Shown: positions 1 to 64,000 of the stretch, one piece after another
Layout: each line of letters starts with the position of its first letter
Position numbering within the stretch: position 1 is the stretch's first letter
IMG/VR virus record: IMGVR_UViG_3300012352_000418
Coordinates: 1 to 64,000 of that record
Length of the DNA: 64,000 bases
Strand: one strand, 5' to 3'
Source: a virus
Program-made: the position numbers and the translations under genes
The notes under the pieces: model-generated
The model's database searches: none
Told to the model about the DNA's origin: nothing
The model's input: only the letters and a program-made list of their open reading frames with translations

Positions 1-211
1 GTCGGTAAGGGTTCTCGGTAGGCGTTATCGTTTCAGCGTTCACACGGGCATCCCAGCCCTCGTCAAACCCGTCAGCTTTTGCTATGCGGATTACTTCAGC
101 AAGCCAACGGTCCAGGGCAACGTGTTCCCTAAGTCCGTCCTCGGAACGCATCGGTGTTCCTCGCCAATGTGCTCGGTACACTTCTTCAGTTGTAGGTGTG
201 TATTCAGTCAT
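1..211 (-). CDS. hypothetical protein, N-terminal part (ORF runs off left window edge)
   Basis: ATG at 211 (MTEYTPTTEEVYRAHW...). The frame stays open to position 2. ATGA overlap with the stop of the upstream 33-codon ORF. Confidence 0.45.
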   Translation of the reverse strand, partial: MTEYTPTTEEVYRAHWRGTPMRSEDGLREHVALDRWLAEVIRIAKADGFDEGWDARVNAETITPTENPYR

Positions 212-309
212 TCTGTTTCTCCACTAACTCGAAATGGTGGCGTACCGTCAGCAGGAATAATCCAGTCATCCATCATCATGTCGCCTTGTTTAGGTGTGTA
301 ATCAGTCAT
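208..309 (-). CDS. hypothetical small protein (33 aa, MTDYTPKQGD...)
   Basis: ATG at 309 overlaps the stop of 302-583, and its own stop overlaps the next ATG (ATGA). The chain of translational coupling supports it; below the track cut-off. Confidence 0.3.
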   Translation of the reverse strand: MTDYTPKQGDMMMDDWIIPADGTPPFRVSGETE

Positions 310-583
310 TAGATAGTTCCTTAATTAGTTTACGTAAATAGTCTGCATCAGACTCTGAGAAGTTCTCATAGCTAAGGCAGTCAATAATGATTGCTTCTGC
401 CAATACCGCAAAGTTTTCGTCATTAGAAAATACAGACTCTCCACCGTAGCAGCCTACAGACATCTGCAAGATCCAGAGGTCGTCTTCCCACTCTTCAAGT
501 CGGAGGGTATTCCAGGTACCACCACAGCTATCACAGTAATAGTCATCGCCAAGCATCCATGTGTGGTTGTAATCTACAATCAT
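302..583 (-). CDS. hypothetical protein (93 aa, acidic, CxxC)
   Basis: Track ORF. Its start overlaps the stop of 583-861 (coupled genes). No recognisable family. Confidence 0.6.
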   Translation of the reverse strand: MIVDYNHTWMLGDDYYCDSCGGTWNTLRLEEWEDDLWILQMSVGCYGGESVFSNDENFAVLAEAIIIDCLSYENFSESDADYLRKLIKELSND

Positions 584-861
584 TAGTCTTCCTTCATTAT
601 TTCTTCAAATAGCCAAGTCATATCGATAGGATTATCGCCACGCTTTGCTGCAGCTACTGTTTTGTTTACGTTAGCCATAATACTAACAAAGATACGCTTA
701 CGTTCTTTAGCTATAGCTAAATCAGCTACACGGTGTCGTTCACGTACAAGCCAGTAGTCAAACTCGTTGTCAGCAATAGATCGATAACCGAGTGATGCCA
801 CAAAACCTTTACTAGAGGCTTCACGTAGCTGCTCTGTTGTAATCTCATTAATGTTTCTCAT
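583..861 (-). CDS. hypothetical protein (92 aa)
   Basis: Track ORF, preceded by a TTGACA-17-TAAAAT promoter 6 nt upstream of the ATG. Confidence 0.65.
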   Translation of the reverse strand: MRNINEITTEQLREASSKGFVASLGYRSIADNEFDYWLVRERHRVADLAIAKERKRIFVSIMANVNKTVAAAKRGDNPIDMTWLFEEIMKED

Positions 862-867
862 ACTATA

Positions 868-896
868 ATTTTACTCCTGTATGGGTTGCTTGTCAA
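868..896 (-). promoter_or_regulatory. sigma70/SigA-type promoter (TTGACA-17 nt-TAAAAT), leaderless-type
   Basis: The minus strand reads TTGACAagcaacccatacaggagTAAAATtatagtATG. The -10 ends 6 nt before ATG 861. Confidence 0.55.
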
Positions 897-944
897 CCCT
901 TTATTTCTACCGCCGAGCTTTCGCCCGTCGAACTTAGCGTAGTG

Positions 945-950
945 TATAAT
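945..950 (+). promoter_or_regulatory. -10 box TATAAT, 6 nt upstream of ATG 957
   Basis: gtgTATAATtatattATG; same -10/N6/ATG geometry as more than 10 other genes in the window. Confidence 0.3.
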
Positions 951-956
951 TATATT

Positions 957-1052
957 ATGAAGTGTTTAAGATGTGGAGATCAGGTCGACCAACTATGGAT
1001 CGATCTTTGTGACCAATGCGTTGGTGACGTTATGGGCGAAGACTATCGATAG
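957..1052 (+). CDS. possible 31-aa CxxC...CxxC mini-protein
   Basis: MKCLRCGDQVDQLWIDLCDQCVGDVMGEDYR. Leaderless-type -10 directly upstream. Lies on the opposite strand to its neighbours and overlaps the 3' end of 1043-1411 by 10 nt. Confidence 0.3.
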   Translation: MKCLRCGDQVDQLWIDLCDQCVGDVMGEDYR

Positions 1053-1411
1053 TCGTTCCAGCCTTTTAGTCTATCCAAACCAGTCAGTCGCTCTTCAAAG
1101 TCTTCTGGACCCCAGCCATCTTCATTCTTGCTAGCTTTATTAATGACTTTCTTAAGCCACTCATATTCTTTGTGTATAGACATGTAGAGGAAGTCTCTTA
1201 ATTCTTCTTGTGCTTCTTCTAGTGTGTCACACTTGGTACCCTCGAAGTCTGAGGCAACGTACCCATAATGATATGCCTGATAGTAAGGCTGGTCACCGTA
1301 TGACCAAATCTTTTTTACATAGAAGTGGCAGTCACGATCTTTGTGATGATCTGGTGCAATGTAATTAAGCCAAGCTTTAGTTAAATGTAGAATCTCTTCT
1401 TCAATGTTCAT
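1043..1411 (-). CDS. hypothetical protein (122 aa)
   Basis: Track ORF; ATGA overlap with the upstream ORF; protein-like composition. Confidence 0.65.
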   Translation of the reverse strand: MNIEEEILHLTKAWLNYIAPDHHKDRDCHFYVKKIWSYGDQPYYQAYHYGYVASDFEGTKCDTLEEAQEELRDFLYMSIHKEYEWLKKVINKASKNEDGWGPEDFEERLTGLDRLKGWNDYR

Positions 1412-1551
1412 CGCTTCTTTCCTATCTCAAATCCCAATACGAATAAATGCTTGCCCCAGTACAAATCAAAGGCACGATAGTTACCACTTTTCCAGGTGTT
1501 AAAGCGGTAGTGCTTGGTGACGCTTTTATAGTGTCTACGAATTATTTTCAT
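1408..1551 (-). CDS. hypothetical small basic protein (47 aa, MKIIRRHYKSV...)
   Basis: Internal ATG of track ORF 1408-1659. The longer form would overlap 1535-1732 extensively. Its stop overlaps the next ATG. Confidence 0.35.
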   Translation of the reverse strand: MKIIRRHYKSVTKHYRFNTWKSGNYRAFDLYWGKHLFVLGFEIGKKR

Positions 1552-1732
1552 CTTCAGCCTCAAACTGAGAAAGCAGTACGTTAATGAATGCCATGTCCTG
1601 CTTACAGCCATCGCATCCGTCTTCAATGCCATTAGGGCAAGCCTGAATCTGCTGTGCAATTAAATCAATAATACGATTGCGTTCAAAGACGACGCCTGCC
1701 GCAAACGCTAGTTGTTCTTTCTTAGTGGTCAT
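1535..1732 (-). CDS. hypothetical protein (65 aa, Cys-containing, acidic C-terminus)
   Basis: Track ORF; more protein-like than the overlapping alternative frame. Confidence 0.55.
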   Translation of the reverse strand: MTTKKEQLAFAAGVVFERNRIIDLIAQQIQACPNGIEDGCDGCKQDMAFINVLLSQFEAEDENNS

Positions 1733-1911
1733 TAGTTATTCCTAATCAAATCGATAATGTTATCTGGTTGTTTACAGGATAGATAGTGTTCTCCGAATGA
1801 GGATGTATCACAACAACAGCTTACGTTGTATAGTTCCTTTATTAGTAACTGTATGATTTCTTCTTCTCGTTCTTCTCTACCCCGAAAGTATTCGCTACCT
1901 GTGGCAGTCAC
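1732..1911 (-). CDS. possible hypothetical protein (59 aa, GTG start)
   Basis: VTATGSEYFRGREEREEEIIQLL...; its stop overlaps ATG 1732 (TAATG). Weak RBS. Confidence 0.3.
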   Translation of the reverse strand: MTATGSEYFRGREEREEEIIQLLIKELYNVSCCCDTSSFGEHYLSCKQPDNIIDLIRNN

Positions 1912-1930
1912 AATCGCAGACTCTTTTCCC

Positions 1931-1966
1931 TATGGCAACCAAACAGTATTCATGTTGGTTGCTATA
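1931..1966. promoter_or_regulatory. 12-bp imperfect inverted repeat (candidate operator) in the divergent control region
   Basis: TATGGCAACCAA-N12-TTGGTTGCTATA (11/12 complementary), between the leftward and rightward gene blocks. Confidence 0.3.
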
Positions 1967-2028
1967 GCATTGTCCAAATTTACTCATACTCCAATAATAC
2001 AGTTGTGCTAGCGGTATGTCAAGTCTCG

Positions 2029-2037
2029 TGATAAAAT
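2029..2037 (+). promoter_or_regulatory. extended -10 promoter TGaTAAAAT, leaderless-type
   Basis: cgTGaTAAAATaaaagtATG; 6 nt to ATG 2044. First promoter of the rightward block. Confidence 0.45.
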
Positions 2038-2043
2038 AAAAGT

Positions 2044-2181
2044 ATGAATTATTTTATAAGAAGAAAGTCAGACGGACACTTGATCGCAATCAGAAAGTTA
2101 AGTGTGCAGGAAGCAGAAAACTTAGTTAGTTACTTAAACTTTGCGGATGAAAAGAATGAATACTTCTACTCAACCTATTGA
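2044..2181 (+). CDS. hypothetical small protein (45 aa)
   Basis: MNYFIRRKSDGHLIAIRKLSVQEAENLVSYLNFADEKNEYFYSTY; starts 6 nt after an extended -10 box. Confidence 0.4.
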   Translation: MNYFIRRKSDGHLIAIRKLSVQEAENLVSYLNFADEKNEYFYSTY

Positions 2182-2258
2182 CAATCAGTCGTCAATAGTT
2201 CATAATAGTAGTACTGGCATTTGCCAGGAATGTTCAGACGACAATTGTAAGGTGTGTA

Positions 2259-2408
2259 ATGGCAACAGTAGACCTGCGAGGTTGGGACACTCAGCTTGAC
2301 CCAATGGCAGCAATTACCGAAATTGTAAATGATAATCTAAACGGACACGTTGATGCTAAGACCGCTATGTCTTATATCAATGCTATCTGTTGTGAGTGGA
2401 GGTTCTAA
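2259..2408 (+). CDS. hypothetical small protein (49 aa)
   Basis: AAGGTG RBS upstream. Its stop overlaps the next ATG (TAATG). Confidence 0.45.
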   Translation: MATVDLRGWDTQLDPMAAITEIVNDNLNGHVDAKTAMSYINAICCEWRF

Positions 2409-2650
2409 TGCCTATTCATGTTGATATTAGAATTAATGACGAGAATGTTCGTACCGTCCACATTGGGCGTGAGGAAGATTTAATTAGTAAAGAAGAGACT
2501 CACCTATATCGCATATCAACGGGTACCATTAATACTCGTGTTGATTGGTGGGATCCAGACTCTGTTACGTTTGAGCACAAGTACTCTGACGGAGTAGAGA
2601 TTTGCGTTGCCAAGGGCTTGGAGGCATTGTATGGTAAACAAGACAGTTAA
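2408..2650 (+). CDS. hypothetical protein (80 aa)
   Basis: Track ORF 2396-2650 trimmed to ATG 2408, which has GGAGG 5 nt upstream. Confidence 0.6.
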   Translation: MPIHVDIRINDENVRTVHIGREEDLISKEETHLYRISTGTINTRVDWWDPDSVTFEHKYSDGVEICVAKGLEALYGKQDS

Positions 2651-2825
2651 GGTTATCTTTGAGCAGGATGAATGGTATCCCGTTTATGTGGAGACTGACA
2701 CAGAATTTGCTGGTACCACTGAGATTGAACTAACTCAGTATGAGCTATTCAAGGTGCGTCGTGTGCTTCAAGAGTTTAAGCACGTACAGGCAATGCTTGC
2801 TAGCAAGATTAATAAAGATCAGTAA
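2631..2825 (+). CDS. hypothetical protein (64 aa)
   Basis: Track ORF 2607-2825 trimmed to ATG 2631, which has GGAGG 6 nt upstream. Confidence 0.55.
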   Translation: MVNKTVKVIFEQDEWYPVYVETDTEFAGTTEIELTQYELFKVRRVLQEFKHVQAMLASKINKDQ

Positions 2826-3295
2826 TGAAACTATTTGTTATCGGAGTGGTTGCCTCGCTGGTGATACCACTGTCTAGTTTCTTCTGGGAACAGGATAAGG
2901 CTGAGCCTTCTATTACTAACTATACGGTTACGTATGCAAAGGCTGACCCTACCCCTACCCCGAAACCTGAGCCAGTCATGCTGACCAAACCTGGAGATCC
3001 ATATCTAAATAGTTTGGCAGAGAGCATGGGCATTACCCTTCCAGTATTCTATGGAACGTGTCCTTCCTATGGGCAAGACTCGTCTGACGTGACTGGATGC
3101 TATTTTCCAGGAAGCCATCACATTACCGTTACACACGTGGCAGATAGCTATGGAGAAGAATATATTTCTTGTGTAATTGTTCACGAGTTTCGTCATTACG
3201 ATCAGTATGTAAAAGGCCTGATCAGCGTGGAAAAAGGTGTCATTACAAATCGTGACTGGCTTGAACTTGACGCATATAATTATGCTGGATGCTAG
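2825..3295 (+). CDS. membrane-anchored/secreted putative Zn-metallopeptidase (HExxH)
   Basis: N-terminal hydrophobic helix (LFVIGVVASLVIPLSSFFW), a Pro/Thr linker, and VIVHEFRHYDQ (HExxH). Family not identified. Confidence 0.5.
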   Translation: MKLFVIGVVASLVIPLSSFFWEQDKAEPSITNYTVTYAKADPTPTPKPEPVMLTKPGDPYLNSLAESMGITLPVFYGTCPSYGQDSSDVTGCYFPGSHHITVTHVADSYGEEYISCVIVHEFRHYDQYVKGLISVEKGVITNRDWLELDAYNYAGC

Positions 3296-3915
3296 TCTCG
3301 GACTTGCCATTTATAAAATACGCTGCTATACTGGTGAACATGTTTTATTTTAAGAGGACTCTTGGTCTGATTGTTGGAACTGGCTTGGTGTGCATCACTG
3401 CTACCCCAGCCTACGGAATCGAATTCCATCAATCTAATCAAGCAGAAGTTCAAGAAGTCAAAACAGATTCCCGTGACAAGGTGCAGACAATTGAAATTGT
3501 TTCTGTTGTTCAGCCCTTGGCACAAAGATCAGAAGTTACTGTTGTCGAAGCCTCGGTTGCAGTAGAACCTGTTCGAACACAACCCATCTCCACATCTCTT
3601 CCTGGAAACCAGGGATTGCTGGGTGCAGCTCTTGCACAAATAGGATGGGCCGAAGATTGTACGGCGTTGGTTGAAAATGCTTTACGTGCGATTGGACACC
3701 AAGTGCCAGACGTTGGACCCATGCAGTTTATGCAGTATGGTGTTCAAGTTGACGCTTCACAGATACAGCCAGGAGACATTATGATTCGCTCTGGTCACGT
3801 TGCCATCTATGCAGGTAACGGAACGGCTGTACACGGTGGCTTTGGAGGTAGAGTTGTGCTTACTAGCACTGACTCTGATCCATATAGCTACCACGCAATA
3901 ATTCGCATCGGTTGA
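3289..3915 (+). CDS. secreted NlpC/P60-family peptidoglycan endopeptidase (candidate endolysin)
   Basis: Signal-peptide-like N-terminus (LGLIVGTGLVCITATPAYG). C-terminal ...AEDCTALVENALRAIG...GDIMIRSGHVAIYAGNGTAVHGG matches the Cys/His/His NlpC/P60 core. Alternative start at 3340. Confidence 0.75.
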   Translation: MLVSDLPFIKYAAILVNMFYFKRTLGLIVGTGLVCITATPAYGIEFHQSNQAEVQEVKTDSRDKVQTIEIVSVVQPLAQRSEVTVVEASVAVEPVRTQPISTSLPGNQGLLGAALAQIGWAEDCTALVENALRAIGHQVPDVGPMQFMQYGVQVDASQIQPGDIMIRSGHVAIYAGNGTAVHGGFGGRVVLTSTDSDPYSYHAIIRIG

Positions 3916-3926
3916 TGCTTGACATC

Positions 3927-3961
3927 TGCCCACCTTTATGAAACAATAGTAAGGGTGGGCA
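3927..3961 (+). terminator. possible terminator hairpin after the NlpC/P60 gene
   Basis: TGCCCACCTT-N14-AAGGGTGGGCA (10 bp stem with one bulge), followed by only a weak T-tract (TGATGTTTG). Confidence 0.3.
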
Positions 3962-4006
3962 TGATGTTTGCCCTGCACATTTAAATAAACTATTTTTGGA
4001 GAAGTA

Positions 4007-4204
4007 ATGAGCGAACAACCAACAGACCAAGAGAAGTATCTTCGCAACCTTGAGTCTCTTTTTACAATTGCAATGCACAAGCTAGGAAACGATGTAGAGA
4101 TTTCCGATGAAGAGCTTGCTGCAATTAGACCAGACATGGCACTTGATGTGACTACCACAGAGACTGGTCTACGTCTTCGAATGGTAGAAGATGTACAAGA
4201 ATGA
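4007..4204 (+). CDS. hypothetical protein (65 aa, acidic)
   Basis: Track ORF; GGAG 6 nt upstream of the ATG. Confidence 0.55.
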   Translation: MSEQPTDQEKYLRNLESLFTIAMHKLGNDVEISDEELAAIRPDMALDVTTTETGLRLRMVEDVQE

Positions 4205-4286
4205 TGACCTTAAATCTGCCATTCTAACGGCAGGTGTGGTATTCTGTATAGTGGTAGGAATCTTTATCTACTTTATAATTAATTAG
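4191..4286 (+). CDS. possible 31-aa single-pass membrane peptide
   Basis: MYKNDDLKSAILTAGVVFCIVVGIFIYFIIN; overlaps the end of 4007-4204 and ends just before the RBS of 4298. Confidence 0.3.
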   Translation: MYKNDDLKSAILTAGVVFCIVVGIFIYFIIN

Positions 4287-4297
4287 GAGAAACAATT

Positions 4298-4510
4298 TTG
4301 AAACCCGAACTATTGCTTGCTAAAGCTATCAACACCCTTAATCGTTGGAGTGAAGATCTTTTAGAAGATGACGAAAAGCTTCGTCCACTCTACCAGGCCA
4401 ATGTTGCTAGCCTTGAGTATGCTCTTTTACATATTGAGAATCGACACTCGCCTGTTATTCGCAACGCCATTGCACTTGCCTATGCAGTGCTCGGCATGGA
4501 AGATGTATAA
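4298..4510 (+). CDS. hypothetical protein (70 aa, TTG start)
   Basis: Track ORF; AGGAGA 7 nt upstream of the TTG. Confidence 0.5.
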   Translation: MKPELLLAKAINTLNRWSEDLLEDDEKLRPLYQANVASLEYALLHIENRHSPVIRNAIALAYAVLGMEDV

Positions 4511-4615
4511 TTAACTAGTTATAATGGTGTGTGTGCGAAAACTGCGGTTTCATTTGTACTTGCGAAAAGCCACACAGTGCTGTAAACTAATAAGACCATA
4601 AACGAGAGAGAGAAT

Positions 4616-4948
4616 ATGGCAAAGAAAAAAGTTACAGTTGATACTGGAACCATTGACCTTGGTCCTATTGTTGACCTAAAGGCAGAAAGAACACTAAGTT
4701 ATTCAGACTGGAATGCGGTTCTTGTGCATCGTCATTACGACCCACTGCTTCAGAAGTGGGGTAATCTTTGCAGCAGAATCGTTACCAAGATAGTTGTACG
4801 AGCAGCTAACGAAAAACCAATTCGCTGGTACCACACAGCAATCTATGATTTCTGTTATGACCAGTACGATCGATACGGAGACTATTACCGTGTCATAGAC
4901 AACAGCTTTGGAGAAGCAAAAGATGATGAACTATATGAAGTCCGTTAA
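4616..4948 (+). CDS. hypothetical protein (110 aa)
   Basis: Track ORF with a purine-rich RBS (GAGAGAGAG). Preceded by a ~90-nt leader downstream of two TATAAT boxes. Confidence 0.65.
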   Translation: MAKKKVTVDTGTIDLGPIVDLKAERTLSYSDWNAVLVHRHYDPLLQKWGNLCSRIVTKIVVRAANEKPIRWYHTAIYDFCYDQYDRYGDYYRVIDNSFGEAKDDELYEVR

Positions 4949-5159
4949 GCAAACCTTTATTAATTTTTATAACGAGAACAAGACCCTGTCAGCAATTATT
5001 ATTGGTGCTATCGGGTTTCCCCTGGCTCTAGCTATCGTAGGTGGGGCAATAGCTCTAGTCATAGCTATCCTATCAATCTTCTTTGGACAGTTCTACGCAC
5101 TAGTAGTTTTCCTTATGATGATTGTTGGTGGCATTGGAGGCTACATTTGGAGTCGGTAA
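4923..5159 (+). CDS. small membrane protein (2 TM)
   Basis: Track ORF 4908-5159 trimmed to ATG 4923 (GGAG 9 nt upstream). Two long hydrophobic segments. Confidence 0.55.
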   Translation: MMNYMKSVKQTFINFYNENKTLSAIIIGAIGFPLALAIVGGAIALVIAILSIFFGQFYALVVFLMMIVGGIGGYIWSR

Positions 5160-5851
5160 TTGATGTATTAGATGAAGGCTACGTTCGCCTTGTCGATACC
5201 CTCGGAGATGACCTATCGGTAGTTAACGCTGCCCGTGTATCATACGATAAAGAGTCTGGTGACTTCGAGCCTCGTGACGCTAAACTAATTCAGTTCTTGA
5301 TCCGTGAAGGACACACTAGCCCATTACGACATGCAGCTATGACCTTTGAGGTCTATGCACCACTATTTGTTGCACGTCAATGGTGGAAGTATGCTGTTAG
5401 CTCTACTCATGTGGACGATCAGAATGGTTGGAACGAATCTAGCCGTCGCTATATTACAGAGGAAGAGCAGTTCTACGTTCCGCTACCAGATCAATGGAGA
5501 AGCAAGCCAGAGAATAGCAAGCAGGGTAGCGGTGAGCCAGTTGATCTTGAACTAGGACAGAAGCATTTTGATGCACTACTAGACATCATTGGTATTGGGA
5601 CTACTGCGTACCATAAGGCTATGGATGATGGTATTGCACCAGAGCTAGCCCGTCTATTCCTTCCTGCGTACGGCATGTACGTACGTTGGCGTTGGACAAC
5701 ATCCCTGCAGGGTGTCATGACATTCCTAGACCAACGTCTAGAGCATGATGCACAGTGGGAGATTCAGAAGTATGCACAAGCTGTAGAACAACTATCTACA
5801 AGTGCATTCCCAGAGGTATTTAGAGCAGCTAAGGAGATTAAAAATGCTTAA
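5147..5851 (+). CDS. thyX: ThyX-family (FAD-dependent thymidylate synthase-like) protein, divergent active-site motif
   Basis: ThyX-like blocks are present: VRLVD...VVNAARVSY, EGHTSPLRHAAMTFEV, SSRRY, NSKQGSG, ARLFLPAY...RW. The canonical RHR is replaced by WKY. TTG start with GGAGG 6 nt upstream. Confidence 0.7.
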   Translation: MESVIDVLDEGYVRLVDTLGDDLSVVNAARVSYDKESGDFEPRDAKLIQFLIREGHTSPLRHAAMTFEVYAPLFVARQWWKYAVSSTHVDDQNGWNESSRRYITEEEQFYVPLPDQWRSKPENSKQGSGEPVDLELGQKHFDALLDIIGIGTTAYHKAMDDGIAPELARLFLPAYGMYVRWRWTTSLQGVMTFLDQRLEHDAQWEIQKYAQAVEQLSTSAFPEVFRAAKEIKNA

Positions 5852-6128
5852 ACCAATTGAAGATAAACTAGTTCTACGTCGAGACAAGGAAGAGCAGACC
5901 ACATCGTCTGGCTTTGTTCTTGCAGGCGTACAGGAAGAAAAGCAGGGTACTGGAATTGTGCTTGCAAAGGGACCTGGAAAGGTTCTTGATAACGGTAGCG
6001 TTATTGAAATTGATGTTGAGGTTGGAGACCGTGTAGCATTCTCTAAGTACCAGGGTACGGAGATTGAGCATGATGGTGAAGAACTTCTTATCATTGCGTA
6101 CCGTGACATTTTAGCCATCATTGGTTAA
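5844..6128 (+). CDS. groES: co-chaperonin GroES (Cpn10)
   Basis: MLKPIEDKLVLRR...TTSSGFVLAG...GTGIVLAKGPG...VGDRVAFSKYQGTEI...DILAIIG aligns along the full length with GroES. AAGGAG RBS. Track ORF trimmed to ATG 5844. Confidence 0.85.
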   Translation: MLKPIEDKLVLRRDKEEQTTSSGFVLAGVQEEKQGTGIVLAKGPGKVLDNGSVIEIDVEVGDRVAFSKYQGTEIEHDGEELLIIAYRDILAIIG

Positions 6129-6142
6129 CTAAATAAGCTATA

Positions 6143-6880
6143 ATGGATGTACTTAGTTTTAGGAGTGAGATGTCAAACGCATACTCACGAATTGGCTATG
6201 GAAGATTTAAAAACAAGGAGACTAACGTGTCAGACAAAGTAGATCAGACTGGGTATGGAACACCAGTCTCTGTACCATTCGAGGAGACTATTGTGCCAAG
6301 CTATGAAGCTTCACCAGAAAATGAATGGGAGCTTGCAGGTGAGGATGGTTGGCTAGACAACGATGTTCCCGTCCCAAGCCCACTCACAAAGCGTGAAGAG
6401 CTATACCGTATTCAGGAGTCTAAGCGTGCTGCTAAGATTCAGGTAGACCAGAAGATTGTTCTTGTGACCTGGCTTGTTGCTGTAGGTATCGCATTTGTTT
6501 CATCTGCTATCGTATCCTTTAATGGTATTACTTCTGTAGCTGAGTTTGTAGGACTGTCTGCCGCATGGATGGCTGGACTGTTCTTCTTCTTTATTGAGCT
6601 TATGTATCTTATCTTTCTTGTTGCATACCTTGTCCTTGCATCTCGTGTAGACGATGACGGCAATCCAGAGAAGACTGGTGGTGCACTATGGGGAATGATC
6701 TCATTTGCTGCTATTGCAGTTGGTGCTAACGCTTTCCACACCCTGGACTTCTGGAACTGGGACATTGTTAATCCACAAATGTGGGCAGGTGTCGTGCTAT
6801 CTGTAGCTGCACCTATCGCTATCATTAGTGCATCCAAGATGGCATCTCGTGTAGTGTTTGCTAGAGCTATTAAGCTTTAG
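6143..6880 (+). CDS. integral membrane protein (about 4-5 TM), unknown function
   Basis: Track ORF. The C-terminal two-thirds consist of hydrophobic helices. The alternative start ATG 6170 has AGGAG upstream and may be the real start. Confidence 0.65.
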   Translation: MDVLSFRSEMSNAYSRIGYGRFKNKETNVSDKVDQTGYGTPVSVPFEETIVPSYEASPENEWELAGEDGWLDNDVPVPSPLTKREELYRIQESKRAAKIQVDQKIVLVTWLVAVGIAFVSSAIVSFNGITSVAEFVGLSAAWMAGLFFFFIELMYLIFLVAYLVLASRVDDDGNPEKTGGALWGMISFAAIAVGANAFHTLDFWNWDIVNPQMWAGVVLSVAAPIAIISASKMASRVVFARAIKL

Positions 6881-6887
6881 TACCACT

Positions 6888-6960
6888 GGCCCTGTAGCTA
6901 AGTGGATATAGCGAGTGGTTTCTACCCACTAGGACGGGAGTTCGAATCTCTCCAGGGTCG
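6888..6960 (+). tRNA. tRNA-Arg (anticodon TCT)
   Basis: Hand-folded cloverleaf: acceptor GGCCCTG/CAGGGTC, D-stem GCTA/TAGC, anticodon stem AGTGG/CCACT with loop TTTCTAC, T-arm GGGAG-TTCGAAT-CTCTC. No encoded CCA. Confidence 0.85.
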
Positions 6961-6971
6961 CGAATAGAACA

Positions 6972-6980
6972 TGGTATACT
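6972..6980 (+). promoter_or_regulatory. extended -10 promoter TGgTATACT, leaderless-type
   Basis: aTGgTATACTatccctATG; 6 nt to ATG 6987. Confidence 0.45.
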
Positions 6981-6986
6981 ATCCCT

Positions 6987-7289
6987 ATGCCATATAAAAA
7001 TAAAGAAGATATGTATGCCAATCAGAAAAGGCATAGGGTTTCCATGAGAGCTAAGATTTTAGATTATTTACTAGAACATCCATGCGAGATTTGCGGAGAA
7101 TCAGACCCCATTGTTCTAGAGTTTGATCACATAAACCCTGAAAACAAAACAAAAAATGTTGCTAGATATTTAGCTGGACATGCTGGATGGGACAAGATAT
7201 TTTCTGAGATAGAAAAATGCAGAGTACTCTGCTGCAATTGTCATAGACGACACACCTATGCCCAGCAAAAACACTGGGGTAGGGGATAA
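6987..7289 (+). CDS. HNH endonuclease
   Basis: CEICG...EFDHINP...N...CCNCHRRHT: Cys-pair zinc finger plus the H-N-H motif. Confidence 0.8.
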   Translation: MPYKNKEDMYANQKRHRVSMRAKILDYLLEHPCEICGESDPIVLEFDHINPENKTKNVARYLAGHAGWDKIFSEIEKCRVLCCNCHRRHTYAQQKHWGRG

Positions 7290-7291
7290 TT

Positions 7292-7939
7292 GTGAGTAAC
7301 AATAGATGGCTTGATCCAGTAGTAGAACAGTATAAAGAATACTTTGGGGACAAAGCAACCATACTATTCGATGTTGGTTCTCGTGATGGGCACGATGCGT
7401 CTTATATAGGAAACAAACTTAAGACTAGGCATGTCTATGCAATTGATGCTAACCCTTTAGCGATTGAAAACATTAAGAAAAACTACCCAGGATTTAAAAC
7501 CTTTTATACTGCCGTTCACGAGTATGATGGCACAACAGAGTTTACTCAAATAGTTTCTGATGACAAGGATCATGAGGGGTCTTCCTCTATCGAAAACTTT
7601 TCTTTCTTTGAGGAAGCCACATACAATACGATTACTGTGCCAGTAACAAGAATGGATACGTTTATTGAATCCAATAAGCTGCAGGAAAAAACCATAGATA
7701 TTGTGAAGGTGGATATTGAGGGATACAGCTATGAGTTTATTATGGGCATGGGTGACTATGTTCACAATGTCAAACTATTTCATTTAGAGACGGAAATGTT
7801 TGATAGACATCCAGGGCATAAGAATAACAATATGGTTATAGACCTTATGCTTGAGCGTGGGTTCTTACTTTGCCACACATCGTATCAGTGGGAGGGTATC
7901 CAGGATCAAATCTGGATTAACTCAGGACTCATACTGTGA
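7292..7939 (+). CDS. FkbM-family SAM-dependent methyltransferase
   Basis: LFDVGSRDGHDA (SAM motif I-like) and IDIVKVDIEGYSYEFIMG, typical of the FkbM family. GTG start. Confidence 0.65.
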   Translation: MSNNRWLDPVVEQYKEYFGDKATILFDVGSRDGHDASYIGNKLKTRHVYAIDANPLAIENIKKNYPGFKTFYTAVHEYDGTTEFTQIVSDDKDHEGSSSIENFSFFEEATYNTITVPVTRMDTFIESNKLQEKTIDIVKVDIEGYSYEFIMGMGDYVHNVKLFHLETEMFDRHPGHKNNNMVIDLMLERGFLLCHTSYQWEGIQDQIWINSGLIL

Positions 7940-8611
7940 TGGCTCTGGAAACATTTCTTTAAGAACGTTATCATATAAGATAGCAAACGAATCATCATTG
8001 GTTGATATGAATGGTGAATTGTCCTTGTCGTATGTATAGGACTTTGATCTATACCTAGCATTGTTGTATGTCTTTACGTCAACGATCTCGCTACCGCCGA
8101 TGTTTGCCAGGTTTCCATATACAGAACGTGGAGCAAGCGTATCACGTGGGACAACCTCAAGAAACTTTGTTTTATTAATTGGTAGTGGAACATGAATGTC
8201 ATAGTCTAGTGGGTCACTTACCCCCTTAGACTGCATGTGTTTCATAGCTCTGCCAAGTAGACCTGAGTATGCTGTGGGACCTAGCAGGTCCGTGTATGCG
8301 GCAATCTTAGAAGCAAGGGTGCCACCGTATAGGGGTAAAAAGTTTGCGATGTTTTCTAAAATAAAGAAGTCATCATTCATCAAAACAAAGTCTTCGGAAA
8401 TTTCTTCTGAGCTTACTGCAGCCAACAAACATGCGGCTATGTTCTTAAACTTGCCACCAGTATCCCTAACTGGAATGTGTCCACCAGCAAACCAATCTGG
8501 TTTGCCTCCTACAAGCCACACACGGCCTTCTGGAGCGTTTTTAGCTATGGATCTTAAAGAGTATCGAAGCTCCTCGTTGTCACCACCACGGGTGATATAA
8601 ACGTAATCCAT
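7922..8611 (-). CDS. minimal Stealth-like (hexose-1-phosphoryltransferase family) protein
   Basis: DYVYITRGGD (CR1-like), EELRYSLRSI...WLVGGKPDWF (CR2-like) and FVLMNDDFFIL (CR3-like). Opposite strand to its neighbours. Track start TTG 8614 trimmed to ATG 8611. Confidence 0.55.
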   Translation of the reverse strand: MDYVYITRGGDNEELRYSLRSIAKNAPEGRVWLVGGKPDWFAGGHIPVRDTGGKFKNIAACLLAAVSSEEISEDFVLMNDDFFILENIANFLPLYGGTLASKIAAYTDLLGPTAYSGLLGRAMKHMQSKGVSDPLDYDIHVPLPINKTKFLEVVPRDTLAPRSVYGNLANIGGSEIVDVKTYNNARYRSKSYTYDKDNSPFISTNDDSFAILYDNVLKEMFPEPSQYES

Positions 8612-8617
8612 CAATCA

Positions 8618-8626
8618 ATTATATCA
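8618..8626 (-). promoter_or_regulatory. extended -10 promoter TGaTATAAT, leaderless-type
   Basis: The minus strand reads gaTGaTATAATtgattgATG; 6 nt to ATG 8611. Confidence 0.45.
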
Positions 8627-8631
8627 TCTGC

Positions 8632-8637
8632 TATACT
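8632..8637 (+). promoter_or_regulatory. -10 box TATACT, 7 nt upstream of ATG 8645
   Basis: ctgcTATACTattatcaATG; divergent from the Stealth-like gene promoter within a 33-nt spacer. Confidence 0.35.
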
Positions 8638-8644
8638 ATTATCA

Positions 8645-9067
8645 ATGAGTCTTACAATCAAACAGAGAATCGTTAACATGAGAATGGCAGGTGCCTCTTA
8701 TGCGGATATCCAGCGTGAATTGAATTGTGAAATGACCGTTATCTCTTATCATTTAAATAGAGACTCTAAAGTTAACGTGTCAAAGAAGATGCGTCATGAG
8801 CACGGTAGCGAGCTAGAGGCGATCCAGGCATACAAAGAACGTATGGGTTGCATTGATTGTGAGAAGGACTACCCCCACTATGTGCTAGAGTTTGATCACC
8901 TACCAGAGTTTAAGAAGTTTGGTCAGGTGTCTCACATCCTTAAAAAGTATGGTCCCGACAAGGCCTGGGAAGAAATTGCCAAGTGCGATGTTGTTTGCTC
9001 AAACTGCCACAAACTTCGTACCAATGCTAGATTGTTCCCAGAAGAATATGCTACACTAGACTCATAA
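8645..9067 (+). CDS. HNH endonuclease with N-terminal HTH
   Basis: MRMAGASYADIQREL (HTH-like), CIDCE...EFDHLPEF...CSNCHKLRT (HNH). Confidence 0.8.
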   Translation: MSLTIKQRIVNMRMAGASYADIQRELNCEMTVISYHLNRDSKVNVSKKMRHEHGSELEAIQAYKERMGCIDCEKDYPHYVLEFDHLPEFKKFGQVSHILKKYGPDKAWEEIAKCDVVCSNCHKLRTNARLFPEEYATLDS

Positions 9068-9075
9068 CTAAATAG

Positions 9076-9399
9076 GGGAGTGAAAGGTTTTCGACTAGTA
9101 TCGGATATCTGGAGAAGCATGTATTGACGGGCACAAACAATTCACTTGTGTCAATCGGATAAGTGCAAAATATAACGCCGAATACGCTCTAGCAGCTTAG
9201 GTTGTCTGCGAAAGCACCTTGCCAGCAGTGATCACGCTGAGCAGCAAGTTCTTTAAATAAAGTGATGCTTCTTAGGATGGTATAGTTGGGCAGAGTGATG
9301 CTAGTATCAGCTCTGTCTGTTTAGTAAAACTAGCTAAACATGTAGAAGTACGGATAGCCACATACTAGGACCAGGGTTCGATTCCCTGCACTTCCACCA
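9076..9399 (+). ncRNA. ssrA: tmRNA (SsrA), tag peptide AKYNAEYALAA
   Basis: 5' GGGAGUG pairs with 3' CACUUCC-A-CCA, including G3:U70. GGUUUUCGAC resembles the tmRNA D-analog. T-arm CAGGG-UUCGAUU-CCCUG. P2 helix CUAGUAU/AUACUAG. Internal frame GCA AAA UAU AAC GCC GAA UAC GCU CUA GCA GCU UAG at 9165-9200. Confidence 0.9.
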
Positions 9400-9400
9400 A

Positions 9401-9844
9401 TTATACTATGTTATACGTTCCAGCAATGTGAAAGTTGTCTGCAACGTTGAGGGTAACTGGAACGTTATGCGTAAAAGACTCTTGCTTACCATTTGATGTG
9501 GTAGTGAGCAGCCTTAGCTGGTTGGAGTTTGCTAGGACATGTCCCAAGATAGCATACTCACTGCCAGTTGAGGTGTCGTGCAAGCATCCATTACTAAGTA
9601 AGTAGTTATACTTTGAAGTGAATGGAAGGTTTACATAATACTGACCACTTCCAAAGTTAGTAATGTTATCCATATCAACATCAATATTGAAATGACAAAT
9701 GTTGTCCATTAAGGTCCAGCTTCCAGAAAAAAGTGGTGCACCGTTAAATGTTGGCTGAGTGCCTAGAGAGCCACCCTCAATTTGCCAAGTACCGTCTGCA
9801 GAAGATCCAGACCCCGTTGTTCCTGGATGTGTAAACCTAGCCAT
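9401..9844 (-). CDS. hypothetical protein (147 aa, beta-rich, G/S/T/N-rich)
   Basis: Track ORF; TAATG coupling with the upstream gene. Composition resembles fibre or decoration proteins (inference only). Confidence 0.6.
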   Translation of the reverse strand: MARFTHPGTTGSGSSADGTWQIEGGSLGTQPTFNGAPLFSGSWTLMDNICHFNIDVDMDNITNFGSGQYYVNLPFTSKYNYLLSNGCLHDTSTGSEYAILGHVLANSNQLRLLTTTSNGKQESFTHNVPVTLNVADNFHIAGTYNIV

Positions 9845-10125
9845 TATTGCTTTCCTTCTAGGTTAATAGAGAGTACGGCAACCTTTAAATTGCTTGTCGA
9901 ACCAATAACGTATAGTTCATCTTGTGAATCTAACTCAAAAGAGATGGCGTGGTTGGGTGAAACTCTATATCCATAGTTTTCAGCAGTTACGCCTGCACCA
10001 CCGACATAGACGTATCCGTAAGCGTTTACGTTTTGAATAGTAACGTCACGACCAGATCTTGTCGATGACTCAGATACGGCAACTCGTGTGGTTCCCACTG
10101 TGTAAAGATTATGTTGTGTACTCAT
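9844..10125 (-). CDS. hypothetical protein (93 aa, beta-rich)
   Basis: Track ORF; TGGTACAAT box 6 nt upstream of the ATG. Confidence 0.6.
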   Translation of the reverse strand: MSTQHNLYTVGTTRVAVSESSTRSGRDVTIQNVNAYGYVYVGGAGVTAENYGYRVSPNHAISFELDSQDELYVIGSTSNLKVAVLSINLEGKQ

Positions 10126-10131
10126 ATATTA

Positions 10132-10140
10132 ATTGTACCA
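10132..10140 (-). promoter_or_regulatory. extended -10 promoter TGgTACAAT, leaderless-type
   Basis: The minus strand reads gTGgTACAATtaatatATG; 6 nt to ATG 10125. Confidence 0.45.
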
Positions 10141-10144
10141 CTTA

Positions 10145-10888
10145 TTACTCAAAAGCTGAGCCTTGCCAGAATTTCTTTTCACGCTCAACGATAGCACGTG
10201 ACCATGCAAAACCAGCATTGCCACCCCATGCATCCCACATGATACGACCATTGGATGGGTTAGACGTATTGTTAAAGTCCTTGCCCTTCTTGTCTACTTC
10301 GTGACGAGAAAAGAAAGAGTACATACGCTTAACAGTACTAAGAGACATAGCTCTACCTGCTACGATGTCTGTTGCTCTACCCCAGCCAACAGGGGTTCCA
10401 GCACCAGTTGCCTTACCCTCTTCTTTCCATTTGAGTGCACGTCTAGCAGCAGCTTTCATTCCAGAGTTTGGAGTGTAGGTGTCTGCCTTAGCAAGTGCCT
10501 CGTCATACTTCTTCACTGGAACGCAGTTAGGAACCATGCTTCCACCCTTACCAGGCTTCATGCCACGCATAACATAGCCTTCCCAGCATGGGGACGCTTT
10601 TGCTAGTCGCTCTAATTCTTCGAGGTCATCCTCTTCAACGCCAATCTCTACATCTGCAGGCATTGCATCGCTGTGAAGCATCCCAATGGAATAGGCTGTG
10701 GGGTACCACATGCCATCCTCTTCTTCGTAAACCCTAACAGCCATTGCTGGATTCTCTGGTGTGCTTTCGATAGCATACTCTGTGCCCTCAACACCATACG
10801 TTCCGCCCTCAAGCATTACATGCTCTACACGACCAACTACAACACCCTCGGATGTTGTTCCGATTACCATGTCGCCTTCTTTTATCAT
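10145..10888 (-). CDS. conserved-looking phage protein of unknown function (247 aa)
   Basis: Motifs CWEGY...GKGGSMVPNCVP and TPNSGMKAAARRALKWKEEG...GTPVGWGRA...STVKRMYSFFSRHEVDKKG...GRIMWDAWGG. I recall similar blocks in other phage proteins but cannot name the family. Confidence 0.6.
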   Translation of the reverse strand: MIKEGDMVIGTTSEGVVVGRVEHVMLEGGTYGVEGTEYAIESTPENPAMAVRVYEEEDGMWYPTAYSIGMLHSDAMPADVEIGVEEDDLEELERLAKASPCWEGYVMRGMKPGKGGSMVPNCVPVKKYDEALAKADTYTPNSGMKAAARRALKWKEEGKATGAGTPVGWGRATDIVAGRAMSLSTVKRMYSFFSRHEVDKKGKDFNNTSNPSNGRIMWDAWGGNAGFAWSRAIVEREKKFWQGSAFE

Positions 10889-11247
10889 TAGATACCTCCC
10901 ATAGAGTTTCCGCTAACACCAATAGCACCATCACTATTAAGTGCATCCGACGAACGTCCTCTTCTTGTATTTTTTGGCTTCTTGCCATACTGAGATCTGA
11001 TACCAGAACCAGTCTTGCCGCCTGCTCTACCCTGCTCAGGACGCTTAATTCCTGCACCAGGATACTTTGGATCAACAGTAATAGACATGTCTTTTTGTGC
11101 GTCTGGTACGTTTGCGTACAATGCTGCTACATGTGACTCTGCTTCTGCACGAGTACCATGACACCCTACGGTCTTTCCAGCTTCATCTTGAACAGCATAA
11201 CCAGAGCAGCCAAGCCCGTCACCCTTACCGCTAATTTTATATGGCAT
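10888..11247 (-). CDS. hypothetical protein (119 aa; basic G/K/R-rich C-terminus)
   Basis: Track ORF 10888-11301 trimmed to ATG 11247 (TAATG overlap with the dps stop). Confidence 0.55.
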   Translation of the reverse strand: MPYKISGKGDGLGCSGYAVQDEAGKTVGCHGTRAEAESHVAALYANVPDAQKDMSITVDPKYPGAGIKRPEQGRAGGKTGSGIRSQYGKKPKNTRRGRSSDALNSDGAIGVSGNSMGGI

Positions 11248-11693
11248 TAGTCTTCTTCCATCTCCATTGATGCACGTAACTGCCAGCAAAACTTCTGGCA
11301 AGCTGTCTGACGGTCTGCAAGGAAGTTAGCCAAACCAAACTCGTTAAGAGAGTTTGCTACCTGCCCAGCCATGACCAAGTCTTCTTTGTGCTTCTCTACT
11401 GCATCGTAAAGATCTGCAACCATTTCTTCTGCATCTCCGACAATAAGTGGCTCTGAGATAGAGCTAGAGTCAAAGAACTCTGAGATTCTGTAAGGAGCGT
11501 AGGCGTTAAGCATACGAATCCACTCTGCATGTGCATCAGTTGCCCCCTCAAAGTCTTCATAAATCTTTCCAAAGAATTTGTGGAATTGTGCAAAGTCATC
11601 GGACTCGACGTTCCAGTGGTATCCCTGTGCCTTGAAGCGTAATGTAATGTTGTCTGCTAGCAGTGCCTTTAGTAGGCTAATGAGTTGTTCCAT
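11247..11693 (-). CDS. dps: Dps-like ferritin-fold protein
   Basis: LKALLADNITLRFKAQGYHWNVESDDFAQFHKFFGKIYEDFEGATDAHAEWIRML reproduces the Dps HWNV...FH...D..AE ferroxidase-site pattern. Track ORF trimmed to ATG 11693. Confidence 0.7.
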   Translation of the reverse strand: MEQLISLLKALLADNITLRFKAQGYHWNVESDDFAQFHKFFGKIYEDFEGATDAHAEWIRMLNAYAPYRISEFFDSSSISEPLIVGDAEEMVADLYDAVEKHKEDLVMAGQVANSLNEFGLANFLADRQTACQKFCWQLRASMEMEED

Positions 11694-11700
11694 ACCTATA

Positions 11701-11709
11701 ATTATAACA
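11701..11709 (-). promoter_or_regulatory. extended -10 promoter TGtTATAAT for dps
   Basis: The minus strand reads gTGtTATAATtataggtATG; 7 nt to ATG 11693. Confidence 0.45.
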
Positions 11710-11718
11710 CAGCGTAGA

Positions 11719-11727
11719 TGGTATACT
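11719..11727 (+). promoter_or_regulatory. extended -10 promoter TGgTATACT for the glycosyltransferase
   Basis: aTGgTATACTattattacaATG; 9 nt to ATG 11737. Divergent from the dps promoter within a 43-nt spacer. Confidence 0.4.
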
Positions 11728-11736
11728 ATTATTACA

Positions 11737-13644
11737 ATGGCAAAAATATTAGTAATCTCAGCAAACCCAAACATGTTAGACACAAGTTCTGGTGGGTCAG
11801 AAAGATCGTTTAAACTCTTAGAATCTATTAGTGGGCATGACGTACACGTTGTAGCTTTTAGTTGGGGTGGAGAAGATCACAGCACTACCCTCGCAGATGG
11901 CACAAAGTTTTCTGTTTATGCAGCTGACCCAGGCACAGCAAGAAGAGGCAACAACCAGAGGCAGAGACTGGATGGCAAAAGTCGTGACCTAACCATTTAC
12001 TTGCTAAAAGACTTTATGACAAAGTTTAAGAATGTTGTTAGAAAAGAGTTGAAGGATACTGATTTGGTTATTCTCGATCATTTTGCAACAGCACCTTTAT
12101 TTGATGAACTTAATGTAAATAACTTACCAGTTATCTATGCGTCACACAATGCAGAGATCACACTTGCAGAACAACTATACAAAGTAAACTCTTTAGACCT
12201 AAAGGTTACGGCTCAGATGGAGGAGCTTGCCTTAAATCTTTGTGATCTTTACACTTACTGTTCAACTCAAGACGAGCAGAAGATTCGTGAGTTCTACAAG
12301 ACAAACAAGAAGTCTGTATATATTCCAAACGGTACGCAGATCAGAAAGCCAGATGCTGATGTATCCAGGAACAACAAGGTTGTTTTGTTTGTTGGTAGCG
12401 GTCACCCACCGAACGTTGTTGCAGCAAAGAACCTTATTCCAATTGCTCAGGCTTTGCCAGACTACACCTTCAAGGTTGTTGGTGACGCAAGCAATGCTCT
12501 TAAAACAATGAAGCCATCTGACAACATCGAAATCCTTGGCAAGGTCGATGACGAAACATTGGACTATTTATTTAAGTCTTCTGGTGTATTCATTAACCCC
12601 ATGGAGAGTGGAGCAGGAACACACCTTAAGGTTATGAAGGCGTTAAGCTATGGCCTCCCCATTATTTCCTCTACCGTTGGTGCTAGAGGATTCTCTGAAG
12701 AAGAGATTGACTCATGTATGCTAATTGGAGACAATTCTGATGAAATGGTAGAAGCCATTTTAAAACTAGGGGATACTAAGGTATACGCCAGTTTGTCAGA
12801 AAGCAGCTACAAGCTTGCCAAGAGCTTTGACTGGGAGAATATCCAGGGTGAATTTAAAGATGTTGTAGAGTCAATGCTAAGTGCAGAGGCATTAAACAAA
12901 GCAATCAAGAAGTTGATTCCTAAAAAGAAGATACTTATGTATTCTATTATTCGTAATAGAGAAAAGCAAATGGGGCAGTACCACAAGCAGATCGCTGATG
13001 TGGTAAAGGCTTTCCCAGAACATGAGTTCTACTTGTCTATTTATGAGAACGACTCTACCGATAGCACTAAGAGGTTGTTGTTTAGCTTTGACTGGTCTAT
13101 GCTTAAGGGTATCTCGATCATTAGTGAGAATGTTAACACTAAGTATTTTGGTTCTGTTAAGGATGAAGAAAGAGTTATGAATCTGTCCATTGCTAGAAAC
13201 AAGGCTATTGAGGCTGCAGGCTTCTTAGATACCGCCGACTACGTGCTCATGTTTGAGGGTGACGTAAAGTTTGGTGTGGGTGACATCAGAGAGCTTCTTG
13301 AATTTGAAACACTTGAGCCAGACTTCGATGTTGTCTCTGCCATGTCTGTTCGTCCAAACGGTACATTCTATGACGTATGGGCTACTAGGACTACAGATGA
13401 ATACCAGCCTGGTGTGTTCCCCCTTGAAGACGGATACCGCACAAAGCATTACGGAAGATACCTATCTACCTCTAGTGGGCTTTGCCTATACCGTGCTAAG
13501 CCATTCCAGGAAGGTGCTAGACACCACTGGATCAATAAGAAGACTGGTGAAGGCGATTGCGAGATGGTCGTTGTCTGCCAAGACTTCCGTGCTCGTGGCT
13601 ACGAAAATATCTTTATTAACTACAGAGCAAAAGCATATCATTAA
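11737..13644 (+). CDS. two-domain glycosyltransferase (N-terminal GT-B/GT4-like + C-terminal GT-A-like)
   Basis: N-terminal half: KILVISANP...GGSERS... and NPMESGAGTHLKVMKALSYGLPIISSTVGARGF (GT4 EX7E-type region). C-terminal half: SIYENDSTDSTKRLL...ARNKAIE...VLMFEGDVKF (GT-A/DxD-like). Track ORF trimmed from 11578 to ATG 11737. Confidence 0.65.
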   Translation: MAKILVISANPNMLDTSSGGSERSFKLLESISGHDVHVVAFSWGGEDHSTTLADGTKFSVYAADPGTARRGNNQRQRLDGKSRDLTIYLLKDFMTKFKNVVRKELKDTDLVILDHFATAPLFDELNVNNLPVIYASHNAEITLAEQLYKVNSLDLKVTAQMEELALNLCDLYTYCSTQDEQKIREFYKTNKKSVYIPNGTQIRKPDADVSRNNKVVLFVGSGHPPNVVAAKNLIPIAQALPDYTFKVVGDASNALKTMKPSDNIEILGKVDDETLDYLFKSSGVFINPMESGAGTHLKVMKALSYGLPIISSTVGARGFSEEEIDSCMLIGDNSDEMVEAILKLGDTKVYASLSESSYKLAKSFDWENIQGEFKDVVESMLSAEALNKAIKKLIPKKKILMYSIIRNREKQMGQYHKQIADVVKAFPEHEFYLSIYENDSTDSTKRLLFSFDWSMLKGISIISENVNTKYFGSVKDEERVMNLSIARNKAIEAAGFLDTADYVLMFEGDVKFGVGDIRELLEFETLEPDFDVVSAMSVRPNGTFYDVWATRTTDEYQPGVFPLEDGYRTKHYGRYLSTSSGLCLYRAKPFQEGARHHWINKKTGEGDCEMVVVCQDFRARGYENIFINYRAKAYH

Positions 13645-13684
13645 AGAGCAGTTTTAAGTCATGCTCAGGACTTCGATCTACCTA

Positions 13685-14140
13685 CTAATATTTATTATTA
13701 GCACTGTGATCAATGATCTCAATGCGTTTAGGCTTTTGTTCTTCTGGAATATTACGCTTAATGAAGATGCGTAGGATTCCATCCTTTAGAGATGTCTTCT
13801 CTACTTCCATATATTCGCCAAGTGCAAACTTACGGGTAAACTTGCGTGTGGCAATACCCTTGTAGAGATACTCTGGTTCAGCAGCTGGTGATTCTAAAAT
13901 CTCTCCAGCCACAATCAGATTTCCATCATCTATGGTTACGGATAGATCATCAATCGAAAAGCCAGCAACTGCAAGCATCAGATCATATTCGTCATCCGTA
14001 TACTTTACCACATTGTATGGTGGATATGAGATAGAAGAGTTTGTCTTCTGTAGTGTATTGAGTCTATCGAATTCCCGACTAAACCCAATGAGGAATGGAT
14101 CGTTAAATACGTCCATCATTGTTTTGTATGTTTTTACCAT
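13685..14140 (-). CDS. small heat-shock protein (Hsp20/IbpA family)
   Basis: YPPYNVVKYTDDEYDLMLAVAGFSIDDLSVTIDDGNLIVAGE...RKFTRKFALGEYMEV...DGILRIFI is an alpha-crystallin domain. AAAGGAG RBS before ATG 14140. Confidence 0.8.
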   Translation of the reverse strand: MVKTYKTMMDVFNDPFLIGFSREFDRLNTLQKTNSSISYPPYNVVKYTDDEYDLMLAVAGFSIDDLSVTIDDGNLIVAGEILESPAAEPEYLYKGIATRKFTRKFALGEYMEVEKTSLKDGILRIFIKRNIPEEQKPKRIEIIDHSANNKY

Positions 14141-14196
14141 ATTATCACTCCTTTTAAGCGAGTTATTTGTATTACCCCTCCGAAGAGCAGGCAATT

Positions 14197-14577
14197 CTAT
14201 GATACCACATCGTCATCTGGCAAGAAGCTGATTAACTTTTTATATGCATCATTAATTATTTTTGCATCATCAGTACTGAGAGCTATATCGTAGGCGAGTA
14301 GTGCTTGCTGCACATCCTCAATATACTCAAAAGCCCACTCACGAGATTCAGATACAAAGCGTAGAAAGCCTTCTGTATTCTCAATCTTGTCAGAGTCACG
14401 TGCACCTTCGAGTTGATCGATGCGTGCTGTTAGTGCTGCTTTTTCAATTACTTCTGCTGCAAGCTGATTCCTAATGCTTTTATTATTAATCAGAGACCTG
14501 GAGTAGCCAAATGCGACTAGGCAAAACAATAGTGTATATACAATAAAGCCAATCAGAGAAAGCAATTCTGTATTCAT
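14197..14577 (-). CDS. hypothetical membrane-anchored coiled-coil protein (126 aa)
   Basis: Track ORF; N-terminal TM (LLSLIGFIVYTLLFCLVAFGY). Confidence 0.6.
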   Translation of the reverse strand: MNTELLSLIGFIVYTLLFCLVAFGYSRSLINNKSIRNQLAAEVIEKAALTARIDQLEGARDSDKIENTEGFLRFVSESREWAFEYIEDVQQALLAYDIALSTDDAKIINDAYKKLISFLPDDDVVS

Positions 14578-14814
14578 TTACAAACCTTCTTCGCCGTCTC
14601 TTACAAGCATTACGATTGCACCATTGTCTTCCAGTGCCTTCTTGACTCGAACCATATATTCAACAGCATCACGCTTATCTTCGTCAAGCAAGTTAAAGAA
14701 TTGCTTCGCACTTGCCTTTACTGTTAGGAAATGCTCGTTGTCAACAATCTGAACGCCAAAGTTTTTAGGTGGCGTAACAGAGTAGAAGGCTCTCTTCATT
14801 TCATCTGTGTACAT
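14578..14814 (-). CDS. hypothetical protein (78 aa)
   Basis: Track ORF, tightly packed between its neighbours. Confidence 0.6.
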   Translation of the reverse strand: MYTDEMKRAFYSVTPPKNFGVQIVDNEHFLTVKASAKQFFNLLDEDKRDAVEYMVRVKKALEDNGAIVMLVRDGEEGL

Positions 14815-15029
14815 TACTTATCTCTTTTCCAATGTAAATAGGATCTAACATATACCGTGGCATATGCTATGGCAGAAAATATGAAACCATATTGTTCTGT
14901 TGCAATGGCATAAACAAACCATATGCATTCGTTAGCTAACAGAATTAGCCAACCCCAAATAGTCTTCTGACCAACAAAGAATATTCCAGCTACACCAATT
15001 GCAGCTAGTACCCATGACCACATTTCCAT
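14814..15029 (-). CDS. 3-TM small membrane protein (71 aa), Trp-rich
   Basis: Three hydrophobic helices with W-rich ends (WSWVLAAIGVAG..., IWGWLILLANECIWFVYAI, YGFIFSAIAYATVYV...HWK). Reminiscent of a single PnuC/semiSWEET-type repeat (weak recollection). Confidence 0.55.
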   Translation of the reverse strand: MEMWSWVLAAIGVAGIFFVGQKTIWGWLILLANECIWFVYAIATEQYGFIFSAIAYATVYVRSYLHWKRDK

Positions 15030-15031
15030 AA

Positions 15032-15316
15032 TTAATTATCCATCGTTAGATATTGCCAGGTTTGAGACCAATCCTCTTTAGACCTGTGCTTATTGAATTC
15101 CCTGGAAATTTTTCCATTCTCAATATACACACCTCCCCAGACTCCCCATTCTTTCTGAGAGACACCAACAGCAAAACATTGCTTTACCATTGGGCAGTCA
15201 GAACATAGCTTGTCAATGGCAGGCCTGAGTTCAAGATTATCTTCATACTTATCAAAGAATAAGTTAGTGTCATAGTCCCTGCAAGATCCTAGATCTTTCC
15301 ACTCATGCTTGTCCAT
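15032..15316 (-). CDS. whiB: WhiB-like Fe-S transcription factor
   Basis: Four Cys in the WhiB pattern (C...C-x2-C-x5-C: CRDYDTNLFF...LCSDCPMVKQC), followed by the GVWGG turn. Confidence 0.8.
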   Translation of the reverse strand: MDKHEWKDLGSCRDYDTNLFFDKYEDNLELRPAIDKLCSDCPMVKQCFAVGVSQKEWGVWGGVYIENGKISREFNKHRSKEDWSQTWQYLTMDN

Positions 15317-15317
15317 G

Positions 15318-15527
15318 TTACCTCACAAGCTTTAATGGGATATTCCATCCATTCTCGACAGGCTCGTAACGGTTCTGTACATGCCATTGTGAATTTCTAA
15401 ATACACCGTTGGTCTTTGACCATGCGGTTGGGTCCTGCTTTGTGTGGAGAACTGTCCAACCATCCCAGCTGAGGGACTTGTTGTTTGCGACAATCTCTTC
15501 CATTTGATTAAGTGATGTGATTTGCAT
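15318..15527 (-). CDS. hypothetical protein (69 aa, Trp-rich)
   Basis: Track ORF 15318-15599 trimmed to ATG 15527, just downstream of the deaminase stop. Confidence 0.5.
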   Translation of the reverse strand: MQITSLNQMEEIVANNKSLSWDGWTVLHTKQDPTAWSKTNGVFRNSQWHVQNRYEPVENGWNIPLKLVR

Positions 15528-15532
15528 CTTTC

Positions 15533-15889
15533 TCAACCTTCTGTGTATATTACTTTTTTGATTTGCATTGTTTGTATTACTACCTCGCAGTGTTTGCAAG
15601 GTCTGCTGTTCCTATCGCTACCCTGACGATTTAGTCTGGCAACATAAAGAACTGCACCACGTACATTCCAGTTAGCATCTTTCATCGCCTCTATTTCAGC
15701 ATGACGACTACAATGCGTTTTGATATGTTCTGGTGACACCTGTGTCGGATGATTCTTATCCTTGTTGTAGCCAGTACCAAGGACACGCCCTGACTTAACC
15801 ACAACTGCTCCGTGCTTCTGTCTAGCAGCAGACTTCTTAGAAAGATATCTTGCTACTGAAAGAAAGGCCTCTTCGCTTTTGCTAAGCAT
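15533..15889 (-). CDS. dCMP/cytidine deaminase-fold zinc enzyme (dCMP deaminase-like)
   Basis: CSRHAEIEAM and RPCKHCEVVI reproduce the H(C)AE...PCxxC zinc motif. Confidence 0.75.
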   Translation of the reverse strand: MLSKSEEAFLSVARYLSKKSAARQKHGAVVVKSGRVLGTGYNKDKNHPTQVSPEHIKTHCSRHAEIEAMKDANWNVRGAVLYVARLNRQGSDRNSRPCKHCEVVIQTMQIKKVIYTEG

Positions 15890-16235
15890 ACCGATAGATT
15901 CCTACATCAAGATCTAAGTCTTCTGCCTTAGCCACCAGGGGTGACACGGTCTCTTTGGGAAGACTGAAATACATGAAGTGATCCACTACCTGCATATTCT
16001 TATCAAACCAAGCAACGGGAACCTTAACAATCTTTGCATGAATGCCACGGGCCTTCAGGCTACGCTCAGATACGTTTGTAAATTCCATACCCATAGAGTT
16101 TAACCTTGCTGGTCCTGCAGACATAATGGTGAACTGCTCGTCTCCTTCTGACATGCTAGATAGAGCTGTTCCCATAGCACGAAGAAAGACATTGTAGTCT
16201 GAGAAGTTCTTACTACCCTGAATTCCTATAATCAT
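15882..16235 (-). CDS. SLOG/DUF2493-like Rossmann-fold protein
   Basis: MIIGIQGSKNFSDYNVFLRAMGTAL...FTIMSAGPARL resembles the GxxGSR..fxD start of DUF2493/SLOG proteins (from memory; moderate). Confidence 0.4.
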   Translation of the reverse strand: MIIGIQGSKNFSDYNVFLRAMGTALSSMSEGDEQFTIMSAGPARLNSMGMEFTNVSERSLKARGIHAKIVKVPVAWFDKNMQVVDHFMYFSLPKETVSPLVAKAEDLDLDVGIYRYA

Positions 16236-16626
16236 TAAAGTTGCCCTTCGTTAAAGTTTCAATGATATTAATCATCTTATCTAATTGTACCTTGTCCATA
16301 GCCATTGTGTCAACTGGCTTAGCTGTTGCCTTGTCCACATTGCCATCCACAAGGCTTGCACTATAGAATGTGTTCTCTTTAATCCAGTAAGCCATTTCAT
16401 CTACCACCAAAATTTTAGTGAAGATCTTGTCGTAGTGTTTACTGCTTTGACTTGGGGCTAGCTGCCTGATTAGGCTGTCTGGAATAAATGGTCTGATAAG
16501 CTCATATACATTCGACTGACTATAAACAATATCTATTTTATTTTTATTCTCGATGTCTCGCACAATAAACTTCCTGGTTACAACTACTGCAACTAGGGTA
16601 ATTATTGCACCAACAAAAAACTCCAT
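16213..16626 (-). CDS. hypothetical membrane-anchored protein (137 aa)
   Basis: Track ORF; N-terminal TM (FFVGAIITLVAVVVT). TATAAT 6 nt upstream of the ATG. Confidence 0.6.
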   Translation of the reverse strand: MEFFVGAIITLVAVVVTRKFIVRDIENKNKIDIVYSQSNVYELIRPFIPDSLIRQLAPSQSSKHYDKIFTKILVVDEMAYWIKENTFYSASLVDGNVDKATAKPVDTMAMDKVQLDKMINIIETLTKGNFNDYRNSG

Positions 16627-16632
16627 CAGTTA

Positions 16633-16638
16633 ATTATA
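16633..16638 (-). promoter_or_regulatory. -10 box TATAAT, leaderless-type
   Basis: The minus strand reads gTAGTATAATtaactgATG; 6 nt to ATG 16626. Overlaps the stop codon of the upstream gene. Confidence 0.35.
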
Positions 16639-16965
16639 CTACTCTTCAGAAAAGTATTCAATAATATTTTGCATGATAAGCTGCTGGTGATCAGTTAGCT
16701 TGCTTAGCTCTGTCAAGTCCCTGGACTTTTCGGTTAGCGTTACTACTGGGTCATCGTCTGCCATTGTGATATCCACAAAGCCCTTTTCCCAAAGAACAAG
16801 GAAATGGCTATAGATTCCAGCTTCAATAGTTTGAGCAAGTTCTGGATAAAGGTCTGGCATCTTCTTGGTAAAGCTATAGGTAAGCTCACCGTTATCATCA
16901 ATACCAGCTACCTCTGCAGCACCTGCCAGGATCATTTCTTCAAGCATGTCATTGTGCCTAGACAT
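16639..16965 (-). CDS. hypothetical acidic protein (108 aa)
   Basis: Track ORF. Confidence 0.6.
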   Translation of the reverse strand: MSRHNDMLEEMILAGAAEVAGIDDNGELTYSFTKKMPDLYPELAQTIEAGIYSHFLVLWEKGFVDITMADDDPVVTLTEKSRDLTELSKLTDHQQLIMQNIIEYFSEE

Positions 16966-17217
16966 TTAGTCCCCCTTAAGGCGGTTCTCGCCCTGCATTG
17001 ACCAGCGTTCATCAATGATCTCAAACGCAAACTTCTTCATGGCCTCAGAGTCTTCTGCCTTGTTGTAGTGGTGTCCACAGAATAGTAGCTCTCCAGATAC
17101 CCCAGAAACCTTCACAAGAGCTGCAGCACCACACGCTTTTGCATCGCAACGATCATTGAGCGTTAGTACCCGTGTCTTTACTTCTTCTACAATTTCTGGT
17201 TCAATCACAGTTGTCAA
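16966..17217 (-). CDS. hypothetical small Cys/His protein (83 aa)
   Basis: CDAKACGAAALVKV...LLFCGHHYNK suggests a zinc-binding small protein. TTG start. Confidence 0.5.
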   Translation of the reverse strand: MTTVIEPEIVEEVKTRVLTLNDRCDAKACGAAALVKVSGVSGELLFCGHHYNKAEDSEAMKKFAFEIIDERWSMQGENRLKGD

Positions 17218-17226
17218 AACAACCCC

Positions 17227-17406
17227 TTACTTGTCTGTGGAATAAAAGCCGCTGCCCTTAAAGGCAACTCCTACTTTAGAGTATACACGCTTTATATCTG
17301 AATTGCAAGACTTACATGCAGGAAGATCTTTATCACGATCATCTGCTGATTTAACTAATGTTAATTTTGTATCACATTCGATACATTTGTACTCATAGAT
17401 TGGCAT
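17227..17406 (-). CDS. FmdB-family zinc-ribbon protein (59 aa)
   Basis: MPIYEYKCIECDTKL...CKSCNSD...GSGFY matches the CxxC_CxxC_SSSS (FmdB) signature. AAGGAGG RBS. Not in the track (under 60 aa). Confidence 0.7.
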   Translation of the reverse strand: MPIYEYKCIECDTKLTLVKSADDRDKDLPACKSCNSDIKRVYSKVGVAFKGSGFYSTDK

Positions 17407-17421
17407 AAAGCCTCCTTTTCG

Positions 17422-17493
17422 AGCCTCAAGTGAATTCCGAGATCACAACCTCCTGTTTACAAGACAGGTGCTCTACCGTTGAGCTATTGAGGC
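17422..17493 (-). tRNA. tRNA-Thr (anticodon TGT) with non-canonical T-arm
   Basis: Acceptor GCCTCAA/TTGAGGC, D-arm GCTC-AACGGTA-GAGC, anticodon stem CCTGT/ACAGG with loop CTTGTAA. The T-arm GTGAT-CTCGGAA-TTCAC lacks G53-C61 and the TTC/A58 pattern. Confidence 0.65.
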
Positions 17494-17564
17494 AAAAGCA
17501 GGGATATCGCTTACCCTACAGGCGACCGACTATCGGCAGGTAGACTGATCATTTCTACCTATTG

Positions 17565-17638
17565 CGACCCTAACCAGACTTGAACTGGCGACCTTCTACG
17601 TGACAGGCAGACGCTCTAACCAACTGAGCTATAGGGCC
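17565..17638 (-). tRNA. tRNA-Asp (anticodon GTC)
   Basis: Acceptor GGCCCTA/TAGGGTC, D-arm GCTC-AGTTGGTTA-GAGC, anticodon loop CTGTCAC, T-arm GCCAG-TTCAAGT-CTGGT. Confidence 0.85.
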
Positions 17639-17829
17639 AAGTGCCATTCGTGGGACAGGATTAAGCCTATGCGAAACACCCAATGGCTGTACAACCTAGC
17701 ATACCCCCTTAGTGGACTCGCCCTGAACGGCTATCCGAATGGAAGCAGCAACGATAGTTTCGGTTGCATCATTTTCTCTAGGTATTGTTCAGAGACCTAG
17801 AGTAAACTTATACGCTATTTAGTTATTCG

Positions 17830-17901
17830 CTGCCCCACCTGGATTCGAACCAGGAACCTTGAAGTTAACAGCTTCCTGCTCTGCCGTTGAGCTATGGAGC
17901 A
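17830..17901 (-). tRNA. tRNA-Asn (anticodon GTT)
   Basis: Acceptor TGCTCCA/TGGGGCA (one G-U pair), D-arm GCTC-AACGGCA-GAGC, anticodon loop CTGTTAA, T-arm CCTGG-TTCGAAT-CCAGG. Confidence 0.8.
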
Positions 17902-17955
17902 ATATACCACCACCAGTGAATATCGTTGAGTGATGCTAGGTGATGATACTATTCA

Positions 17956-17985
17956 ATTATACTCACAGTCTTAGCTGTTTGTCAA
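17956..17985 (-). promoter_or_regulatory. promoter TTGACA-18 nt-TATAAT for the tRNA operon
   Basis: The minus strand reads TTGACAaacagctaagactgtgagTATAAT, about 55 nt upstream of tRNA-Asn. Confidence 0.55.
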
Positions 17986-17986
17986 G

Positions 17987-18703
17987 CTAGTTGTAAGTTT
18001 TTCTTTCCCAAAATTGATTGCGATAAGACTTATCTGCAATAGAATAAAGATCAAACATTTGTTTGGTTCTTTTATCATCGTCATACTTTACAATCTCTGA
18101 CTTCCAGTTATCCCTCTTAAACGGAATTGCTTGACAGATTGGTGTACCTTTTTTAATCAGAACATGGTCCTTGCCTGGATCTGAGATTAGCTGAAAAGGA
18201 AAGTCTGTTTGCATAGTAAACTTATCAGTCTCAACAATACCAGAGAATGTTCTAAACGGTAGGTCATGTCGATTAAACGGGTGCGTGAACAGAGTGCTAT
18301 ACCCCCTGGGAGTATTCATCTTCCATCCAGCAACCCACTTCCAAGAGGTGTATGACCTTTCATCTGGACGAGGTAAACCTATAGACTGGTAATGTCCTTG
18401 CCCAGAGACTAGTGGGAAGTCCACAAGCCACCTGGGAACAAACTCGTGCCCATCAAAGTGGAACTCAACGTCTGCTGCAAGCTGAAAGATATAGCCTCCA
18501 GTCAACGTATCCAGAAGAGGATTACACCCCTTCATGGTTGCTGTAGTGCCTCCTGCATGTGTCCTGGATATTTTGTTTCCATTATATCCTTCTTCATGCG
18601 TAGGTGCATTCTTAAACCACTCTGGCAAAAAGTTAGATGCCTTTTGTGGTGCAGGAATGACTAGCTCTGCCATTTGTGAAAATGGAGTTAGTGTTATCTT
18701 CAC
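17987..18703 (-). CDS. hypothetical protein (238 aa), possibly DUF6065-like
   Basis: Track ORF (GTG start). Motifs PEWFKN...MKGCNPLLDTLTGGY...THPFNRHDLPF. Family assignment is from memory and weak. Confidence 0.55.
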   Translation of the reverse strand: MKITLTPFSQMAELVIPAPQKASNFLPEWFKNAPTHEEGYNGNKISRTHAGGTTATMKGCNPLLDTLTGGYIFQLAADVEFHFDGHEFVPRWLVDFPLVSGQGHYQSIGLPRPDERSYTSWKWVAGWKMNTPRGYSTLFTHPFNRHDLPFRTFSGIVETDKFTMQTDFPFQLISDPGKDHVLIKKGTPICQAIPFKRDNWKSEIVKYDDDKRTKQMFDLYSIADKSYRNQFWERKTYN

Positions 18704-18711
18704 TATACCCC

Positions 18712-18884
18712 CTACTGAATAATCTTAAACACAGGGCAGCAGGGGTCCCCACCGTCTTCCCACTCTTGCATTTCTTCATCAGTCATGTACGGATCACCGT
18801 CATGAGTGTTGCAGAAAGGCGGAGTGATCCAACCCTTTGTTGTACCGATTTCGACCCATTCGTCGAAGTCAATCTCTTTAGCCA

Positions 18885-18885
<1 letters not shown>
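18712..18885 (-). CDS. hypothetical small acidic protein (57 aa)
   Basis: Track ORF trimmed to ATG 18885 (TAATG overlap with the nrdF stop). Confidence 0.5.
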
Positions 18886-21938
<3,053 letters not shown>

Positions 21939-21961
<23 letters not shown>

Positions 21962-22337
21962 TTAGTTTCCTCAACCTTTCCTGTACTAGTTGTACGTCTT
22001 CTGGAGTACCCAGAAGTTCTATTTTTGCTAAAAGTGGCACACCTGTTTTTGCAACAATTAGTTCTGCTGCTTTGCAGTAGTGCTCACCAAAGTTTGTATT
22101 TCCAAACCCTACAACGCCACGCATAAGATCTCTGTTTGTTTGAACATTCAGGAACTTTGCTACTGGCCTTGGCACTGCGTATTCACCTTCGCCTCCTCCG
22201 TAAGTGGGTACAAAAAGTACATACTCTTTGGTGGCTAATGGTAATTCTGATACTGAGTAGATACTTTCGTACCCCAGCTTTTCAACGAAACGCTTAGTGT
22301 TGCCAGACCTGTTGGAGTAGTAAACTACATCTAACAT
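21939..22337 (-). CDS. nrdI: NrdI flavodoxin-like RNR activation protein
   Basis: [18 protein letters not shown]...VPTYGGG...; lies directly upstream of nrdE. Confidence 0.85.
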
Positions 22338-22344
22338 CTCTCTC

Positions 22345-24126
22345 CTAAATTAGATCGAAGCGGCCAAGGTATTCCTTGACATCGTCTGGCATCGGCTTAG
22401 GTTTTAATTCTATCACATTATCTTGAGGATTCAAAGTTATCTGCTTAGATTTATCCCTAAATGTATGGATTTCCACCTGCTGGTTTAGATTCTTTGGAGT
22501 GTGAGAAATAGCACCAAAGATAGCACCACACACAGCATCCGCAAGGTCCTTAGATTTCTTGCGAGGGTGGTCTACTCGGTTCTGCTTCATAATCTTAAGC
22601 TCTGTTAGCTCTTCAAATAAAAGATCAATCATAGGCATAGCCAGTCGCTCTTCGTAGACAAGCATAGCCATGTCTTCGTAATGCTTCTTGGCAACAGAAA
22701 CAGTCTCAGTTCTCATACCCACCTGCTTCAGCTCATTCTGGATATCGAATGATTGCCAACGGTCAAAGCTGACCATACCTATGTTGAAACCTTGTCGTCT
22801 TAAGTTTTGAATCCACTGCTTAACCTCGGAAAGGTTTACAGGACCTTCAATCTTTGGCTCCCACCACACAACTGCATCTACTACTACAATAGGTGCTACT
22901 TGCTGGTAGTCTTTAACTACCTGGATATTTACCCATTTCTCTACGTGAGCAATTGCTACCGCACACTTATCGTGAAGCTGTGCAAGGTCAGCATGAACGT
23001 AGTAAGTCTTCTCTGGATCTGGCACAAACGTTTCATCAAATGATTTGTTGCTGTCGATAGGGTTGCGAAGAGTCATACAAGACTTAACCTTGTCTACCTG
23101 CTTAAAGAATGCGTCAGAGCTATAGGTAGGTACACAGGCAAAACGCTGCATGGCATCACCCAGGTCTGTGTAGAAGGCAAGCTTAAAGTCGTCAATCTTA
23201 CGGGTAGGGTTAACTACCCAGGTAGGACGCTTGATTGCAAACATGCCTGGATACTTATAGTTAAGGATAACGTCTTCATCCCACGTAATCTCCAGACTAT
23301 TGCCCTCCATGTCTTCTGGAAGCTCGTCATTCATAATAAACTTATGAGTCTTAGTGATTACTTCTTTGTCTAGGATTACGTCGTCATACCGCTGAGAAAT
23401 GAAGTCGCCAGGGTAACGTGGGAATGATAGCAGAGCTACCTTACCTAGGTCTGGGAAACGTGAGTCTACAGATGCACGGAAGGCTTTGTAGATGTTGTCA
23501 GCAGTCTTGCCCTGCTCATTACCAGTACCAACCTCAGAGGCAAAACCAGAGATCTCGTCAAGAACCGCCATGAGGAGGTTCAGACCCTCGTGGGACTCTC
23601 GTTCAGAGTGACCAGAGTAAACGGTGATGGCATGATCGAACTCGATAGAGTCTGCCTTAGAGTAGAACTTTCCAGCAAACCAAGGGGACTTCTCAATCTT
23701 AGTCTTGAAGCCCTTGAAGAACACGTTCTTTGCCTGCTGTGCGTTAATAGCCACGTTAATAATATCAATAGCATCGCCAGATGGCTTTCCGTAGTAACGG
23801 GCTGGGTCCTTAAGGCATAGGAGCTTGTACACTACATATGCACACGCTACGGTAGATACGAAGTCCTTACCGCTACCCTTGCCAAGCTGGAGAATCAGTT
23901 CATTCTTGGTGTACTTCTTGTAGTATGCTGCACCCTCAGCTGTCCCCATAAGCTCCTGGAGGTCCTCTAGCTTATAGATCTGACTCATTGCTTGCACAAT
24001 GTCATACTGAATCTCAGAGAGCTGTGGCTGTCCCAGGTAGGCTTCGCCCTCTACAAACGTCTTCACATCTACTGGTGTTTCAGCAAAATGGTTATCTTTG
24101 AGTGCCTCTAAAAAATCATCAAACAT
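22345..24126 (-). CDS. terminase large subunit
   Basis: Walker A-like GKGSGKDF and Walker B-like LLMAVLDEISGF. C-terminal RNaseH-like nuclease acidic motifs (VHADLA..., VSFDRWQS, KDLADAV). 593 aa. Confidence 0.8.
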   Translation of the reverse strand: MFDDFLEALKDNHFAETPVDVKTFVEGEAYLGQPQLSEIQYDIVQAMSQIYKLEDLQELMGTAEGAAYYKKYTKNELILQLGKGSGKDFVSTVACAYVVYKLLCLKDPARYYGKPSGDAIDIINVAINAQQAKNVFFKGFKTKIEKSPWFAGKFYSKADSIEFDHAITVYSGHSERESHEGLNLLMAVLDEISGFASEVGTGNEQGKTADNIYKAFRASVDSRFPDLGKVALLSFPRYPGDFISQRYDDVILDKEVITKTHKFIMNDELPEDMEGNSLEITWDEDVILNYKYPGMFAIKRPTWVVNPTRKIDDFKLAFYTDLGDAMQRFACVPTYSSDAFFKQVDKVKSCMTLRNPIDSNKSFDETFVPDPEKTYYVHADLAQLHDKCAVAIAHVEKWVNIQVVKDYQQVAPIVVVDAVVWWEPKIEGPVNLSEVKQWIQNLRRQGFNIGMVSFDRWQSFDIQNELKQVGMRTETVSVAKKHYEDMAMLVYEERLAMPMIDLLFEELTELKIMKQNRVDHPRKKSKDLADAVCGAIFGAISHTPKNLNQQVEIHTFRDKSKQITLNPQDNVIELKPKPMPDDVKEYLGRFDLI

Positions 24127-24649
24127 CGTGTACTACCGTAATGGTCTCATTCTTTCTAGATGCCTCAGATAGACGACGCATAATCTTGTCACGAACCTCA
24201 GGGTGCTCAGCAGCAATGTCCTTAAGAATGTTCATCAGGATATCCTGTCGGTTCTCAATCTCAATCATTTCTTCTGCAAGCTCTTTGTTTTCCAGAAGGC
24301 CAGCTTTCTGTAGCATGTCAATGCGACGTGACTCAATATCAAGTACAAGCTTGATAGCAGTAGTCTTAGCACCAAGATTAGCCTGAGTAGTGGCGTCATC
24401 AATTACCTCGTATGTTTGACTAATCAATTTATTATAGTGTGTATCTGCAGCTACCAGTGCCTCACGTGCACGTTCACGGATAGCAGCATTGTTAGATGCC
24501 ATAACTTTCCACTCTTCCAGGTAGGCTACTACCTTCTGTCGTGGGAGCGATAGCTCTTTAGAAATCTTTGTAGGATCGTTGCCCTCTAGGTACTTGGAAA
24601 CGATCTTGTTCATCTGGTCTAGATGTTCAACTAGTGCTGGTTCTGACAC
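24119..24649 (-). CDS. terminase small subunit (putative)
   Basis: 176 aa directly upstream of TerL and overlapping it. N-terminal HTH-like segment (DPTKISKELSLPRQKVVAYL) followed by coiled coil. Confidence 0.55.
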   Translation of the reverse strand: MSEPALVEHLDQMNKIVSKYLEGNDPTKISKELSLPRQKVVAYLEEWKVMASNNAAIRERAREALVAADTHYNKLISQTYEVIDDATTQANLGAKTTAIKLVLDIESRRIDMLQKAGLLENKELAEEMIEIENRQDILMNILKDIAAEHPEVRDKIMRRLSEASRKNETITVVHDV

Positions 24650-24947
24650 GCTTGCTCCTCTTCTTTGGAATACGCTTGATACGGTCTACTGGGAATGCTC
24701 GCATTACCCCAGCTTTGCCACGGAACATCTCAAAACATTCTACGTAGACTTTACCGTTTTCTGTATTAGTAACTAGGTGGTCAAACTTAAACATAAGACC
24801 CCACTCACCAATACCAAAACTGTTCTTGCCCTTAATTTTAAACATGTCTCCACGCTCAATAACGTTGCCATCCTCAAGGGTAACAGAGTCTTCTCGCACG
24901 TACTTGCGTGCAATCTCTGGAATTATAAACTTTTTAGGACGTGCCAT
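24627..24947 (-). CDS. hypothetical protein (106 aa, basic C-terminus)
   Basis: Track ORF. Confidence 0.6.
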   Translation of the reverse strand: MARPKKFIIPEIARKYVREDSVTLEDGNVIERGDMFKIKGKNSFGIGEWGLMFKFDHLVTNTENGKVYVECFEMFRGKAGVMRAFPVDRIKRIPKKRSKRVRTSTS

Positions 24948-25234
24948 TACATGTTCTCCAAACGGTTAATTTCATCACTAATATAAAAGATAGCCTTCTT
25001 AAGGTCTTCAATGGTCTTCTGCTCGTCTTTGAGACCAGCACGCCATAGGTATTTGATGGCATTACCAATGTTAAAGTTACGGTGACGAGTAATCTCAATA
25101 GCCTCTACACCAGAAGGATCCGATGTGTAGTGCTTTGGATGATTGACCATGTCCTGGCCACGGTCGTGTAGTCCACGCAGAATGTCCTGCTCTTCACGCT
25201 TGGCCAGTGCCTCTTCTAGTTTTCTGTTACTCAC
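24947..25234 (-). CDS. DUF3310-family phage protein
   Basis: VNHPKHYT...GVEAIEI...NIGNAIKYLWRAGLKD is the DUF3310 signature as I recall it. GTG start. Confidence 0.65.
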   Translation of the reverse strand: MSNRKLEEALAKREEQDILRGLHDRGQDMVNHPKHYTSDPSGVEAIEITRHRNFNIGNAIKYLWRAGLKDEQKTIEDLKKAIFYISDEINRLENM

Positions 25235-25386
25235 CGTTTACTTTTCCTTAATCCGTGTTTTGCCAAATAGACATAAATGGTTTCTACAGAAGCTCCGCAT
25301 TCCTTAGCAATTTCTTCTGGAGTTTTCTTGTCCATTAAATAACGCTTGGTCAGCCAAGCCTTGTTAGTATATAGTTTAGCAGCCAT
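25231..25386 (-). CDS. small HTH DNA-binding protein (51 aa)
   Basis: MAAKLYTNKAWLTKRYLMDKKTPEEIAKECGASVETIYVYLAKHGLRKSKR. AAGGAG RBS. Its stop overlaps the next GTG. Not in the track. Confidence 0.55.
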   Translation of the reverse strand: MAAKLYTNKAWLTKRYLMDKKTPEEIAKECGASVETIYVYLAKHGLRKSKR

Positions 25387-25397
25387 AGCTCTCCTTG

Positions 25398-25958
25398 TCA
25401 ACCCAATTTTTCCCAGTTAAAGATAGCGTAGTGTCCAATACCAACAGCATCAGCAACATCGTTATCGCTAATGTTCTTTTTGTATCGATCACTAACAAAC
25501 TTAATTGTTCTTTGTTTACGGAACTCTCGCTCCTTGTTTTTATACCAAGCATCAGATCTTCCAGGAAACTCATTACGAATAAGCTGTTTCTCTGGTGTAG
25601 TAAGTCTACCATTCTTAATAAAGGTTTGCCATGCAATTGGGTTGGTGGACTTAATTGTCTCTACCCCTGCTAAAGACATCGCTCCTAGAATAGCACCCTG
25701 AACCAGGGCTAGATCAGCAGCGGTCTTAGGGCTATTCATAAATACGGTGTGCTCGATAACTACCGTGTCTATGTCTTTGTAGTAATTAAAGAAATCACGA
25801 ACTACCTGAGAGGCCTGCTGTACCTTTTCATAGTTAGTCTTACCTGCCCAAGATATCTTTCCATAACTAGTTAAGTTATCATCAGACCAGATAGCGAAGG
25901 CAATGCTAGTGCTGTTTGCATCAATTGAAACAAACTTACTTATCTTTTCCATTAGCAA
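25398..25958 (-). CDS. RuvC-like Holliday junction resolvase
   Basis: FVSIDANSTSIAFAIW (first Asp), VVIEHTVF (Glu), and the C-terminal DNDVADAVGIGHYA acidic pair fit the RuvC fold pattern. Confidence 0.7.
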   Translation of the reverse strand: MLMEKISKFVSIDANSTSIAFAIWSDDNLTSYGKISWAGKTNYEKVQQASQVVRDFFNYYKDIDTVVIEHTVFMNSPKTAADLALVQGAILGAMSLAGVETIKSTNPIAWQTFIKNGRLTTPEKQLIRNEFPGRSDAWYKNKEREFRKQRTIKFVSDRYKKNISDNDVADAVGIGHYAIFNWEKLG

Positions 25959-26223
25959 GGCCTTTCATCTCTCTAAGAGTTCTAGAAACATCTTTTGGAT
26001 TAACTACACAAGAAGAGCACAGTAGGTCATCATTATAAACAGATAGCGGTTTGTTGCAGCTCTTACAAAGCTTTGGCTTTGACATCATCTTATTGCGTCT
26101 TGCAATTGCGTATCTTTGCGTGATCTTCTCTTTAGTTGCAGAATCTCTGCACTGCTCAGAGCAATAAATTTGATAGCTTACTTTTGGATCAAAAGCTGCA
26201 TCACACCATTGACATGTTTTCAT
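25936..26223 (-). CDS. zinc-ribbon protein (95 aa)
   Basis: CQWCD...CSEQC and CKSCN...CSSC Cys pairs. Confidence 0.55.
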   Translation of the reverse strand: MKTCQWCDAAFDPKVSYQIYCSEQCRDSATKEKITQRYAIARRNKMMSKPKLCKSCNKPLSVYNDDLLCSSCVVNPKDVSRTLREMKGLANGKDK

Positions 26224-27004
26224 CGATAGGCTCCAGGCGATTTATTCTTACATCTCCCGAACCTGCATCTGCACAGACCTTGCTTAAAGGACAGTTCTTG
26301 CAGATTTTCGAATTTGAACGATAAGTCTTTTCTGGAAGAGTTCTATCGACCCATGCCTTACGGACTGTTCGCATCCATTCGAATGCATCATTTACCCACT
26401 TAATGTAATAGTCATTAATTTCTACTGGAAGCACTAGTAGTTCGTGGTTGTTCTTATTCTCATAGATAAGAACAGCCTTACGCTTCTGTAGAATCTTCAT
26501 GTAAATAAGTAGCTGGATCAAGTGTCCAGGCTTTGGCTTACGATTCATCTTGCGATACTCGAAGCCCTCATTCATCATAGTCTTAATTTCACCGAGAAGT
26601 TCTTCGCCTTCCCAGTCAAGAATGACGTCACCGTATCCAAAGATGGGTGGGTCATTGTTGATAATCTTAAACTCTGCATCCTTGAGGATTCCAGCATCAG
26701 CCATAGCTGCCTGGATTCTATTGTGAGACAGAGTACCATTAGTCATATTGGCACCTGCAAATGCATCTGCGTTGTCCTCGAATGTACCCCCGTCAAATGC
26801 AAGGTACCAGTAACGAGCACATTCTCCGTGTCCATAGGCAATAGTAGAAGGAGCAAATGTCTTCTTCTGCTGGTGCTTTGGTCCACGCTTTGCAATGTAA
26901 CCGTGCTGGATAGCCTCAACAAGACCCTCAGTGCTAAAAGCTTCTGTGATCTTCTTGTCTACTGGCTTTTCCATTACCTGTGTTAGTAAATTTTTCATAG
27001 TCAT
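26201..27004 (-). CDS. Cas4/RecB-like PD-(D/E)XK exonuclease with Fe-S Cys cluster
   Basis: N-terminal Cys (GECARYW), GDVILDWEG...LGEIKT (D...E-x-K), QLLIYM (QxxxY) and C-terminal CKNCPLSKVC. Confidence 0.7.
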   Translation of the reverse strand: MTMKNLLTQVMEKPVDKKITEAFSTEGLVEAIQHGYIAKRGPKHQQKKTFAPSTIAYGHGECARYWYLAFDGGTFEDNADAFAGANMTNGTLSHNRIQAAMADAGILKDAEFKIINNDPPIFGYGDVILDWEGEELLGEIKTMMNEGFEYRKMNRKPKPGHLIQLLIYMKILQKRKAVLIYENKNNHELLVLPVEINDYYIKWVNDAFEWMRTVRKAWVDRTLPEKTYRSNSKICKNCPLSKVCADAGSGDVRINRLEPIDENMSMV

Positions 27005-27007
27005 ACC

Positions 27008-27322
27008 TTAGCGAGTAATATACTTAAGTGCCGAAACCAAATTGTTTACAGATTCTGCAGCAGTATAGTAGATATTCTTCTTCGCTCTGTCTCCCTTGTC
27101 TACGTTGGTAAGCCAAGTTGCCTTGAACGACATCTTGGCAGCAATTGCTTGTAGTCGAACAATCTCGACTGTAGCAACTTGCAGAGGAATATCTGGTTTA
27201 ATTATTAGCTTAGCGATCATAGTAAGTGCAGAAGTGAGTTCTTCATCCTCCATGTAATCTGCAATTTCACTTAAACCGTTAATCATTTCTAGTGTTGATT
27301 TGTTTTCTACTGTTGTTTCCAT
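27008..27322 (-). CDS. hypothetical protein (104 aa)
   Basis: Track ORF trimmed to ATG 27322, which lies 6 nt after a TGGTATACT box. Confidence 0.55.
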   Translation of the reverse strand: METTVENKSTLEMINGLSEIADYMEDEELTSALTMIAKLIIKPDIPLQVATVEIVRLQAIAAKMSFKATWLTNVDKGDRAKKNIYYTAAESVNNLVSALKYITR

Positions 27323-27328
27323 TACCTT

Positions 27329-27337
27329 AGTATACCA
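27329..27337 (-). promoter_or_regulatory. extended -10 promoter TGgTATACT, leaderless-type
   Basis: The minus strand reads gTGgTATACTaaggtaATG; 6 nt to ATG 27322. Confidence 0.4.
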
Positions 27338-27344
27338 CTTTCGA

Positions 27345-28079
27345 CTAGATACCGCTAGTTTTGCTTGTAAGATTACTCTTGCTTGACTTAACCCACTTGC
27401 CACAATCGTTGCACTGGAACTTGTCGTAGGAGCCTGTAGTGCCTACGTAGACACCTTCTGGACGTAGATTCTGAGAGCCACAGTTGGGGCAAGCATCATC
27501 AATGTTCTCGTACATACCAACAGTTGGGTGAGAATTGATCCAGGGAAGAAGCTTCTCGTACAGATCAATAAGTAGATTAACATCCTGAATCTGGTACTTC
27601 TTCATCTCTGCCCATGCTTTGTTATTGCCAGCCATGCACTTAATCCAAAGATCGAACCCTGAGTGCTCAACCTTTGCACCAACACCTAGGCGTTGTGCTA
27701 CATAATCAAGCTTGTTGGATGGGAACTTGAACTGTGACTTGACAACAGTCATGAGGTCAATGTCCTTGGTGGGTGAGTGAGGAAGCATTCCTGCCTCCAA
27801 GAATTCACGCTTAAGGTGCTTTACGTCAAATGCTGCAGAGTTCCACCCTACAACAGCATCAGCTTCGTCCATAAGTCTGTGAATCTCATTAAGCATCTCC
27901 TGCTTGCCGTCATGATGTACTGACTTGAAGATAACTTTCTTCTGACCGTACCAACGTGCACCAAAGCACATGACCTCCGTAGAGGCTAGGATCTGCTTTA
28001 GCGAGATGTTTTGGTCCCACAAACCCCAGGTATGTGCTGTCATAGGTGTTGTTTCTAGGTCTAGAAATAGTATTTTCAT
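27345..28079 (-). CDS. DEDDy 3'-5' exonuclease with C-terminal zinc ribbon
   Basis: ILFLDLETT (ExoI), VGWNSAAFD (ExoII), YQIQDV (ExoIII YxxxD), then CPNCGS...CNDCGKW. Confidence 0.7.
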   Translation of the reverse strand: MKILFLDLETTPMTAHTWGLWDQNISLKQILASTEVMCFGARWYGQKKVIFKSVHHDGKQEMLNEIHRLMDEADAVVGWNSAAFDVKHLKREFLEAGMLPHSPTKDIDLMTVVKSQFKFPSNKLDYVAQRLGVGAKVEHSGFDLWIKCMAGNNKAWAEMKKYQIQDVNLLIDLYEKLLPWINSHPTVGMYENIDDACPNCGSQNLRPEGVYVGTTGSYDKFQCNDCGKWVKSSKSNLTSKTSGI

Positions 28080-28366
28080 TATTTTGTATCCTCAACTAAT
28101 TGTTCTAACATTGATAACTCTACCACTGCTAGTCTTGTTTTGTATGCACCCTCACCGATTACCACGATAATGGCTGGGTCTGCATTGTTTTTTATTGCAT
28201 CGGTACAGGCCTTAGCCCAAACCTCTTTATTCAAAGTAAAAGACTTTCCTACTTCTTTGAAGTCAACACAAAAGTTTTCCCAAGTAGCATCACCCTTTTG
28301 AGTGTTGCGACCAGAGTTCTTGTGCTGCTTGGCACCAATACGCTTAGACTCACTCTTCTCGCTCAT
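28079..28366 (-). CDS. hypothetical protein (95 aa), possible PD-(D/E)XK-like nuclease
   Basis: NSGRNTQKGDATWENFCVDFKE resembles a D...(D/E)xK core (weak). Track ORF trimmed to ATG 28366. Confidence 0.45.
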   Translation of the reverse strand: MSEKSESKRIGAKQHKNSGRNTQKGDATWENFCVDFKEVGKSFTLNKEVWAKACTDAIKNNADPAIIVVIGEGAYKTRLAVVELSMLEQLVEDTK

Positions 28367-28529
28367 AGTCTGCCCTCGACTTTCTAGTCTCAAGACTTAC
28401 CTCTGAAACGTGTCTATCTGGACACATCCAGGTTAGAGTCTTATCTCTTAGGTAATGTCTAATAGTTTTAACTTCTACACGACAAACATGGCATGGGAAT
28501 GATCCTGCATGTACTACATACTTAGCCAT
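28350..28529 (-). CDS. possible small Cys/His protein (59 aa)
   Basis: MAKYVVHAGSFPCHVCRVEV...WMCPDRH.... Its ATG overlaps the recA stop and its stop overlaps the next gene. Not in the track. Confidence 0.35.
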   Translation of the reverse strand: MAKYVVHAGSFPCHVCRVEVKTIRHYLRDKTLTWMCPDRHVSEVSLETRKSRADYEREE

Positions 28530-29538
28530 TTAATTGTTCCTCAATAGACTTACGGAAGTCTTCATTCTCTTTAACATAGTTAATGAATGCTTCTCTACCC
28601 TGGACTTTTTTGTCCTCAGAAACGATGTACCATGCTCCTGTGCGGTTTACAATACCTGCTAGCTCTGCGGTGTCAACTAGGTCTCCAACGCCGTCTACGC
28701 CGATCTGAGGGCCTTTGAAGTAGAAGTCATAGCTGCCAGACTGGAAACCTGCAGAGGTCTTAGAGAACTGTAAATCCCAGTTAATCTTGCGACCAATCTT
28801 CTCTTCGATAAGCTTGTCTCCTACAGGAATCTTGCCCTTAATCGCCTGGTTATCGGACTCAGACGAGAACAGTTTGATAACTGTTGACGAGTAGAACTTT
28901 GTTGCTTGTCCACCAGTGGGCTGCTGTGAGGTATACATAGCAGAGATATTATTTCGTGACTGAGAAATCAGCACAAACAATGTAGGCTTAGGCTTGTTGT
29001 TAGCATAGTTAATCATCTTCCACGCATTAGAGAAGTCTCGTGACTCAGCACCAATCTGCTTGGTATTTTCAAGCTGCTTAAGCTCGTCAGAGTCCTTCTC
29101 AAAGTAGATTGCAGGCAACAGTGATGTAATACTGTCTACAACAATAAGGTCTACACCTGCGTTCATAAGGTTAGTGCCTAGGTCTACCATCTCATTGATT
29201 GTACGACACTGTGAATAGATAAGCTTTGATGTGTCTACCCCGAGCTTCTCAGCCCAGGACTTGTCAAACGACATCTCGGCATCGATCCAAGCACAGATCT
29301 TACCTTCTTTCTGTGCCAGTCCAATCATCTGGAGACACATAGAAGACTTAGCAGAAGACTTGCTTCCCCAAATCAATACCTGTCGTCCGTATGGTAGGCC
29401 TCCACCAAGTGCTTTGTTCAAGCCATAGCTAGGTGTGGGCTGGAGCAGTGTTTCTGGCATCTCGTCTCCAACAAAAAGATTCTTACGCAACTTAGGATTA
29501 AGTGCTGCTAGAACATCGTCTACGGTCATGTCAGCCAT
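28522..29538 (-). CDS. recA: RecA-family recombinase
   Basis: GGLPYGRQVLIWGSKSSAKSS (P-loop variant), DLIVVDSITSL (Walker B), C-terminal TGAWYIV...VQGREAFINYVKEN, all RecA-like. Confidence 0.8.
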   Translation of the reverse strand: MADMTVDDVLAALNPKLRKNLFVGDEMPETLLQPTPSYGLNKALGGGLPYGRQVLIWGSKSSAKSSMCLQMIGLAQKEGKICAWIDAEMSFDKSWAEKLGVDTSKLIYSQCRTINEMVDLGTNLMNAGVDLIVVDSITSLLPAIYFEKDSDELKQLENTKQIGAESRDFSNAWKMINYANNKPKPTLFVLISQSRNNISAMYTSQQPTGGQATKFYSSTVIKLFSSESDNQAIKGKIPVGDKLIEEKIGRKINWDLQFSKTSAGFQSGSYDFYFKGPQIGVDGVGDLVDTAELAGIVNRTGAWYIVSEDKKVQGREAFINYVKENEDFRKSIEEQLNG

Positions 29539-29759
29539 TAAGCCACCAACCCATTAATCTTTTCTGGCTGGAAGCCTGCCCAGCTATCTTCTCCTGCAAT
29601 AACTACTGGAGCTGCCAGGAATCCCATGCCAACGATCTTGTCGTACGCTGCTTCATCCTGTGTAATGTCAACTGTTTCAAACTCCAAACCATTCTTGGTC
29701 AAAAGCTTCTTTGTCTGCTCGCACTGAACGCAAGCTGGCTTTGTGTATACTGTAATCAT
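29538..29759 (-). CDS. nrdH: NrdH-type glutaredoxin-like redoxin
   Basis: MITVYTKPACVQCEQTKKLL... has a CVQC active site; 73 aa. Confidence 0.8.
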   Translation of the reverse strand: MITVYTKPACVQCEQTKKLLTKNGLEFETVDITQDEAAYDKIVGMGFLAAPVVIAGEDSWAGFQPEKINGLVA

Positions 29760-30076
29760 TAGAATCGTACTCCGTGCTTCTCTGGTCGTGATGTGTTAAA
29801 GCGTGTCTTCTTCGTGAAAGCGTAATCGAGGGATACTGTAGTATACCCGAATTCTACTAAACCAGCGTATAGGTCAAGTGTGCGGATCAAAATGTCTGCC
29901 ATTTCGTCTGCAATCTCTTCCTCGCCCTTGTCTTTGCGAATAGCCTCCATGACTTCTACAGCCTCTGAGACAATCATCATTAATTGCTTAGTTACAAAGA
30001 TGTCATCGACATCCTCTGGCCAGAAGCCCTTATCTACTGCGGTTGCGTGCAGTTCTGTTGCTAGTGAATCGAACAT
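29759..30076 (-). CDS. MazG-like nucleotide pyrophosphohydrolase
   Basis: SEAVEVMEAIRK...EEIADEMADILIRTLDL reproduces the MazG EExxE/D helix pair. Confidence 0.7.
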   Translation of the reverse strand: MFDSLATELHATAVDKGFWPEDVDDIFVTKQLMMIVSEAVEVMEAIRKDKGEEEIADEMADILIRTLDLYAGLVEFGYTTVSLDYAFTKKTRFNTSRPEKHGVRF

Positions 30077-30085
30077 GTTTTCTCC

Positions 30086-33000
30086 TTATTCTACGTCGTT
30101 CAAAATAATAGTGCCGTCTTTGGTCTTGCCAAATTCAAATTTGTATGCGTTACCCTCTTTAATCTTCATATAAGCTTTGGGGAACTGTGTTGGGAATACC
30201 GTCACAGAATGCAGCTCACGAGAAGTATCAGCGAGTACTAGGTATGCCATCTTCTTTCCAGCCTTTGTTACTCGTGGCTTGAATGACACAACATACATTT
30301 CATCGTCAGTGTATGGCAACTGCTTGTATCCAAGGAACCTTACGATTCCGTTGTCGGAACCCTTTGCCTCGTCTACAGGGACAAACGATGTCACACGGTT
30401 ATCGCTAGCCAAGATGATGTATGTACGTCCTGGCTCGATAAGTGTTTGCTCGTCGTCAAAGATACCAACAACACCAGTCTTATCAAGGATCTCAACTCGT
30501 GACCAACCCTTGCCTCGCTTGATGTTCTTAACCATTCCCATAAGAATGAATGCACCCTTTTCCTCGTACTCCTCTGCCTCATTAATAAAGGCGTGGAAGT
30601 GTGCTGGAACCGAGATGTTAAACTCTGGTAGGTTTAGGTACTCGTAAAGATTCTCTCGAACCTCTTGCTCGTTGCGTGGGTTATCTTCGAATGTAGCGGC
30701 ACCAATTAGTCGTAGAGACGATAGTGCACGACTGTTGACTCCGTTACCCTTGCCAAACGTAAACTCCTCAAGCTCCTTGTATGACCTGAATGGGCGTGCC
30801 TCGATGTACTTCTTGGCAATGTTATCAGAGATAAACTTAATACCAGTCAGACCAAAGCGGATACCCTTGCCCTCAATCTTAAAGTCCATGTCGGACTCGT
30901 TGATGTGTGGAAGTCGAATAGGGATATCCATACGCTTTGCTTCAATGAGGTACTCCGTACGAGTATCCTTGTCCTTCTCATTCTTAAGAAGAGCAAACAT
31001 AAACTCGATGGGGTAGTGGTACTTCAACCATGCTGTCCAGTAAGAAAGAGTTGAGTACGCCACAGCGTGTGACTTGTTAAACGAATAACCAGCGTGTGCC
31101 TCAAAGTCATGCCACAGGTCCTTCGCACCCTCTTCGCCAATGTATGCCGAAGCACCCTTAACGAATTGGTCTTGGAACTGGTCAAACTCCTTAGCATCCT
31201 TCTTCTTACCAATGATCTTACGAACCTTGTCAGCCTCTGCCATAGACATTCCACCAAGCTGTACACAGGCCTGCATGACTTGCTCCTGGTACAAGATACA
31301 ACCATAGGTGTCTGAGGTGAACCCCTTCATTACAAGGTGCTTGTAATCAACATTCTGCTTACCGTGCTTGCGTGCAATGTAGTCTTTACCAATGGTGTTC
31401 ATAGCACCTGGACGTACTAGTGCGTTAGATGCTGCTAGTTCGTCAAAGTTCTTTACCCCCATTTTTACCAACAGATTAGTGTATGGCGTAGCTTCACACT
31501 GGAACACACCCTTGGTGTGACCTGCTGACAGCATCTCGTATACGTTACGGTCCTCCATGTCAATGGTGAGTGGATCGATATCCTGACCGTGACGTTCTTT
31601 AATAATATTAAGAGTGTCATCAAGTACAGACAGAGTCTTAAGACCCAGAGCATCAAGCTTAATCAAACCAATACGCTCTGCCTCACCCATGTCTACAGCA
31701 ACTACAGGAATACGTTCCTTGGTTCCTGGTGATGTGCGTGTCTCCATTGGAGCATACTTAAAGATAGGCTCCTTTGCAGTAACAACACCAGCAGCGTGAA
31801 TACCCGTACCACGGATACGTCCACGGAGCTGCTCTCCATACTGTTCTACCTCTGGGTACTTCTCACGGAACCACTCGGTGGTCTTAGAAGAGCAGTACTC
31901 GTCCCAGGTGTCAATAGTCTTGAGCACCTTGTTAACGTCAACCAGTGGGATGTGAAGTACACGAGAAATGTCTCGAACAACACCCTTATCCTTAAACTGT
32001 AGGAACGTAGCAATAGATGCAACGTGTCGATACTGTCTAACTAGATAATCCTTTACCTCGTCTCGACGAGAATCCTGAATATCAGTATCAATATCTGGGA
32101 AGTCATTTCTTTCTGGATTAATAAAACGGAAGAACAAAAGGCCATGAATAATTGGGTCAATGTCAGTGATACCAAGAGCATAACAGAGAAGACTACCAGC
32201 AGCCGAACCACGACCAGGACCAACACGAATACCTTCTTTCTTTGCCCACGCAATCATACTACGAACGACAAGGAAGTACGGTCCGAAGTTCTTATCTTTA
32301 ATAATCTTTAGCTCTTCATCTAGACGATCTAGATAGTCCTGCTTGCCCTCAAGCCCACGCTGCTTTAGACCTGCAATAGCAAGTGCGTAAAGCTCTTCGT
32401 CTGGCTTTGGGTACTGTACAGGAAGAAGGTCCATGTGGTCCTTGATGTTGTAGTCCTCTACCTTATTAGCAATCTCTAATGAGTGCTGGTAGATGTCTTC
32501 TCGATCAATACCCTGGGCCTCCATGTCACGCTTCATTTCCTCATAGGAGAGAAGGTGAATGTTAAATTTGTTAAATGACATCTGACGGTCTGCACCGTAC
32601 AGGTAGTCCAAACGCTCCATGAGGTTTGGCATGTCACGAGACTTCTCAAATGTAGCATCCTTCTCAATCTTGTTTGAGTAGGTGTTGAGAATAAGCTTTA
32701 GCTCCTGGACTTCCTTCTGGCTAGGGTCAGAGTGGTGGCAGTCAGGCGTGACGACAGCCTTGATTCCATACTCGTCTGCAAGCTGAAGCAGGGTGTGGTT
32801 AATCTCAGCAGCGTTGTGAGGCATGACCTCGATGTAATAGTCGTCACCAAATACACGGTGGAACCACTCAATCTTTTCCTTAGCCACGGCAAGTTCGCCA
32901 GTCTCAATAGACTTGGCTACGATGCCACTTGGGCAAGCTGAGGTAACAATAAGTCCCTCGCTGTACTTCTCCAGCACCTCAAAGTCAATACGTGGCTTCT

Positions 33001-33358
33001 TGAAGAAACCTTCTGTCCAAGCAATCTCGTTAAGCTTGTTGAGGTTTTCCAACCCCTTCTCGTTCTTAGCGAGAATAACAATGTGGTTGTACACCATGTC
33101 TAGAACGTGCTCACGTTCTGATGCATCTCGGTGGTCGAATCGGTCTTGAGCCATGTAGCCTTCGACACCTAGGATAGGCTTGATACCTGCCTCTTTGGCA
33201 GTACGATACATTTCACGGTGACCCGAAAGCGAACCGTGATCGGTAATTGCAATAGCTGGCATACCCAGTTCTACTGCTCGGTCCACATATTCCTGTGGTG
33301 TTGCGATACCGTCAAACAACGAATAGTGAGTGTGAACGTGAAGTCCAACGTAGCTCAT
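30086..33358 (-). CDS. dnaE: DNA polymerase III alpha subunit (DnaE-type)
   Basis: PHP domain (VGLHVHTHYSLFDG, AITDHGS), palm/fingers blocks (GPGRGSAAGSL, DIDTD, HAAG), 1090 aa. Confidence 0.9.
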   Translation of the reverse strand: MSYVGLHVHTHYSLFDGIATPQEYVDRAVELGMPAIAITDHGSLSGHREMYRTAKEAGIKPILGVEGYMAQDRFDHRDASEREHVLDMVYNHIVILAKNEKGLENLNKLNEIAWTEGFFKKPRIDFEVLEKYSEGLIVTSACPSGIVAKSIETGELAVAKEKIEWFHRVFGDDYYIEVMPHNAAEINHTLLQLADEYGIKAVVTPDCHHSDPSQKEVQELKLILNTYSNKIEKDATFEKSRDMPNLMERLDYLYGADRQMSFNKFNIHLLSYEEMKRDMEAQGIDREDIYQHSLEIANKVEDYNIKDHMDLLPVQYPKPDEELYALAIAGLKQRGLEGKQDYLDRLDEELKIIKDKNFGPYFLVVRSMIAWAKKEGIRVGPGRGSAAGSLLCYALGITDIDPIIHGLLFFRFINPERNDFPDIDTDIQDSRRDEVKDYLVRQYRHVASIATFLQFKDKGVVRDISRVLHIPLVDVNKVLKTIDTWDEYCSSKTTEWFREKYPEVEQYGEQLRGRIRGTGIHAAGVVTAKEPIFKYAPMETRTSPGTKERIPVVAVDMGEAERIGLIKLDALGLKTLSVLDDTLNIIKERHGQDIDPLTIDMEDRNVYEMLSAGHTKGVFQCEATPYTNLLVKMGVKNFDELAASNALVRPGAMNTIGKDYIARKHGKQNVDYKHLVMKGFTSDTYGCILYQEQVMQACVQLGGMSMAEADKVRKIIGKKKDAKEFDQFQDQFVKGASAYIGEEGAKDLWHDFEAHAGYSFNKSHAVAYSTLSYWTAWLKYHYPIEFMFALLKNEKDKDTRTEYLIEAKRMDIPIRLPHINESDMDFKIEGKGIRFGLTGIKFISDNIAKKYIEARPFRSYKELEEFTFGKGNGVNSRALSSLRLIGAATFEDNPRNEQEVRENLYEYLNLPEFNISVPAHFHAFINEAEEYEEKGAFILMGMVKNIKRGKGWSRVEILDKTGVVGIFDDEQTLIEPGRTYIILASDNRVTSFVPVDEAKGSDNGIVRFLGYKQLPYTDDEMYVVSFKPRVTKAGKKMAYLVLADTSRELHSVTVFPTQFPKAYMKIKEGNAYKFEFGKTKDGTIILNDVE

Positions 33359-33387
33359 TTAGTTTCTCTCTCTTTGTAGGATAGGAG

Positions 33388-33409
33388 GGCCAGCAGTGTT
33401 CTGCTGACC
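33388..33409 (-). other. RNA hairpin between the SSB-like gene and dnaE
   Basis: The minus strand reads GGUCAGCAG-AACA-CUGCUGGCC (9 bp including one G-U). No U-tract follows. Confidence 0.3.
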
Positions 33410-33419
33410 CCCCAGTTTG

Positions 33420-34073
33420 TTACCATTCGATATTGGAAGTTGCTGATCCAGATGGGCTATCGAACCCGAGGTAGAATGCCTCCTGCTCAGCATATGGAAT
33501 CTTCTTAAGAGCTGATTCCAGTGGGTAAGGCTGTACTTCCCACTTGTATGGTTCTGCATCAGGTGCAGACGGAATGAGGGTGTAGCTGGTCTCAGTACCC
33601 TGGCCGTTACGCTTAAGCTTCCAGGTCAGGTTAGAGATGCTGCCAGTCTCAAGTGCATACTCACGAATAGTGTTGAATGCAGACTGCTTGCTTACACCCA
33701 TTGACCAGATAGCCACGTATGGCTCTTCAATGCCGTCGTCAACGAGGACGTTGCAGTAGAAGCGAAGACGTGCACGCCAACCAGCCTTGGGGTCCTTACG
33801 GTGCATCTCTTCAGCCCAGTCACGGCCTTCGGTGTCCATGGTGTCTACAGCCTTACGCTTGTAGTCCTTGGGATTGGTGTGCTCCTTGACAACAAGGGCA
33901 AGACCACGGTCTTCCGAGTAGTTGGCAGAGTCTTCATCCAGTTCCTCAACGAAACGGATCTTTACTGCCTGTCCGTCAGCTAGCTTGAGCCAGCGAACAC
34001 GAGGTGAATCTTCATCATACTTTGGCTTATCAAGTAGTGCGTTGATATTCTTTAGCCCTTTAATTACACTCAT
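33420..34073 (-). CDS. putative ssDNA-binding protein (gp2.5-like; positional)
   Basis: 217 aa between the primase and dnaE, with an aromatic C-terminal end (SNIEW). No motif is decisive. Confidence 0.35.
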   Translation of the reverse strand: MSVIKGLKNINALLDKPKYDEDSPRVRWLKLADGQAVKIRFVEELDEDSANYSEDRGLALVVKEHTNPKDYKRKAVDTMDTEGRDWAEEMHRKDPKAGWRARLRFYCNVLVDDGIEEPYVAIWSMGVSKQSAFNTIREYALETGSISNLTWKLKRNGQGTETSYTLIPSAPDAEPYKWEVQPYPLESALKKIPYAEQEAFYLGFDSPSGSATSNIEW

Positions 34074-34109
34074 TTGTTTCTCCTTTGTTATTTTCCCTTA
34101 GTGGGTATA

Positions 34110-35054
34110 TTAGTTTAGCATAGCGGCGATAGAGTTGTCAAATCCAACCCGAAGGTTCTTAATAGATTCATCATCCATGTCACCGATATCTTTGTACTGC
34201 TTATCTAGTTGCAGTACGGTAACACGAGGTCCAAGCTTTTCTACAAGTCTGTCTCTCATACCACTTCCAGCTTCATCGTTGTCAGCAATAACAATAATAT
34301 CATTGAAGTACTTTTGAAGCAAGTCTATTTGTGTGCTGTTTACGCTAGCACCCAGGGTAGCCACTGCTGGCATACCACATTGATCCAATCTAATTGCATC
34401 AAATGAAGACTCTACGACATAAACCTGACGAGAAGTCTTGACTCTGTGAATATTGAATAGTGTCTTACTCTTAGGTAGTTTAGGACTATTCTTGAACTCT
34501 TTACCCTCCACAGAACGGCCTACAAAGCCAACACACATTCCATCTGGAGAGTGTACTGGAATAGTAATCATGTCACGCTTGTCAGAGTACCCTAGCTGAA
34601 ACTTGTGCACAGAGTCTTTTGTAATTGATCTGCCCTGGTAATAACGAATTGCTCGTGGAGACTCCAAAGCTGCGTTGTTTAATCGCTTTACCGTGAACTC
34701 GTCAAACTCTACAAACTCTGGCTCTTGATTGAGCTGCTTGTCGATATCCTGCTCAATAGTGCTATTAGACTCTTTACTCTTAATATACCTGGCAGCCTCA
34801 AAATATGTACGACCAGAGGTGTGCATAATTAATTCAATAAGATCACAGGCCTTGTGACAGGAGAAGCAGAAGAAGATTCCGCTGGACTTGTCAACCTCAC
34901 CAGCTGGGGTTCTGTGGTTGCCATGAAATGGGCAGAAGATTAAGTAGTCCGAAGTAACTTCTGACTCAATGTTTATTCCACTACCTGCGAGGACTCTCTT
35001 GATTTGTTCATCTGAGTATACACTATTTGTGTTCCCTCTACTCCGTCGATCCAT
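34110..35054 (-). CDS. dnaG: DnaG-type DNA primase (CHC2 zinc finger + TOPRIM)
   Basis: CPFHGNHRTP...CFSCHKACD (CHC2); VVESSFDAIRL and VIADNDEAG (TOPRIM). Confidence 0.8.
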   Translation of the reverse strand: MDRRSRGNTNSVYSDEQIKRVLAGSGINIESEVTSDYLIFCPFHGNHRTPAGEVDKSSGIFFCFSCHKACDLIELIMHTSGRTYFEAARYIKSKESNSTIEQDIDKQLNQEPEFVEFDEFTVKRLNNAALESPRAIRYYQGRSITKDSVHKFQLGYSDKRDMITIPVHSPDGMCVGFVGRSVEGKEFKNSPKLPKSKTLFNIHRVKTSRQVYVVESSFDAIRLDQCGMPAVATLGASVNSTQIDLLQKYFNDIIVIADNDEAGSGMRDRLVEKLGPRVTVLQLDKQYKDIGDMDDESIKNLRVGFDNSIAAMLN

Positions 35055-35299
35055 TGGCTTTGCTTCTTTCCTAAGTATATTCCATATAATGATAGTTCAA
35101 ATTCAAAATATTGTTTTTCCTGATTATAGTCTAATGTAAAATCTGGCTGTATGTCAAGTCTTGGTACATACCCCGACATTCGCATGTTGGTTGTAAGCAA
35201 CCGAACATACTGATCCTTTAGTCTCCAGAAAGCAGAGTCGTCAAGGATGTGACCATCGAGATGGAACCTTTTTATTGACTTGTGGTGGATGTTGTTCAT
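34973..35299 (-). CDS. hypothetical protein (108 aa)
   Basis: Track ORF; TATAAT 7 nt upstream of the ATG. Overlaps the annotated primase start by 82 nt. Confidence 0.5.
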   Translation of the reverse strand: MNNIHHKSIKRFHLDGHILDDSAFWRLKDQYVRLLTTNMRMSGYVPRLDIQPDFTLDYNQEKQYFEFELSLYGIYLGKKQSQWIDGVEGTQIVYTQMNKSRESSQVVE

Positions 35300-35306
35300 A
35301 GTACCT

Positions 35307-35312
35307 ATTATA
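35307..35312 (-). promoter_or_regulatory. -10 box TATAAT, leaderless-type
   Basis: The minus strand reads agtTATAATaggtactATG; 7 nt to ATG 35299. Confidence 0.35.
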
Positions 35313-35313
35313 A

Positions 35314-36537
35314 CTAGTTATTATCTTCATAGTCCTTGTACTTGTAGTAACCTTTATCAAAGTCAGCCTGAACTAGAAACTCTCCCATGAACCCGTTTCT
35401 GTTCTTTCTAAAGACACATTCAATGATATCACTATTTGTGCCTCTACCAAGTGCCATTACCCAGTCAGCATCGTATGCAATCTGGCGTGACCAGGAGGTT
35501 TGGCCTAGTGTTGGAACGGTATCTAGCTTGTTAACATCATCTGGCGTAGCAGAAGAAATTGCGATGATCGGAATTTCATCTGAGATAGCGAGAAGCTTTA
35601 ATTCACGAGACAAGTTCTTCATACGAACAACTTCGCTGTCAGACTTTTGGTTTGGTGACATTAGCTGCAGGTAGTCTACGATAACTAGATCTGGCTTGTA
35701 CTGGTCAATCTTTCCACGAATAACTGATGGGGTAACTTCTCCACCACTATCATTAGAAATAATGTGGAACTCTGGCTTTCCCTCAACGTGCTTCTTGTGC
35801 CATGAACGAAGAGTGTCTATCTCTACATTTCCTGCACTAAGGTTACGGTGTGACCAAAGTCCTTCACCCATGATTGTAAATACACGGTTACGAACCTCTG
35901 TCTCCGACATCTCAAGGCTAATAATAAGTGGTGACTTGCCCTGCTTCCATGCCTGTACCGCAAAGTAAAGCGATAGCCATGACTTACCAATACCTGGGTA
36001 AGCTAGGAATACACCGAGCTGACCTGGCATGATACCAGCAGGAAGATAGTTGTCAAACCCTGGAAGACCAGTCTTGATACCAATCGATCCTAGAGCATTT
36101 TGCTTTTGCACGTTCTCGTAGTAAGCTACTGCAGATTCAATGTCCGTCACATCCACATCACGGATGATTGCAGTATCTTTCTTAAGCTCAGAAGTCTTTG
36201 AGATAAGACCTTCTAGTGCTTCCACTCCCTTGCCACCCTGAACATCAGATGCGGCATTACGTAGAATATCTTTTAGACTATCGTTTAGGAACTCTGCCTG
36301 CAGCTCTTCAAGGTGGTGCTTAGTTGCACCTACCCCAGCTACTGGCTCAAAGTCACGAAACTTGTCAACAACCAAACCAGATGGTGGCACAGTGCCATTG
36401 TTCTCGAAATAGTTACGAACAAAAGTCCAAATATCATTGTGGGTAGTTAGAATCTTATCCACATTGGCTTGTAGCAATACGTGAATCTGCTTGTCGGCAA
36501 GTACCGCTGAAATTAATTTTGATTCTGTATTAGCCAT
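35314..36537 (-). CDS. dnaB: DnaB-family replicative helicase
   Basis: N-terminal DnaB-like LISAVLAD..., GLPGFD...GQLGVFLAYPGIGKSW (Walker A), VIVDYLQLM (Walker B); 407 aa. Confidence 0.85.
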   Translation of the reverse strand: MANTESKLISAVLADKQIHVLLQANVDKILTTHNDIWTFVRNYFENNGTVPPSGLVVDKFRDFEPVAGVGATKHHLEELQAEFLNDSLKDILRNAASDVQGGKGVEALEGLISKTSELKKDTAIIRDVDVTDIESAVAYYENVQKQNALGSIGIKTGLPGFDNYLPAGIMPGQLGVFLAYPGIGKSWLSLYFAVQAWKQGKSPLIISLEMSETEVRNRVFTIMGEGLWSHRNLSAGNVEIDTLRSWHKKHVEGKPEFHIISNDSGGEVTPSVIRGKIDQYKPDLVIVDYLQLMSPNQKSDSEVVRMKNLSRELKLLAISDEIPIIAISSATPDDVNKLDTVPTLGQTSWSRQIAYDADWVMALGRGTNSDIIECVFRKNRNGFMGEFLVQADFDKGYYKYKDYEDNN

Positions 36538-36838
36538 TTAGCCACTCCTTTGCCAATTTTCTACGTTCCTTTCGCTCTTGCAAGTCTCTCTCATACTGTG
36601 CACGAGCATCGATAATCTTATCTGCATAATTAGCGAAATATTTCCATGTAGGATTTTCGCTAGCCTCGAAATAGTAAGACAATAGGTCATAACAACCCTG
36701 AAGAGTGTATGACTCTATCAGGGCATCTGCTGCCCACTGCTCAACATTAATGTTATAGGATGGCCTCTCTTCGTAGTGAAAAGTATGTAACTTACTGTAT
36801 CTACTGAGCAAAGCCATCCTGTCTTTGCGTTCAGCCAT
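36530..36838 (-). CDS. hypothetical protein (102 aa)
   Basis: Track ORF coupled to both neighbours. Confidence 0.6.
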   Translation of the reverse strand: MAERKDRMALLSRYSKLHTFHYEERPSYNINVEQWAADALIESYTLQGCYDLLSYYFEASENPTWKYFANYADKIIDARAQYERDLQERKERRKLAKEWLNG

Positions 36839-37044
36839 TACTCGTCTACTTCAGCTTTAGCTTCATTGATCTTGGTAATTAGTTTACCCTCGACAAAACC
36901 GTAGACACGAGTAAACGCATCCTCAATGCTTTCGCCATCACGACGTGAGTCAATTACACCCAGGTCAATTCGAAGCGACTGGAAGTTACCTAGGTTAAGT
37001 GTATAACCAAGTGTAACGTTCACCTTAGTCTGTTCGTTTTCCAT
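36838..37044 (-). CDS. hypothetical protein (68 aa)
   Basis: Track ORF 36838-37080 trimmed to ATG 37044, downstream of the preceding stop. Confidence 0.5.
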   Translation of the reverse strand: MENEQTKVNVTLGYTLNLGNFQSLRIDLGVIDSRRDGESIEDAFTRVYGFVEGKLITKINEAKAEVDE

Positions 37045-37061
37045 TTTGCTTCTCTCTCTCA

Positions 37062-37592
37062 TTAGATAGATTCTGACCAAATAGGGACAAACCGTCCGTC
37101 TTCAGTCCTCGTATATGTAAGAATACCATCTCCCATACGTCTTGTCAACTCCTGCTTAGTGGGAGTTGAATTATTATTAATTAGACCGTCTCTCCTTGGT
37201 CTACCAATGTTGTGTGTAGCAAGTATATCACGAATCTGGTGCACTTGCGATTCTGAGTAATAAGATCTAATTTGCCAGCCACGCTCTTTGTCTACTGCTG
37301 CCCCCGTTGGAAGCGGAATCTTTCCATCTTTCATTAGTCGTGGCATATGTTTCCTATGTCTATTCACCAAAACGGAAGTTTCCATGACCGTGTAGGCTCT
37401 TTCTCTTGTTTTCTTAAAGTCTCCTAGAAGACAGCTTTCAATTCTATCTTTATTAATATTATAAACAGACACAATACCATTAGATCTATTCAGGTGATAT
37501 AGCCTGACCAGATCACCATTCAAAAACCAAACCTTTTTGCTACCAGTAATGACTGGTGCAGAGTTGTAGGCTTCCCTATCAAATGAGGCCAC
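37062..37592 (-). CDS. hypothetical protein (176 aa), possible DNA-binding regulator
   Basis: The AYTVMETSVLVNRHRKHMPRLMKDGKIP segment is HTH/excisionase-like (weak). GTG start. First gene after the structural module. Confidence 0.45.
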   Translation of the reverse strand: MASFDREAYNSAPVITGSKKVWFLNGDLVRLYHLNRSNGIVSVYNINKDRIESCLLGDFKKTRERAYTVMETSVLVNRHRKHMPRLMKDGKIPLPTGAAVDKERGWQIRSYYSESQVHQIRDILATHNIGRPRRDGLINNNSTPTKQELTRRMGDGILTYTRTEDGRFVPIWSESI

Positions 37593-37600
37593 GTGGTCTC

Positions 37601-38047
37601 CTAAGAGTTCTTGATTCCCACAGCAATCATCTGTAGCTCTACGTTGAGAACACCAGTTGAAGTTGTGTTAATTACACCCTTAACGCCTGTAGTAGTAATA
37701 GACGTAATAACGAGAACGTCTACCTGGCTGTCATTACTTGTTGCATTTCTCTTTGGAGTTACAGTCACTACTGGGGGGTAGTCAAACATCATATCAAACA
37801 AGATCTCGAACTCTCGGTCAACAGAAGCTGCTGAAGATGTTGTGAGGTTTAGGTTATGCTTCTTGGCAACAACAATGGTTTGGCCCACTGGCACTTGCTT
37901 TCTTGGTGTACCTGGAGCAATATCGATAATATTGCCAGCATTGGTAACTGAAAGCTGTGTAGAGACCTTGTTGATGGCCTCTGTGATCTGATACATGTAG
38001 TCATAATCAATTGGTTGACCACGTTGTGGTAGAGGTAGAATAGCCAT
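37601..38047 (-). CDS. tail-associated structural protein (148 aa; positional)
   Basis: Last gene of the tail-fibre run, T/S/V-rich. TGATATAAT 6 nt upstream of the ATG. Confidence 0.55.
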   Translation of the reverse strand: MAILPLPQRGQPIDYDYMYQITEAINKVSTQLSVTNAGNIIDIAPGTPRKQVPVGQTIVVAKKHNLNLTTSSAASVDREFEILFDMMFDYPPVVTVTPKRNATSNDSQVDVLVITSITTTGVKGVINTTSTGVLNVELQMIAVGIKNS

Positions 38048-38053
38048 AGACTA

Positions 38054-38062
38054 ATTATATCA
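38054..38062 (-). promoter_or_regulatory. extended -10 promoter TGaTATAAT, leaderless-type
   Basis: The minus strand reads gTGaTATAATtagtctATG; 6 nt to ATG 38047. The TGA is also the stop codon of the upstream gene. Confidence 0.4.
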
Positions 38063-38845
38063 CAGCAAGTTGCCGTCGATAACTAGTTGTTCTGGTGATC
38101 CACCGTCAATAGAGTCTGTTTGGTTAATAAATATGGTTTCGGTTTCAAATAGTTTTGCCGCAGTTCCTGTAAATTTGCTTTGAGTTGGAACCTGTACCCA
38201 CATCCTGAAGTATCTGGTGTTGATTGACACAAACCCTCCACTATCTGTTACCGTTTCGTTTGTGTCGTTAAGAACAGTAAACTTTTTGGCAGGAGCATTT
38301 ACGGTGCTTACTTGAAATACCCCGTTATATCCGTGTGGAGACAATCCAGTAATAGTTACATTGTCTCCTGGCTGAAGGTTATGTGGCTGTGTTGTTTCGT
38401 AGGTGGCAGTAGTGGCGTCATACGTTACTCCAGTTATCACAGACTCCTTAGTTTGAGCTGGAATCTTTACCGATACACTGTTTCCTTGCACTGCAGTTGC
38501 ATATTTCCAGTCAATGTTGCCCCACTGAGTGAGAGTTGGTTCGGCACCCTGAGTTGACCACTTTACATAAACGTCAAAGTTTTCCAAGTTAATGGTTGTT
38601 GGCAAGTCCCACGTAAGCTTTACGTTACTCGTATCTGTAACAATCTTCAGGTTTGGGTTATAGGATTCCCCGACAATTGAAGAAATTGGTACAACTGGTA
38701 ATTTAAACTTTGGACTCCAGGTAGAGAAGATGTCCTTGCTTTCTGTAATTACTCTGTATCTAACATAGTAAAAACCATCAGATGTAGAGTATGGCATCTT
38801 GTTGGCAGGAATTGTAACGCTTTGGATGTTGTCTGGGATAGCCAT
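38060..38845 (-). CDS. minor tail/fibre protein (261 aa) with one copy of the repeated beta-domain
   Basis: Position in the tail module. Contains TTQPHNLQPGDNVTITGLSPHGYNGVFQVSTVNAPAKKFTV. Confidence 0.6.
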   Translation of the reverse strand: MAIPDNIQSVTIPANKMPYSTSDGFYYVRYRVITESKDIFSTWSPKFKLPVVPISSIVGESYNPNLKIVTDTSNVKLTWDLPTTINLENFDVYVKWSTQGAEPTLTQWGNIDWKYATAVQGNSVSVKIPAQTKESVITGVTYDATTATYETTQPHNLQPGDNVTITGLSPHGYNGVFQVSTVNAPAKKFTVLNDTNETVTDSGGFVSINTRYFRMWVQVPTQSKFTGTAAKLFETETIFINQTDSIDGGSPEQLVIDGNLL

Positions 38846-40497
38846 TAAATCACATCCAGAGAATACCTAAACTCAATAAAGTTAGAAGTGTTTGGCAACT
38901 TAATGATTGGCTTAGGGTACGTGCCAGTTGTTCCCTGAGTAGAATTTTCAATAATTGTGTATCCCGTTAAGCCATACAGTGGATTAAAAGATGAAACGTT
39001 TTCTAGTCTAAGTCCGTCAAGAGCTACGTAATATTCATCCATAGGGTTTCCGCTTGAATCCAGTACCGAGGCGTAGGCAAGCACAACGGATGTTTCTCTC
39101 CAGGTAAAGCTTCCGTAACGAGTTAAGTCTTGAAGCTGTTGTGTAGCCACAAAATATCTGTTAGTTGCAAAATCATAGTTTGCTGAAGACAGCTCGATGT
39201 CCATCTGTGCAAAAGCTGTAATAGCTGGATCTGTCTGGTGACTGTTTGCAAACCTAAGCATTACTCTCACAGATCCAATAGCGTCAAAGGCTTCTCCGTC
39301 TGATGTGGAGTCTACACTAACTACAGAGAATGCAGCGTGCAACTCGTCGGTTGGAGAGTTTTCGTCTAACGTAAGGTTAATATTACTTGCAGCGTGAATG
39401 TGGGCACCAGAAGCTGCTGAAAATCTTGGAAGCTCTGCTGTTCCAACGCCATCTGAGACAGATGCGTTAGTGGTATTTGCAACTGTAAAAGTTTTAAGAG
39501 CAGAGTTTACAGCAGTTACAATAAATGTTCCGCTATATCCAGATGGCTCAATTCCAGCTACAGTCACTACATCGCCCACAAACAAGCCGTGAGTTTTAGC
39601 CGTAGTATATATTGCTTCTGTTGCTGTATGAGCTACTGAATCAATGGTTACCGTTTTTACTAGATCTGAAGAGTTTCCTCTTAAGAAAATACTTGGTCCC
39701 AAGTTTCTGCTACGTTCTTGTCTTGCGACTCTTAGCTCTGAATCAAAAGTGCTGTTTGATGCGTCAGCAACAAAACAGTTTGCTGCAAGCTGGGCTAGCG
39801 TTCCTTCTGTTCCATTAATTTCAGAACCTAGGCCAGTACCAGTATAGATAGATCCTGCTGTTTGTAGATCTAGCTTATTAACTACCGTTGGAATTTCTAG
39901 CGATGCTGATTCGTTGTGGTACTCCCAGCCTTCGCCTTTAACAAAAAGGAAAAGATTCTTGCTATCCGAAAGCTGTGCAGAAGGGTTTGATGCTGCAGAG
40001 TAAATTCCTAGTTCTGTAATTTCGTATCTATCAGAGGATGGGATGCTAGCCGTAAGAACAACCTTAGAGACTCCATCTTCCTGTACATATCCACGTGATG
40101 TAATAGGAACTCTAAACATTTCAAAGTCAAGAGACTGCTTGTTTGAATAGTTTCTGCTAACTTTTCCATTTGGAGAAACAGAGATTGGACTAGAGAATGT
40201 TCCAACATTTGCTGCTGTTTTAGAATAAGATACTGTTGTGCTGGTTTTTGCAGAAATCTGGTAAATGCCATTAAAGGTGGTGTCTACGTCGGAAACCGTA
40301 ATGTAGTCTCCTACCTGAATATTGTGAGGAGAGGTTGTAAGTCTTGCAACGTTACTCTCAATTGCCTTGGCCGTAACAGTAAAGCTCATTTGCTCTACTG
40401 GTTTTGGTCCACATCCTGCAGCAATATATGAAGCATAAGAGGGTGCCTGACCAAGCAGGTACTTAATAACGATAGATTTGCCCGTGTTTGTAATCAT
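38845..40497 (-). CDS. minor tail/fibre protein (550 aa) with two copies of the repeated beta-domain
   Basis: Contains TTSPHNIQVGDYITVSDVDTTFNGIYQISAKT...VSY and TTAKTHGLFVGDVVTVAGIEPSGYSGTFIVTAVNSALKTFTV. Confidence 0.6.
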   Translation of the reverse strand: MITNTGKSIVIKYLLGQAPSYASYIAAGCGPKPVEQMSFTVTAKAIESNVARLTTSPHNIQVGDYITVSDVDTTFNGIYQISAKTSTTVSYSKTAANVGTFSSPISVSPNGKVSRNYSNKQSLDFEMFRVPITSRGYVQEDGVSKVVLTASIPSSDRYEITELGIYSAASNPSAQLSDSKNLFLFVKGEGWEYHNESASLEIPTVVNKLDLQTAGSIYTGTGLGSEINGTEGTLAQLAANCFVADASNSTFDSELRVARQERSRNLGPSIFLRGNSSDLVKTVTIDSVAHTATEAIYTTAKTHGLFVGDVVTVAGIEPSGYSGTFIVTAVNSALKTFTVANTTNASVSDGVGTAELPRFSAASGAHIHAASNINLTLDENSPTDELHAAFSVVSVDSTSDGEAFDAIGSVRVMLRFANSHQTDPAITAFAQMDIELSSANYDFATNRYFVATQQLQDLTRYGSFTWRETSVVLAYASVLDSSGNPMDEYYVALDGLRLENVSSFNPLYGLTGYTIIENSTQGTTGTYPKPIIKLPNTSNFIEFRYSLDVI

Positions 40498-41354
40498 GTC
40501 TCTATAATTGTATCATTTAATATCTCTTCAAATGAGATAAACTCGATTTCAACCCTTTCCAGAGGCTTTAGATTTAGTGTGTTAACGACCAAGCCATTGT
40601 ATGTTGGACTTGTAGGGTCGGTATCAATGTAGACAATCTCACCGTTTGGACCAGTACCCTCGGATGGGGTGTATCTATTAAGTGGAATAGAGAACTGCTT
40701 AAAGTAATCCGCATCGGTGTTTTGCAAAGCAATAATCTTTACAGGACGGTACTCCATGTTCATGTTTGCTAGTCCAGTAATTGGCAGGTATGTCTGATCA
40801 ATACCGTCAATCGAATCTGTTCTGGTAATTTCCAGCAGTTCTGAGCTACCAATGTCACTGAACGTTCTCTCGAACATGGTCTCTCCATCTACGGTCTCTT
40901 CACCACTAATAAACAGTTCTGCCGTAGCAATCTTAATGCTTTGGTTTCCAGGACTTACTGGAGGAGGTGGTGGCGGAGGAGGAGGAGGTGGTGGTGCAGG
41001 AGCAATAGGAGCTGCTGCAGGAGTGGGCTTTGGCGTAGTTGCATTTAGTGCTGGGCCAGAAGGTGCTCCTGGAGTATATCCATTATAGATTGGTTGCATG
41101 TTAATGCGGCGTTCCATGGTATCGGCAGTTCCGCTAAGTCCAGCAGGTTTGGTGTACGTATATACAACCTTTGGTGCTGGTGCTGGTGCAATTGGTGCAC
41201 GCCTATCATCTGCATAAACTTTTGGTGCTGGGGCAGGAGCAGGAGCTTTGACAACAGTAATGCTTGGCTTCGGTGCTGGTGCAGCCTTTGGCACAATTAC
41301 ACTATCTCGACGTGGAGTAACTGGAGCCTTTGCAGCTGGTTTTTTTGCAGCCAT
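40494..41354 (-). CDS. Pro/Ala-rich tail-associated protein (286 aa) with a Pro12 run
   Basis: The N-terminal half contains APAPAPAPKV repeats and PPPPPPPPPPPP. The C-terminal ~150 aa look globular. Confidence 0.6.
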   Translation of the reverse strand: MAAKKPAAKAPVTPRRDSVIVPKAAPAPKPSITVVKAPAPAPAPKVYADDRRAPIAPAPAPKVVYTYTKPAGLSGTADTMERRINMQPIYNGYTPGAPSGPALNATTPKPTPAAAPIAPAPPPPPPPPPPPPVSPGNQSIKIATAELFISGEETVDGETMFERTFSDIGSSELLEITRTDSIDGIDQTYLPITGLANMNMEYRPVKIIALQNTDADYFKQFSIPLNRYTPSEGTGPNGEIVYIDTDPTSPTYNGLVVNTLNLKPLERVEIEFISFEEILNDTIIET

Positions 41355-44300
41355 TACACTACCTCACTTAAATAAACATTCATTTCTGGACCACTTGTTT
41401 CTCTTGCATAATCGATGTGATAAACGACAAACCTATCATTGGGGCTTGCCACAGCATAGTTTCCACTTTCGTCCACATAATCTATTGTAACAATATCTCC
41501 GAGCTGAAGCATCGGGTTTGAGAATGCCTTAATACCAATTAGCTTTCTTGGCTGCATCATTTTGCTGGTCATCCACCCCATCATTTCATCAGCTGCGTCT
41601 TGGCTCTGAATGTATGCGGCATTAAGGTTAAACTCCTTCTTGCCATAAACCAAACGGCTGTTTCTAATGCTTGCGTAATCTGCTCTACTTTTTATTGCTT
41701 GCAGTCCACCACTAGAGTTAATTTCTTGTTCGGCCAGGTTTGCTGTTTTAGCAAAGTAGTCGTCTACGGTCAGAACGTTTTCCGACTGACTTGTAAAGGC
41801 AACGCCACCAATTCTAAGATAAGCAGATCCAGATTCAAGGTTAAGGTCAAGGACGCTGTCCGTGGTGTTGAAGATAAGGAACTTGGCACCGTAAGGACTT
41901 GCAATAAATCCAGAAACAACGTAGTTTTGGTAAGAGCTAAATGTTGGCAATAGTTTTGCGTAAAGTGCAGGGTATGCCTTTTCATACTTAACGTCCATGT
42001 AGGCTACCTCACGCATAATTGTTCCAAATTCTTCGTAGTAAAGGTTGTACTTTACATCACCAGCCATGGTTATACCAGATAGGTACGTGTCTCTAACCAT
42101 ACCCGAAATTGAATACTTGAATAGAGAGTCATTTGCACGCTCCTTGTCGTATCCAAATACAGACTCTACTGGAGAGTCTAGTGCCTGAACACTATCAGAA
42201 GTTTGCTTTAGGGATAGTGCATAAACATTTTCAAACATAAGCTTTGACTTGCCTCTTACGAATACTGACATAGCACTTGTTCGTTCTGGGAGTGGGCTTG
42301 TATCTGTAATATTTGCGATTACCTTGTTGTTCAAGAATAGGTAGAACTGAAGAGATCCGTCTGGCTTTTGAACATATTCAACAGCAATGTCGTATACGGT
42401 TGGAACGTCTTCGTCACTTCTCTTAAATTGACCAGCAAACTGACCATCATCAACATTGATTGAGCTTTGACCTGCCCAGAGTGTGATTGGGAATGCTTCA
42501 ACTCCAGATGGGAAGTTATCTGTTGGGTCCTTTACTCCACGCTCAATCTTGTAGAAAAACATGTTGTAAACCTTGCTGCTTGCATTGTTGTATGCTGTCA
42601 GACTGTTTTCTGTTAATGCTACTATTTCAAAGTAGTATCCAAGGTTAGTAAGCTTGTCGTGCATAATTGCAATACCGCCAGAAGATCCAGTAACTGCAAG
42701 CTTGTCTGATGAATCTTTTGTTGTGGTTGTCTGGTAGGTCATGGCACCAACTGGTTGCTGACTTCCGTTAGTCGATGTAGTTGGCTTGCCGATAATTCTG
42801 AGTCTGCTACCAAAGTGGTTGTATCTGTTATCTAGTGGCTTGTGAACATAAGATAAGTAATTGATTGCACTCTCAGATGCCTCAAAGCTTGGTCCGTTAA
42901 GAATAAGAGCTGACGATTGAATTGTACCGTCAATAATTCTGTTTCCACCAAGATCATTCTCAGATATATCTTTTCTCGACATATTATTTTTAATAATGCC
43001 CGTGGTAACTGGGTGGTATTTGGAATCCACAATTCCAGATGCACCAGTCTTAGAGGTTACTGGAATTGATGTGGAAAGGTTAAATAGGTATGAAGACTCC
43101 ATCTTGCAAGCACCCTTATTGCTTGCAGATGTCCAGTAGGAAGATAGTCCTGCCTCATGTGTTCTTGGCTCAGTGCCAAACTGTCCACGTCCATGCTTTG
43201 CTACATCACCAGCCTTGATCTCACCATTCTCATACTTGGGTTCTGAATAGATCCTCACTCTACCAGTTGGGAAGATACTTCCACCGAAAGACATCTTGCC
43301 AAAATAGTTTTTGTACTCTGTTGGACTTGTAACCCATACTAGTCCGATACCAGAAACTGAGTACTCTATTGCATCATATCTGATAATTTCACCGTTAGCG
43401 TAGAAGTAGCCCTTGTGTCTTCCCATCCAAACAACAGACTCTCCAAAGTCAAGGATGTTGTTCTTAATGCAAATTGCAGTGGAGGCTACTCCAGATCTTA
43501 CTACCCCAGAAATATCTGCTGACATAGATTCCTTGTATCTGCTATCCACAACAAATGATGTCGATGTTGATCTCTTAACCCTAAATCCTTCAACATTAAA
43601 TATATTGTTTGTAAAGTTTGTTACCGTTACAATGTCTCCTGGAACAAATGAATTGTTGCAGGTGTATGAGATCTCTCTAGTAGTTTGAGAAAGCGTTGCT
43701 GCAGTAATTGTTCCAAGAACTGTGGTTGGCAATGTGCTGGTCAGCTGACTTGATAATGGAATCGACGATAGTGTGTAGCCAGAGGAGTTTCCACCATCAT
43801 CATTAATTGGCTTTGTCTTTTCTTCTGGAGCAACTTCCCAAAGAAGAGCTGCCTGGTACTTCCAAGTCTTATCTGCGTCAGAAAGGTTTGCCTGCTTTAG
43901 AGAAGAATAGTTCTTTAGAACACTTCTTGTAGAGTAAGTGATCTTGCCATCGTTGTATATCTCTTCATCTTTAGCGGATATCTCTACAATGTTTGCTAGC
44001 TCATTTGAGTTTCTCTGATTCTTTATGATACCGTCCGAAGATTTTTGAGAATCTTTTGATCCGTAAAAGACGTAGTCTACTGAACGATCTGCAGGCTCTG
44101 GCATCAAATATTCTTTTGACATTAGAGTTAGATTGTTGTACTCGTCAAAGAAGATAGCTGTCTGAGTCGACAAAGCTAGTGACTCTAGCACCTCTGCTAT
44201 AGTAACGTTTGGTCTGACAAAGAAATGCGGAATAATTGGGTCACTCTTTTTATCAATTCGTTTAAACTGATAGTTAGTAAAACCAATAGAGTCCATCAGA

Positions 44301-46258
44301 CTAGCGATAATAAAACTAAGAGATGATGCAGAAAATAACAGTTCTGGTGCTGTCATAGACTCAAAGTAGAAGAATCCGTCTCTCAGGGTGATGGATACCT
44401 CTCTTGTTCTAGTGGATGCTTCTGGAAAACCATCGGCATACATAGTCTTAATTGGAATGTGGTACCCAATTCCGTCATCATCATAAAGGATGTCAAAGAT
44501 CTTTACTTGAAGGTTCTTTGTTGCAACGCTGTACTGAATTACACCAGAATCGTTTTTAATGTTCAGAATGCTTTCGTCGTTGTATTCTCCAAATGCGTTG
44601 TCATAATCAAAGATGTCTAAGCTACCGCTTGAAACCACAAGTCCACTTACAAGAAGTCCGCTGCTTCCAATATCAGAGCTTCCCTTAGAGATATCTACGC
44701 CAGATGTCTTGTCTGTAAGATCTACAGCAATTCTAGGGGATAGCTCAATAAGGTCGAAAGTTGATTGTGGAGTATTCATTGATGTAACCACTACACGTAA
44801 TCCCTTAATATACTGAAGCTCTCGGTATACCGTCGCACTTTCGCTAACAAAAGAGTCTGGAGATACTAGATCTGTAATGTAGTTAGTTAGTCTTGTGGGA
44901 GCATCGCTCTCTGGTTGCCAGCCATATACTGGAGTAAATGTTTCCCAGTCTCCGCTAACCATGATGTGGAATGTGCCAATACCTGTGCCAGACTGAATAA
45001 GGTAAGCGTAACCTTCTGGTGCTGCAGATGGAAGCATTGTTTCAGATGCAAACCTTCCTGCGTAGATAAATGACGAAACATACTGTGATGGAACAATTAG
45101 TCCGTAGGCGAGTTGCAGATAGCCGTCAGCAGCCACAGATGCCTCTGTAAGCGACAAGGAAGAGCCATTGCCCTGGAGGTCAACCCAAGAGTTTGAGCCG
45201 TTTAGATACTGAATTTTCCAGGTTTTGGGTACAGTCTTGTTTGCGTCTCCAAAGAATGGATCTGAGTAAGATGTTGCCCCATCTTTAAATGTTCCGTAGT
45301 TTACCTGTCCAACATTTGTTTGCATTTTGACGACAAGTCTATTAGCTGGTATTTGATTTTCATAAACCACAAACGGTGCGGCGTCATCAATGTAGTTTGC
45401 TGCAACAGAGCTGGCCACACCTGGAAAAGAAATTCCACGTTCTGAAGAAAATCTTGTAATGTAGGCAACGGTGTCGGCGGCTTCGTTGTTTGTAACAGTG
45501 ATGGTTAGACCACTAGAACCTACGATGTCTCCGCTAAGTTCACTGTACGTTTCAGCTGATTCAGACACAGTAAACGTTGTGGATGTTGGAACCGAAAGAA
45601 TTGTGTATGTTTTTGGCAAAAACTTAAAGTCCTGTAGGGTTCCGTCTTTAATCATTACTTTGTCACCAACAACAAAAGAGTGTGTGGCAGATGTTGTAAA
45701 GGTTGCAATTACTGATGGAGTGTTGACTACCTTAATTTTTGAGATGAAAAACTTTTCCTGAGTCTCTCCAGCCTCTTTGCGATACGATGTCCAATACTTA
45801 AACTTGTCTTCTGGTGACGACGCATAGTATCGTGGTCTTCTAAACATATCTCTACCAGAGTTATTAATCTTTTTACCTGGCAAATAAAGTATTTTATTAA
45901 TACCAGATCTTGGTCTAAACCTAAAGAAACAATCTTCTAGCGAATACAGAATTGTCTTTTTTGCATCCTGAGACAGAAAGATTTGGGGAATGTGGTTTTC
46001 ATTATATCCCCCATCTACTACAATGTCAGAGTCTGTTGCACCAGTGTATGCGTTGAGAGAATCTAGAGCATCATAGGTTGAAGCAATTACACCAAAGTTT
46101 GCTTGTGTTGGACTTGCCGCCGTTGGGCGGTATCTATAGTTACCAACCTTTTTAATGTTTTCGAAGGAGTTTAGGTTCCACTCAGCAATTACCTGTGACT
46201 GAGTGTGTAGAGTAGACGAGTCTTTAATCTTCTCGGCAATAGTAGTATTCTGAAACAT
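41354..46258 (-). CDS. large tail-tip/central fibre protein (1634 aa; positional, Tal/gpJ-like role)
   Basis: Second gene after the tape measure and by far the largest tail gene. Contains at least two copies of the repeated beta-domain. Confidence 0.65.
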   Translation of the reverse strand: MFQNTTIAEKIKDSSTLHTQSQVIAEWNLNSFENIKKVGNYRYRPTAASPTQANFGVIASTYDALDSLNAYTGATDSDIVVDGGYNENHIPQIFLSQDAKKTILYSLEDCFFRFRPRSGINKILYLPGKKINNSGRDMFRRPRYYASSPEDKFKYWTSYRKEAGETQEKFFISKIKVVNTPSVIATFTTSATHSFVVGDKVMIKDGTLQDFKFLPKTYTILSVPTSTTFTVSESAETYSELSGDIVGSSGLTITVTNNEAADTVAYITRFSSERGISFPGVASSVAANYIDDAAPFVVYENQIPANRLVVKMQTNVGQVNYGTFKDGATSYSDPFFGDANKTVPKTWKIQYLNGSNSWVDLQGNGSSLSLTEASVAADGYLQLAYGLIVPSQYVSSFIYAGRFASETMLPSAAPEGYAYLIQSGTGIGTFHIMVSGDWETFTPVYGWQPESDAPTRLTNYITDLVSPDSFVSESATVYRELQYIKGLRVVVTSMNTPQSTFDLIELSPRIAVDLTDKTSGVDISKGSSDIGSSGLLVSGLVVSSGSLDIFDYDNAFGEYNDESILNIKNDSGVIQYSVATKNLQVKIFDILYDDDGIGYHIPIKTMYADGFPEASTRTREVSITLRDGFFYFESMTAPELLFSASSLSFIIASLMDSIGFTNYQFKRIDKKSDPIIPHFFVRPNVTIAEVLESLALSTQTAIFFDEYNNLTLMSKEYLMPEPADRSVDYVFYGSKDSQKSSDGIIKNQRNSNELANIVEISAKDEEIYNDGKITYSTRSVLKNYSSLKQANLSDADKTWKYQAALLWEVAPEEKTKPINDDGGNSSGYTLSSIPLSSQLTSTLPTTVLGTITAATLSQTTREISYTCNNSFVPGDIVTVTNFTNNIFNVEGFRVKRSTSTSFVVDSRYKESMSADISGVVRSGVASTAICIKNNILDFGESVVWMGRHKGYFYANGEIIRYDAIEYSVSGIGLVWVTSPTEYKNYFGKMSFGGSIFPTGRVRIYSEPKYENGEIKAGDVAKHGRGQFGTEPRTHEAGLSSYWTSASNKGACKMESSYLFNLSTSIPVTSKTGASGIVDSKYHPVTTGIIKNNMSRKDISENDLGGNRIIDGTIQSSALILNGPSFEASESAINYLSYVHKPLDNRYNHFGSRLRIIGKPTTSTNGSQQPVGAMTYQTTTTKDSSDKLAVTGSSGGIAIMHDKLTNLGYYFEIVALTENSLTAYNNASSKVYNMFFYKIERGVKDPTDNFPSGVEAFPITLWAGQSSINVDDGQFAGQFKRSDEDVPTVYDIAVEYVQKPDGSLQFYLFLNNKVIANITDTSPLPERTSAMSVFVRGKSKLMFENVYALSLKQTSDSVQALDSPVESVFGYDKERANDSLFKYSISGMVRDTYLSGITMAGDVKYNLYYEEFGTIMREVAYMDVKYEKAYPALYAKLLPTFSSYQNYVVSGFIASPYGAKFLIFNTTDSVLDLNLESGSAYLRIGGVAFTSQSENVLTVDDYFAKTANLAEQEINSSGGLQAIKSRADYASIRNSRLVYGKKEFNLNAAYIQSQDAADEMMGWMTSKMMQPRKLIGIKAFSNPMLQLGDIVTIDYVDESGNYAVASPNDRFVVYHIDYARETSGPEMNVYLSEVV

Positions 46259-46866
46259 TATGCCTCTTCCAGAGTGACACTAACATTCCATAGATCGTGA
46301 TTAGATCCTCCACGCTTAACAACGGTATAGTCAAAGCTTGTAATGTACATCTCAATAATCTGATTGTATTGACCTAAGTGTGTATAGGCATCGTTGTCTG
46401 TGCCAAAGTTTTGATACTTGTCGTATGCCAAGAATACCCAGATTGGTTCAGTGTTGTTTTCATACCAGGCAAGCATTTCTTCTCCACCTGCACCACCATC
46501 TGCTGTGTTAGCGACTACACCAGTAAGGGTTTCTCCGTCTGTGCTAAAGCCAGGTCTAATGTTAAAGGCTCTTGATGGAAGCATGTTCCAGCTAACATCG
46601 ATTGTAACCTTGTCTGCAACATGGTATGAACGCATTCTTCCGTTAACCATTCTTTGTCTGGTTTCAATACGTGTAATGCCAAAGTCTATTGGTCCTCTAT
46701 TGTGATCGGATAGAATGAGGAACTCTTCAGTACCGCTTCTTGAGCCGTACTCTGAGTTGCTAGGAAGATAAACGCCGTCTACAAGTGTGCCTGGGTTCTT
46801 AGACCAAAGCATACCTTGGGGACGACTATACTGAACTCTGTTCTGCATGTAGGTTTGACTAGCCAC
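46258..46866 (-). CDS. distal tail protein (Dit-like; positional)
   Basis: 202 aa immediately downstream of the tape measure and overlapping it. Confidence 0.55.
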   Translation of the reverse strand: MASQTYMQNRVQYSRPQGMLWSKNPGTLVDGVYLPSNSEYGSRSGTEEFLILSDHNRGPIDFGITRIETRQRMVNGRMRSYHVADKVTIDVSWNMLPSRAFNIRPGFSTDGETLTGVVANTADGGAGGEEMLAWYENNTEPIWVFLAYDKYQNFGTDNDAYTHLGQYNQIIEMYITSFDYTVVKRGGSNHDLWNVSVTLEEA

Positions 46867-49800
46867 TTATGTAGTTCCTCCTTACCTTACTAGCTTCCAG
46901 GTTTCTAATCTGTTTCATGACTGCTGCTGCAATCTGGTTGGGGTTTGTACCCGAGCCTGAATTAACATTAACACTATAATTATACACTGAATTGCTCTGG
47001 TTAGAAGCTGTTGGTGACGCAGCTCTTGCTGGTGCCTGAGTAACCATGTCTCTTGGTGCAGGAGTTTTAGATGCTGGCATAGAGCCAAAGGCTGGTGCAG
47101 CTGGGCTAGACGCAAATCGTGCTCTTTCTCTTGCAGCTGAAACCATTGCAGCCATCTTGTTTGCTCTTGCTCTTGCTTGGGAAGCAGCCAAACCACCCTT
47201 TGCAAAAGCACCGATGTTCATTCCGTTGATTGCATTAAGGTTGTCAATTCCAAAAGCTCTTACCGCTGCTGCTCTAATTACGTACTCTCCGTTAGAAAGC
47301 ATTGCAGGAATACTATCAGATGTACCAGTACCAGGGCCAGAGATGTATCCACCGTTAGCTCTTGCTTGTCCAGCTGCTACCCTTGCATTTTCTGCATTCT
47401 CAATTCTTTGAATCTGAGCCTCGTACCAGCCACGTGTGTATCCGCCATAAGATGCCTTAGCAAGTTCTGCTTCTCTTGCCTTTTCAAGAGCTTCTTTTTG
47501 CTGTTCCCTAGCTCTCTTTGCTTCGTTTGCACGCATTGTTTGCATTGCACGTGCAGCGGCTGAGATGTCTCCTCGTGTAAGTGCGTCGGCAAGATCTAGC
47601 TGATCTCTTTGTTGCTCAGCAATTGCCTGCTCTGCCTTTTCGATTTCTGCAAGTGCTTCAAGTCTAGCGTTGTACTTCTTATTAATTTCATCCTCTTGGT
47701 CAGAAATAAGGGCAAGTGCTGCATTGTATCGTTCTGCTTCTGTTGGTAGGTCTGGCTGAGACGATCCCCCTCCGCCTCCAGAGAAAGCAGATGATGGTGG
47801 TGGTGGTGCTGGCGTTCTGTTGTTGTTTAGATTCATTGCCGTTACAGCATTTTGTCCAGCCCAGTTTGCATACTGTGCACGCATCTGAGCCATTGTAGGA
47901 AGTCTTCCAGACTCCTCTCTTCTTAGCATTGCTGTACCACTCAGCTTATTCTGCTTAGCGTACCAGGCTGAGACGTCTTTGTCTGTAACTGTTTCGTACA
48001 TGGTTACATACTTCTGTAGGTATGTTTTTGTAGATAGTGGGTCAAGTCCTGCAAAGTAGTTTTCCATTCCACTGAGCATTCCAAAACCAGGAAGGTCTAG
48101 ATCTGTGATTGCCTGGAATGTAATAGGACCAGTGCCGTCAACAAGCTTGTCAATTGCAGCATAAGACTCTCCAAGTCTGTCAATTGTGTCGGCTGCGTCT
48201 TCGTCTGTGGAGGCTCTAACAATAAGGTCGATTCCGTCCTGACCTGCAATTGTTTGTAACTTGTCGTATGCATTGATAAGCTTGTTTGCCTCTTCTGGGT
48301 TTTCTGTATCAATAGAAGCAATAATTTTCTTTGCTGTTGCTTCATCCCCAAGCTGTGGAAGAAGTTTTGCCATGACACCTGCTGCTGGACCGCCAAGTTC
48401 TGTTGAAATTGTTGCAAGCTTTTTGTATGATCCAGCGTTCTTTTCTGGATCCATAAACTTTGTCAACTCGACAAATTGTTCTGGAGAGATGTTTCCTGCT
48501 TGGATATCGGTAGTCAAAATCATTCTTGTTTCGTTATCAAAATCATTTTTAGTTACAGAGCCACCACGTGATGTAACAGTTTTCTTTGACTCAAGTGCTT
48601 TCATTGCATCCTTAGATGCTGCCTCACTATCGGTTCCTGCATATGTCTCTTCTACAGACTTTGCGGCTGAGGCGATAATAGCATTCTGGTTTGCCATTGG
48701 TGCCTTTTTAAATTCTTTTAGCCAAGCCGATGATGCCTTGCGTGTTTCGTCTTCTAGTTTCTTACGGTCTTCCGCATAAGTCTTATTTTCTTTCTCGATA
48801 CCCAGAAGGTCTCCAGCTGCCTTAAGGTTTTCAAGTCGTGCTTCGTGCTGTAGTTGTAGGTCATCGATAAGTAGCTGACCCTGCTCACGCATTGCACCAA
48901 GCTCCATGCCTGCTCGCTGCTCGGCAGCAACCATGTCGTTCCAGTCTTCACTGCCCCATGCTGCCATACCAGTATCTGCAATGTCTGCAAGAGTTCCCAT
49001 GGCTGACTTTGATGTTTGAGCAATAAGATTAGTCTTAACATCCATTGGGCTATTCTTTAGGTCTTGACCATTAGGACCAATAATGCTTTCTAGCTGTCCA
49101 ACAAGACCAATTGTAATGCTTTCGTTTCCTAATTGTTCTCCCAATACCGCTGCAATTTGCGTTGCCTCGTCAGCAGTAAGAATGTTTGATGCTACCGCAG
49201 TTCCAAGCTGTAGTCCAAATTGTTTTGATGCTTCGCTTGTACCCAGATCCTTAATAGCTGCCTGCATACCACTCTTCATGGCCTTGCCTGCCTCAGACTC
49301 TAGATAAGCTGTTCCGAACTCGTTAGATCCACCTTCTGTTGGAGCAATAGCGGACTGTCTACGTTGCTGTAGCTGTTCGGTTGCAGAAACACGACCAGTA
49401 GCTTCTGCAAACTTTTGCATAGCTGTGTTACCCACACTAACTGCTCCAGCAGCTTCTCTTGCCGATTCACGAGTCTTTTGTAGTTGGTCGTGCATTGCGT
49501 ACAGACCAATGCCAAGAGCTGCTACACCAGCAACCACTAGGCCAATAGGACCAGTCATAGCTGCAAGCACGCCAGGGAACATCTGAAGAACCTGAACAAT
49601 TCCCGATACAGCAAACAATGGTCCTGCAATAGATCCAGCTACATCTCCCAGTGGTCCACCCATCATAGAGGCACCTTGTAGTGCACCAGAAGCAACCATG
49701 CCTCCGATACCAGCCTTACCTACGAATCCAGCTGCTCGGCTACCTCTTGCAGACTTACTAGGTTGAGCAGCAGTCTGTGCACCAGCAGCTTTTTGTGCGG

Positions 49801-52800
49801 CTCTAGCATCTCTACGAGCCTTGTTCTTTTCTCTACGCTTTCCTTCTTCGGTACTAATAAATCTATTAGTAACTGGGTCACGGTATCTACCGTTTTCCAT
49901 TACCTCAAATGCTTGGCGTGGGTCACGTTTTGCTGCTGTTGCTGCCTTTGCCTTTTCAGACTCACTCTTAGCAACAACCTCTTCAGCCTTCTGACGCTTC
50001 TTTGCTGTCTTTGTAGTCTTCTTTTCTACCTTAGCCTGTTCGCCCTTTTCCGCTGCAATTCTGGCATTGGCATTCGTGACCGCTGCCTCTTGCTGCTCTT
50101 TAGCTTTTTTGTTTGCTGCCTCGTCAGCCTTCGGAGACATTCTTCCAGCCTCAAGCTCTGCAATATACGATCCTGGGCCAGTATCGGCAAGTCGGAACTT
50201 TGCGTGCTCTGAGGCTGCCTTCATTCTAACTCTTCTACCTCTTGCCTGCTTAGAGTTTCCTGTAGTATTTTCTGCAGTATACTGAGTCATTGCTTGGTAG
50301 GCCTGGTATCCAGCACGTGATGTTGGGTGTCCCCCATTAGCCAGGTCTTCGACAGCTGCTGTGAATTCCTTCATTGCTTTTTGGTTCTTTGGGTCTACAC
50401 CAGCAATTCCTGCCAATACCTTTGGATCTAGACTCTTCAGGTACGACCCCTTTCCAGCACCTGGCTCAGAAGTCATTTCCTGAAGGTTGGCTAAGATTTG
50501 GTTAACGCCACGCTGGTCAACCTGTATATCCTGAGTTCTCCAGTCTTTCATTGCCATAGGACTTCCACCAACGTTGTACTCTGTTGTTGTCTTTCCAATG
50601 TGAGAGCGATCAAGTCTTTGCTTTCCTGTAATTCTTCCAGTTAAGTTTTCAATCTGCTTATCAATCTCTGCCTGACTTAGTCCCTCAGCTGCACCCTCTC
50701 GTCTAAGTGCTGCAATGAATGCGTCCTCTTCTTCTGTAAGAGATTCAAACATATAGTCTTCTGGGGAAATTGAGTCAATGATTGCTTGTGGTGCTCCACG
50801 GTTCTTTCTTCTAAGCTCGTTAATGATGTCGCCCTTAGCAAAACCAGGAATGTTTCCAGAGATCAAACCATTAATAAGATCTGGGAATTTCTTGACTGTA
50901 GCTGCTGGAATGATAGCCTCTCCATTAGAAACTCTAGCAATGATAGAGTCTGAGGTTCCAGTACCTGGGCCACTAAAGATTCCGCCAGAAGCAAAGCCCT
51001 TTGCCTTCTTTGTTCCACCACCACGAGTAGTGATTGGTCCCATGAATGCACCCTGTTGTGCAACCGCAGATCCATAAGCTGCTGCAAGCTCTCTTACTGC
51101 TGCTGTCTCTGCGTTAAATGTTTGGGTAAGCTTAGTGTGTACCTGTCCAAGAGAAGAAGCTACAGCTGCGGCCTCAAGCTGCTCATTGGTCATGTATTGG
51201 GTTTGCTCAGCAAGCAAGCTACTAGCACTGCCCGTACCAGTAAAGACATTCTTTACAAGCATGAAGCCCTTGATAAGGTTAGCTACACCGTTAGCAACCA
51301 GACCGAAGGTCATAAGAAGTACAGGACCAATACCTGCTACCGCACCAACAATGGTTAACAGGAACTGCTTTGCTCCGCTATCCATTTCGTTAAACTTATT
51401 TAGAATATCAGTACCAAACTTAATAATAGGAGTAACAACCTGCATAAAGGTTTCTCCCACTGGAGCAAGTGCTGCCTTAAAGTCTTCGATAGCTCCCTGG
51501 AACTGGTAAAGTGGGGAAGCTGAAATACGGCTAAGCTCTCGTTGAGATAGTACTGCTAGCTCTGCTGCACTTTGCTTTGTTAGGTCTAGCACTCTGCTTG
51601 CTTGGCTACCCTCGGCAATAACGTTTTGGAACAGTGTCGACATACGTGCAAACTGGAACTTACCAAACATTGTTTCAATGGCTTGTGCCTTTTGCAGAGG
51701 ATCTAGTGTTTCAAGGGCATGTGCAAACTCAAGAACCATGCCAGTAACGTCTCCAGCATTCTTGTCACGAATAGCCTCAATGTTAATTCCAAACTGATTG
51801 AGCATGTCGACAGCTTCGCCAGTTGGGTTAATAAGAGATGCCAAACCAGACTTGAGGGCGTTAGCACCTTCTGATGCGTCGATGCCACCTTCCTTCATAG
51901 CTGTAAGGAAGAATGTGAGGTCTTCTACTGTACCACCTAGTTGCTGAACAACAGGACCAGCCTTAGGGATAGCTTCTGTCAGGTCTTCAATAGATGTTAC
52001 GGTTTGGTTTTCAACTGCGTTAAGGAAGTTAATCTTACCAGAAAGCTTATCTGCAGCGATACCAAAAGAGTTGGTCAGAGAGATAGTGGTCTCTAGGGAT
52101 TGCTCTTGAGTTACCCCACCGAGAACGGCAAGTCTGTTAGCTTCAGATACCTGGGCAATAAGGTCTGCACCAGTCTTACCCATTGCAGCTGCATCTGCGG
52201 CCAGACCCATTGTCTTGGCAACAGATACGCCATACTTCGTAAACTCACTAGCCAGAGTCTTGATCTGCTCTGTGATCTTTTCTGTGTCAGCCATTGTGGT
52301 GGTGAAGTCACCGTAGACACGTTCAAGTCTGAGGACTTGCTCTTCAATTGCCTTGAACTCCTTGGCTGCTGCCGCACCCATAATTCCAAGCGGAATGGTG
52401 AAACCAACCATGAGCTGACGACCAGCCCACTGAGTGTTCTTACCAAAGTTGAGTAGGTCCGTAGAACCCTGCTTCATAAGCTGATTGAATAGCTGAGCCT
52501 TTTGAGCAGCAATGGCAGTCTGCGTGCCAAGGTTCTGCATGTCAAGAACTTGTGGACGAACAGCGATTGCCTTCATGGCACCAGATGCGTCACGACCAAG
52601 CTTGATGTATTGAGTTTGTAGAGTCTTTACTCTTTCACGAGATACCTTTTCGATCGTGTCAAACTCGGTACGGAAAAGCCTTCCAAATGTCTTGGTAGAA
52701 CCAGCAGCATACCTAAAGTATTGCCCCATTGAGAGCTTGTTCTTCTCAAGAGCATTTGTGAAGGATTCCGTAGTAGTTGTAACTCTTTGCAGAGTTGCTG

Positions 52801-52990
52801 TAAACTTGCCAGTAGAGTTAATCCCATTAATGAGATTGTTCTGCATGTCCGCAAGTTTTGCGTTAGAGACTGCACCAGTCTTGGACATGACCTGGTGAAA
52901 GTTAGAGATTTCTCTCTGAAGGGTGCGTAGGCTGGCTAAAGCATCGGATGTATTAATATCAATATTGATATTGGATTCGACATCAGCCAT
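46859..52990 (-). CDS. tail tape measure protein (2043 aa)
   Basis: Follows the chaperone genes. Long helical A/Q/K/E-rich sequence with a hydrophobic Gly-rich segment. Two G(P)GTGTSDSI...SNGE motifs. Confidence 0.85.
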   Translation of the reverse strand: MADVESNINIDINTSDALASLRTLQREISNFHQVMSKTGAVSNAKLADMQNNLINGINSTGKFTATLQRVTTTTESFTNALEKNKLSMGQYFRYAAGSTKTFGRLFRTEFDTIEKVSRERVKTLQTQYIKLGRDASGAMKAIAVRPQVLDMQNLGTQTAIAAQKAQLFNQLMKQGSTDLLNFGKNTQWAGRQLMVGFTIPLGIMGAAAAKEFKAIEEQVLRLERVYGDFTTTMADTEKITEQIKTLASEFTKYGVSVAKTMGLAADAAAMGKTGADLIAQVSEANRLAVLGGVTQEQSLETTISLTNSFGIAADKLSGKINFLNAVENQTVTSIEDLTEAIPKAGPVVQQLGGTVEDLTFFLTAMKEGGIDASEGANALKSGLASLINPTGEAVDMLNQFGINIEAIRDKNAGDVTGMVLEFAHALETLDPLQKAQAIETMFGKFQFARMSTLFQNVIAEGSQASRVLDLTKQSAAELAVLSQRELSRISASPLYQFQGAIEDFKAALAPVGETFMQVVTPIIKFGTDILNKFNEMDSGAKQFLLTIVGAVAGIGPVLLMTFGLVANGVANLIKGFMLVKNVFTGTGSASSLLAEQTQYMTNEQLEAAAVASSLGQVHTKLTQTFNAETAAVRELAAAYGSAVAQQGAFMGPITTRGGGTKKAKGFASGGIFSGPGTGTSDSIIARVSNGEAIIPAATVKKFPDLINGLISGNIPGFAKGDIINELRRKNRGAPQAIIDSISPEDYMFESLTEEEDAFIAALRREGAAEGLSQAEIDKQIENLTGRITGKQRLDRSHIGKTTTEYNVGGSPMAMKDWRTQDIQVDQRGVNQILANLQEMTSEPGAGKGSYLKSLDPKVLAGIAGVDPKNQKAMKEFTAAVEDLANGGHPTSRAGYQAYQAMTQYTAENTTGNSKQARGRRVRMKAASEHAKFRLADTGPGSYIAELEAGRMSPKADEAANKKAKEQQEAAVTNANARIAAEKGEQAKVEKKTTKTAKKRQKAEEVVAKSESEKAKAATAAKRDPRQAFEVMENGRYRDPVTNRFISTEEGKRREKNKARRDARAAQKAAGAQTAAQPSKSARGSRAAGFVGKAGIGGMVASGALQGASMMGGPLGDVAGSIAGPLFAVSGIVQVLQMFPGVLAAMTGPIGLVVAGVAALGIGLYAMHDQLQKTRESAREAAGAVSVGNTAMQKFAEATGRVSATEQLQQRRQSAIAPTEGGSNEFGTAYLESEAGKAMKSGMQAAIKDLGTSEASKQFGLQLGTAVASNILTADEATQIAAVLGEQLGNESITIGLVGQLESIIGPNGQDLKNSPMDVKTNLIAQTSKSAMGTLADIADTGMAAWGSEDWNDMVAAEQRAGMELGAMREQGQLLIDDLQLQHEARLENLKAAGDLLGIEKENKTYAEDRKKLEDETRKASSAWLKEFKKAPMANQNAIIASAAKSVEETYAGTDSEAASKDAMKALESKKTVTSRGGSVTKNDFDNETRMILTTDIQAGNISPEQFVELTKFMDPEKNAGSYKKLATISTELGGPAAGVMAKLLPQLGDEATAKKIIASIDTENPEEANKLINAYDKLQTIAGQDGIDLIVRASTDEDAADTIDRLGESYAAIDKLVDGTGPITFQAITDLDLPGFGMLSGMENYFAGLDPLSTKTYLQKYVTMYETVTDKDVSAWYAKQNKLSGTAMLRREESGRLPTMAQMRAQYANWAGQNAVTAMNLNNNRTPAPPPPSSAFSGGGGGSSQPDLPTEAERYNAALALISDQEDEINKKYNARLEALAEIEKAEQAIAEQQRDQLDLADALTRGDISAAARAMQTMRANEAKRAREQQKEALEKAREAELAKASYGGYTRGWYEAQIQRIENAENARVAAGQARANGGYISGPGTGTSDSIPAMLSNGEYVIRAAAVRAFGIDNLNAINGMNIGAFAKGGLAASQARARANKMAAMVSAARERARFASSPAAPAFGSMPASKTPAPRDMVTQAPARAASPTASNQSNSVYNYSVNVNSGSGTNPNQIAAAVMKQIRNLEASKVRRNYISG

Positions 52991-53013
52991 TCATTTGCAC
53001 TTCCTTTTTTAGA

Positions 53014-53325
53014 TTATGCGATGCCAGCTACGTCAGAAAGCTTCAAACCAGAAGCCTCTTCAACAATCTTGTACACCGTTGGTAGATCTAGTAGATCTTC
53101 CAGATTCTCTCTATTCCCTGCTAGATCTGGAGCATACTGCTGCATAGCAATATCCACGCAATCAAGCAAGACATCCATAGACTTTTCGTTGTCCGAAGCT
53201 ACTGCCTGGATTTCATCAAACTTCTTCATAAAAGGCTTAAGTAGTGAAATACGTAGTGGTCTTACAGATAGCTCTCGTCCGTCAACAAGCGTAATCTTCT
53301 TGTCTTCGTTAATAGTTGTAGACAT
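53014..53325 (-). CDS. tail assembly chaperone paralog B (103 aa)
   Basis: Lies between the major tail and TMP genes, has its own AAGGAGG RBS, and is roughly 30% identical by eye to the N-terminus of 53374-54063. Confidence 0.6.
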   Translation of the reverse strand: MSTTINEDKKITLVDGRELSVRPLRISLLKPFMKKFDEIQAVASDNEKSMDVLLDCVDIAMQQYAPDLAGNRENLEDLLDLPTVYKIVEEASGLKLSDVAGIA

Positions 53326-53354
53326 TGTTTATGTCCTCCTTTAGGGTCTATTAA

Positions 53355-53363
53355 ATTATATCA
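53355..53363 (-). promoter_or_regulatory. extended -10 promoter TGaTATAAT (leadered, followed by AAGGAGG)
   Basis: The minus strand reads gTGaTATAATttaatagaccctaAAGGAGGacataaacaATG. Confidence 0.4.
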
Positions 53364-53373
53364 CAATGATTTA

Positions 53374-54063
53374 CTATTTTCTGTTGTCCTCATAATCAAG
53401 ACCCATTCCAATGCCGAAGCCAGCCTTGTTTGCCGTATGTCCTTGGTATGCAATAATATCGTTGGGGTCTCCAGTCTGTCCACCACTAAACACTCTTGCC
53501 TTCATTGCTTCCCATGCGTCAACCTCTGGCTCTTTATCTTCACCACTAATATCGATTCCCTGAATAGAAGCTAAGAACTTCTTTTCTTCAAAGTCTAGCT
53601 CTCTCTTAGAGCCAAGGGTGCTTAGTATCTCTGGCATAGACATAGACGACTCTAGTTCTTCGTAGTCCTTCCATATACCCAGCAAAAATACCTCTGCCTC
53701 AATCTTGGCTAGGTCGAGATCTTCCCATGTAGATCCACTTGACTCTGCCTGCTCTTTTACTTCTATATCTTCTTCTGGGTTAATCTTGATACCTGCAGAA
53801 ACACGCAAAATGGTATAGATAGCGTCAAGGTCTACACTGTCTTCAAAATCTTCTAGAGTCTCTAGCTCAGGACAGAATTGTCTCATAGCGATAGCTGCAC
53901 ATTTTGACAACTCAGCAATAGCCTCGTAGTCTGTGGAGGCTTTTTTGATTGCAGAAAACTGATCCATGAATTCTCTTAGGTATCTAAGCTTTAACGGATA
54001 CAGCCTAACTCTTTTGCCATCTACAAGAGTTATAACTTCTGTCTCATATATTTTTGTTGCCAT
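53374..54063 (-). CDS. tail assembly chaperone paralog A (long form, about 229 aa)
   Basis: ITLVDGKRVRLYPLKLRYLREFMDQF...IAMRQFCPEL...DLDAIYTIL. Acidic C-terminal extension. Start taken at the second ATG (54063), 6 nt after TGGTACAAT. Confidence 0.6.
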   Translation of the reverse strand: MATKIYETEVITLVDGKRVRLYPLKLRYLREFMDQFSAIKKASTDYEAIAELSKCAAIAMRQFCPELETLEDFEDSVDLDAIYTILRVSAGIKINPEEDIEVKEQAESSGSTWEDLDLAKIEAEVFLLGIWKDYEELESSMSMPEILSTLGSKRELDFEEKKFLASIQGIDISGEDKEPEVDAWEAMKARVFSGGQTGDPNDIIAYQGHTANKAGFGIGMGLDYEDNRK

Positions 54064-54069
54064 CATTCT

Positions 54070-54078
54070 ATTGTACCA
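54070..54078 (-). promoter_or_regulatory. extended -10 promoter TGgTACAAT, leaderless-type
   Basis: The minus strand reads tTGgTACAATagaatgATGgca, immediately after the terminator U-tract. Confidence 0.4.
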
Positions 54079-54109
54079 AAAAGAAAGGCCCAGGCGTTAA
54101 ACCTGGGCC
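54078..54109 (-). terminator. rho-independent terminator after the major tail gene
   Basis: The minus strand reads GGCCCAGG-uuuaacg-CCUGGGCC followed by UUUCUUUUU. Confidence 0.75.
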
Positions 54110-54125
54110 AATCCTTATTATTTAA

Positions 54126-54776
54126 TTATGATGTTAGTGAGATTGTACGATCAACGATCTTACCGTAGGATGCAGTTGCGTCCTCAACGGGAAGAAGGCG
54201 GAAAGAAACCTCAAACATGGTAGCTTCATCACGCTTAGCTGATACTGTAACGCTTTCAATTGAAAGTGCACGGTATGCAACGTAGATACGCTCAATAGCG
54301 TCACCCTGAGCACAGTCGCCTGTACCAGGACCGACAGCAATCAAACCACGCTCAACGGGACACTCACCGAGGTCACCTGACGCGAGGTCGAGAACGCTCT
54401 GGCTAGCAAAAGCAGATCCGACAGCACCAGTTGCTAGTGTGTCATCCTTGCCTGCGATAGCGAAGAGTAGGTTCTCCAGAGTTGCTTCAGCGAATGTAGT
54501 GTTAAGGTTAACAGTCATTCCCTGCTTGTAGAGTTTAGCTACGTCTAGAATCTGGTCTACCTGTACCTCACCAAAGTCGGGCTGGAACTGAAGTTCGAGA
54601 CCATTTGATGTGTAACCAACGTTGCGGAATGCATTGTTGTCAGAGAGAGTTTCGCGGTAGGATACATCCTCAACCTGAGTTGGGATGCTCGCTGGTGCGA
54701 GTGGACCTGATTCATACGTGAAAAGAGCAGCTGCACCGACGATGATCTGTGCAGAGTTTCCTCTTGTATATGCCAT
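54126..54776 (-). CDS. major tail (tube) protein
   Basis: 216 aa upstream of the chaperones and TMP. Strong RBS (AGAGGTG) and a dedicated terminator, consistent with high expression. Confidence 0.7.
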   Translation of the reverse strand: MAYTRGNSAQIIVGAAALFTYESGPLAPASIPTQVEDVSYRETLSDNNAFRNVGYTSNGLELQFQPDFGEVQVDQILDVAKLYKQGMTVNLNTTFAEATLENLLFAIAGKDDTLATGAVGSAFASQSVLDLASGDLGECPVERGLIAVGPGTGDCAQGDAIERIYVAYRALSIESVTVSAKRDEATMFEVSFRLLPVEDATASYGKIVDRTISLTS

Positions 54777-54841
54777 ATTTATTCACCTCTTATTTCTATA
54801 GAATAGTGGGCGTGTTTCCTCATTACAAGTATATACGCCGT

Positions 54842-55396
54842 TTATGAATAATCCTGGGTGTGGTATTCGTAGTCAATGATTATCTTATTACCAGCATAGG
54901 TTCTGGCTGTTCCAAAATCTACAATATCTCTAGTCTCTTCTAACTGAAAAATTTTAAACTCGTGGAATCTAACTGGCTTAAACTCTCTTGATAAAGTCCC
55001 AGTTCCAAATGTGAGAACTCCATTGACTGCCTTTGAGGCTATCCAGTTATTGATTTCCTCTGCAGACTCGTCTCCTCGATCAAGTAGGTCCTGAACAACC
55101 TGAGATGTCTCAATCAATGCTTCTGGATCTCCTGCTGTTTTGTAGAAGTAATACAGTAGCTGCTCACATTTAATGTGTGGAAAAGGCTTACGACGCATTT
55201 TAAACATTCTATCGTATACAGCAAAAACGTCTTCTGACGCTTCTGGAAAACCTTCTGTCAGAGCATCTAAGTCTGTGGGAAGTGTGGGAAAGAATCTTAA
55301 AGATCCTGCAAACCTGTCAGGAAGAACCTGTCCTATTTTCTCGGACAAGTATTCGTTGATGATTACGGGTGGATATGTGATTGGGTTAGTTGCCAT
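54842..55396 (-). CDS. head-tail joining / tail terminator-region protein (184 aa; positional)
   Basis: Gene order between the capsid and the major tail; ATGA coupling. Confidence 0.5.
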   Translation of the reverse strand: MATNPITYPPVIINEYLSEKIGQVLPDRFAGSLRFFPTLPTDLDALTEGFPEASEDVFAVYDRMFKMRRKPFPHIKCEQLLYYFYKTAGDPEALIETSQVVQDLLDRGDESAEEINNWIASKAVNGVLTFGTGTLSREFKPVRFHEFKIFQLEETRDIVDFGTARTYAGNKIIIDYEYHTQDYS

Positions 55397-56064
55397 TAGT
55401 ATTTACCTCCAGAAATAAATTTAATACCTGCAGAATATCCAACGGCCTTGCCGCCTCTAGCTCCTGCAGAAAAACTCTTCTTAAACTCTACTGGATTCTT
55501 TAGGTGGTCGGCCAGTCCGCTAATAGACAGTAGTGCCTGAGAGGCATATGTCATAAAGAACATTCTAAAAGTTTCTTCAAAGCTCCCAGCAACCTCGTCT
55601 CCACCTGGGTTATCTACCCTAACAGATCCAGAAACAAAGACTTCTTTTCCGTCTTGCTCAAACCTTAAAGCCTTTGCATTCTTTGGAGAGATGGTTACTG
55701 GTGACCCAGACTCCATAACTTTTGCCTTATTATAGAATGGTGTGCTGGCTCCCTTTGCATTAGATCTTGACTGAGTAAGTGTTCCATCAATGGATAATCC
55801 TCCGTTGGTAACGTTGTAGTCTATGTCAAATAGTCGTGCGGCAGGACTTCCTGTTCTGTACCATTCATATACATGGTGAAGCTTTTGAGGATCTACCCTG
55901 GCATTTGAGTCAATAAACTCACCAACTAATTCTTGCAGCTGCTCACCGAGGTTTGCTAGCATAACCTTTTTGCCTGCCTGGGTTCCATCCAGAAATCCAA
56001 TAGAGTATTGGACAATGTTGTTTAGATCTTTGATAAGCTGATTATCATTAACTTTCAGTCTCAT
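55396..56064 (-). CDS. head-tail joining-region protein (222 aa; positional)
   Basis: Gene order; overlaps its neighbours. Confidence 0.5.
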   Translation of the reverse strand: MRLKVNDNQLIKDLNNIVQYSIGFLDGTQAGKKVMLANLGEQLQELVGEFIDSNARVDPQKLHHVYEWYRTGSPAARLFDIDYNVTNGGLSIDGTLTQSRSNAKGASTPFYNKAKVMESGSPVTISPKNAKALRFEQDGKEVFVSGSVRVDNPGGDEVAGSFEETFRMFFMTYASQALLSISGLADHLKNPVEFKKSFSAGARGGKAVGYSAGIKFISGGKY

Positions 56065-56518
56065 AGATCACCGCCTGGTTCTCAGATCTACGGATAACAA
56101 CCTTGAAAAACTCAGTCTTTCCAAATGGTCCAATAACTGGATCATTGGTGGCGACTTCAAAAATTGTTGGAAGACCTGCACGTGGTCCAGAGGTTTCTTT
56201 ATAAATAACGTTTCCCTCTCTGTCCCTAATGTTTGTAACCAGAATGTTTGTGATTGCATAGTCTAGTCCAAGAACGGATGTTCTGATATCTCTCTTGGTT
56301 CTTCCAACCAAAAAGTTGTCAATTGTGATTAGTGGGTTAGGCACAACATCCTGCTTGTTCTTAGAACCTGCAATTGTGAAGGAGCATACAATGGTATCGT
56401 CAAGAGTCCAGGCTTTTGACACGTTTCCATATGGGCTTTGAGAAACTACGGGGTAGCAAATATCTGCCGTCATTGGGTAGATAATACTGGTAGCGTCTCC
56501 ATCACAACAATTGATCAT
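56048..56518 (-). CDS. head-tail connector-region protein (156 aa; positional)
   Basis: Gene order; overlaps its neighbours. Confidence 0.5.
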   Translation of the reverse strand: MINCCDGDATSIIYPMTADICYPVVSQSPYGNVSKAWTLDDTIVCSFTIAGSKNKQDVVPNPLITIDNFLVGRTKRDIRTSVLGLDYAITNILVTNIRDREGNVIYKETSGPRAGLPTIFEVATNDPVIGPFGKTEFFKVVIRRSENQAVIYETES

Positions 56519-57432
56519 AGTATTCCTGGCTTTAGGTTCATGCCCTTATAGTTGCTAAGAATCTTATCAACGATAATGTTGCCAGTACCCTCCAAGAATT
56601 GTGGGGCAAACTTGATGTCAAACTGATCTGTGCTGTACTGAGTTACAAATCTCTTGTAGTAGTCATTGTTTCCACACTTAATGTCTTCAATCAAATACTT
56701 TGCTGCAAGCTCAATCTCTGGCGGAATTGCCTTAAACCCTGCATCAAGAATAAAGATGTAGTCAACTCCTCTAGGGAAGGCTACACCGTTTCCTGACCAT
56801 GGGAATCCCAAATCTCCACCTGCATAGTTTGCAGAGATAGGTTTTGCCTCAAACCTGTTGTATTCGTTTGGAACAACTTTAATAATTGCAGAGTTGTCTA
56901 GGGTCATGGTGTACACAAAGTCCCAGGTTGTCTCTGTATCTTCGTAGTCATAGACCAAAACGTTGTTTTCGTAAACCTTTAGCACTCGGTTTGCATCGTG
57001 CCATACGGGGAAGTAATCGGTTCCCTGACCAACCTGCTGTAGAACTAACTTGTGATTATAGAAACCACCAGAAGATCCTAGGTATGAGTCAATAATACTT
57101 CTAGCAACAATCTCAAGCTCTTTGTACTCTGTTACTTCTGTTGGGGTTGTTCCCAGGGTATTGGGGTCAACGTATGGTCTGTAAACCGTAAGGTTTGAAT
57201 CAATTACGATTTCGCCCAATGTGTCGTATACTCTAAACAAGAAGTCTCTGTCAAACTGGAGCTTAGCTCTTGGCATTTCATATTCAATTTGAGAATCTGA
57301 GTTTGACGTAATGTCAATATTTTCGAATGAGTGATCTACCAAATCTTCAAGGTAAATTACGTAGTCTGTATTTGCTTCTGGGACATCCCAGGTAGCAGTG
57401 ATGGGATAGGGTGGGACTCTTAAGATCTCCAT
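56515..57432 (-). CDS. virion structural protein (305 aa; positional)
   Basis: Gene order downstream of the capsid gene. Confidence 0.5.
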   Translation of the reverse strand: MEILRVPPYPITATWDVPEANTDYVIYLEDLVDHSFENIDITSNSDSQIEYEMPRAKLQFDRDFLFRVYDTLGEIVIDSNLTVYRPYVDPNTLGTTPTEVTEYKELEIVARSIIDSYLGSSGGFYNHKLVLQQVGQGTDYFPVWHDANRVLKVYENNVLVYDYEDTETTWDFVYTMTLDNSAIIKVVPNEYNRFEAKPISANYAGGDLGFPWSGNGVAFPRGVDYIFILDAGFKAIPPEIELAAKYLIEDIKCGNNDYYKRFVTQYSTDQFDIKFAPQFLEGTGNIIVDKILSNYKGMNLKPGIL

Positions 57433-57614
57433 TAAATTCCATACTCCTTAGCGACCTCTTCTGGCGTAGCAAGCCTGGTGTGATCTCTGGTGAGCCACTG
57501 GTCTGCCTTGTCCTTGGTCATTATGTTATAGCCTTTAGAAATTTTTCCTATACCCTGCCAAAAAACGTTTCTGGAAGAATATACTGCTACCTTGTCGTAT
57601 TTTTCGTCCGACAT
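57432..57614 (-). CDS. hypothetical small protein (60 aa)
   Basis: Track ORF; AAGGAGG RBS; first gene after the capsid terminator/promoter. Confidence 0.55.
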   Translation of the reverse strand: MSDEKYDKVAVYSSRNVFWQGIGKISKGYNIMTKDKADQWLTRDHTRLATPEEVAKEYGI

Positions 57615-57640
57615 GATTGCCTCCTTGAACTACTCTTTTT

Positions 57641-57649
57641 ATTATACCA
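57641..57649 (-). promoter_or_regulatory. extended -10 promoter TGgTATAAT (leadered)
   Basis: The minus strand reads cTGgTATAATaaaaagagtagttcAAGGAGGcaatcATG. Confidence 0.4.
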
Positions 57650-57657
57650 GGATAATT

Positions 57658-57694
57658 AAAAAGAGGGGCAGGAGCGTTAACTCCTACCCCCCTC
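57658..57694 (-). terminator. rho-independent terminator after the major capsid gene
   Basis: GC-rich hairpin (GAGGGG(GG)UAGGAG-uuaacg-CUCCUGCCCCUC) followed by UUUUU. Confidence 0.7.
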
Positions 57695-57715
57695 TAATGG
57701 GTGTAACCTAAAAGA

Positions 57716-58822
57716 TTAGGATGCTACTGGCTTAGTTGCGTAAGCTACAGCGTCCTGCTCTTCCCAGTTAATTCCGAATCGAACGAATACGGTGTACTCG
57801 ATTGTGTCCTTCTTAGGAACGTAGAAACGGTTAACTGTGATGTCACGCTGGAAGCCCCAAATACGGTTCTGAGGGAATGTAAGGTCTACATACTCTGCAG
57901 GGTAGTAAGGAACTTCGAGAACTGGAACACCAAGTACACGAGTCTGACGTGCACCACCGATGGTCTGGTCTACACCGCCGAAGTAGGAACCACGAGCAGA
58001 CTCGGTTGAACCGATGCTGTCGAATACGGTACCATTGTTCTTAACGATGTTTGCAAAAGTATCGGTACCAGCGTAGAACTTGAGTCCTGTCTGGAGTGCA
58101 CGGTACTTACGTGGAAGTGCGAGGATAAGCTTTTGCATATCATCAACAGTCCAGTTTGCGTCAACCTGATCAACGACTGCCTCGTGAGCAAAGCCATCGC
58201 CATCTGCACGGGCAATAAAGCCGTCCATAATGCCGAGGAATGCGTCACCAGACTGTGCGGTGTCACCGTTAATTGCTAGGTCCTCGATGTCGTTACCGAA
58301 AGCGGTGGTCATGAGACGAACCAAGTGGTCCTCAAGAGCACCTCCTTCAATATTGTCTTCGAGTGCTTCAGCTGAAACTTCCCAGTCAAGACGTAGTTTC
58401 TTGGTGGTTAGTTCAACCTTAGAGAAGGTAGCACCAGCGTTTGTAAAGCTAGCGTCACCCTGGTTTGCAGCACGAACAACACGCTCACCTACGTTAACCT
58501 TTTCAAGTTCCATAGTGTTAGCACGCATAGTCACGCGGCGACCGTCGTTGGCAAGAGTGGTAGCGTCCCAGACGTAATCGATGAATCGACGAGCCTGTTC
58601 GGGACGCAGGATACCAGCACCTTCGTAACGGGGGTTTGCGGTAGAGGATGGGTTGACTGCGTTAGGACCAGTTGTGAGTCCGAGTTCTGCATCACCTTCA
58701 GTGTTACCGAGGTATGCAAAGGCAGGGTCTGTAACACCACCAATACCACCTGCAAATGCTGAACCATCCGCGTTAGGATAAGTTGCATTTGAAGGGTTGT
58801 TTTTAATAATTTCTTCCGACAT
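57716..58822 (-). CDS. major capsid protein (HK97-fold type)
   Basis: About 368 aa directly after the protease/scaffold gene. GGAGGTG RBS before ATG 58822 and its own terminator. Composition typical of HK97-like MCPs. Confidence 0.8.
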   Translation of the reverse strand: MSEEIIKNNPSNATYPNADGSAFAGGIGGVTDPAFAYLGNTEGDAELGLTTGPNAVNPSSTANPRYEGAGILRPEQARRFIDYVWDATTLANDGRRVTMRANTMELEKVNVGERVVRAANQGDASFTNAGATFSKVELTTKKLRLDWEVSAEALEDNIEGGALEDHLVRLMTTAFGNDIEDLAINGDTAQSGDAFLGIMDGFIARADGDGFAHEAVVDQVDANWTVDDMQKLILALPRKYRALQTGLKFYAGTDTFANIVKNNGTVFDSIGSTESARGSYFGGVDQTIGGARQTRVLGVPVLEVPYYPAEYVDLTFPQNRIWGFQRDITVNRFYVPKKDTIEYTVFVRFGINWEEQDAVAYATKPVAS

Positions 58823-58853
58823 ATATTTCACCTCCCAGTGATATTTTGTATTT

Positions 58854-60125
58854 TTATTTCAGTAGATCGGCATTTGTGAGGAAACGACCGCCCCATACTG
58901 ATTTTTCAACCATTGCTGGTTCCTGTACGATCTCGCCCAGATCGCCAGACTTGCGGAAAGCGGTATCAGCTTCGAGAGCGTCAATTGACTTTCCAAGATT
59001 AGCGAAGTCCTGCTCAGCATCTGCAAGTTTAGCAGCTGTGACCTCATTGGACTTCTTAAGTGCAGAAATCTCTTCACTAAGTGATTTGACTACTGCGGTG
59101 ATTTCGCTAAAGGCTGATGTAACGGCATCTTTAAGTTCAGTAATTGCATCAACTGCAACTTCCTCGTTATCTGACTTCGATACCTCTTCTTCGGACTCTT
59201 CGTCCTCTTCGTCTTCGGTCTCAACTGAGATTTCAACTTCAGGCTTGTCAGCCTTGTCTACGTCTACAGCTTCAGCCTCAACTGCGGCATCTGCCTCTGG
59301 AGCGATCTCAACAGTTTCGTCAGCTACTACATCTTCTGCAGGAGCTTCGTTTGTAACTTCTTCTGTCATGTTATCCTCCTTGTTAATCTCAATTGTATTA
59401 ATGCCTTTAGCACTATCAACCAAGAATTTAATCATATCGTTTTTGTCACTGTCTGACTTTTCGACAAAACCAATATTTTTCATGGGAGTACCAGAGGTGG
59501 GGCTAACTTCAGATTCATTTTCTGAAACCATAACCAATCCAGACTCCTTATCCCAAAAAACATTTTCAAGTACGGTGTCAGAGTCGACACCCTTTACTAC
59601 ATCTACGCCATCTACCTTCTCTACAGAAAGGATGTTTGCAAACTGGTTTGCAGGTGTGTCTACTAGAGATAGCTCAACTAGATCGTATTCCTTAATAACA
59701 CGAATAGCAGAGTCTGACTTCTCGTCATAGGCATCGTCCCACTTGTTCATTCTACCGCCGATAGAAAAACCAGAAAGAGTTCCATCTAGAACCTTTTCCC
59801 AAGTGTCCTGTGCACCCTTAGAAACGTATGCAGAAACATAAACTCCAGAATAGAACTTCTTTGTCTCTGGATCAAAATACTTGTCTTCCTTGAAGGAGAC
59901 CATCTTGCCAACAGCTAGTGGCTGGTGCATCTCACGGATGTTGCCACGGAACTTCTCGAATGCCTTAAGGCTTGCTTCGGTAGTTACGATGTCCTGCTGA
60001 CGATCAATGTTGTCGAGGGTAGCAAAACCAGAGACAATACGTCTCTCCTGATCAACCTTGTTAATAGGCATAGATAGGCGAACGTTCTCACCTTCGGTGG
60101 CCCAGTGTGCTTTTTGAATAGTCAT
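58854..60125 (-). CDS. prohead protease (HK97/S78-like) fused to an acidic scaffold-like C-terminal domain
   Basis: N-terminus: RRIVSGFATLDNIDRQQDIV...MHQ...LSGFSIGG...VELSLVDTPAN (protease-like). C-terminal ~200 aa are extremely acidic with coiled coil (EDEEDEESEEE...ALKKSNEVTAAKLADAEQ). Confidence 0.65.
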   Translation of the reverse strand: MTIQKAHWATEGENVRLSMPINKVDQERRIVSGFATLDNIDRQQDIVTTEASLKAFEKFRGNIREMHQPLAVGKMVSFKEDKYFDPETKKFYSGVYVSAYVSKGAQDTWEKVLDGTLSGFSIGGRMNKWDDAYDEKSDSAIRVIKEYDLVELSLVDTPANQFANILSVEKVDGVDVVKGVDSDTVLENVFWDKESGLVMVSENESEVSPTSGTPMKNIGFVEKSDSDKNDMIKFLVDSAKGINTIEINKEDNMTEEVTNEAPAEDVVADETVEIAPEADAAVEAEAVDVDKADKPEVEISVETEDEEDEESEEEVSKSDNEEVAVDAITELKDAVTSAFSEITAVVKSLSEEISALKKSNEVTAAKLADAEQDFANLGKSIDALEADTAFRKSGDLGEIVQEPAMVEKSVWGGRFLTNADLLK

Positions 60126-60153
60126 ACTAATCTAATTATAGACCCTTTTTTCT

Positions 60154-60189
60154 AAAAATGTTACTTATATGTTATTATACAACATTTTT
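60154..60189 (-). other. AT-rich inverted repeat between the portal and protease genes
   Basis: AAAAATGTT-N18-AACATTTTT (9 bp perfect). The loop contains TATAAT. A further TATAAT at 60135-60140 lies 9 nt before ATG 60125. Confidence 0.3.
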
Positions 60190-60191
60190 AG

Positions 60192-61793
60192 TTATTGTGT
60201 GGATCTACCCTCCCCTTTTGGATTTCTGCCTGTTGTGGTTGCAGTTCCATCGGACTGACCACTGACACGCTCTGCGTCACGCTCACGAGTCTTTCCCTGG
60301 TTAGCTCTAGAGTCAGCAGCTAATCTAGATGTCATTTGGAATGGCTCGTCTCCACCAGGAATCTGTGGAAGATTGATAATCTCACGAGCTTCGTTAGGCA
60401 TCATAATCTGGTTACGTACATAACGCTCAAGAATCTGAGACTGTGCTGTCTCGTCTGTAAGAGTTAGCTCGTTAAACTTAAACTCTAGAACATCGGTCTT
60501 TTCACGAACAATCTTATTCAAAACCTTTTCCAGGTTACGCTGTGCAGGTCTTGCAACTTGCTCCTTAAAGGTTCTATCCTGAGACAGAGCAGCTGCAACG
60601 TTAGAACTGTCTCCGCCACCAAGCTTGGATAGTGGAACCTGGTGAGCAATAAGGATGTCGTCTCTTACCTGCTTGCGGTACTGGTTAAAGGAACCTTCCT
60701 GAATACCGTTTTCGATTGGCTCCATCTTAAACTCAACCTTGTTCTGGTCAGAGTCTCCTGGAAGAGGGATGTAGAGTGTACGGTGGTTCTGACCCTTAAG
60801 ACCAGTCTGAAGGAATCTAAACAACTTATCCTCTGCCTCTGTAGAAAGAGATGCACCCTTTAGGGTAACCACATAACGTGGCACTGCCTTGTTCTGGAAG
60901 TAATCAATGTTGTACTGAGAAGCAAATGCGTCACCAAGCAAGGATGCCATAGCCGCAATTGTGTCTGGTACACCATAGAATGTGTTTAGTGGAGAATATT
61001 CCTTGATATGAATAATCTCATTGGGACGTGGATCAGTTGTGATTGGGTTTTGATTCTTTGCCCCAAAATTACGGAAGTAAACAACCTTGTTTGCAATGAT
61101 CTGAACAAAACCATCATGTAGTCGACGTACACGCATTGTGGTTGTTGGGATGTGACCAACATAACCAATTTCGCCATTTACAGTTCTACCAATTTCAATG
61201 TAGCCGTTTCCTGTTGCGTGAACATCTGTGTAGACCTTTTCTAGGGTTTCTGTAAAGCTTTCATCTTCGTTAAGACTTTCAAGCCAGCTACGGAGATCAA
61301 CCTTAGCACGCTCAATACGCTTGCGTGCTCTGCCAACTGCTTCCTTATCTTCTGTCATCTCAAGCTTCATCATAGTTCTATCAGAAACAATAAAGTCGTA
61401 GCCAAGACCAACAGTGTTTTCAACCTTTGCATCAATAGCTGCGTGGTTTGCAAACGATGTGTCGTAGTATCCAGCAAGCTGGTATACGTCGTATGGTGGA
61501 GTGATTACATCAAAGATGCCGTAGGCGTTACGATAAATCACACCAGGGTTGAGCTTCTTAGACTTTGCATCATCTCTACCAGTTGCATATGCGTTGGCAG
61601 AATCCATGTACTCTTCAGACATTTCTACCTTAGAGATACGAGAAGCACGACGCTTAAAGTTTGCATCAATACCGTTATAGTTCTTTACCTCGTCCCATGC
61701 CTTAAAGAATGGGTCGTTGGATGGAGTCTTTGCTTCCTCAAATCCGTCTTCTATTCTAATTGGAATAGGAATTCTAGTTACTTCGTTAGTCAT
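60192..61793 (-). CDS. portal protein
   Basis: About 533 aa upstream of protease, scaffold and capsid, with a basic/Gly-rich C-terminal tail. Track ORF trimmed to ATG 61793. Confidence 0.75.
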   Translation of the reverse strand: MTNEVTRIPIPIRIEDGFEEAKTPSNDPFFKAWDEVKNYNGIDANFKRRASRISKVEMSEEYMDSANAYATGRDDAKSKKLNPGVIYRNAYGIFDVITPPYDVYQLAGYYDTSFANHAAIDAKVENTVGLGYDFIVSDRTMMKLEMTEDKEAVGRARKRIERAKVDLRSWLESLNEDESFTETLEKVYTDVHATGNGYIEIGRTVNGEIGYVGHIPTTTMRVRRLHDGFVQIIANKVVYFRNFGAKNQNPITTDPRPNEIIHIKEYSPLNTFYGVPDTIAAMASLLGDAFASQYNIDYFQNKAVPRYVVTLKGASLSTEAEDKLFRFLQTGLKGQNHRTLYIPLPGDSDQNKVEFKMEPIENGIQEGSFNQYRKQVRDDILIAHQVPLSKLGGGDSSNVAAALSQDRTFKEQVARPAQRNLEKVLNKIVREKTDVLEFKFNELTLTDETAQSQILERYVRNQIMMPNEAREIINLPQIPGGDEPFQMTSRLAADSRANQGKTRERDAERVSGQSDGTATTTGRNPKGEGRSTQ

Positions 61794-62157
61794 CGTTACC
61801 GTACATCTCCTGTGTCTTCTTGGCTGCAATCAATGCACCAAGGTCGTTCATGGATGGGATTAGTCCCTGCTTCATACGGTCAAGCTGTTCGCTGTGCTCT
61901 TCGTCAGATACCCTGGCAACGTTGGGGAAGAAGATAGCTTCTCCGTCTGGCTCACCGTGGTACGCAGCTGCATCAGAGATTTCTCGAATCTTGCTTTCGT
62001 CACCACGCATCGATGGAATGTTAAGAACGTTGCCCTCTCCATCTGTAAAAAACTTGCCGCTAGCCTTTTTCCAAACATATACACCTGCGTTTGAGAATGG
62101 CTCTTCAATAACCTGGATCTTGGTCTTACCAATCTGACCCTTCATAATCTTTTCCAT
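61786..62157 (-). CDS. hypothetical protein (123 aa)
   Basis: Track ORF; TGGTATACT 7 nt upstream of the ATG; overlaps the portal start. Confidence 0.6.
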   Translation of the reverse strand: MEKIMKGQIGKTKIQVIEEPFSNAGVYVWKKASGKFFTDGEGNVLNIPSMRGDESKIREISDAAAYHGEPDGEAIFFPNVARVSDEEHSEQLDRMKQGLIPSMNDLGALIAAKKTQEMYGNDD

Positions 62158-62164
62158 GATTACA

Positions 62165-62173
62165 AGTATACCA
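62165..62173 (-). promoter_or_regulatory. extended -10 promoter TGgTATACT, leaderless-type
   Basis: The minus strand reads gTGgTATACTtgtaatcATG; 7 nt to ATG 62157. Confidence 0.4.
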
Positions 62174-62175
62174 CA

Positions 62176-64000
62176 TTATAGAAGACCTACTGGATAACTG
62201 TCACGCTGCACGCCACCGTAGGTCACGTACTCATACTTATTTAACCTAATCTGACCAGATTGTGAAGAACTATCTGCAATAATCTTATTTGTACCAATAT
62301 ATGTCCTATAAATCTCTGCAGGATCAATGGATGGGTTAAATGTTGCCACTTTATAGAAGGCATCTTCCCATGTTTTTGAAGTTCCGCCTTCAACATACCA
62401 TTCATCCCATTCATCCTCTGATGGATTCTCCTCAATATCTTGCCATGTTTTGTAAACGATCTGCTGAGCTTGGGCAGAAGAGTCTAGCTGGTATGTAGAA
62501 AGGTTGTTAATAATCATTGGAGAAGTAAACTTAATATATCCCACAGAGTTGTTAAATACTAGGTAAGGCTTAAAAACAATCCCTAGCATTCCCCACTCCC
62601 CTAATGTGATAACGGGGTTAGCAACGACGTTGCCATTCCAGTAAAAGAATACTGTATTTGTTGAGGCCTCAACCGTACCAGATGTCAGAGTTACAGTAAT
62701 CTTTCCACGTCTACGTAACCCGTCTACTGCCTCTACATAGAAATTATAGACACCAGTAGATGCGTCAATCTCAAAAATCTTTTGAGCAGTTTCTGGGAAT
62801 AATTTGTTATTCCAGAGAACAGACATCTGCAAAGAACTAATGTTTGTATTCGCAAAAGCATCCCTGTTTAATCGTGCAAACAATCCTCTCTTGACATCAG
62901 CATCATATTCTCCAGCAATAGAAATTCCAGAGTTGTGGGTTAGGTATAGGTGTGGTCCAGAGCCTCTGAATATTCTAAATGGGTTCTTTGCCTTATAAGA
63001 AATATTTCCTGGGAATCCGTTTGTAGCGTTTTCTTTGTATGGGTAAACACCCTTACCAAACTTTGTTCCAACCTTATTGATTGGTGAAGACGCCACAGAA
63101 GAGTTATCTGACAAGCTTTGAGACCCAAGCTTTAAAAACCTAGTAAATAGTTTATTGCTTAAAGAATTATTAGCGACAAGTTCCATGTGAATGCAAAGTG
63201 CTAAGTCTGCATAGGACTCACCATTTTCAAGCTCTGGTGGATAAATAATAGTTCCATCAATAACTTGATACTTTGTTTCTGTCCAGTCTTCTGAGCTTGA
63301 CCCTGGGTCTACTACGAATATCTTTTCAGAGTCAAAGGTTAAAGATGTGAATTCAGACAAAGCTTTATTTGCCCCGTCAGAAATATACTGAAACGTAACA
63401 AAGGTCTTTACATCATCAAGTCTTGGGTCCAGTTCTCCAGTTGTTGTTGGTCTGGTTTGTGGATAGTCGAGGTTAATCTGAATAAAGTCTATATTATCGC
63501 TAACTACTCCAGTAGAGCTAGTCTGTAATTTGGATAGTGATGAAAGTGGTACATGTGATTGCCAGTAGGATTTTGTGCTTACCTCGATTTTCTGTACTCC
63601 AGAGACATCGCTAAGAATTAGTGTGTAGCTTGCTGATGGAAGAGTTGTTTCTGTCTTATCAAGTATTCCATCTAAGCTAAATAATGATTCAAACTCTTGT
63701 GCATTTTTTTCAGTACAAAAACTTATATTGTGCATTCTTCCAGTAAACGTGGTATCTAGTGCAGTGTCTGTGCCAGCATAGTCTCCTCCTATCATGACAG
63801 ATAGAGAGTTTCTGTTTGAGAAAAACTGCTTGAGTTCTGGGTATTGTTCAGAAATCTTTGCAATATCGATACCTGCAGAAAAGAAGTCACCCTTTGTAAT
63901 TTCTGTCGTATCTTCTTCGCCACTATAGTCAAGGGTTAACTCTGACTGGCCCATAACCTTGTAGGAATACCTAAGTGTTTCATCCTCTAAAGAGATACGA
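62176..64000 (-). CDS. large structural-module protein (at least 592 aa; frame open to the right window edge)
   Basis: Track ORF 62176-63954. The same frame has no stop between 63955 and 64000, so the true start may lie outside the window. Beta-rich; function unknown. Confidence 0.6.
   Translation of the reverse strand, partial: RISLEDETLRYSYKVMGQSELTLDYSGEEDTTEITKGDFFSAGIDIAKISEQYPELKQFFSNRNSLSVMIGGDYAGTDTALDTTFTGRMHNISFCTEKNAQEFESLFSLDGILDKTETTLPSASYTLILSDVSGVQKIEVSTKSYWQSHVPLSSLSKLQTSSTGVVSDNIDFIQINLDYPQTRPTTTGELDPRLDDVKTFVTFQYISDGANKALSEFTSLTFDSEKIFVVDPGSSSEDWTETKYQVIDGTIIYPPELENGESYADLALCIHMELVANNSLSNKLFTRFLKLGSQSLSDNSSVASSPINKVGTKFGKGVYPYKENATNGFPGNISYKAKNPFRIFRGSGPHLYLTHNSGISIAGEYDADVKRGLFARLNRDAFANTNISSLQMSVLWNNKLFPETAQKIFEIDASTGVYNFYVEAVDGLRRRGKITVTLTSGTVEASTNTVFFYWNGNVVANPVITLGEWGMLGIVFKPYLVFNNSVGYIKFTSPMIINNLSTYQLDSSAQAQQIVYKTWQDIEENPSEDEWDEWYVEGGTSKTWEDAFYKVATFNPSIDPAEIYRTYIGTNKIIADSSSQSGQIRLNKYEYVTYGGVQRDSYPVGLL

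Follow-up and report, generated by a model that had tools for sequence, protein, structure and literature searches.

About 2.3% of sequenced phages carry a tmRNA (PMC9004378), and the Streptomyces phages of cluster BE1 and of the Loccivirinae encode one tmRNA each (PMC5764925). These Stanwilliamsviridae phages (e.g., Mildred21 in BE1 and Muntaha in the Loccivirinae) are the closest cultured relatives of the phage studied here. The window, i.e., the whole 64,000-nucleotide stretch of DNA that was analysed (positions 1 to 64,000 of IMG/VR record IMGVR_UViG_3300012352_000418), comes from an uncultured, lytic-looking genome of the siphovirus type, with a size of ~95.6 kb and a GC content of ~43%. 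It shares core replication and structural genes with the Streptomyces phages, which gave the top hits for DnaE (54–56% amino acid identity) and for the portal protein (45–49%), both over the full length. The gene order DnaE, RecA, Cas4-like exonuclease, and terminase, followed by tRNAs, is the same as in Muntaha. Among the window ORFs, only two HNH genes, WhiB, and a dCMP deaminase matched the right arm of Mildred21. A blastn search of GenBank phages yielded no match to the window tmRNA or to the surrounding 15 kb, indicating that there is no cultured close relative. The whiB gene is used as an actinophage marker (PMC6802176), and since the window encodes a WhiB-family protein, the host is probably an actinobacterium. 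That this host is a freshwater, low-GC organism is our guess from the sample names and the 43% GC of the phage. No paper combining a tmRNA with a freshwater actinophage was found in the literature searched.

The original prediction, read by hand from the letters, was a complete tmRNA at positions 9076–9399. ARAGORN and Rfam agreed on exactly these coordinates. ARAGORN called the gene on the plus strand with the tag AKYNAEYALAA* and its coding part at gene positions 90–125, which is the internal frame (GCA...GCU UAG) already read at window positions 9165–9200. The proposed check against the Rfam tmRNA model gave a strong match to RF00023 over the full model (1–374), scoring 102.4 bits (E 7e-39) against a gathering score of 47 bits. 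The other hand-read elements were also present in the sequence: the acceptor stem GGGAGUG/CACUUCC with its G3:U pair, discriminator A, and encoded CCA; the D-loop analog GGUUUUCGAC; the T-arm CAGGG-UUCGAUU-CCCUG; and the P2 helix CUAGUAU/AUACUAG. The genes around the tmRNA (portal, protease, capsid, tape measure, DnaE, RNR, RecA, primase, and helicase) are those of a phage. Assemblies from JGI, ENA, and Logan share this arrangement, and two of the contigs concerned (Ga0136551_1000002 and ERZ926485 k127_76205) measure ~95.6 kb. The gene calls, the phage context on both sides, and its recurrence in independent assemblies confirmed that the 324-base stretch is a phage-encoded, one-piece, structurally conserved tmRNA. 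The rarity claimed for such genes was overstated for this lineage, in whose closest cultured relatives (BE1, Loccivirinae) the tmRNA is a standard annotated feature. The call is accurate yet ordinary, because these relatives were already known to carry tmRNAs. The coordinates of the gene, its elements, and its neighbors are collected in Table 1.

Table 1. Coordinates of the tmRNA, its structural elements, and selected genes in the window.
Feature	Coordinates	Strand	Basis
tRNA-Arg(TCT), upstream partner of the tmRNA	6888..6961	+	ARAGORN
Stealth-like gene between tRNA-Arg and the HNH–tmRNA pair	7922..8614	-	phrog_7999, E 5e-52
HNH endonuclease gene, separated from the tmRNA 5' end by 8 nt	8645..9067	+	phrog_3106, E 1.1e-19
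tmRNA (ssrA) gene, 324 nt, one-piece	9076..9399	+	ARAGORN; Rfam RF00023; 12-member alignment; covariation
Acceptor stem 5' strand GGGAGUG, tmRNA positions 1-7, pairing with 9389-9395, G3:U	9076..9082	+	alignment (all pairs invariant)
D-loop analog AAAGGUUUUCGA(C)	9083..9094	+	aligned to Rfam consensus GGaUUCGAC
P2a and P2b 5' strands, positions 20-26 and 31-36; partners 9362-9368 and 9351-9356	9095..9111	+	covariation
PK1: P3 AUUG/CAAU, positions 48-51/63-66; P4 GGCACAA/UUGUGUC, positions 55-61/71-77	9123..9152	+	
Tag frame: resume codon GCA 9165-9167, AKYNAEYALAA, stop UAG 9198-9200 in P5 loop	9165..9200	+	
P5 stem-loop with stop codon	9185..9210	+	covariation
PK2: hairpin positions 143-173; loop 156-160 pairing with 187-191	9218..9266	+	alignment, covariation
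Block GCUUCUUAGGAUGGUAUAGUUGG at the place of canonical PK3	9267..9289	+	alignment
PK4-like: hairpin positions 213-243; loop GCUAGU 225-230 pairing with ACUAGC 254-259	9288..9334	+	
T-arm 9372-9388; acceptor 3' strand CACUUCC 9389-9395; discriminator A 9396; CCA 9397-9399	9372..9399	+	
WhiB-family gene	15032..15316	-	PF02467, 43.9 bits vs cutoff 23.6

Eleven further full-length homologs, 76–98% identical, were found on viral and metagenomic contigs and were aligned with the window tmRNA (12 members, alignment A3). On this alignment, the hand-drawn structure paired in 95.0% of the cells, as compared with 31–44% in slid controls, in which the partner strand was moved by 1–3 columns. Compensatory changes on both sides were detected at 21 pairs, two pseudoknot helices among them, versus 0–5 in the slid controls, and none of 500 shuffles reached the observed pairing and covariation values. 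The minimum free energy z-score of the lone sequence, folded without pseudoknots, was weak (−1.61). RNAalifold, which can draw no pseudoknots, wrongly paired the P2c strand with the region around the resume codon.

The tRNA-like domain is of the tRNA-Ala type, with a 7-bp acceptor stem carrying G3:U70, a discriminator A, a T-arm, and a D-loop analog. All seven acceptor pairs, including the G:U at pair 3, were invariant in the 12 sequences, as were the discriminator A, the T-loop, and the UA at −5/−4 before the resume codon GCA. The T-arm showed one compensatory pair, an A:U to U:A swap in five sequences, and the length of the D-loop analog differed by one U in some members. Changes on both sides were found in four of seven pairs of P2a and three of seven of P2b. 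The CCA is encoded in just 4 of the 12 family members. The tag frame has an Ala resume codon and ends in ...ALAA, with its stop codon located in the loop of P5. YALAA and UAG are invariant, and the sole nucleotide changes in those codons (TAC>TAT and GCA>GCG) are synonymous. The one indel in the frame comprises 3 nt and is in frame. Judged by these changes, the coding function of the tag frame is conserved. Loss of the acceptor and T-arm pairing or of the in-frame ALAA-stop in related phages had been named in advance as grounds to discard the tmRNA assignment; both are conserved.

The covariation of the four expected pseudoknots was borne out for PK1 (through P4), PK2, and a PK4-like element. 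No support was found for PK3, the helix of which is deleted in the Rfam alignment of the window tmRNA. PK1 directly precedes the resume codon. Its P4 helix contains two compensatory pairs (G:U to C:G or U:G; C:G to U:A), and the four base pairs of P3 are invariant. The upper P5 stem (5 bp) paired in 100% of the cells and the weaker lower stem in 83%. The PK2 and PK4-like hairpins have three compensatory pairs each. The pseudoknot helix of PK2 changed on both sides in four of five pairs (e.g., AUCAC/GUGAU versus GUUCUG/CAGAAC), and that of the PK4-like element paired in 100% of the cells, with C:G replaced by U:A in five sequences; the pseudoknot helices P7 and P11 covary. The block at the place of PK3 was unpaired and invariant or nearly so in all 12 sequences. 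Three downstream pseudoknots, PK2–PK4, are typical of tmRNAs and are not known to be universal or essential. The family forms a distinct tmRNA lineage, apparently with three pseudoknots and no PK3. The 21 compensatory pairs, the invariant identity elements, and the synonymous-only changes in YALAA indicate selection on the function of the RNA itself.

The flanks of the gene were as predicted, with the HNH gene on the 5' side and a minus-strand gene starting at 9401 on the 3' side. An HNH homolog was located directly upstream of the tmRNA in ten loci, and all family loci that reach upstream of the tmRNA show this linkage. A second HNH gene (6987–7289) is situated just after tRNA-Arg, which itself precedes the tmRNA in seven of those ten loci. 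The upstream plus-strand block is not uniform, being interrupted by the conserved minus-strand Stealth-like gene, which lies between the HNH–tmRNA pair and the genes farther 5'. Homologs of the Stealth-like gene (38–98% identity) were found in most family loci extending 5' of the HNH gene and were absent from L061. A near-consensus promoter-like site at 8645–8618, next to the Stealth-like gene, matched at 11 of 12 positions. In the same scan, sites were no more frequent than in shuffled sequence, and none was convincing for the tmRNA. The tmRNA is separated from its neighbors by 8 nt on the 5' side and 1 nt on the 3' side; neither a promoter nor a terminator of its own was identified. The predicted count of four tRNAs was reproduced by three ARAGORN calls (Arg-TCT, Asp-GTC, and Asn-GTT) and a fourth from Rfam alone (17422–17493, minus strand), whose anticodon loop was read as Thr(TGT) and whose T-loop is atypical. 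Two proteostasis genes, Cpn10 (5802–6128) and HSP20 (13685–14194), are found near the tmRNA.

Homologs of the downstream gene (9401–9844, minus strand) were found on 16 viral contigs, and in no case is a tmRNA close by. This gene was the sole shared one in four of the five other contigs examined (the fifth also shares a homolog of 9844–10125), and therefore it behaves as a mobile gene. Its use as a synteny anchor was rejected. Among the relatives examined, just one contig, L008, was truly syntenic; it has the same neighborhood and keeps an HNH gene, without tRNA-Arg or the tmRNA. By this comparison of gene content, the tmRNA is an accessory element, which at least one syntenic relative can do without.

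With high confidence, we regard the locus as a functional phage-encoded, one-piece tmRNA of an uncultured ~95.6 kb lytic-type siphovirus, the host of which is most likely an actinobacterium. That it is expressed and charged, depends on host SmpB, and benefits the phage is our inference, and the steps are taken from established tmRNA biology. The tmRNA would be transcribed from the plus strand, probably jointly with the HNH gene. RNase P would free the 5' end, and the 3' end would be trimmed, or finished by the CCA-adding enzyme in the variants lacking an encoded CCA. Host AlaRS would charge the RNA with alanine through G3:U and the discriminator A. Host SmpB and EF-Tu would bring it to ribosomes stuck on mRNAs that are broken or lack a stop codon, where translation would resume at GCA (9165), append AKYNAEYALAA, and end at UAG. 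The ribosome would be released, and the truncated protein would be marked for host proteases recognising ...YALAA. A profile search covering the window and ~9 kb beyond it, all but ~21 kb of the ~95.6 kb genome, detected no SmpB gene (best E-values 0.84 and 0.29). The profile was built from 38 proteins, namely E. coli SmpB and 37 proteins that it retrieved from ORFs in bacterial ssrA loci. As no SmpB gene was found, the tmRNA would rely on host SmpB. The phage would keep ribosome rescue going via its own tmRNA, as originally suggested, adding to or replacing host rescue when mRNA decay or tRNA-/mRNA-targeting defences strand ribosomes.

A bolder form of this interpretation describes the HNH–tmRNA pair as a mobile accessory cassette in a lineage of freshwater actinophages, the RNA as a three-pseudoknot tmRNA with a new invariant 23-nt element, and the tag body as being under diversifying selection. 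We hold this combination to be rather unlikely. If diversifying selection on the tag body were real, the phage would tune the fate of tagged proteins or evade a host factor and not merely duplicate rescue.

The tag body is also a ground for proposing that the tmRNA works and was selected for phage-specific tagging, and not for general ribosome rescue. Such tagging may serve to degrade host nascent chains for amino acids, to sense or regulate infection via the load of stalled ribosomes, or to counter translation-acting defence, and hypotheses of this kind have already been published (PMC9004378, PMC7162821). Five tag bodies (AKYNAE, AKYTPEE, ANYTPEE, ANDKTK, and ANNKTK) occur in the family, i.e., this segment diversifies fast among RNAs that are 76–98% identical, with YALAA fixed. 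Between the window group and the group of locus L035, all five substitutions in tag codons 2–6 alter the amino acid. The proximity of Cpn10 and HSP20 would also suit such a role. However, tag bodies vary freely among bacterial tmRNAs too, and so the variation in the phage tag is not diagnostic. No sequence feature separates the window tmRNA from a canonical rescue tmRNA, and we consider selection for phage-specific tagging unlikely.

The constant presence of the HNH gene at the tmRNA 5' end in every locus extending upstream could also mean that a selfish HNH homing-endonuclease cassette carries the tmRNA along chiefly as a passenger, which would spread and persist through its linkage to the nuclease and be of little use to the phage. 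HNH genes flank tRNA genes in the window (6987–7289) and in Mildred21 as well, and the cassette is patchy, with L008 having an HNH gene without the tmRNA. A passenger role leaves unexplained the 21 compensatory pairs, the invariant identity elements, and the synonymous-only changes in YALAA. It is, on balance, quite improbable as the main explanation, although passenger status and tmRNA function are not mutually exclusive.

A scan of bacterial genomes by the acceptor/T-arm pattern was too permissive, giving at least 120 matches in many phyla, and among 86 bacterial tmRNAs from the matches listed, no resemblance to the phage family extended past the tRNA-like domain. That the gene does not belong to the phage, and is instead host ssrA at the junction of a prophage, what remains of an attP site, or a product of chimeric assembly, is almost certainly wrong: host ssrA often serves as a prophage integration site, and tmRNAs with the tag ANDDNYALAA occur near the contig end in four IMG/VR contigs, but the window tmRNA is full length (model 1–374) with phage genes on both sides, the same context recurs in independent assemblies, those 86 tmRNAs include no similar one, and the attP/prophage version was rejected because the gene is full length and no integrase was found among the ORFs scanned.

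For the functional rescue tmRNA that we favor, the advance is modest: a distinct tmRNA lineage, with an HNH gene always on the 5' side and a variable tag body, and no concept is changed by it. The finding extends phage trans-translation genes from cultured phages of soil Streptomyces to an abundant uncultured lineage, probably from fresh water, which has been assembled repeatedly from different metagenomes. It also provides a 12-member, covariation-supported alignment for a compact, apparently three-pseudoknot tmRNA. The YALAA C-terminus of the tag is a testable handle for host assignment, and the natural presence/absence variants may help to establish the advantage that a phage draws from having its own tmRNA.

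Compared with bacterial one-piece tmRNAs (RF00023), the window version shares the hallmark elements and matches the model over its full length above the threshold, but it is shorter, lacks PK3, and is encoded by a phage. The tmRNAs of mycobacteriophages and huge phages, likened here by description, are phage-borne beside tRNA genes like that of the window (PMC1475703, PMC7162821). SmpB is also encoded by huge phages (PMC7162821); in the present genome, the part searched yielded no SmpB gene. Melnitz-type marine phages carry a phage ssrA that is likewise proposed to keep hijacked translation running, but their tmRNAs are two-piece and circularly permuted, and that of Melnitz is riboswitch-controlled (PMC9004378). 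The window tmRNA is one-piece, and at the Rfam gathering thresholds no riboswitch was found anywhere in the window.

The resemblance to the Stanwilliamsviridae is closer. In both cases, a one-piece tmRNA is encoded by a large siphovirus, lytic or, for the window phage, lytic-looking, with an actinobacterial host that is probable in the present case. Both have an apparently reduced pseudoknot set and a location among tRNA and HNH genes; HNH genes flank tRNA genes in Mildred21, too. The tags of Mildred21 and Muntaha (AESNSAFALAA and ANSRNAFALAA) have 11 residues and end in ...ALAA like that of the window, which differs in its EYALAA ending from the AFALAA of the Streptomyces phages. The tag of the Streptomyces host tmRNA ends in ...AFALAA. 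No confirmation of this host tag was obtained from PMC2635970 or by a literature search for AFALAA. The window tmRNA comprises 324 nt with PK1, PK2, and the PK4-like element, whereas those of the Streptomyces phages comprise 267–280 nt and, as aligned by Rfam, have neither PK3 nor PK4. Unlike in these phages, the window tmRNA is on the strand opposite to the replication block. The window phage has 4 tRNAs in 64 kb versus 39–48 per genome, and a GC content of ~43% versus ~49–50%. The Mildred21 tmRNA scored 10.6 bits against the family profile, below unrelated bacterial tmRNAs, which points to no specific sequence relationship. Sequence gave no support for orthology with the Stanwilliamsviridae tmRNAs, as just the universally conserved positions align. 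Beyond these positions, the hint of orthology is positional: the Muntaha tmRNA follows an abutting tRNA-Arg(CCT) and, like that of the window, is found ~21 kb past DnaE, so that the two share the tRNA-Arg linkage and an equal distance from DnaE.

The original prediction placed a phage-encoded tmRNA with the tag AKYNAEYALAA at 9076–9399. ARAGORN called four genes in the window, one of which was a tmRNA at this position on the plus strand, with AKYNAEYALAA* coded at gene positions 90–125. The Rfam tmRNA model RF00023 was independently positive, yielding the same ends, a match over its whole length (model 1–374), and a score of 102.4 bits (E = 7e-39) against a gathering score of 47. Position and tag were correct to the base. 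The elements found by hand were also present in the raw sequence: the acceptor stem GGGAGUG/CACUUCC with its G3:U pair, discriminator A with an encoded CCA, the listed GGUUUUCGAC, the T-arm CAGGG-UUCGAUU-CCCUG, the pairing strands CUAGUAU/AUACUAG, and the tag frame running from GCA to GCU UAG. The manual reading of the sequence was accurate, and the data support its interpretation as a phage-encoded tmRNA.

Pattern scans of IMG/VR and metagenome contigs yielded 11 further full-length tmRNA homologs and one truncated copy. All homologs scored 94–117 bits on RF00023, and the family formed three subgroups (76–98% identical). A structure was drawn manually, using the window sequence together with the Rfam alignment, and its pairs were counted on a MAFFT alignment of the 12 full-length sequences (A3). 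Standard pairs occupied 95.0% of 981 cells, and 21 of 82 pairs showed changes on both sides. In 500 shuffles, the values obtained for pairing, double changes, and covariation score were never equaled. When the 3′ partner strands were displaced by 1–3 columns, pairing fell to 31–44% and double changes to 0–5; this control somewhat favors the drawn structure on pairing percentage, as that structure was taken from one A3 member. The double changes are independent of this choice, because they come from the other subgroups. They affected P2a (four of seven pairs), P2b (three of seven), the PK1 stem P4 (two pairs), the PK2 hairpin (three), the PK2 pseudoknot helix (four of five), the PK4-like hairpin (three), the PK4-like pseudoknot helix (one, altered in five sequences), and the T-arm (one). 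The acceptor stem (G:U included), P2c, and P3 did not vary across A3, and are therefore uninformative on covariation either way. In related phages, the acceptor stem and the T-arm remain paired and the ALAA-stop stays in frame, which is the test that the original prediction had set itself.

The Rfam alignment of the window tmRNA showed a deleted PK3 helix. In its place lies a 23-nt block, GCTTCTTAGGATGGTATAGTTGG, which is almost invariant in 12 homologs otherwise differing by up to 24%. Within this block, CUUCU has two complementary AGAAG motifs in the internal loop of P2. The last three columns of A3 showed an encoded 3′ CCA in four members (the window and relative loci L002, L049, and L054); the other eight carry ACTT or ACAA instead.

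The tag AKYNAEYALAA is found in the window, L002, L026, L049, and L050, AKYTPEEYALAA in L048, L051, and L054, ANYTPEEYALAA in L061, ANDKTKYALAA in L035 and L057, and ANNKTKYALAA in L058. Family-wide, GCA as resume codon, UA at −5/−4, the amino acids encoded as YALAA, and the stop codon UAG do not change. Substitutions inside YALAA were limited to TAC>TAT and GCA>GCG, both synonymous, and the single indel in the frame was 3 nt long. Within codons 2–6, all five substitutions that separate the window group from that of L035 alter the amino acid. Judged from the alignment, this pattern is as would be expected of a working tag template. Tags ending in YALAA also occur in the tmRNAs of many unrelated IMG/VR viral contigs (L036, L038, L039, L041, L044, L045, and L046). 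This set includes two-piece (permuted) tmRNAs beside tRNA-Thr, some also beside tRNA-Ala, and one 58 kb contig bearing 10 tRNAs and a permuted tmRNA.

The identity of the tmRNA gene and its conservation are direct observations; that the RNA is expressed and charged and benefits the phage would follow by analogy with established tmRNA biology. Most probably, the gene encodes a functional tmRNA. It would be served by host AlaRS, SmpB, and EF-Tu and would rescue ribosomes during infection, the released peptides receiving the AKYNAEYALAA tag that would direct them to host proteases. A use of the tagging specific to the phage is unlikely. SmpB was not found with a 38-sequence profile (best E = 0.84 in the window, 0.29 in the ~9 kb past its left end).

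Features of the window around the tmRNA and elsewhere
Feature	Coordinates	Strand	Remarks
tmRNA	9076–9399	+	
Tag frame	9165–9200		
Block in place of PK3	9267–9289		
HNH gene	8645–9067		phrog_3106; ends 8 nt 5′ of tmRNA
Converging gene	9401–9844	−	stop codon 1 nt 3′ of tmRNA
Stealth-like gene	7922–8614	−	230 aa; phrog_7999, weak Stealth_CR2 match
Promoter-like site	8618–8645		TTGATA-16-TATAAT with TG motif, 11/12 matches
Cpn10/GroES	5802–6128	+	
HSP20	13685–14194	−	
Ferritin-like protein	11247–11783	−	
Double glycosyltransferase	11578–13644	+	688 aa
FkbM methyltransferase	7292–7939	+	
WhiB-family gene	15032–15316	−	Pfam, 43.9 bits (threshold 23.6)
tRNA-Arg(TCT)	6888–6961		ARAGORN
tRNA-Asp(GTC)	17564–17638		ARAGORN
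tRNA-Asn(GTT)	17829–17901		ARAGORN
Fourth tRNA	17422–17493	−	Rfam alone, 56.3 bits; rejected by ARAGORN
Terminase-like gene and 592-aa ORF (one entry)	22345–24126; 62176–63954	−; −	

The HNH–tmRNA pair was constant in all family loci reaching upstream of the tmRNA. The tRNA-Arg(TCT) gene lies 1–3.4 kb upstream on the same strand across the family, and the stretch between it and the HNH gene is variable: it can carry a second HNH gene, an FkbM methyltransferase, and the minus-strand Stealth-like gene. The latter is absent from L061 and kept at 38–98% identity in most family loci reaching that far, and is therefore a real gene; the overlapping plus-strand ORF 8235–8600 was rejected. The promoter-like site, which is near-consensus, lies just upstream of the Stealth-like gene. 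Genes directly downstream of the tmRNA (9401–10125) come and go within the family. L008, a locus on a 72 kb viral contig that is truly syntenic with the window, keeps the order WhiB, HSP20, 10145–10888 homolog, HNH gene, and 6143–6880 homolog, yet has no tRNA-Arg, no tmRNA, and no tmRNA remnant detectable by the family profile. Gain or loss of the tmRNA has thus occurred among members of the wider group.

The tmRNA could be carried along by an HNH homing cassette as its passenger, which would be compatible with a functional RNA. We consider this quite improbable as an explanation; it leaves the compensatory changes unaccounted for. For the tmRNA, no convincing promoter or terminator of its own was detected; the simplest reading is that it would be co-transcribed with the HNH gene and then processed by RNase P.

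The neighborhood further holds ThyX, dCMP deaminase, and several glycosyltransferases. The accessory cluster of Cpn10/GroES, HSP20, ferritin-like protein, double glycosyltransferase, and FkbM methyltransferase, together with the tmRNA, suggests proteostasis and surface-modification themes. The 147-aa product of the converging gene had no Pfam or PHROG match. Its homologs occur on 16 viral contigs (L003–L018, 53–63% identity); four of five non-syntenic contigs examined share no other gene with the window, so this one behaves like a mobile gene. A manA RNA motif (RF01745) was located within the tRNA cluster of L054, a related phage contig (3830–4014, 57.7 bits; cutoff 55.2), and none was found in the window at Rfam gathering thresholds.

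The four tRNAs of the original prediction were recovered, three by ARAGORN and the fourth by Rfam. The anticodon loop of the fourth reads as a putative Thr(TGT), while its T-loop is atypical. In L189 and L190, both closely related, a tRNA-His is found instead just beyond this site, at the equivalent of the window 17417/17420 junction.

The window, a phage genome, codes for portal, maturation protease, major capsid, a 2043-aa tape measure, and minor tail protein, as well as DnaE-type polymerase, both RNR subunits, a terminase-like protein, RecA, RNase H-fold exonuclease, Cas4-like nuclease, primase, and DnaB helicase. The terminase-like gene lies within the replication/nucleotide-metabolism block and a long way from the genes for portal and capsid, an arrangement shared by the Streptomyces phage Muntaha; the 592-aa ORF adjoining the portal gene had no PHROG match. 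Exact-protein look-ups located this gene set again on two contigs from independent assemblies, of 95,625 bp (Ga0136551_1000002, JGI 3300010388; L186/L187) and 95,575 bp (ERZ926485 k127_76205, ENA; L194/L195), each ~97% identical to the window, and on contigs whose label was "crustacean metagenome". Window 11022–18972 was matched with 100% identity by a Logan contig (ERR3489832). Since the genes recur in several assemblies, two of ~95.6 kb, the phage recurs across samples and its genome is probably ~95.6 kb long. Both long contigs are permuted relative to the window, with a contig end near window ~29,000, which suggests that the ~95.6 kb genome is complete and either circular or circularly permuted. 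That the tmRNA represents host DNA, a remnant of attP, or an assembly chimera is extremely improbable: the gene is full-length, flanked by phage genes on both sides, and replicated across assemblies, and no integrase was found among the scanned window ORFs.

A nucleotide search of GenBank phages, run with the tmRNA and with 15 kb of surrounding sequence, gave no match. The best protein-level matches were all large Streptomyces siphoviruses of the Stanwilliamsviridae (DnaE 54–56%, portal 45–49% identity). The window carries a WhiB-family gene, and whiB has served as a confident marker of actinobacterial hosts in freshwater virome work (PMC6802176). Judging by sample names and a GC content of ~43%, the host may be a low-GC bacterium of fresh water. 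The tmRNA belongs to a previously undescribed lineage; its carriers are uncultured actinophages, probably of freshwater origin and distantly related to the Stanwilliamsviridae, a family already known for tmRNA carriage. Its value is modest, and lies in a compact structure with covariation support, the constant HNH linkage, a variable tag body, and natural presence/absence variants.

Phage tmRNAs are uncommon but well documented. They were found in 402 of 18,146 phage genomes (2.3%; PMC9004378) and three times in the first 30 mycobacteriophages (PMC1475703), and occur together with SmpB in huge phages (PMC7162821). Cluster BE1 Streptomyces phages have exactly one tmRNA per genome (PMC5764925). 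ARAGORN confirmed a single tmRNA in Mildred21 of this cluster (267 nt, tag AESNSAFALAA) and in Muntaha of the Loccivirinae (280 nt, tag ANSRNAFALAA). The tmRNA of Muntaha comes directly after a tRNA-Arg and, as in the window, is found ~21 kb beyond DnaE, a position that hints at shared descent. At the sequence level, only universally conserved positions are in common; according to the Rfam alignment, the Streptomyces-phage tmRNAs lack PK3 and PK4, whereas the window tmRNA lacks PK3 only. The Streptomyces host tag probably ends in AFALAA as well. In that case, phage tags would imitate the C-terminal end of the host's own, and the host of the window phage should use a tag ending in YALAA.
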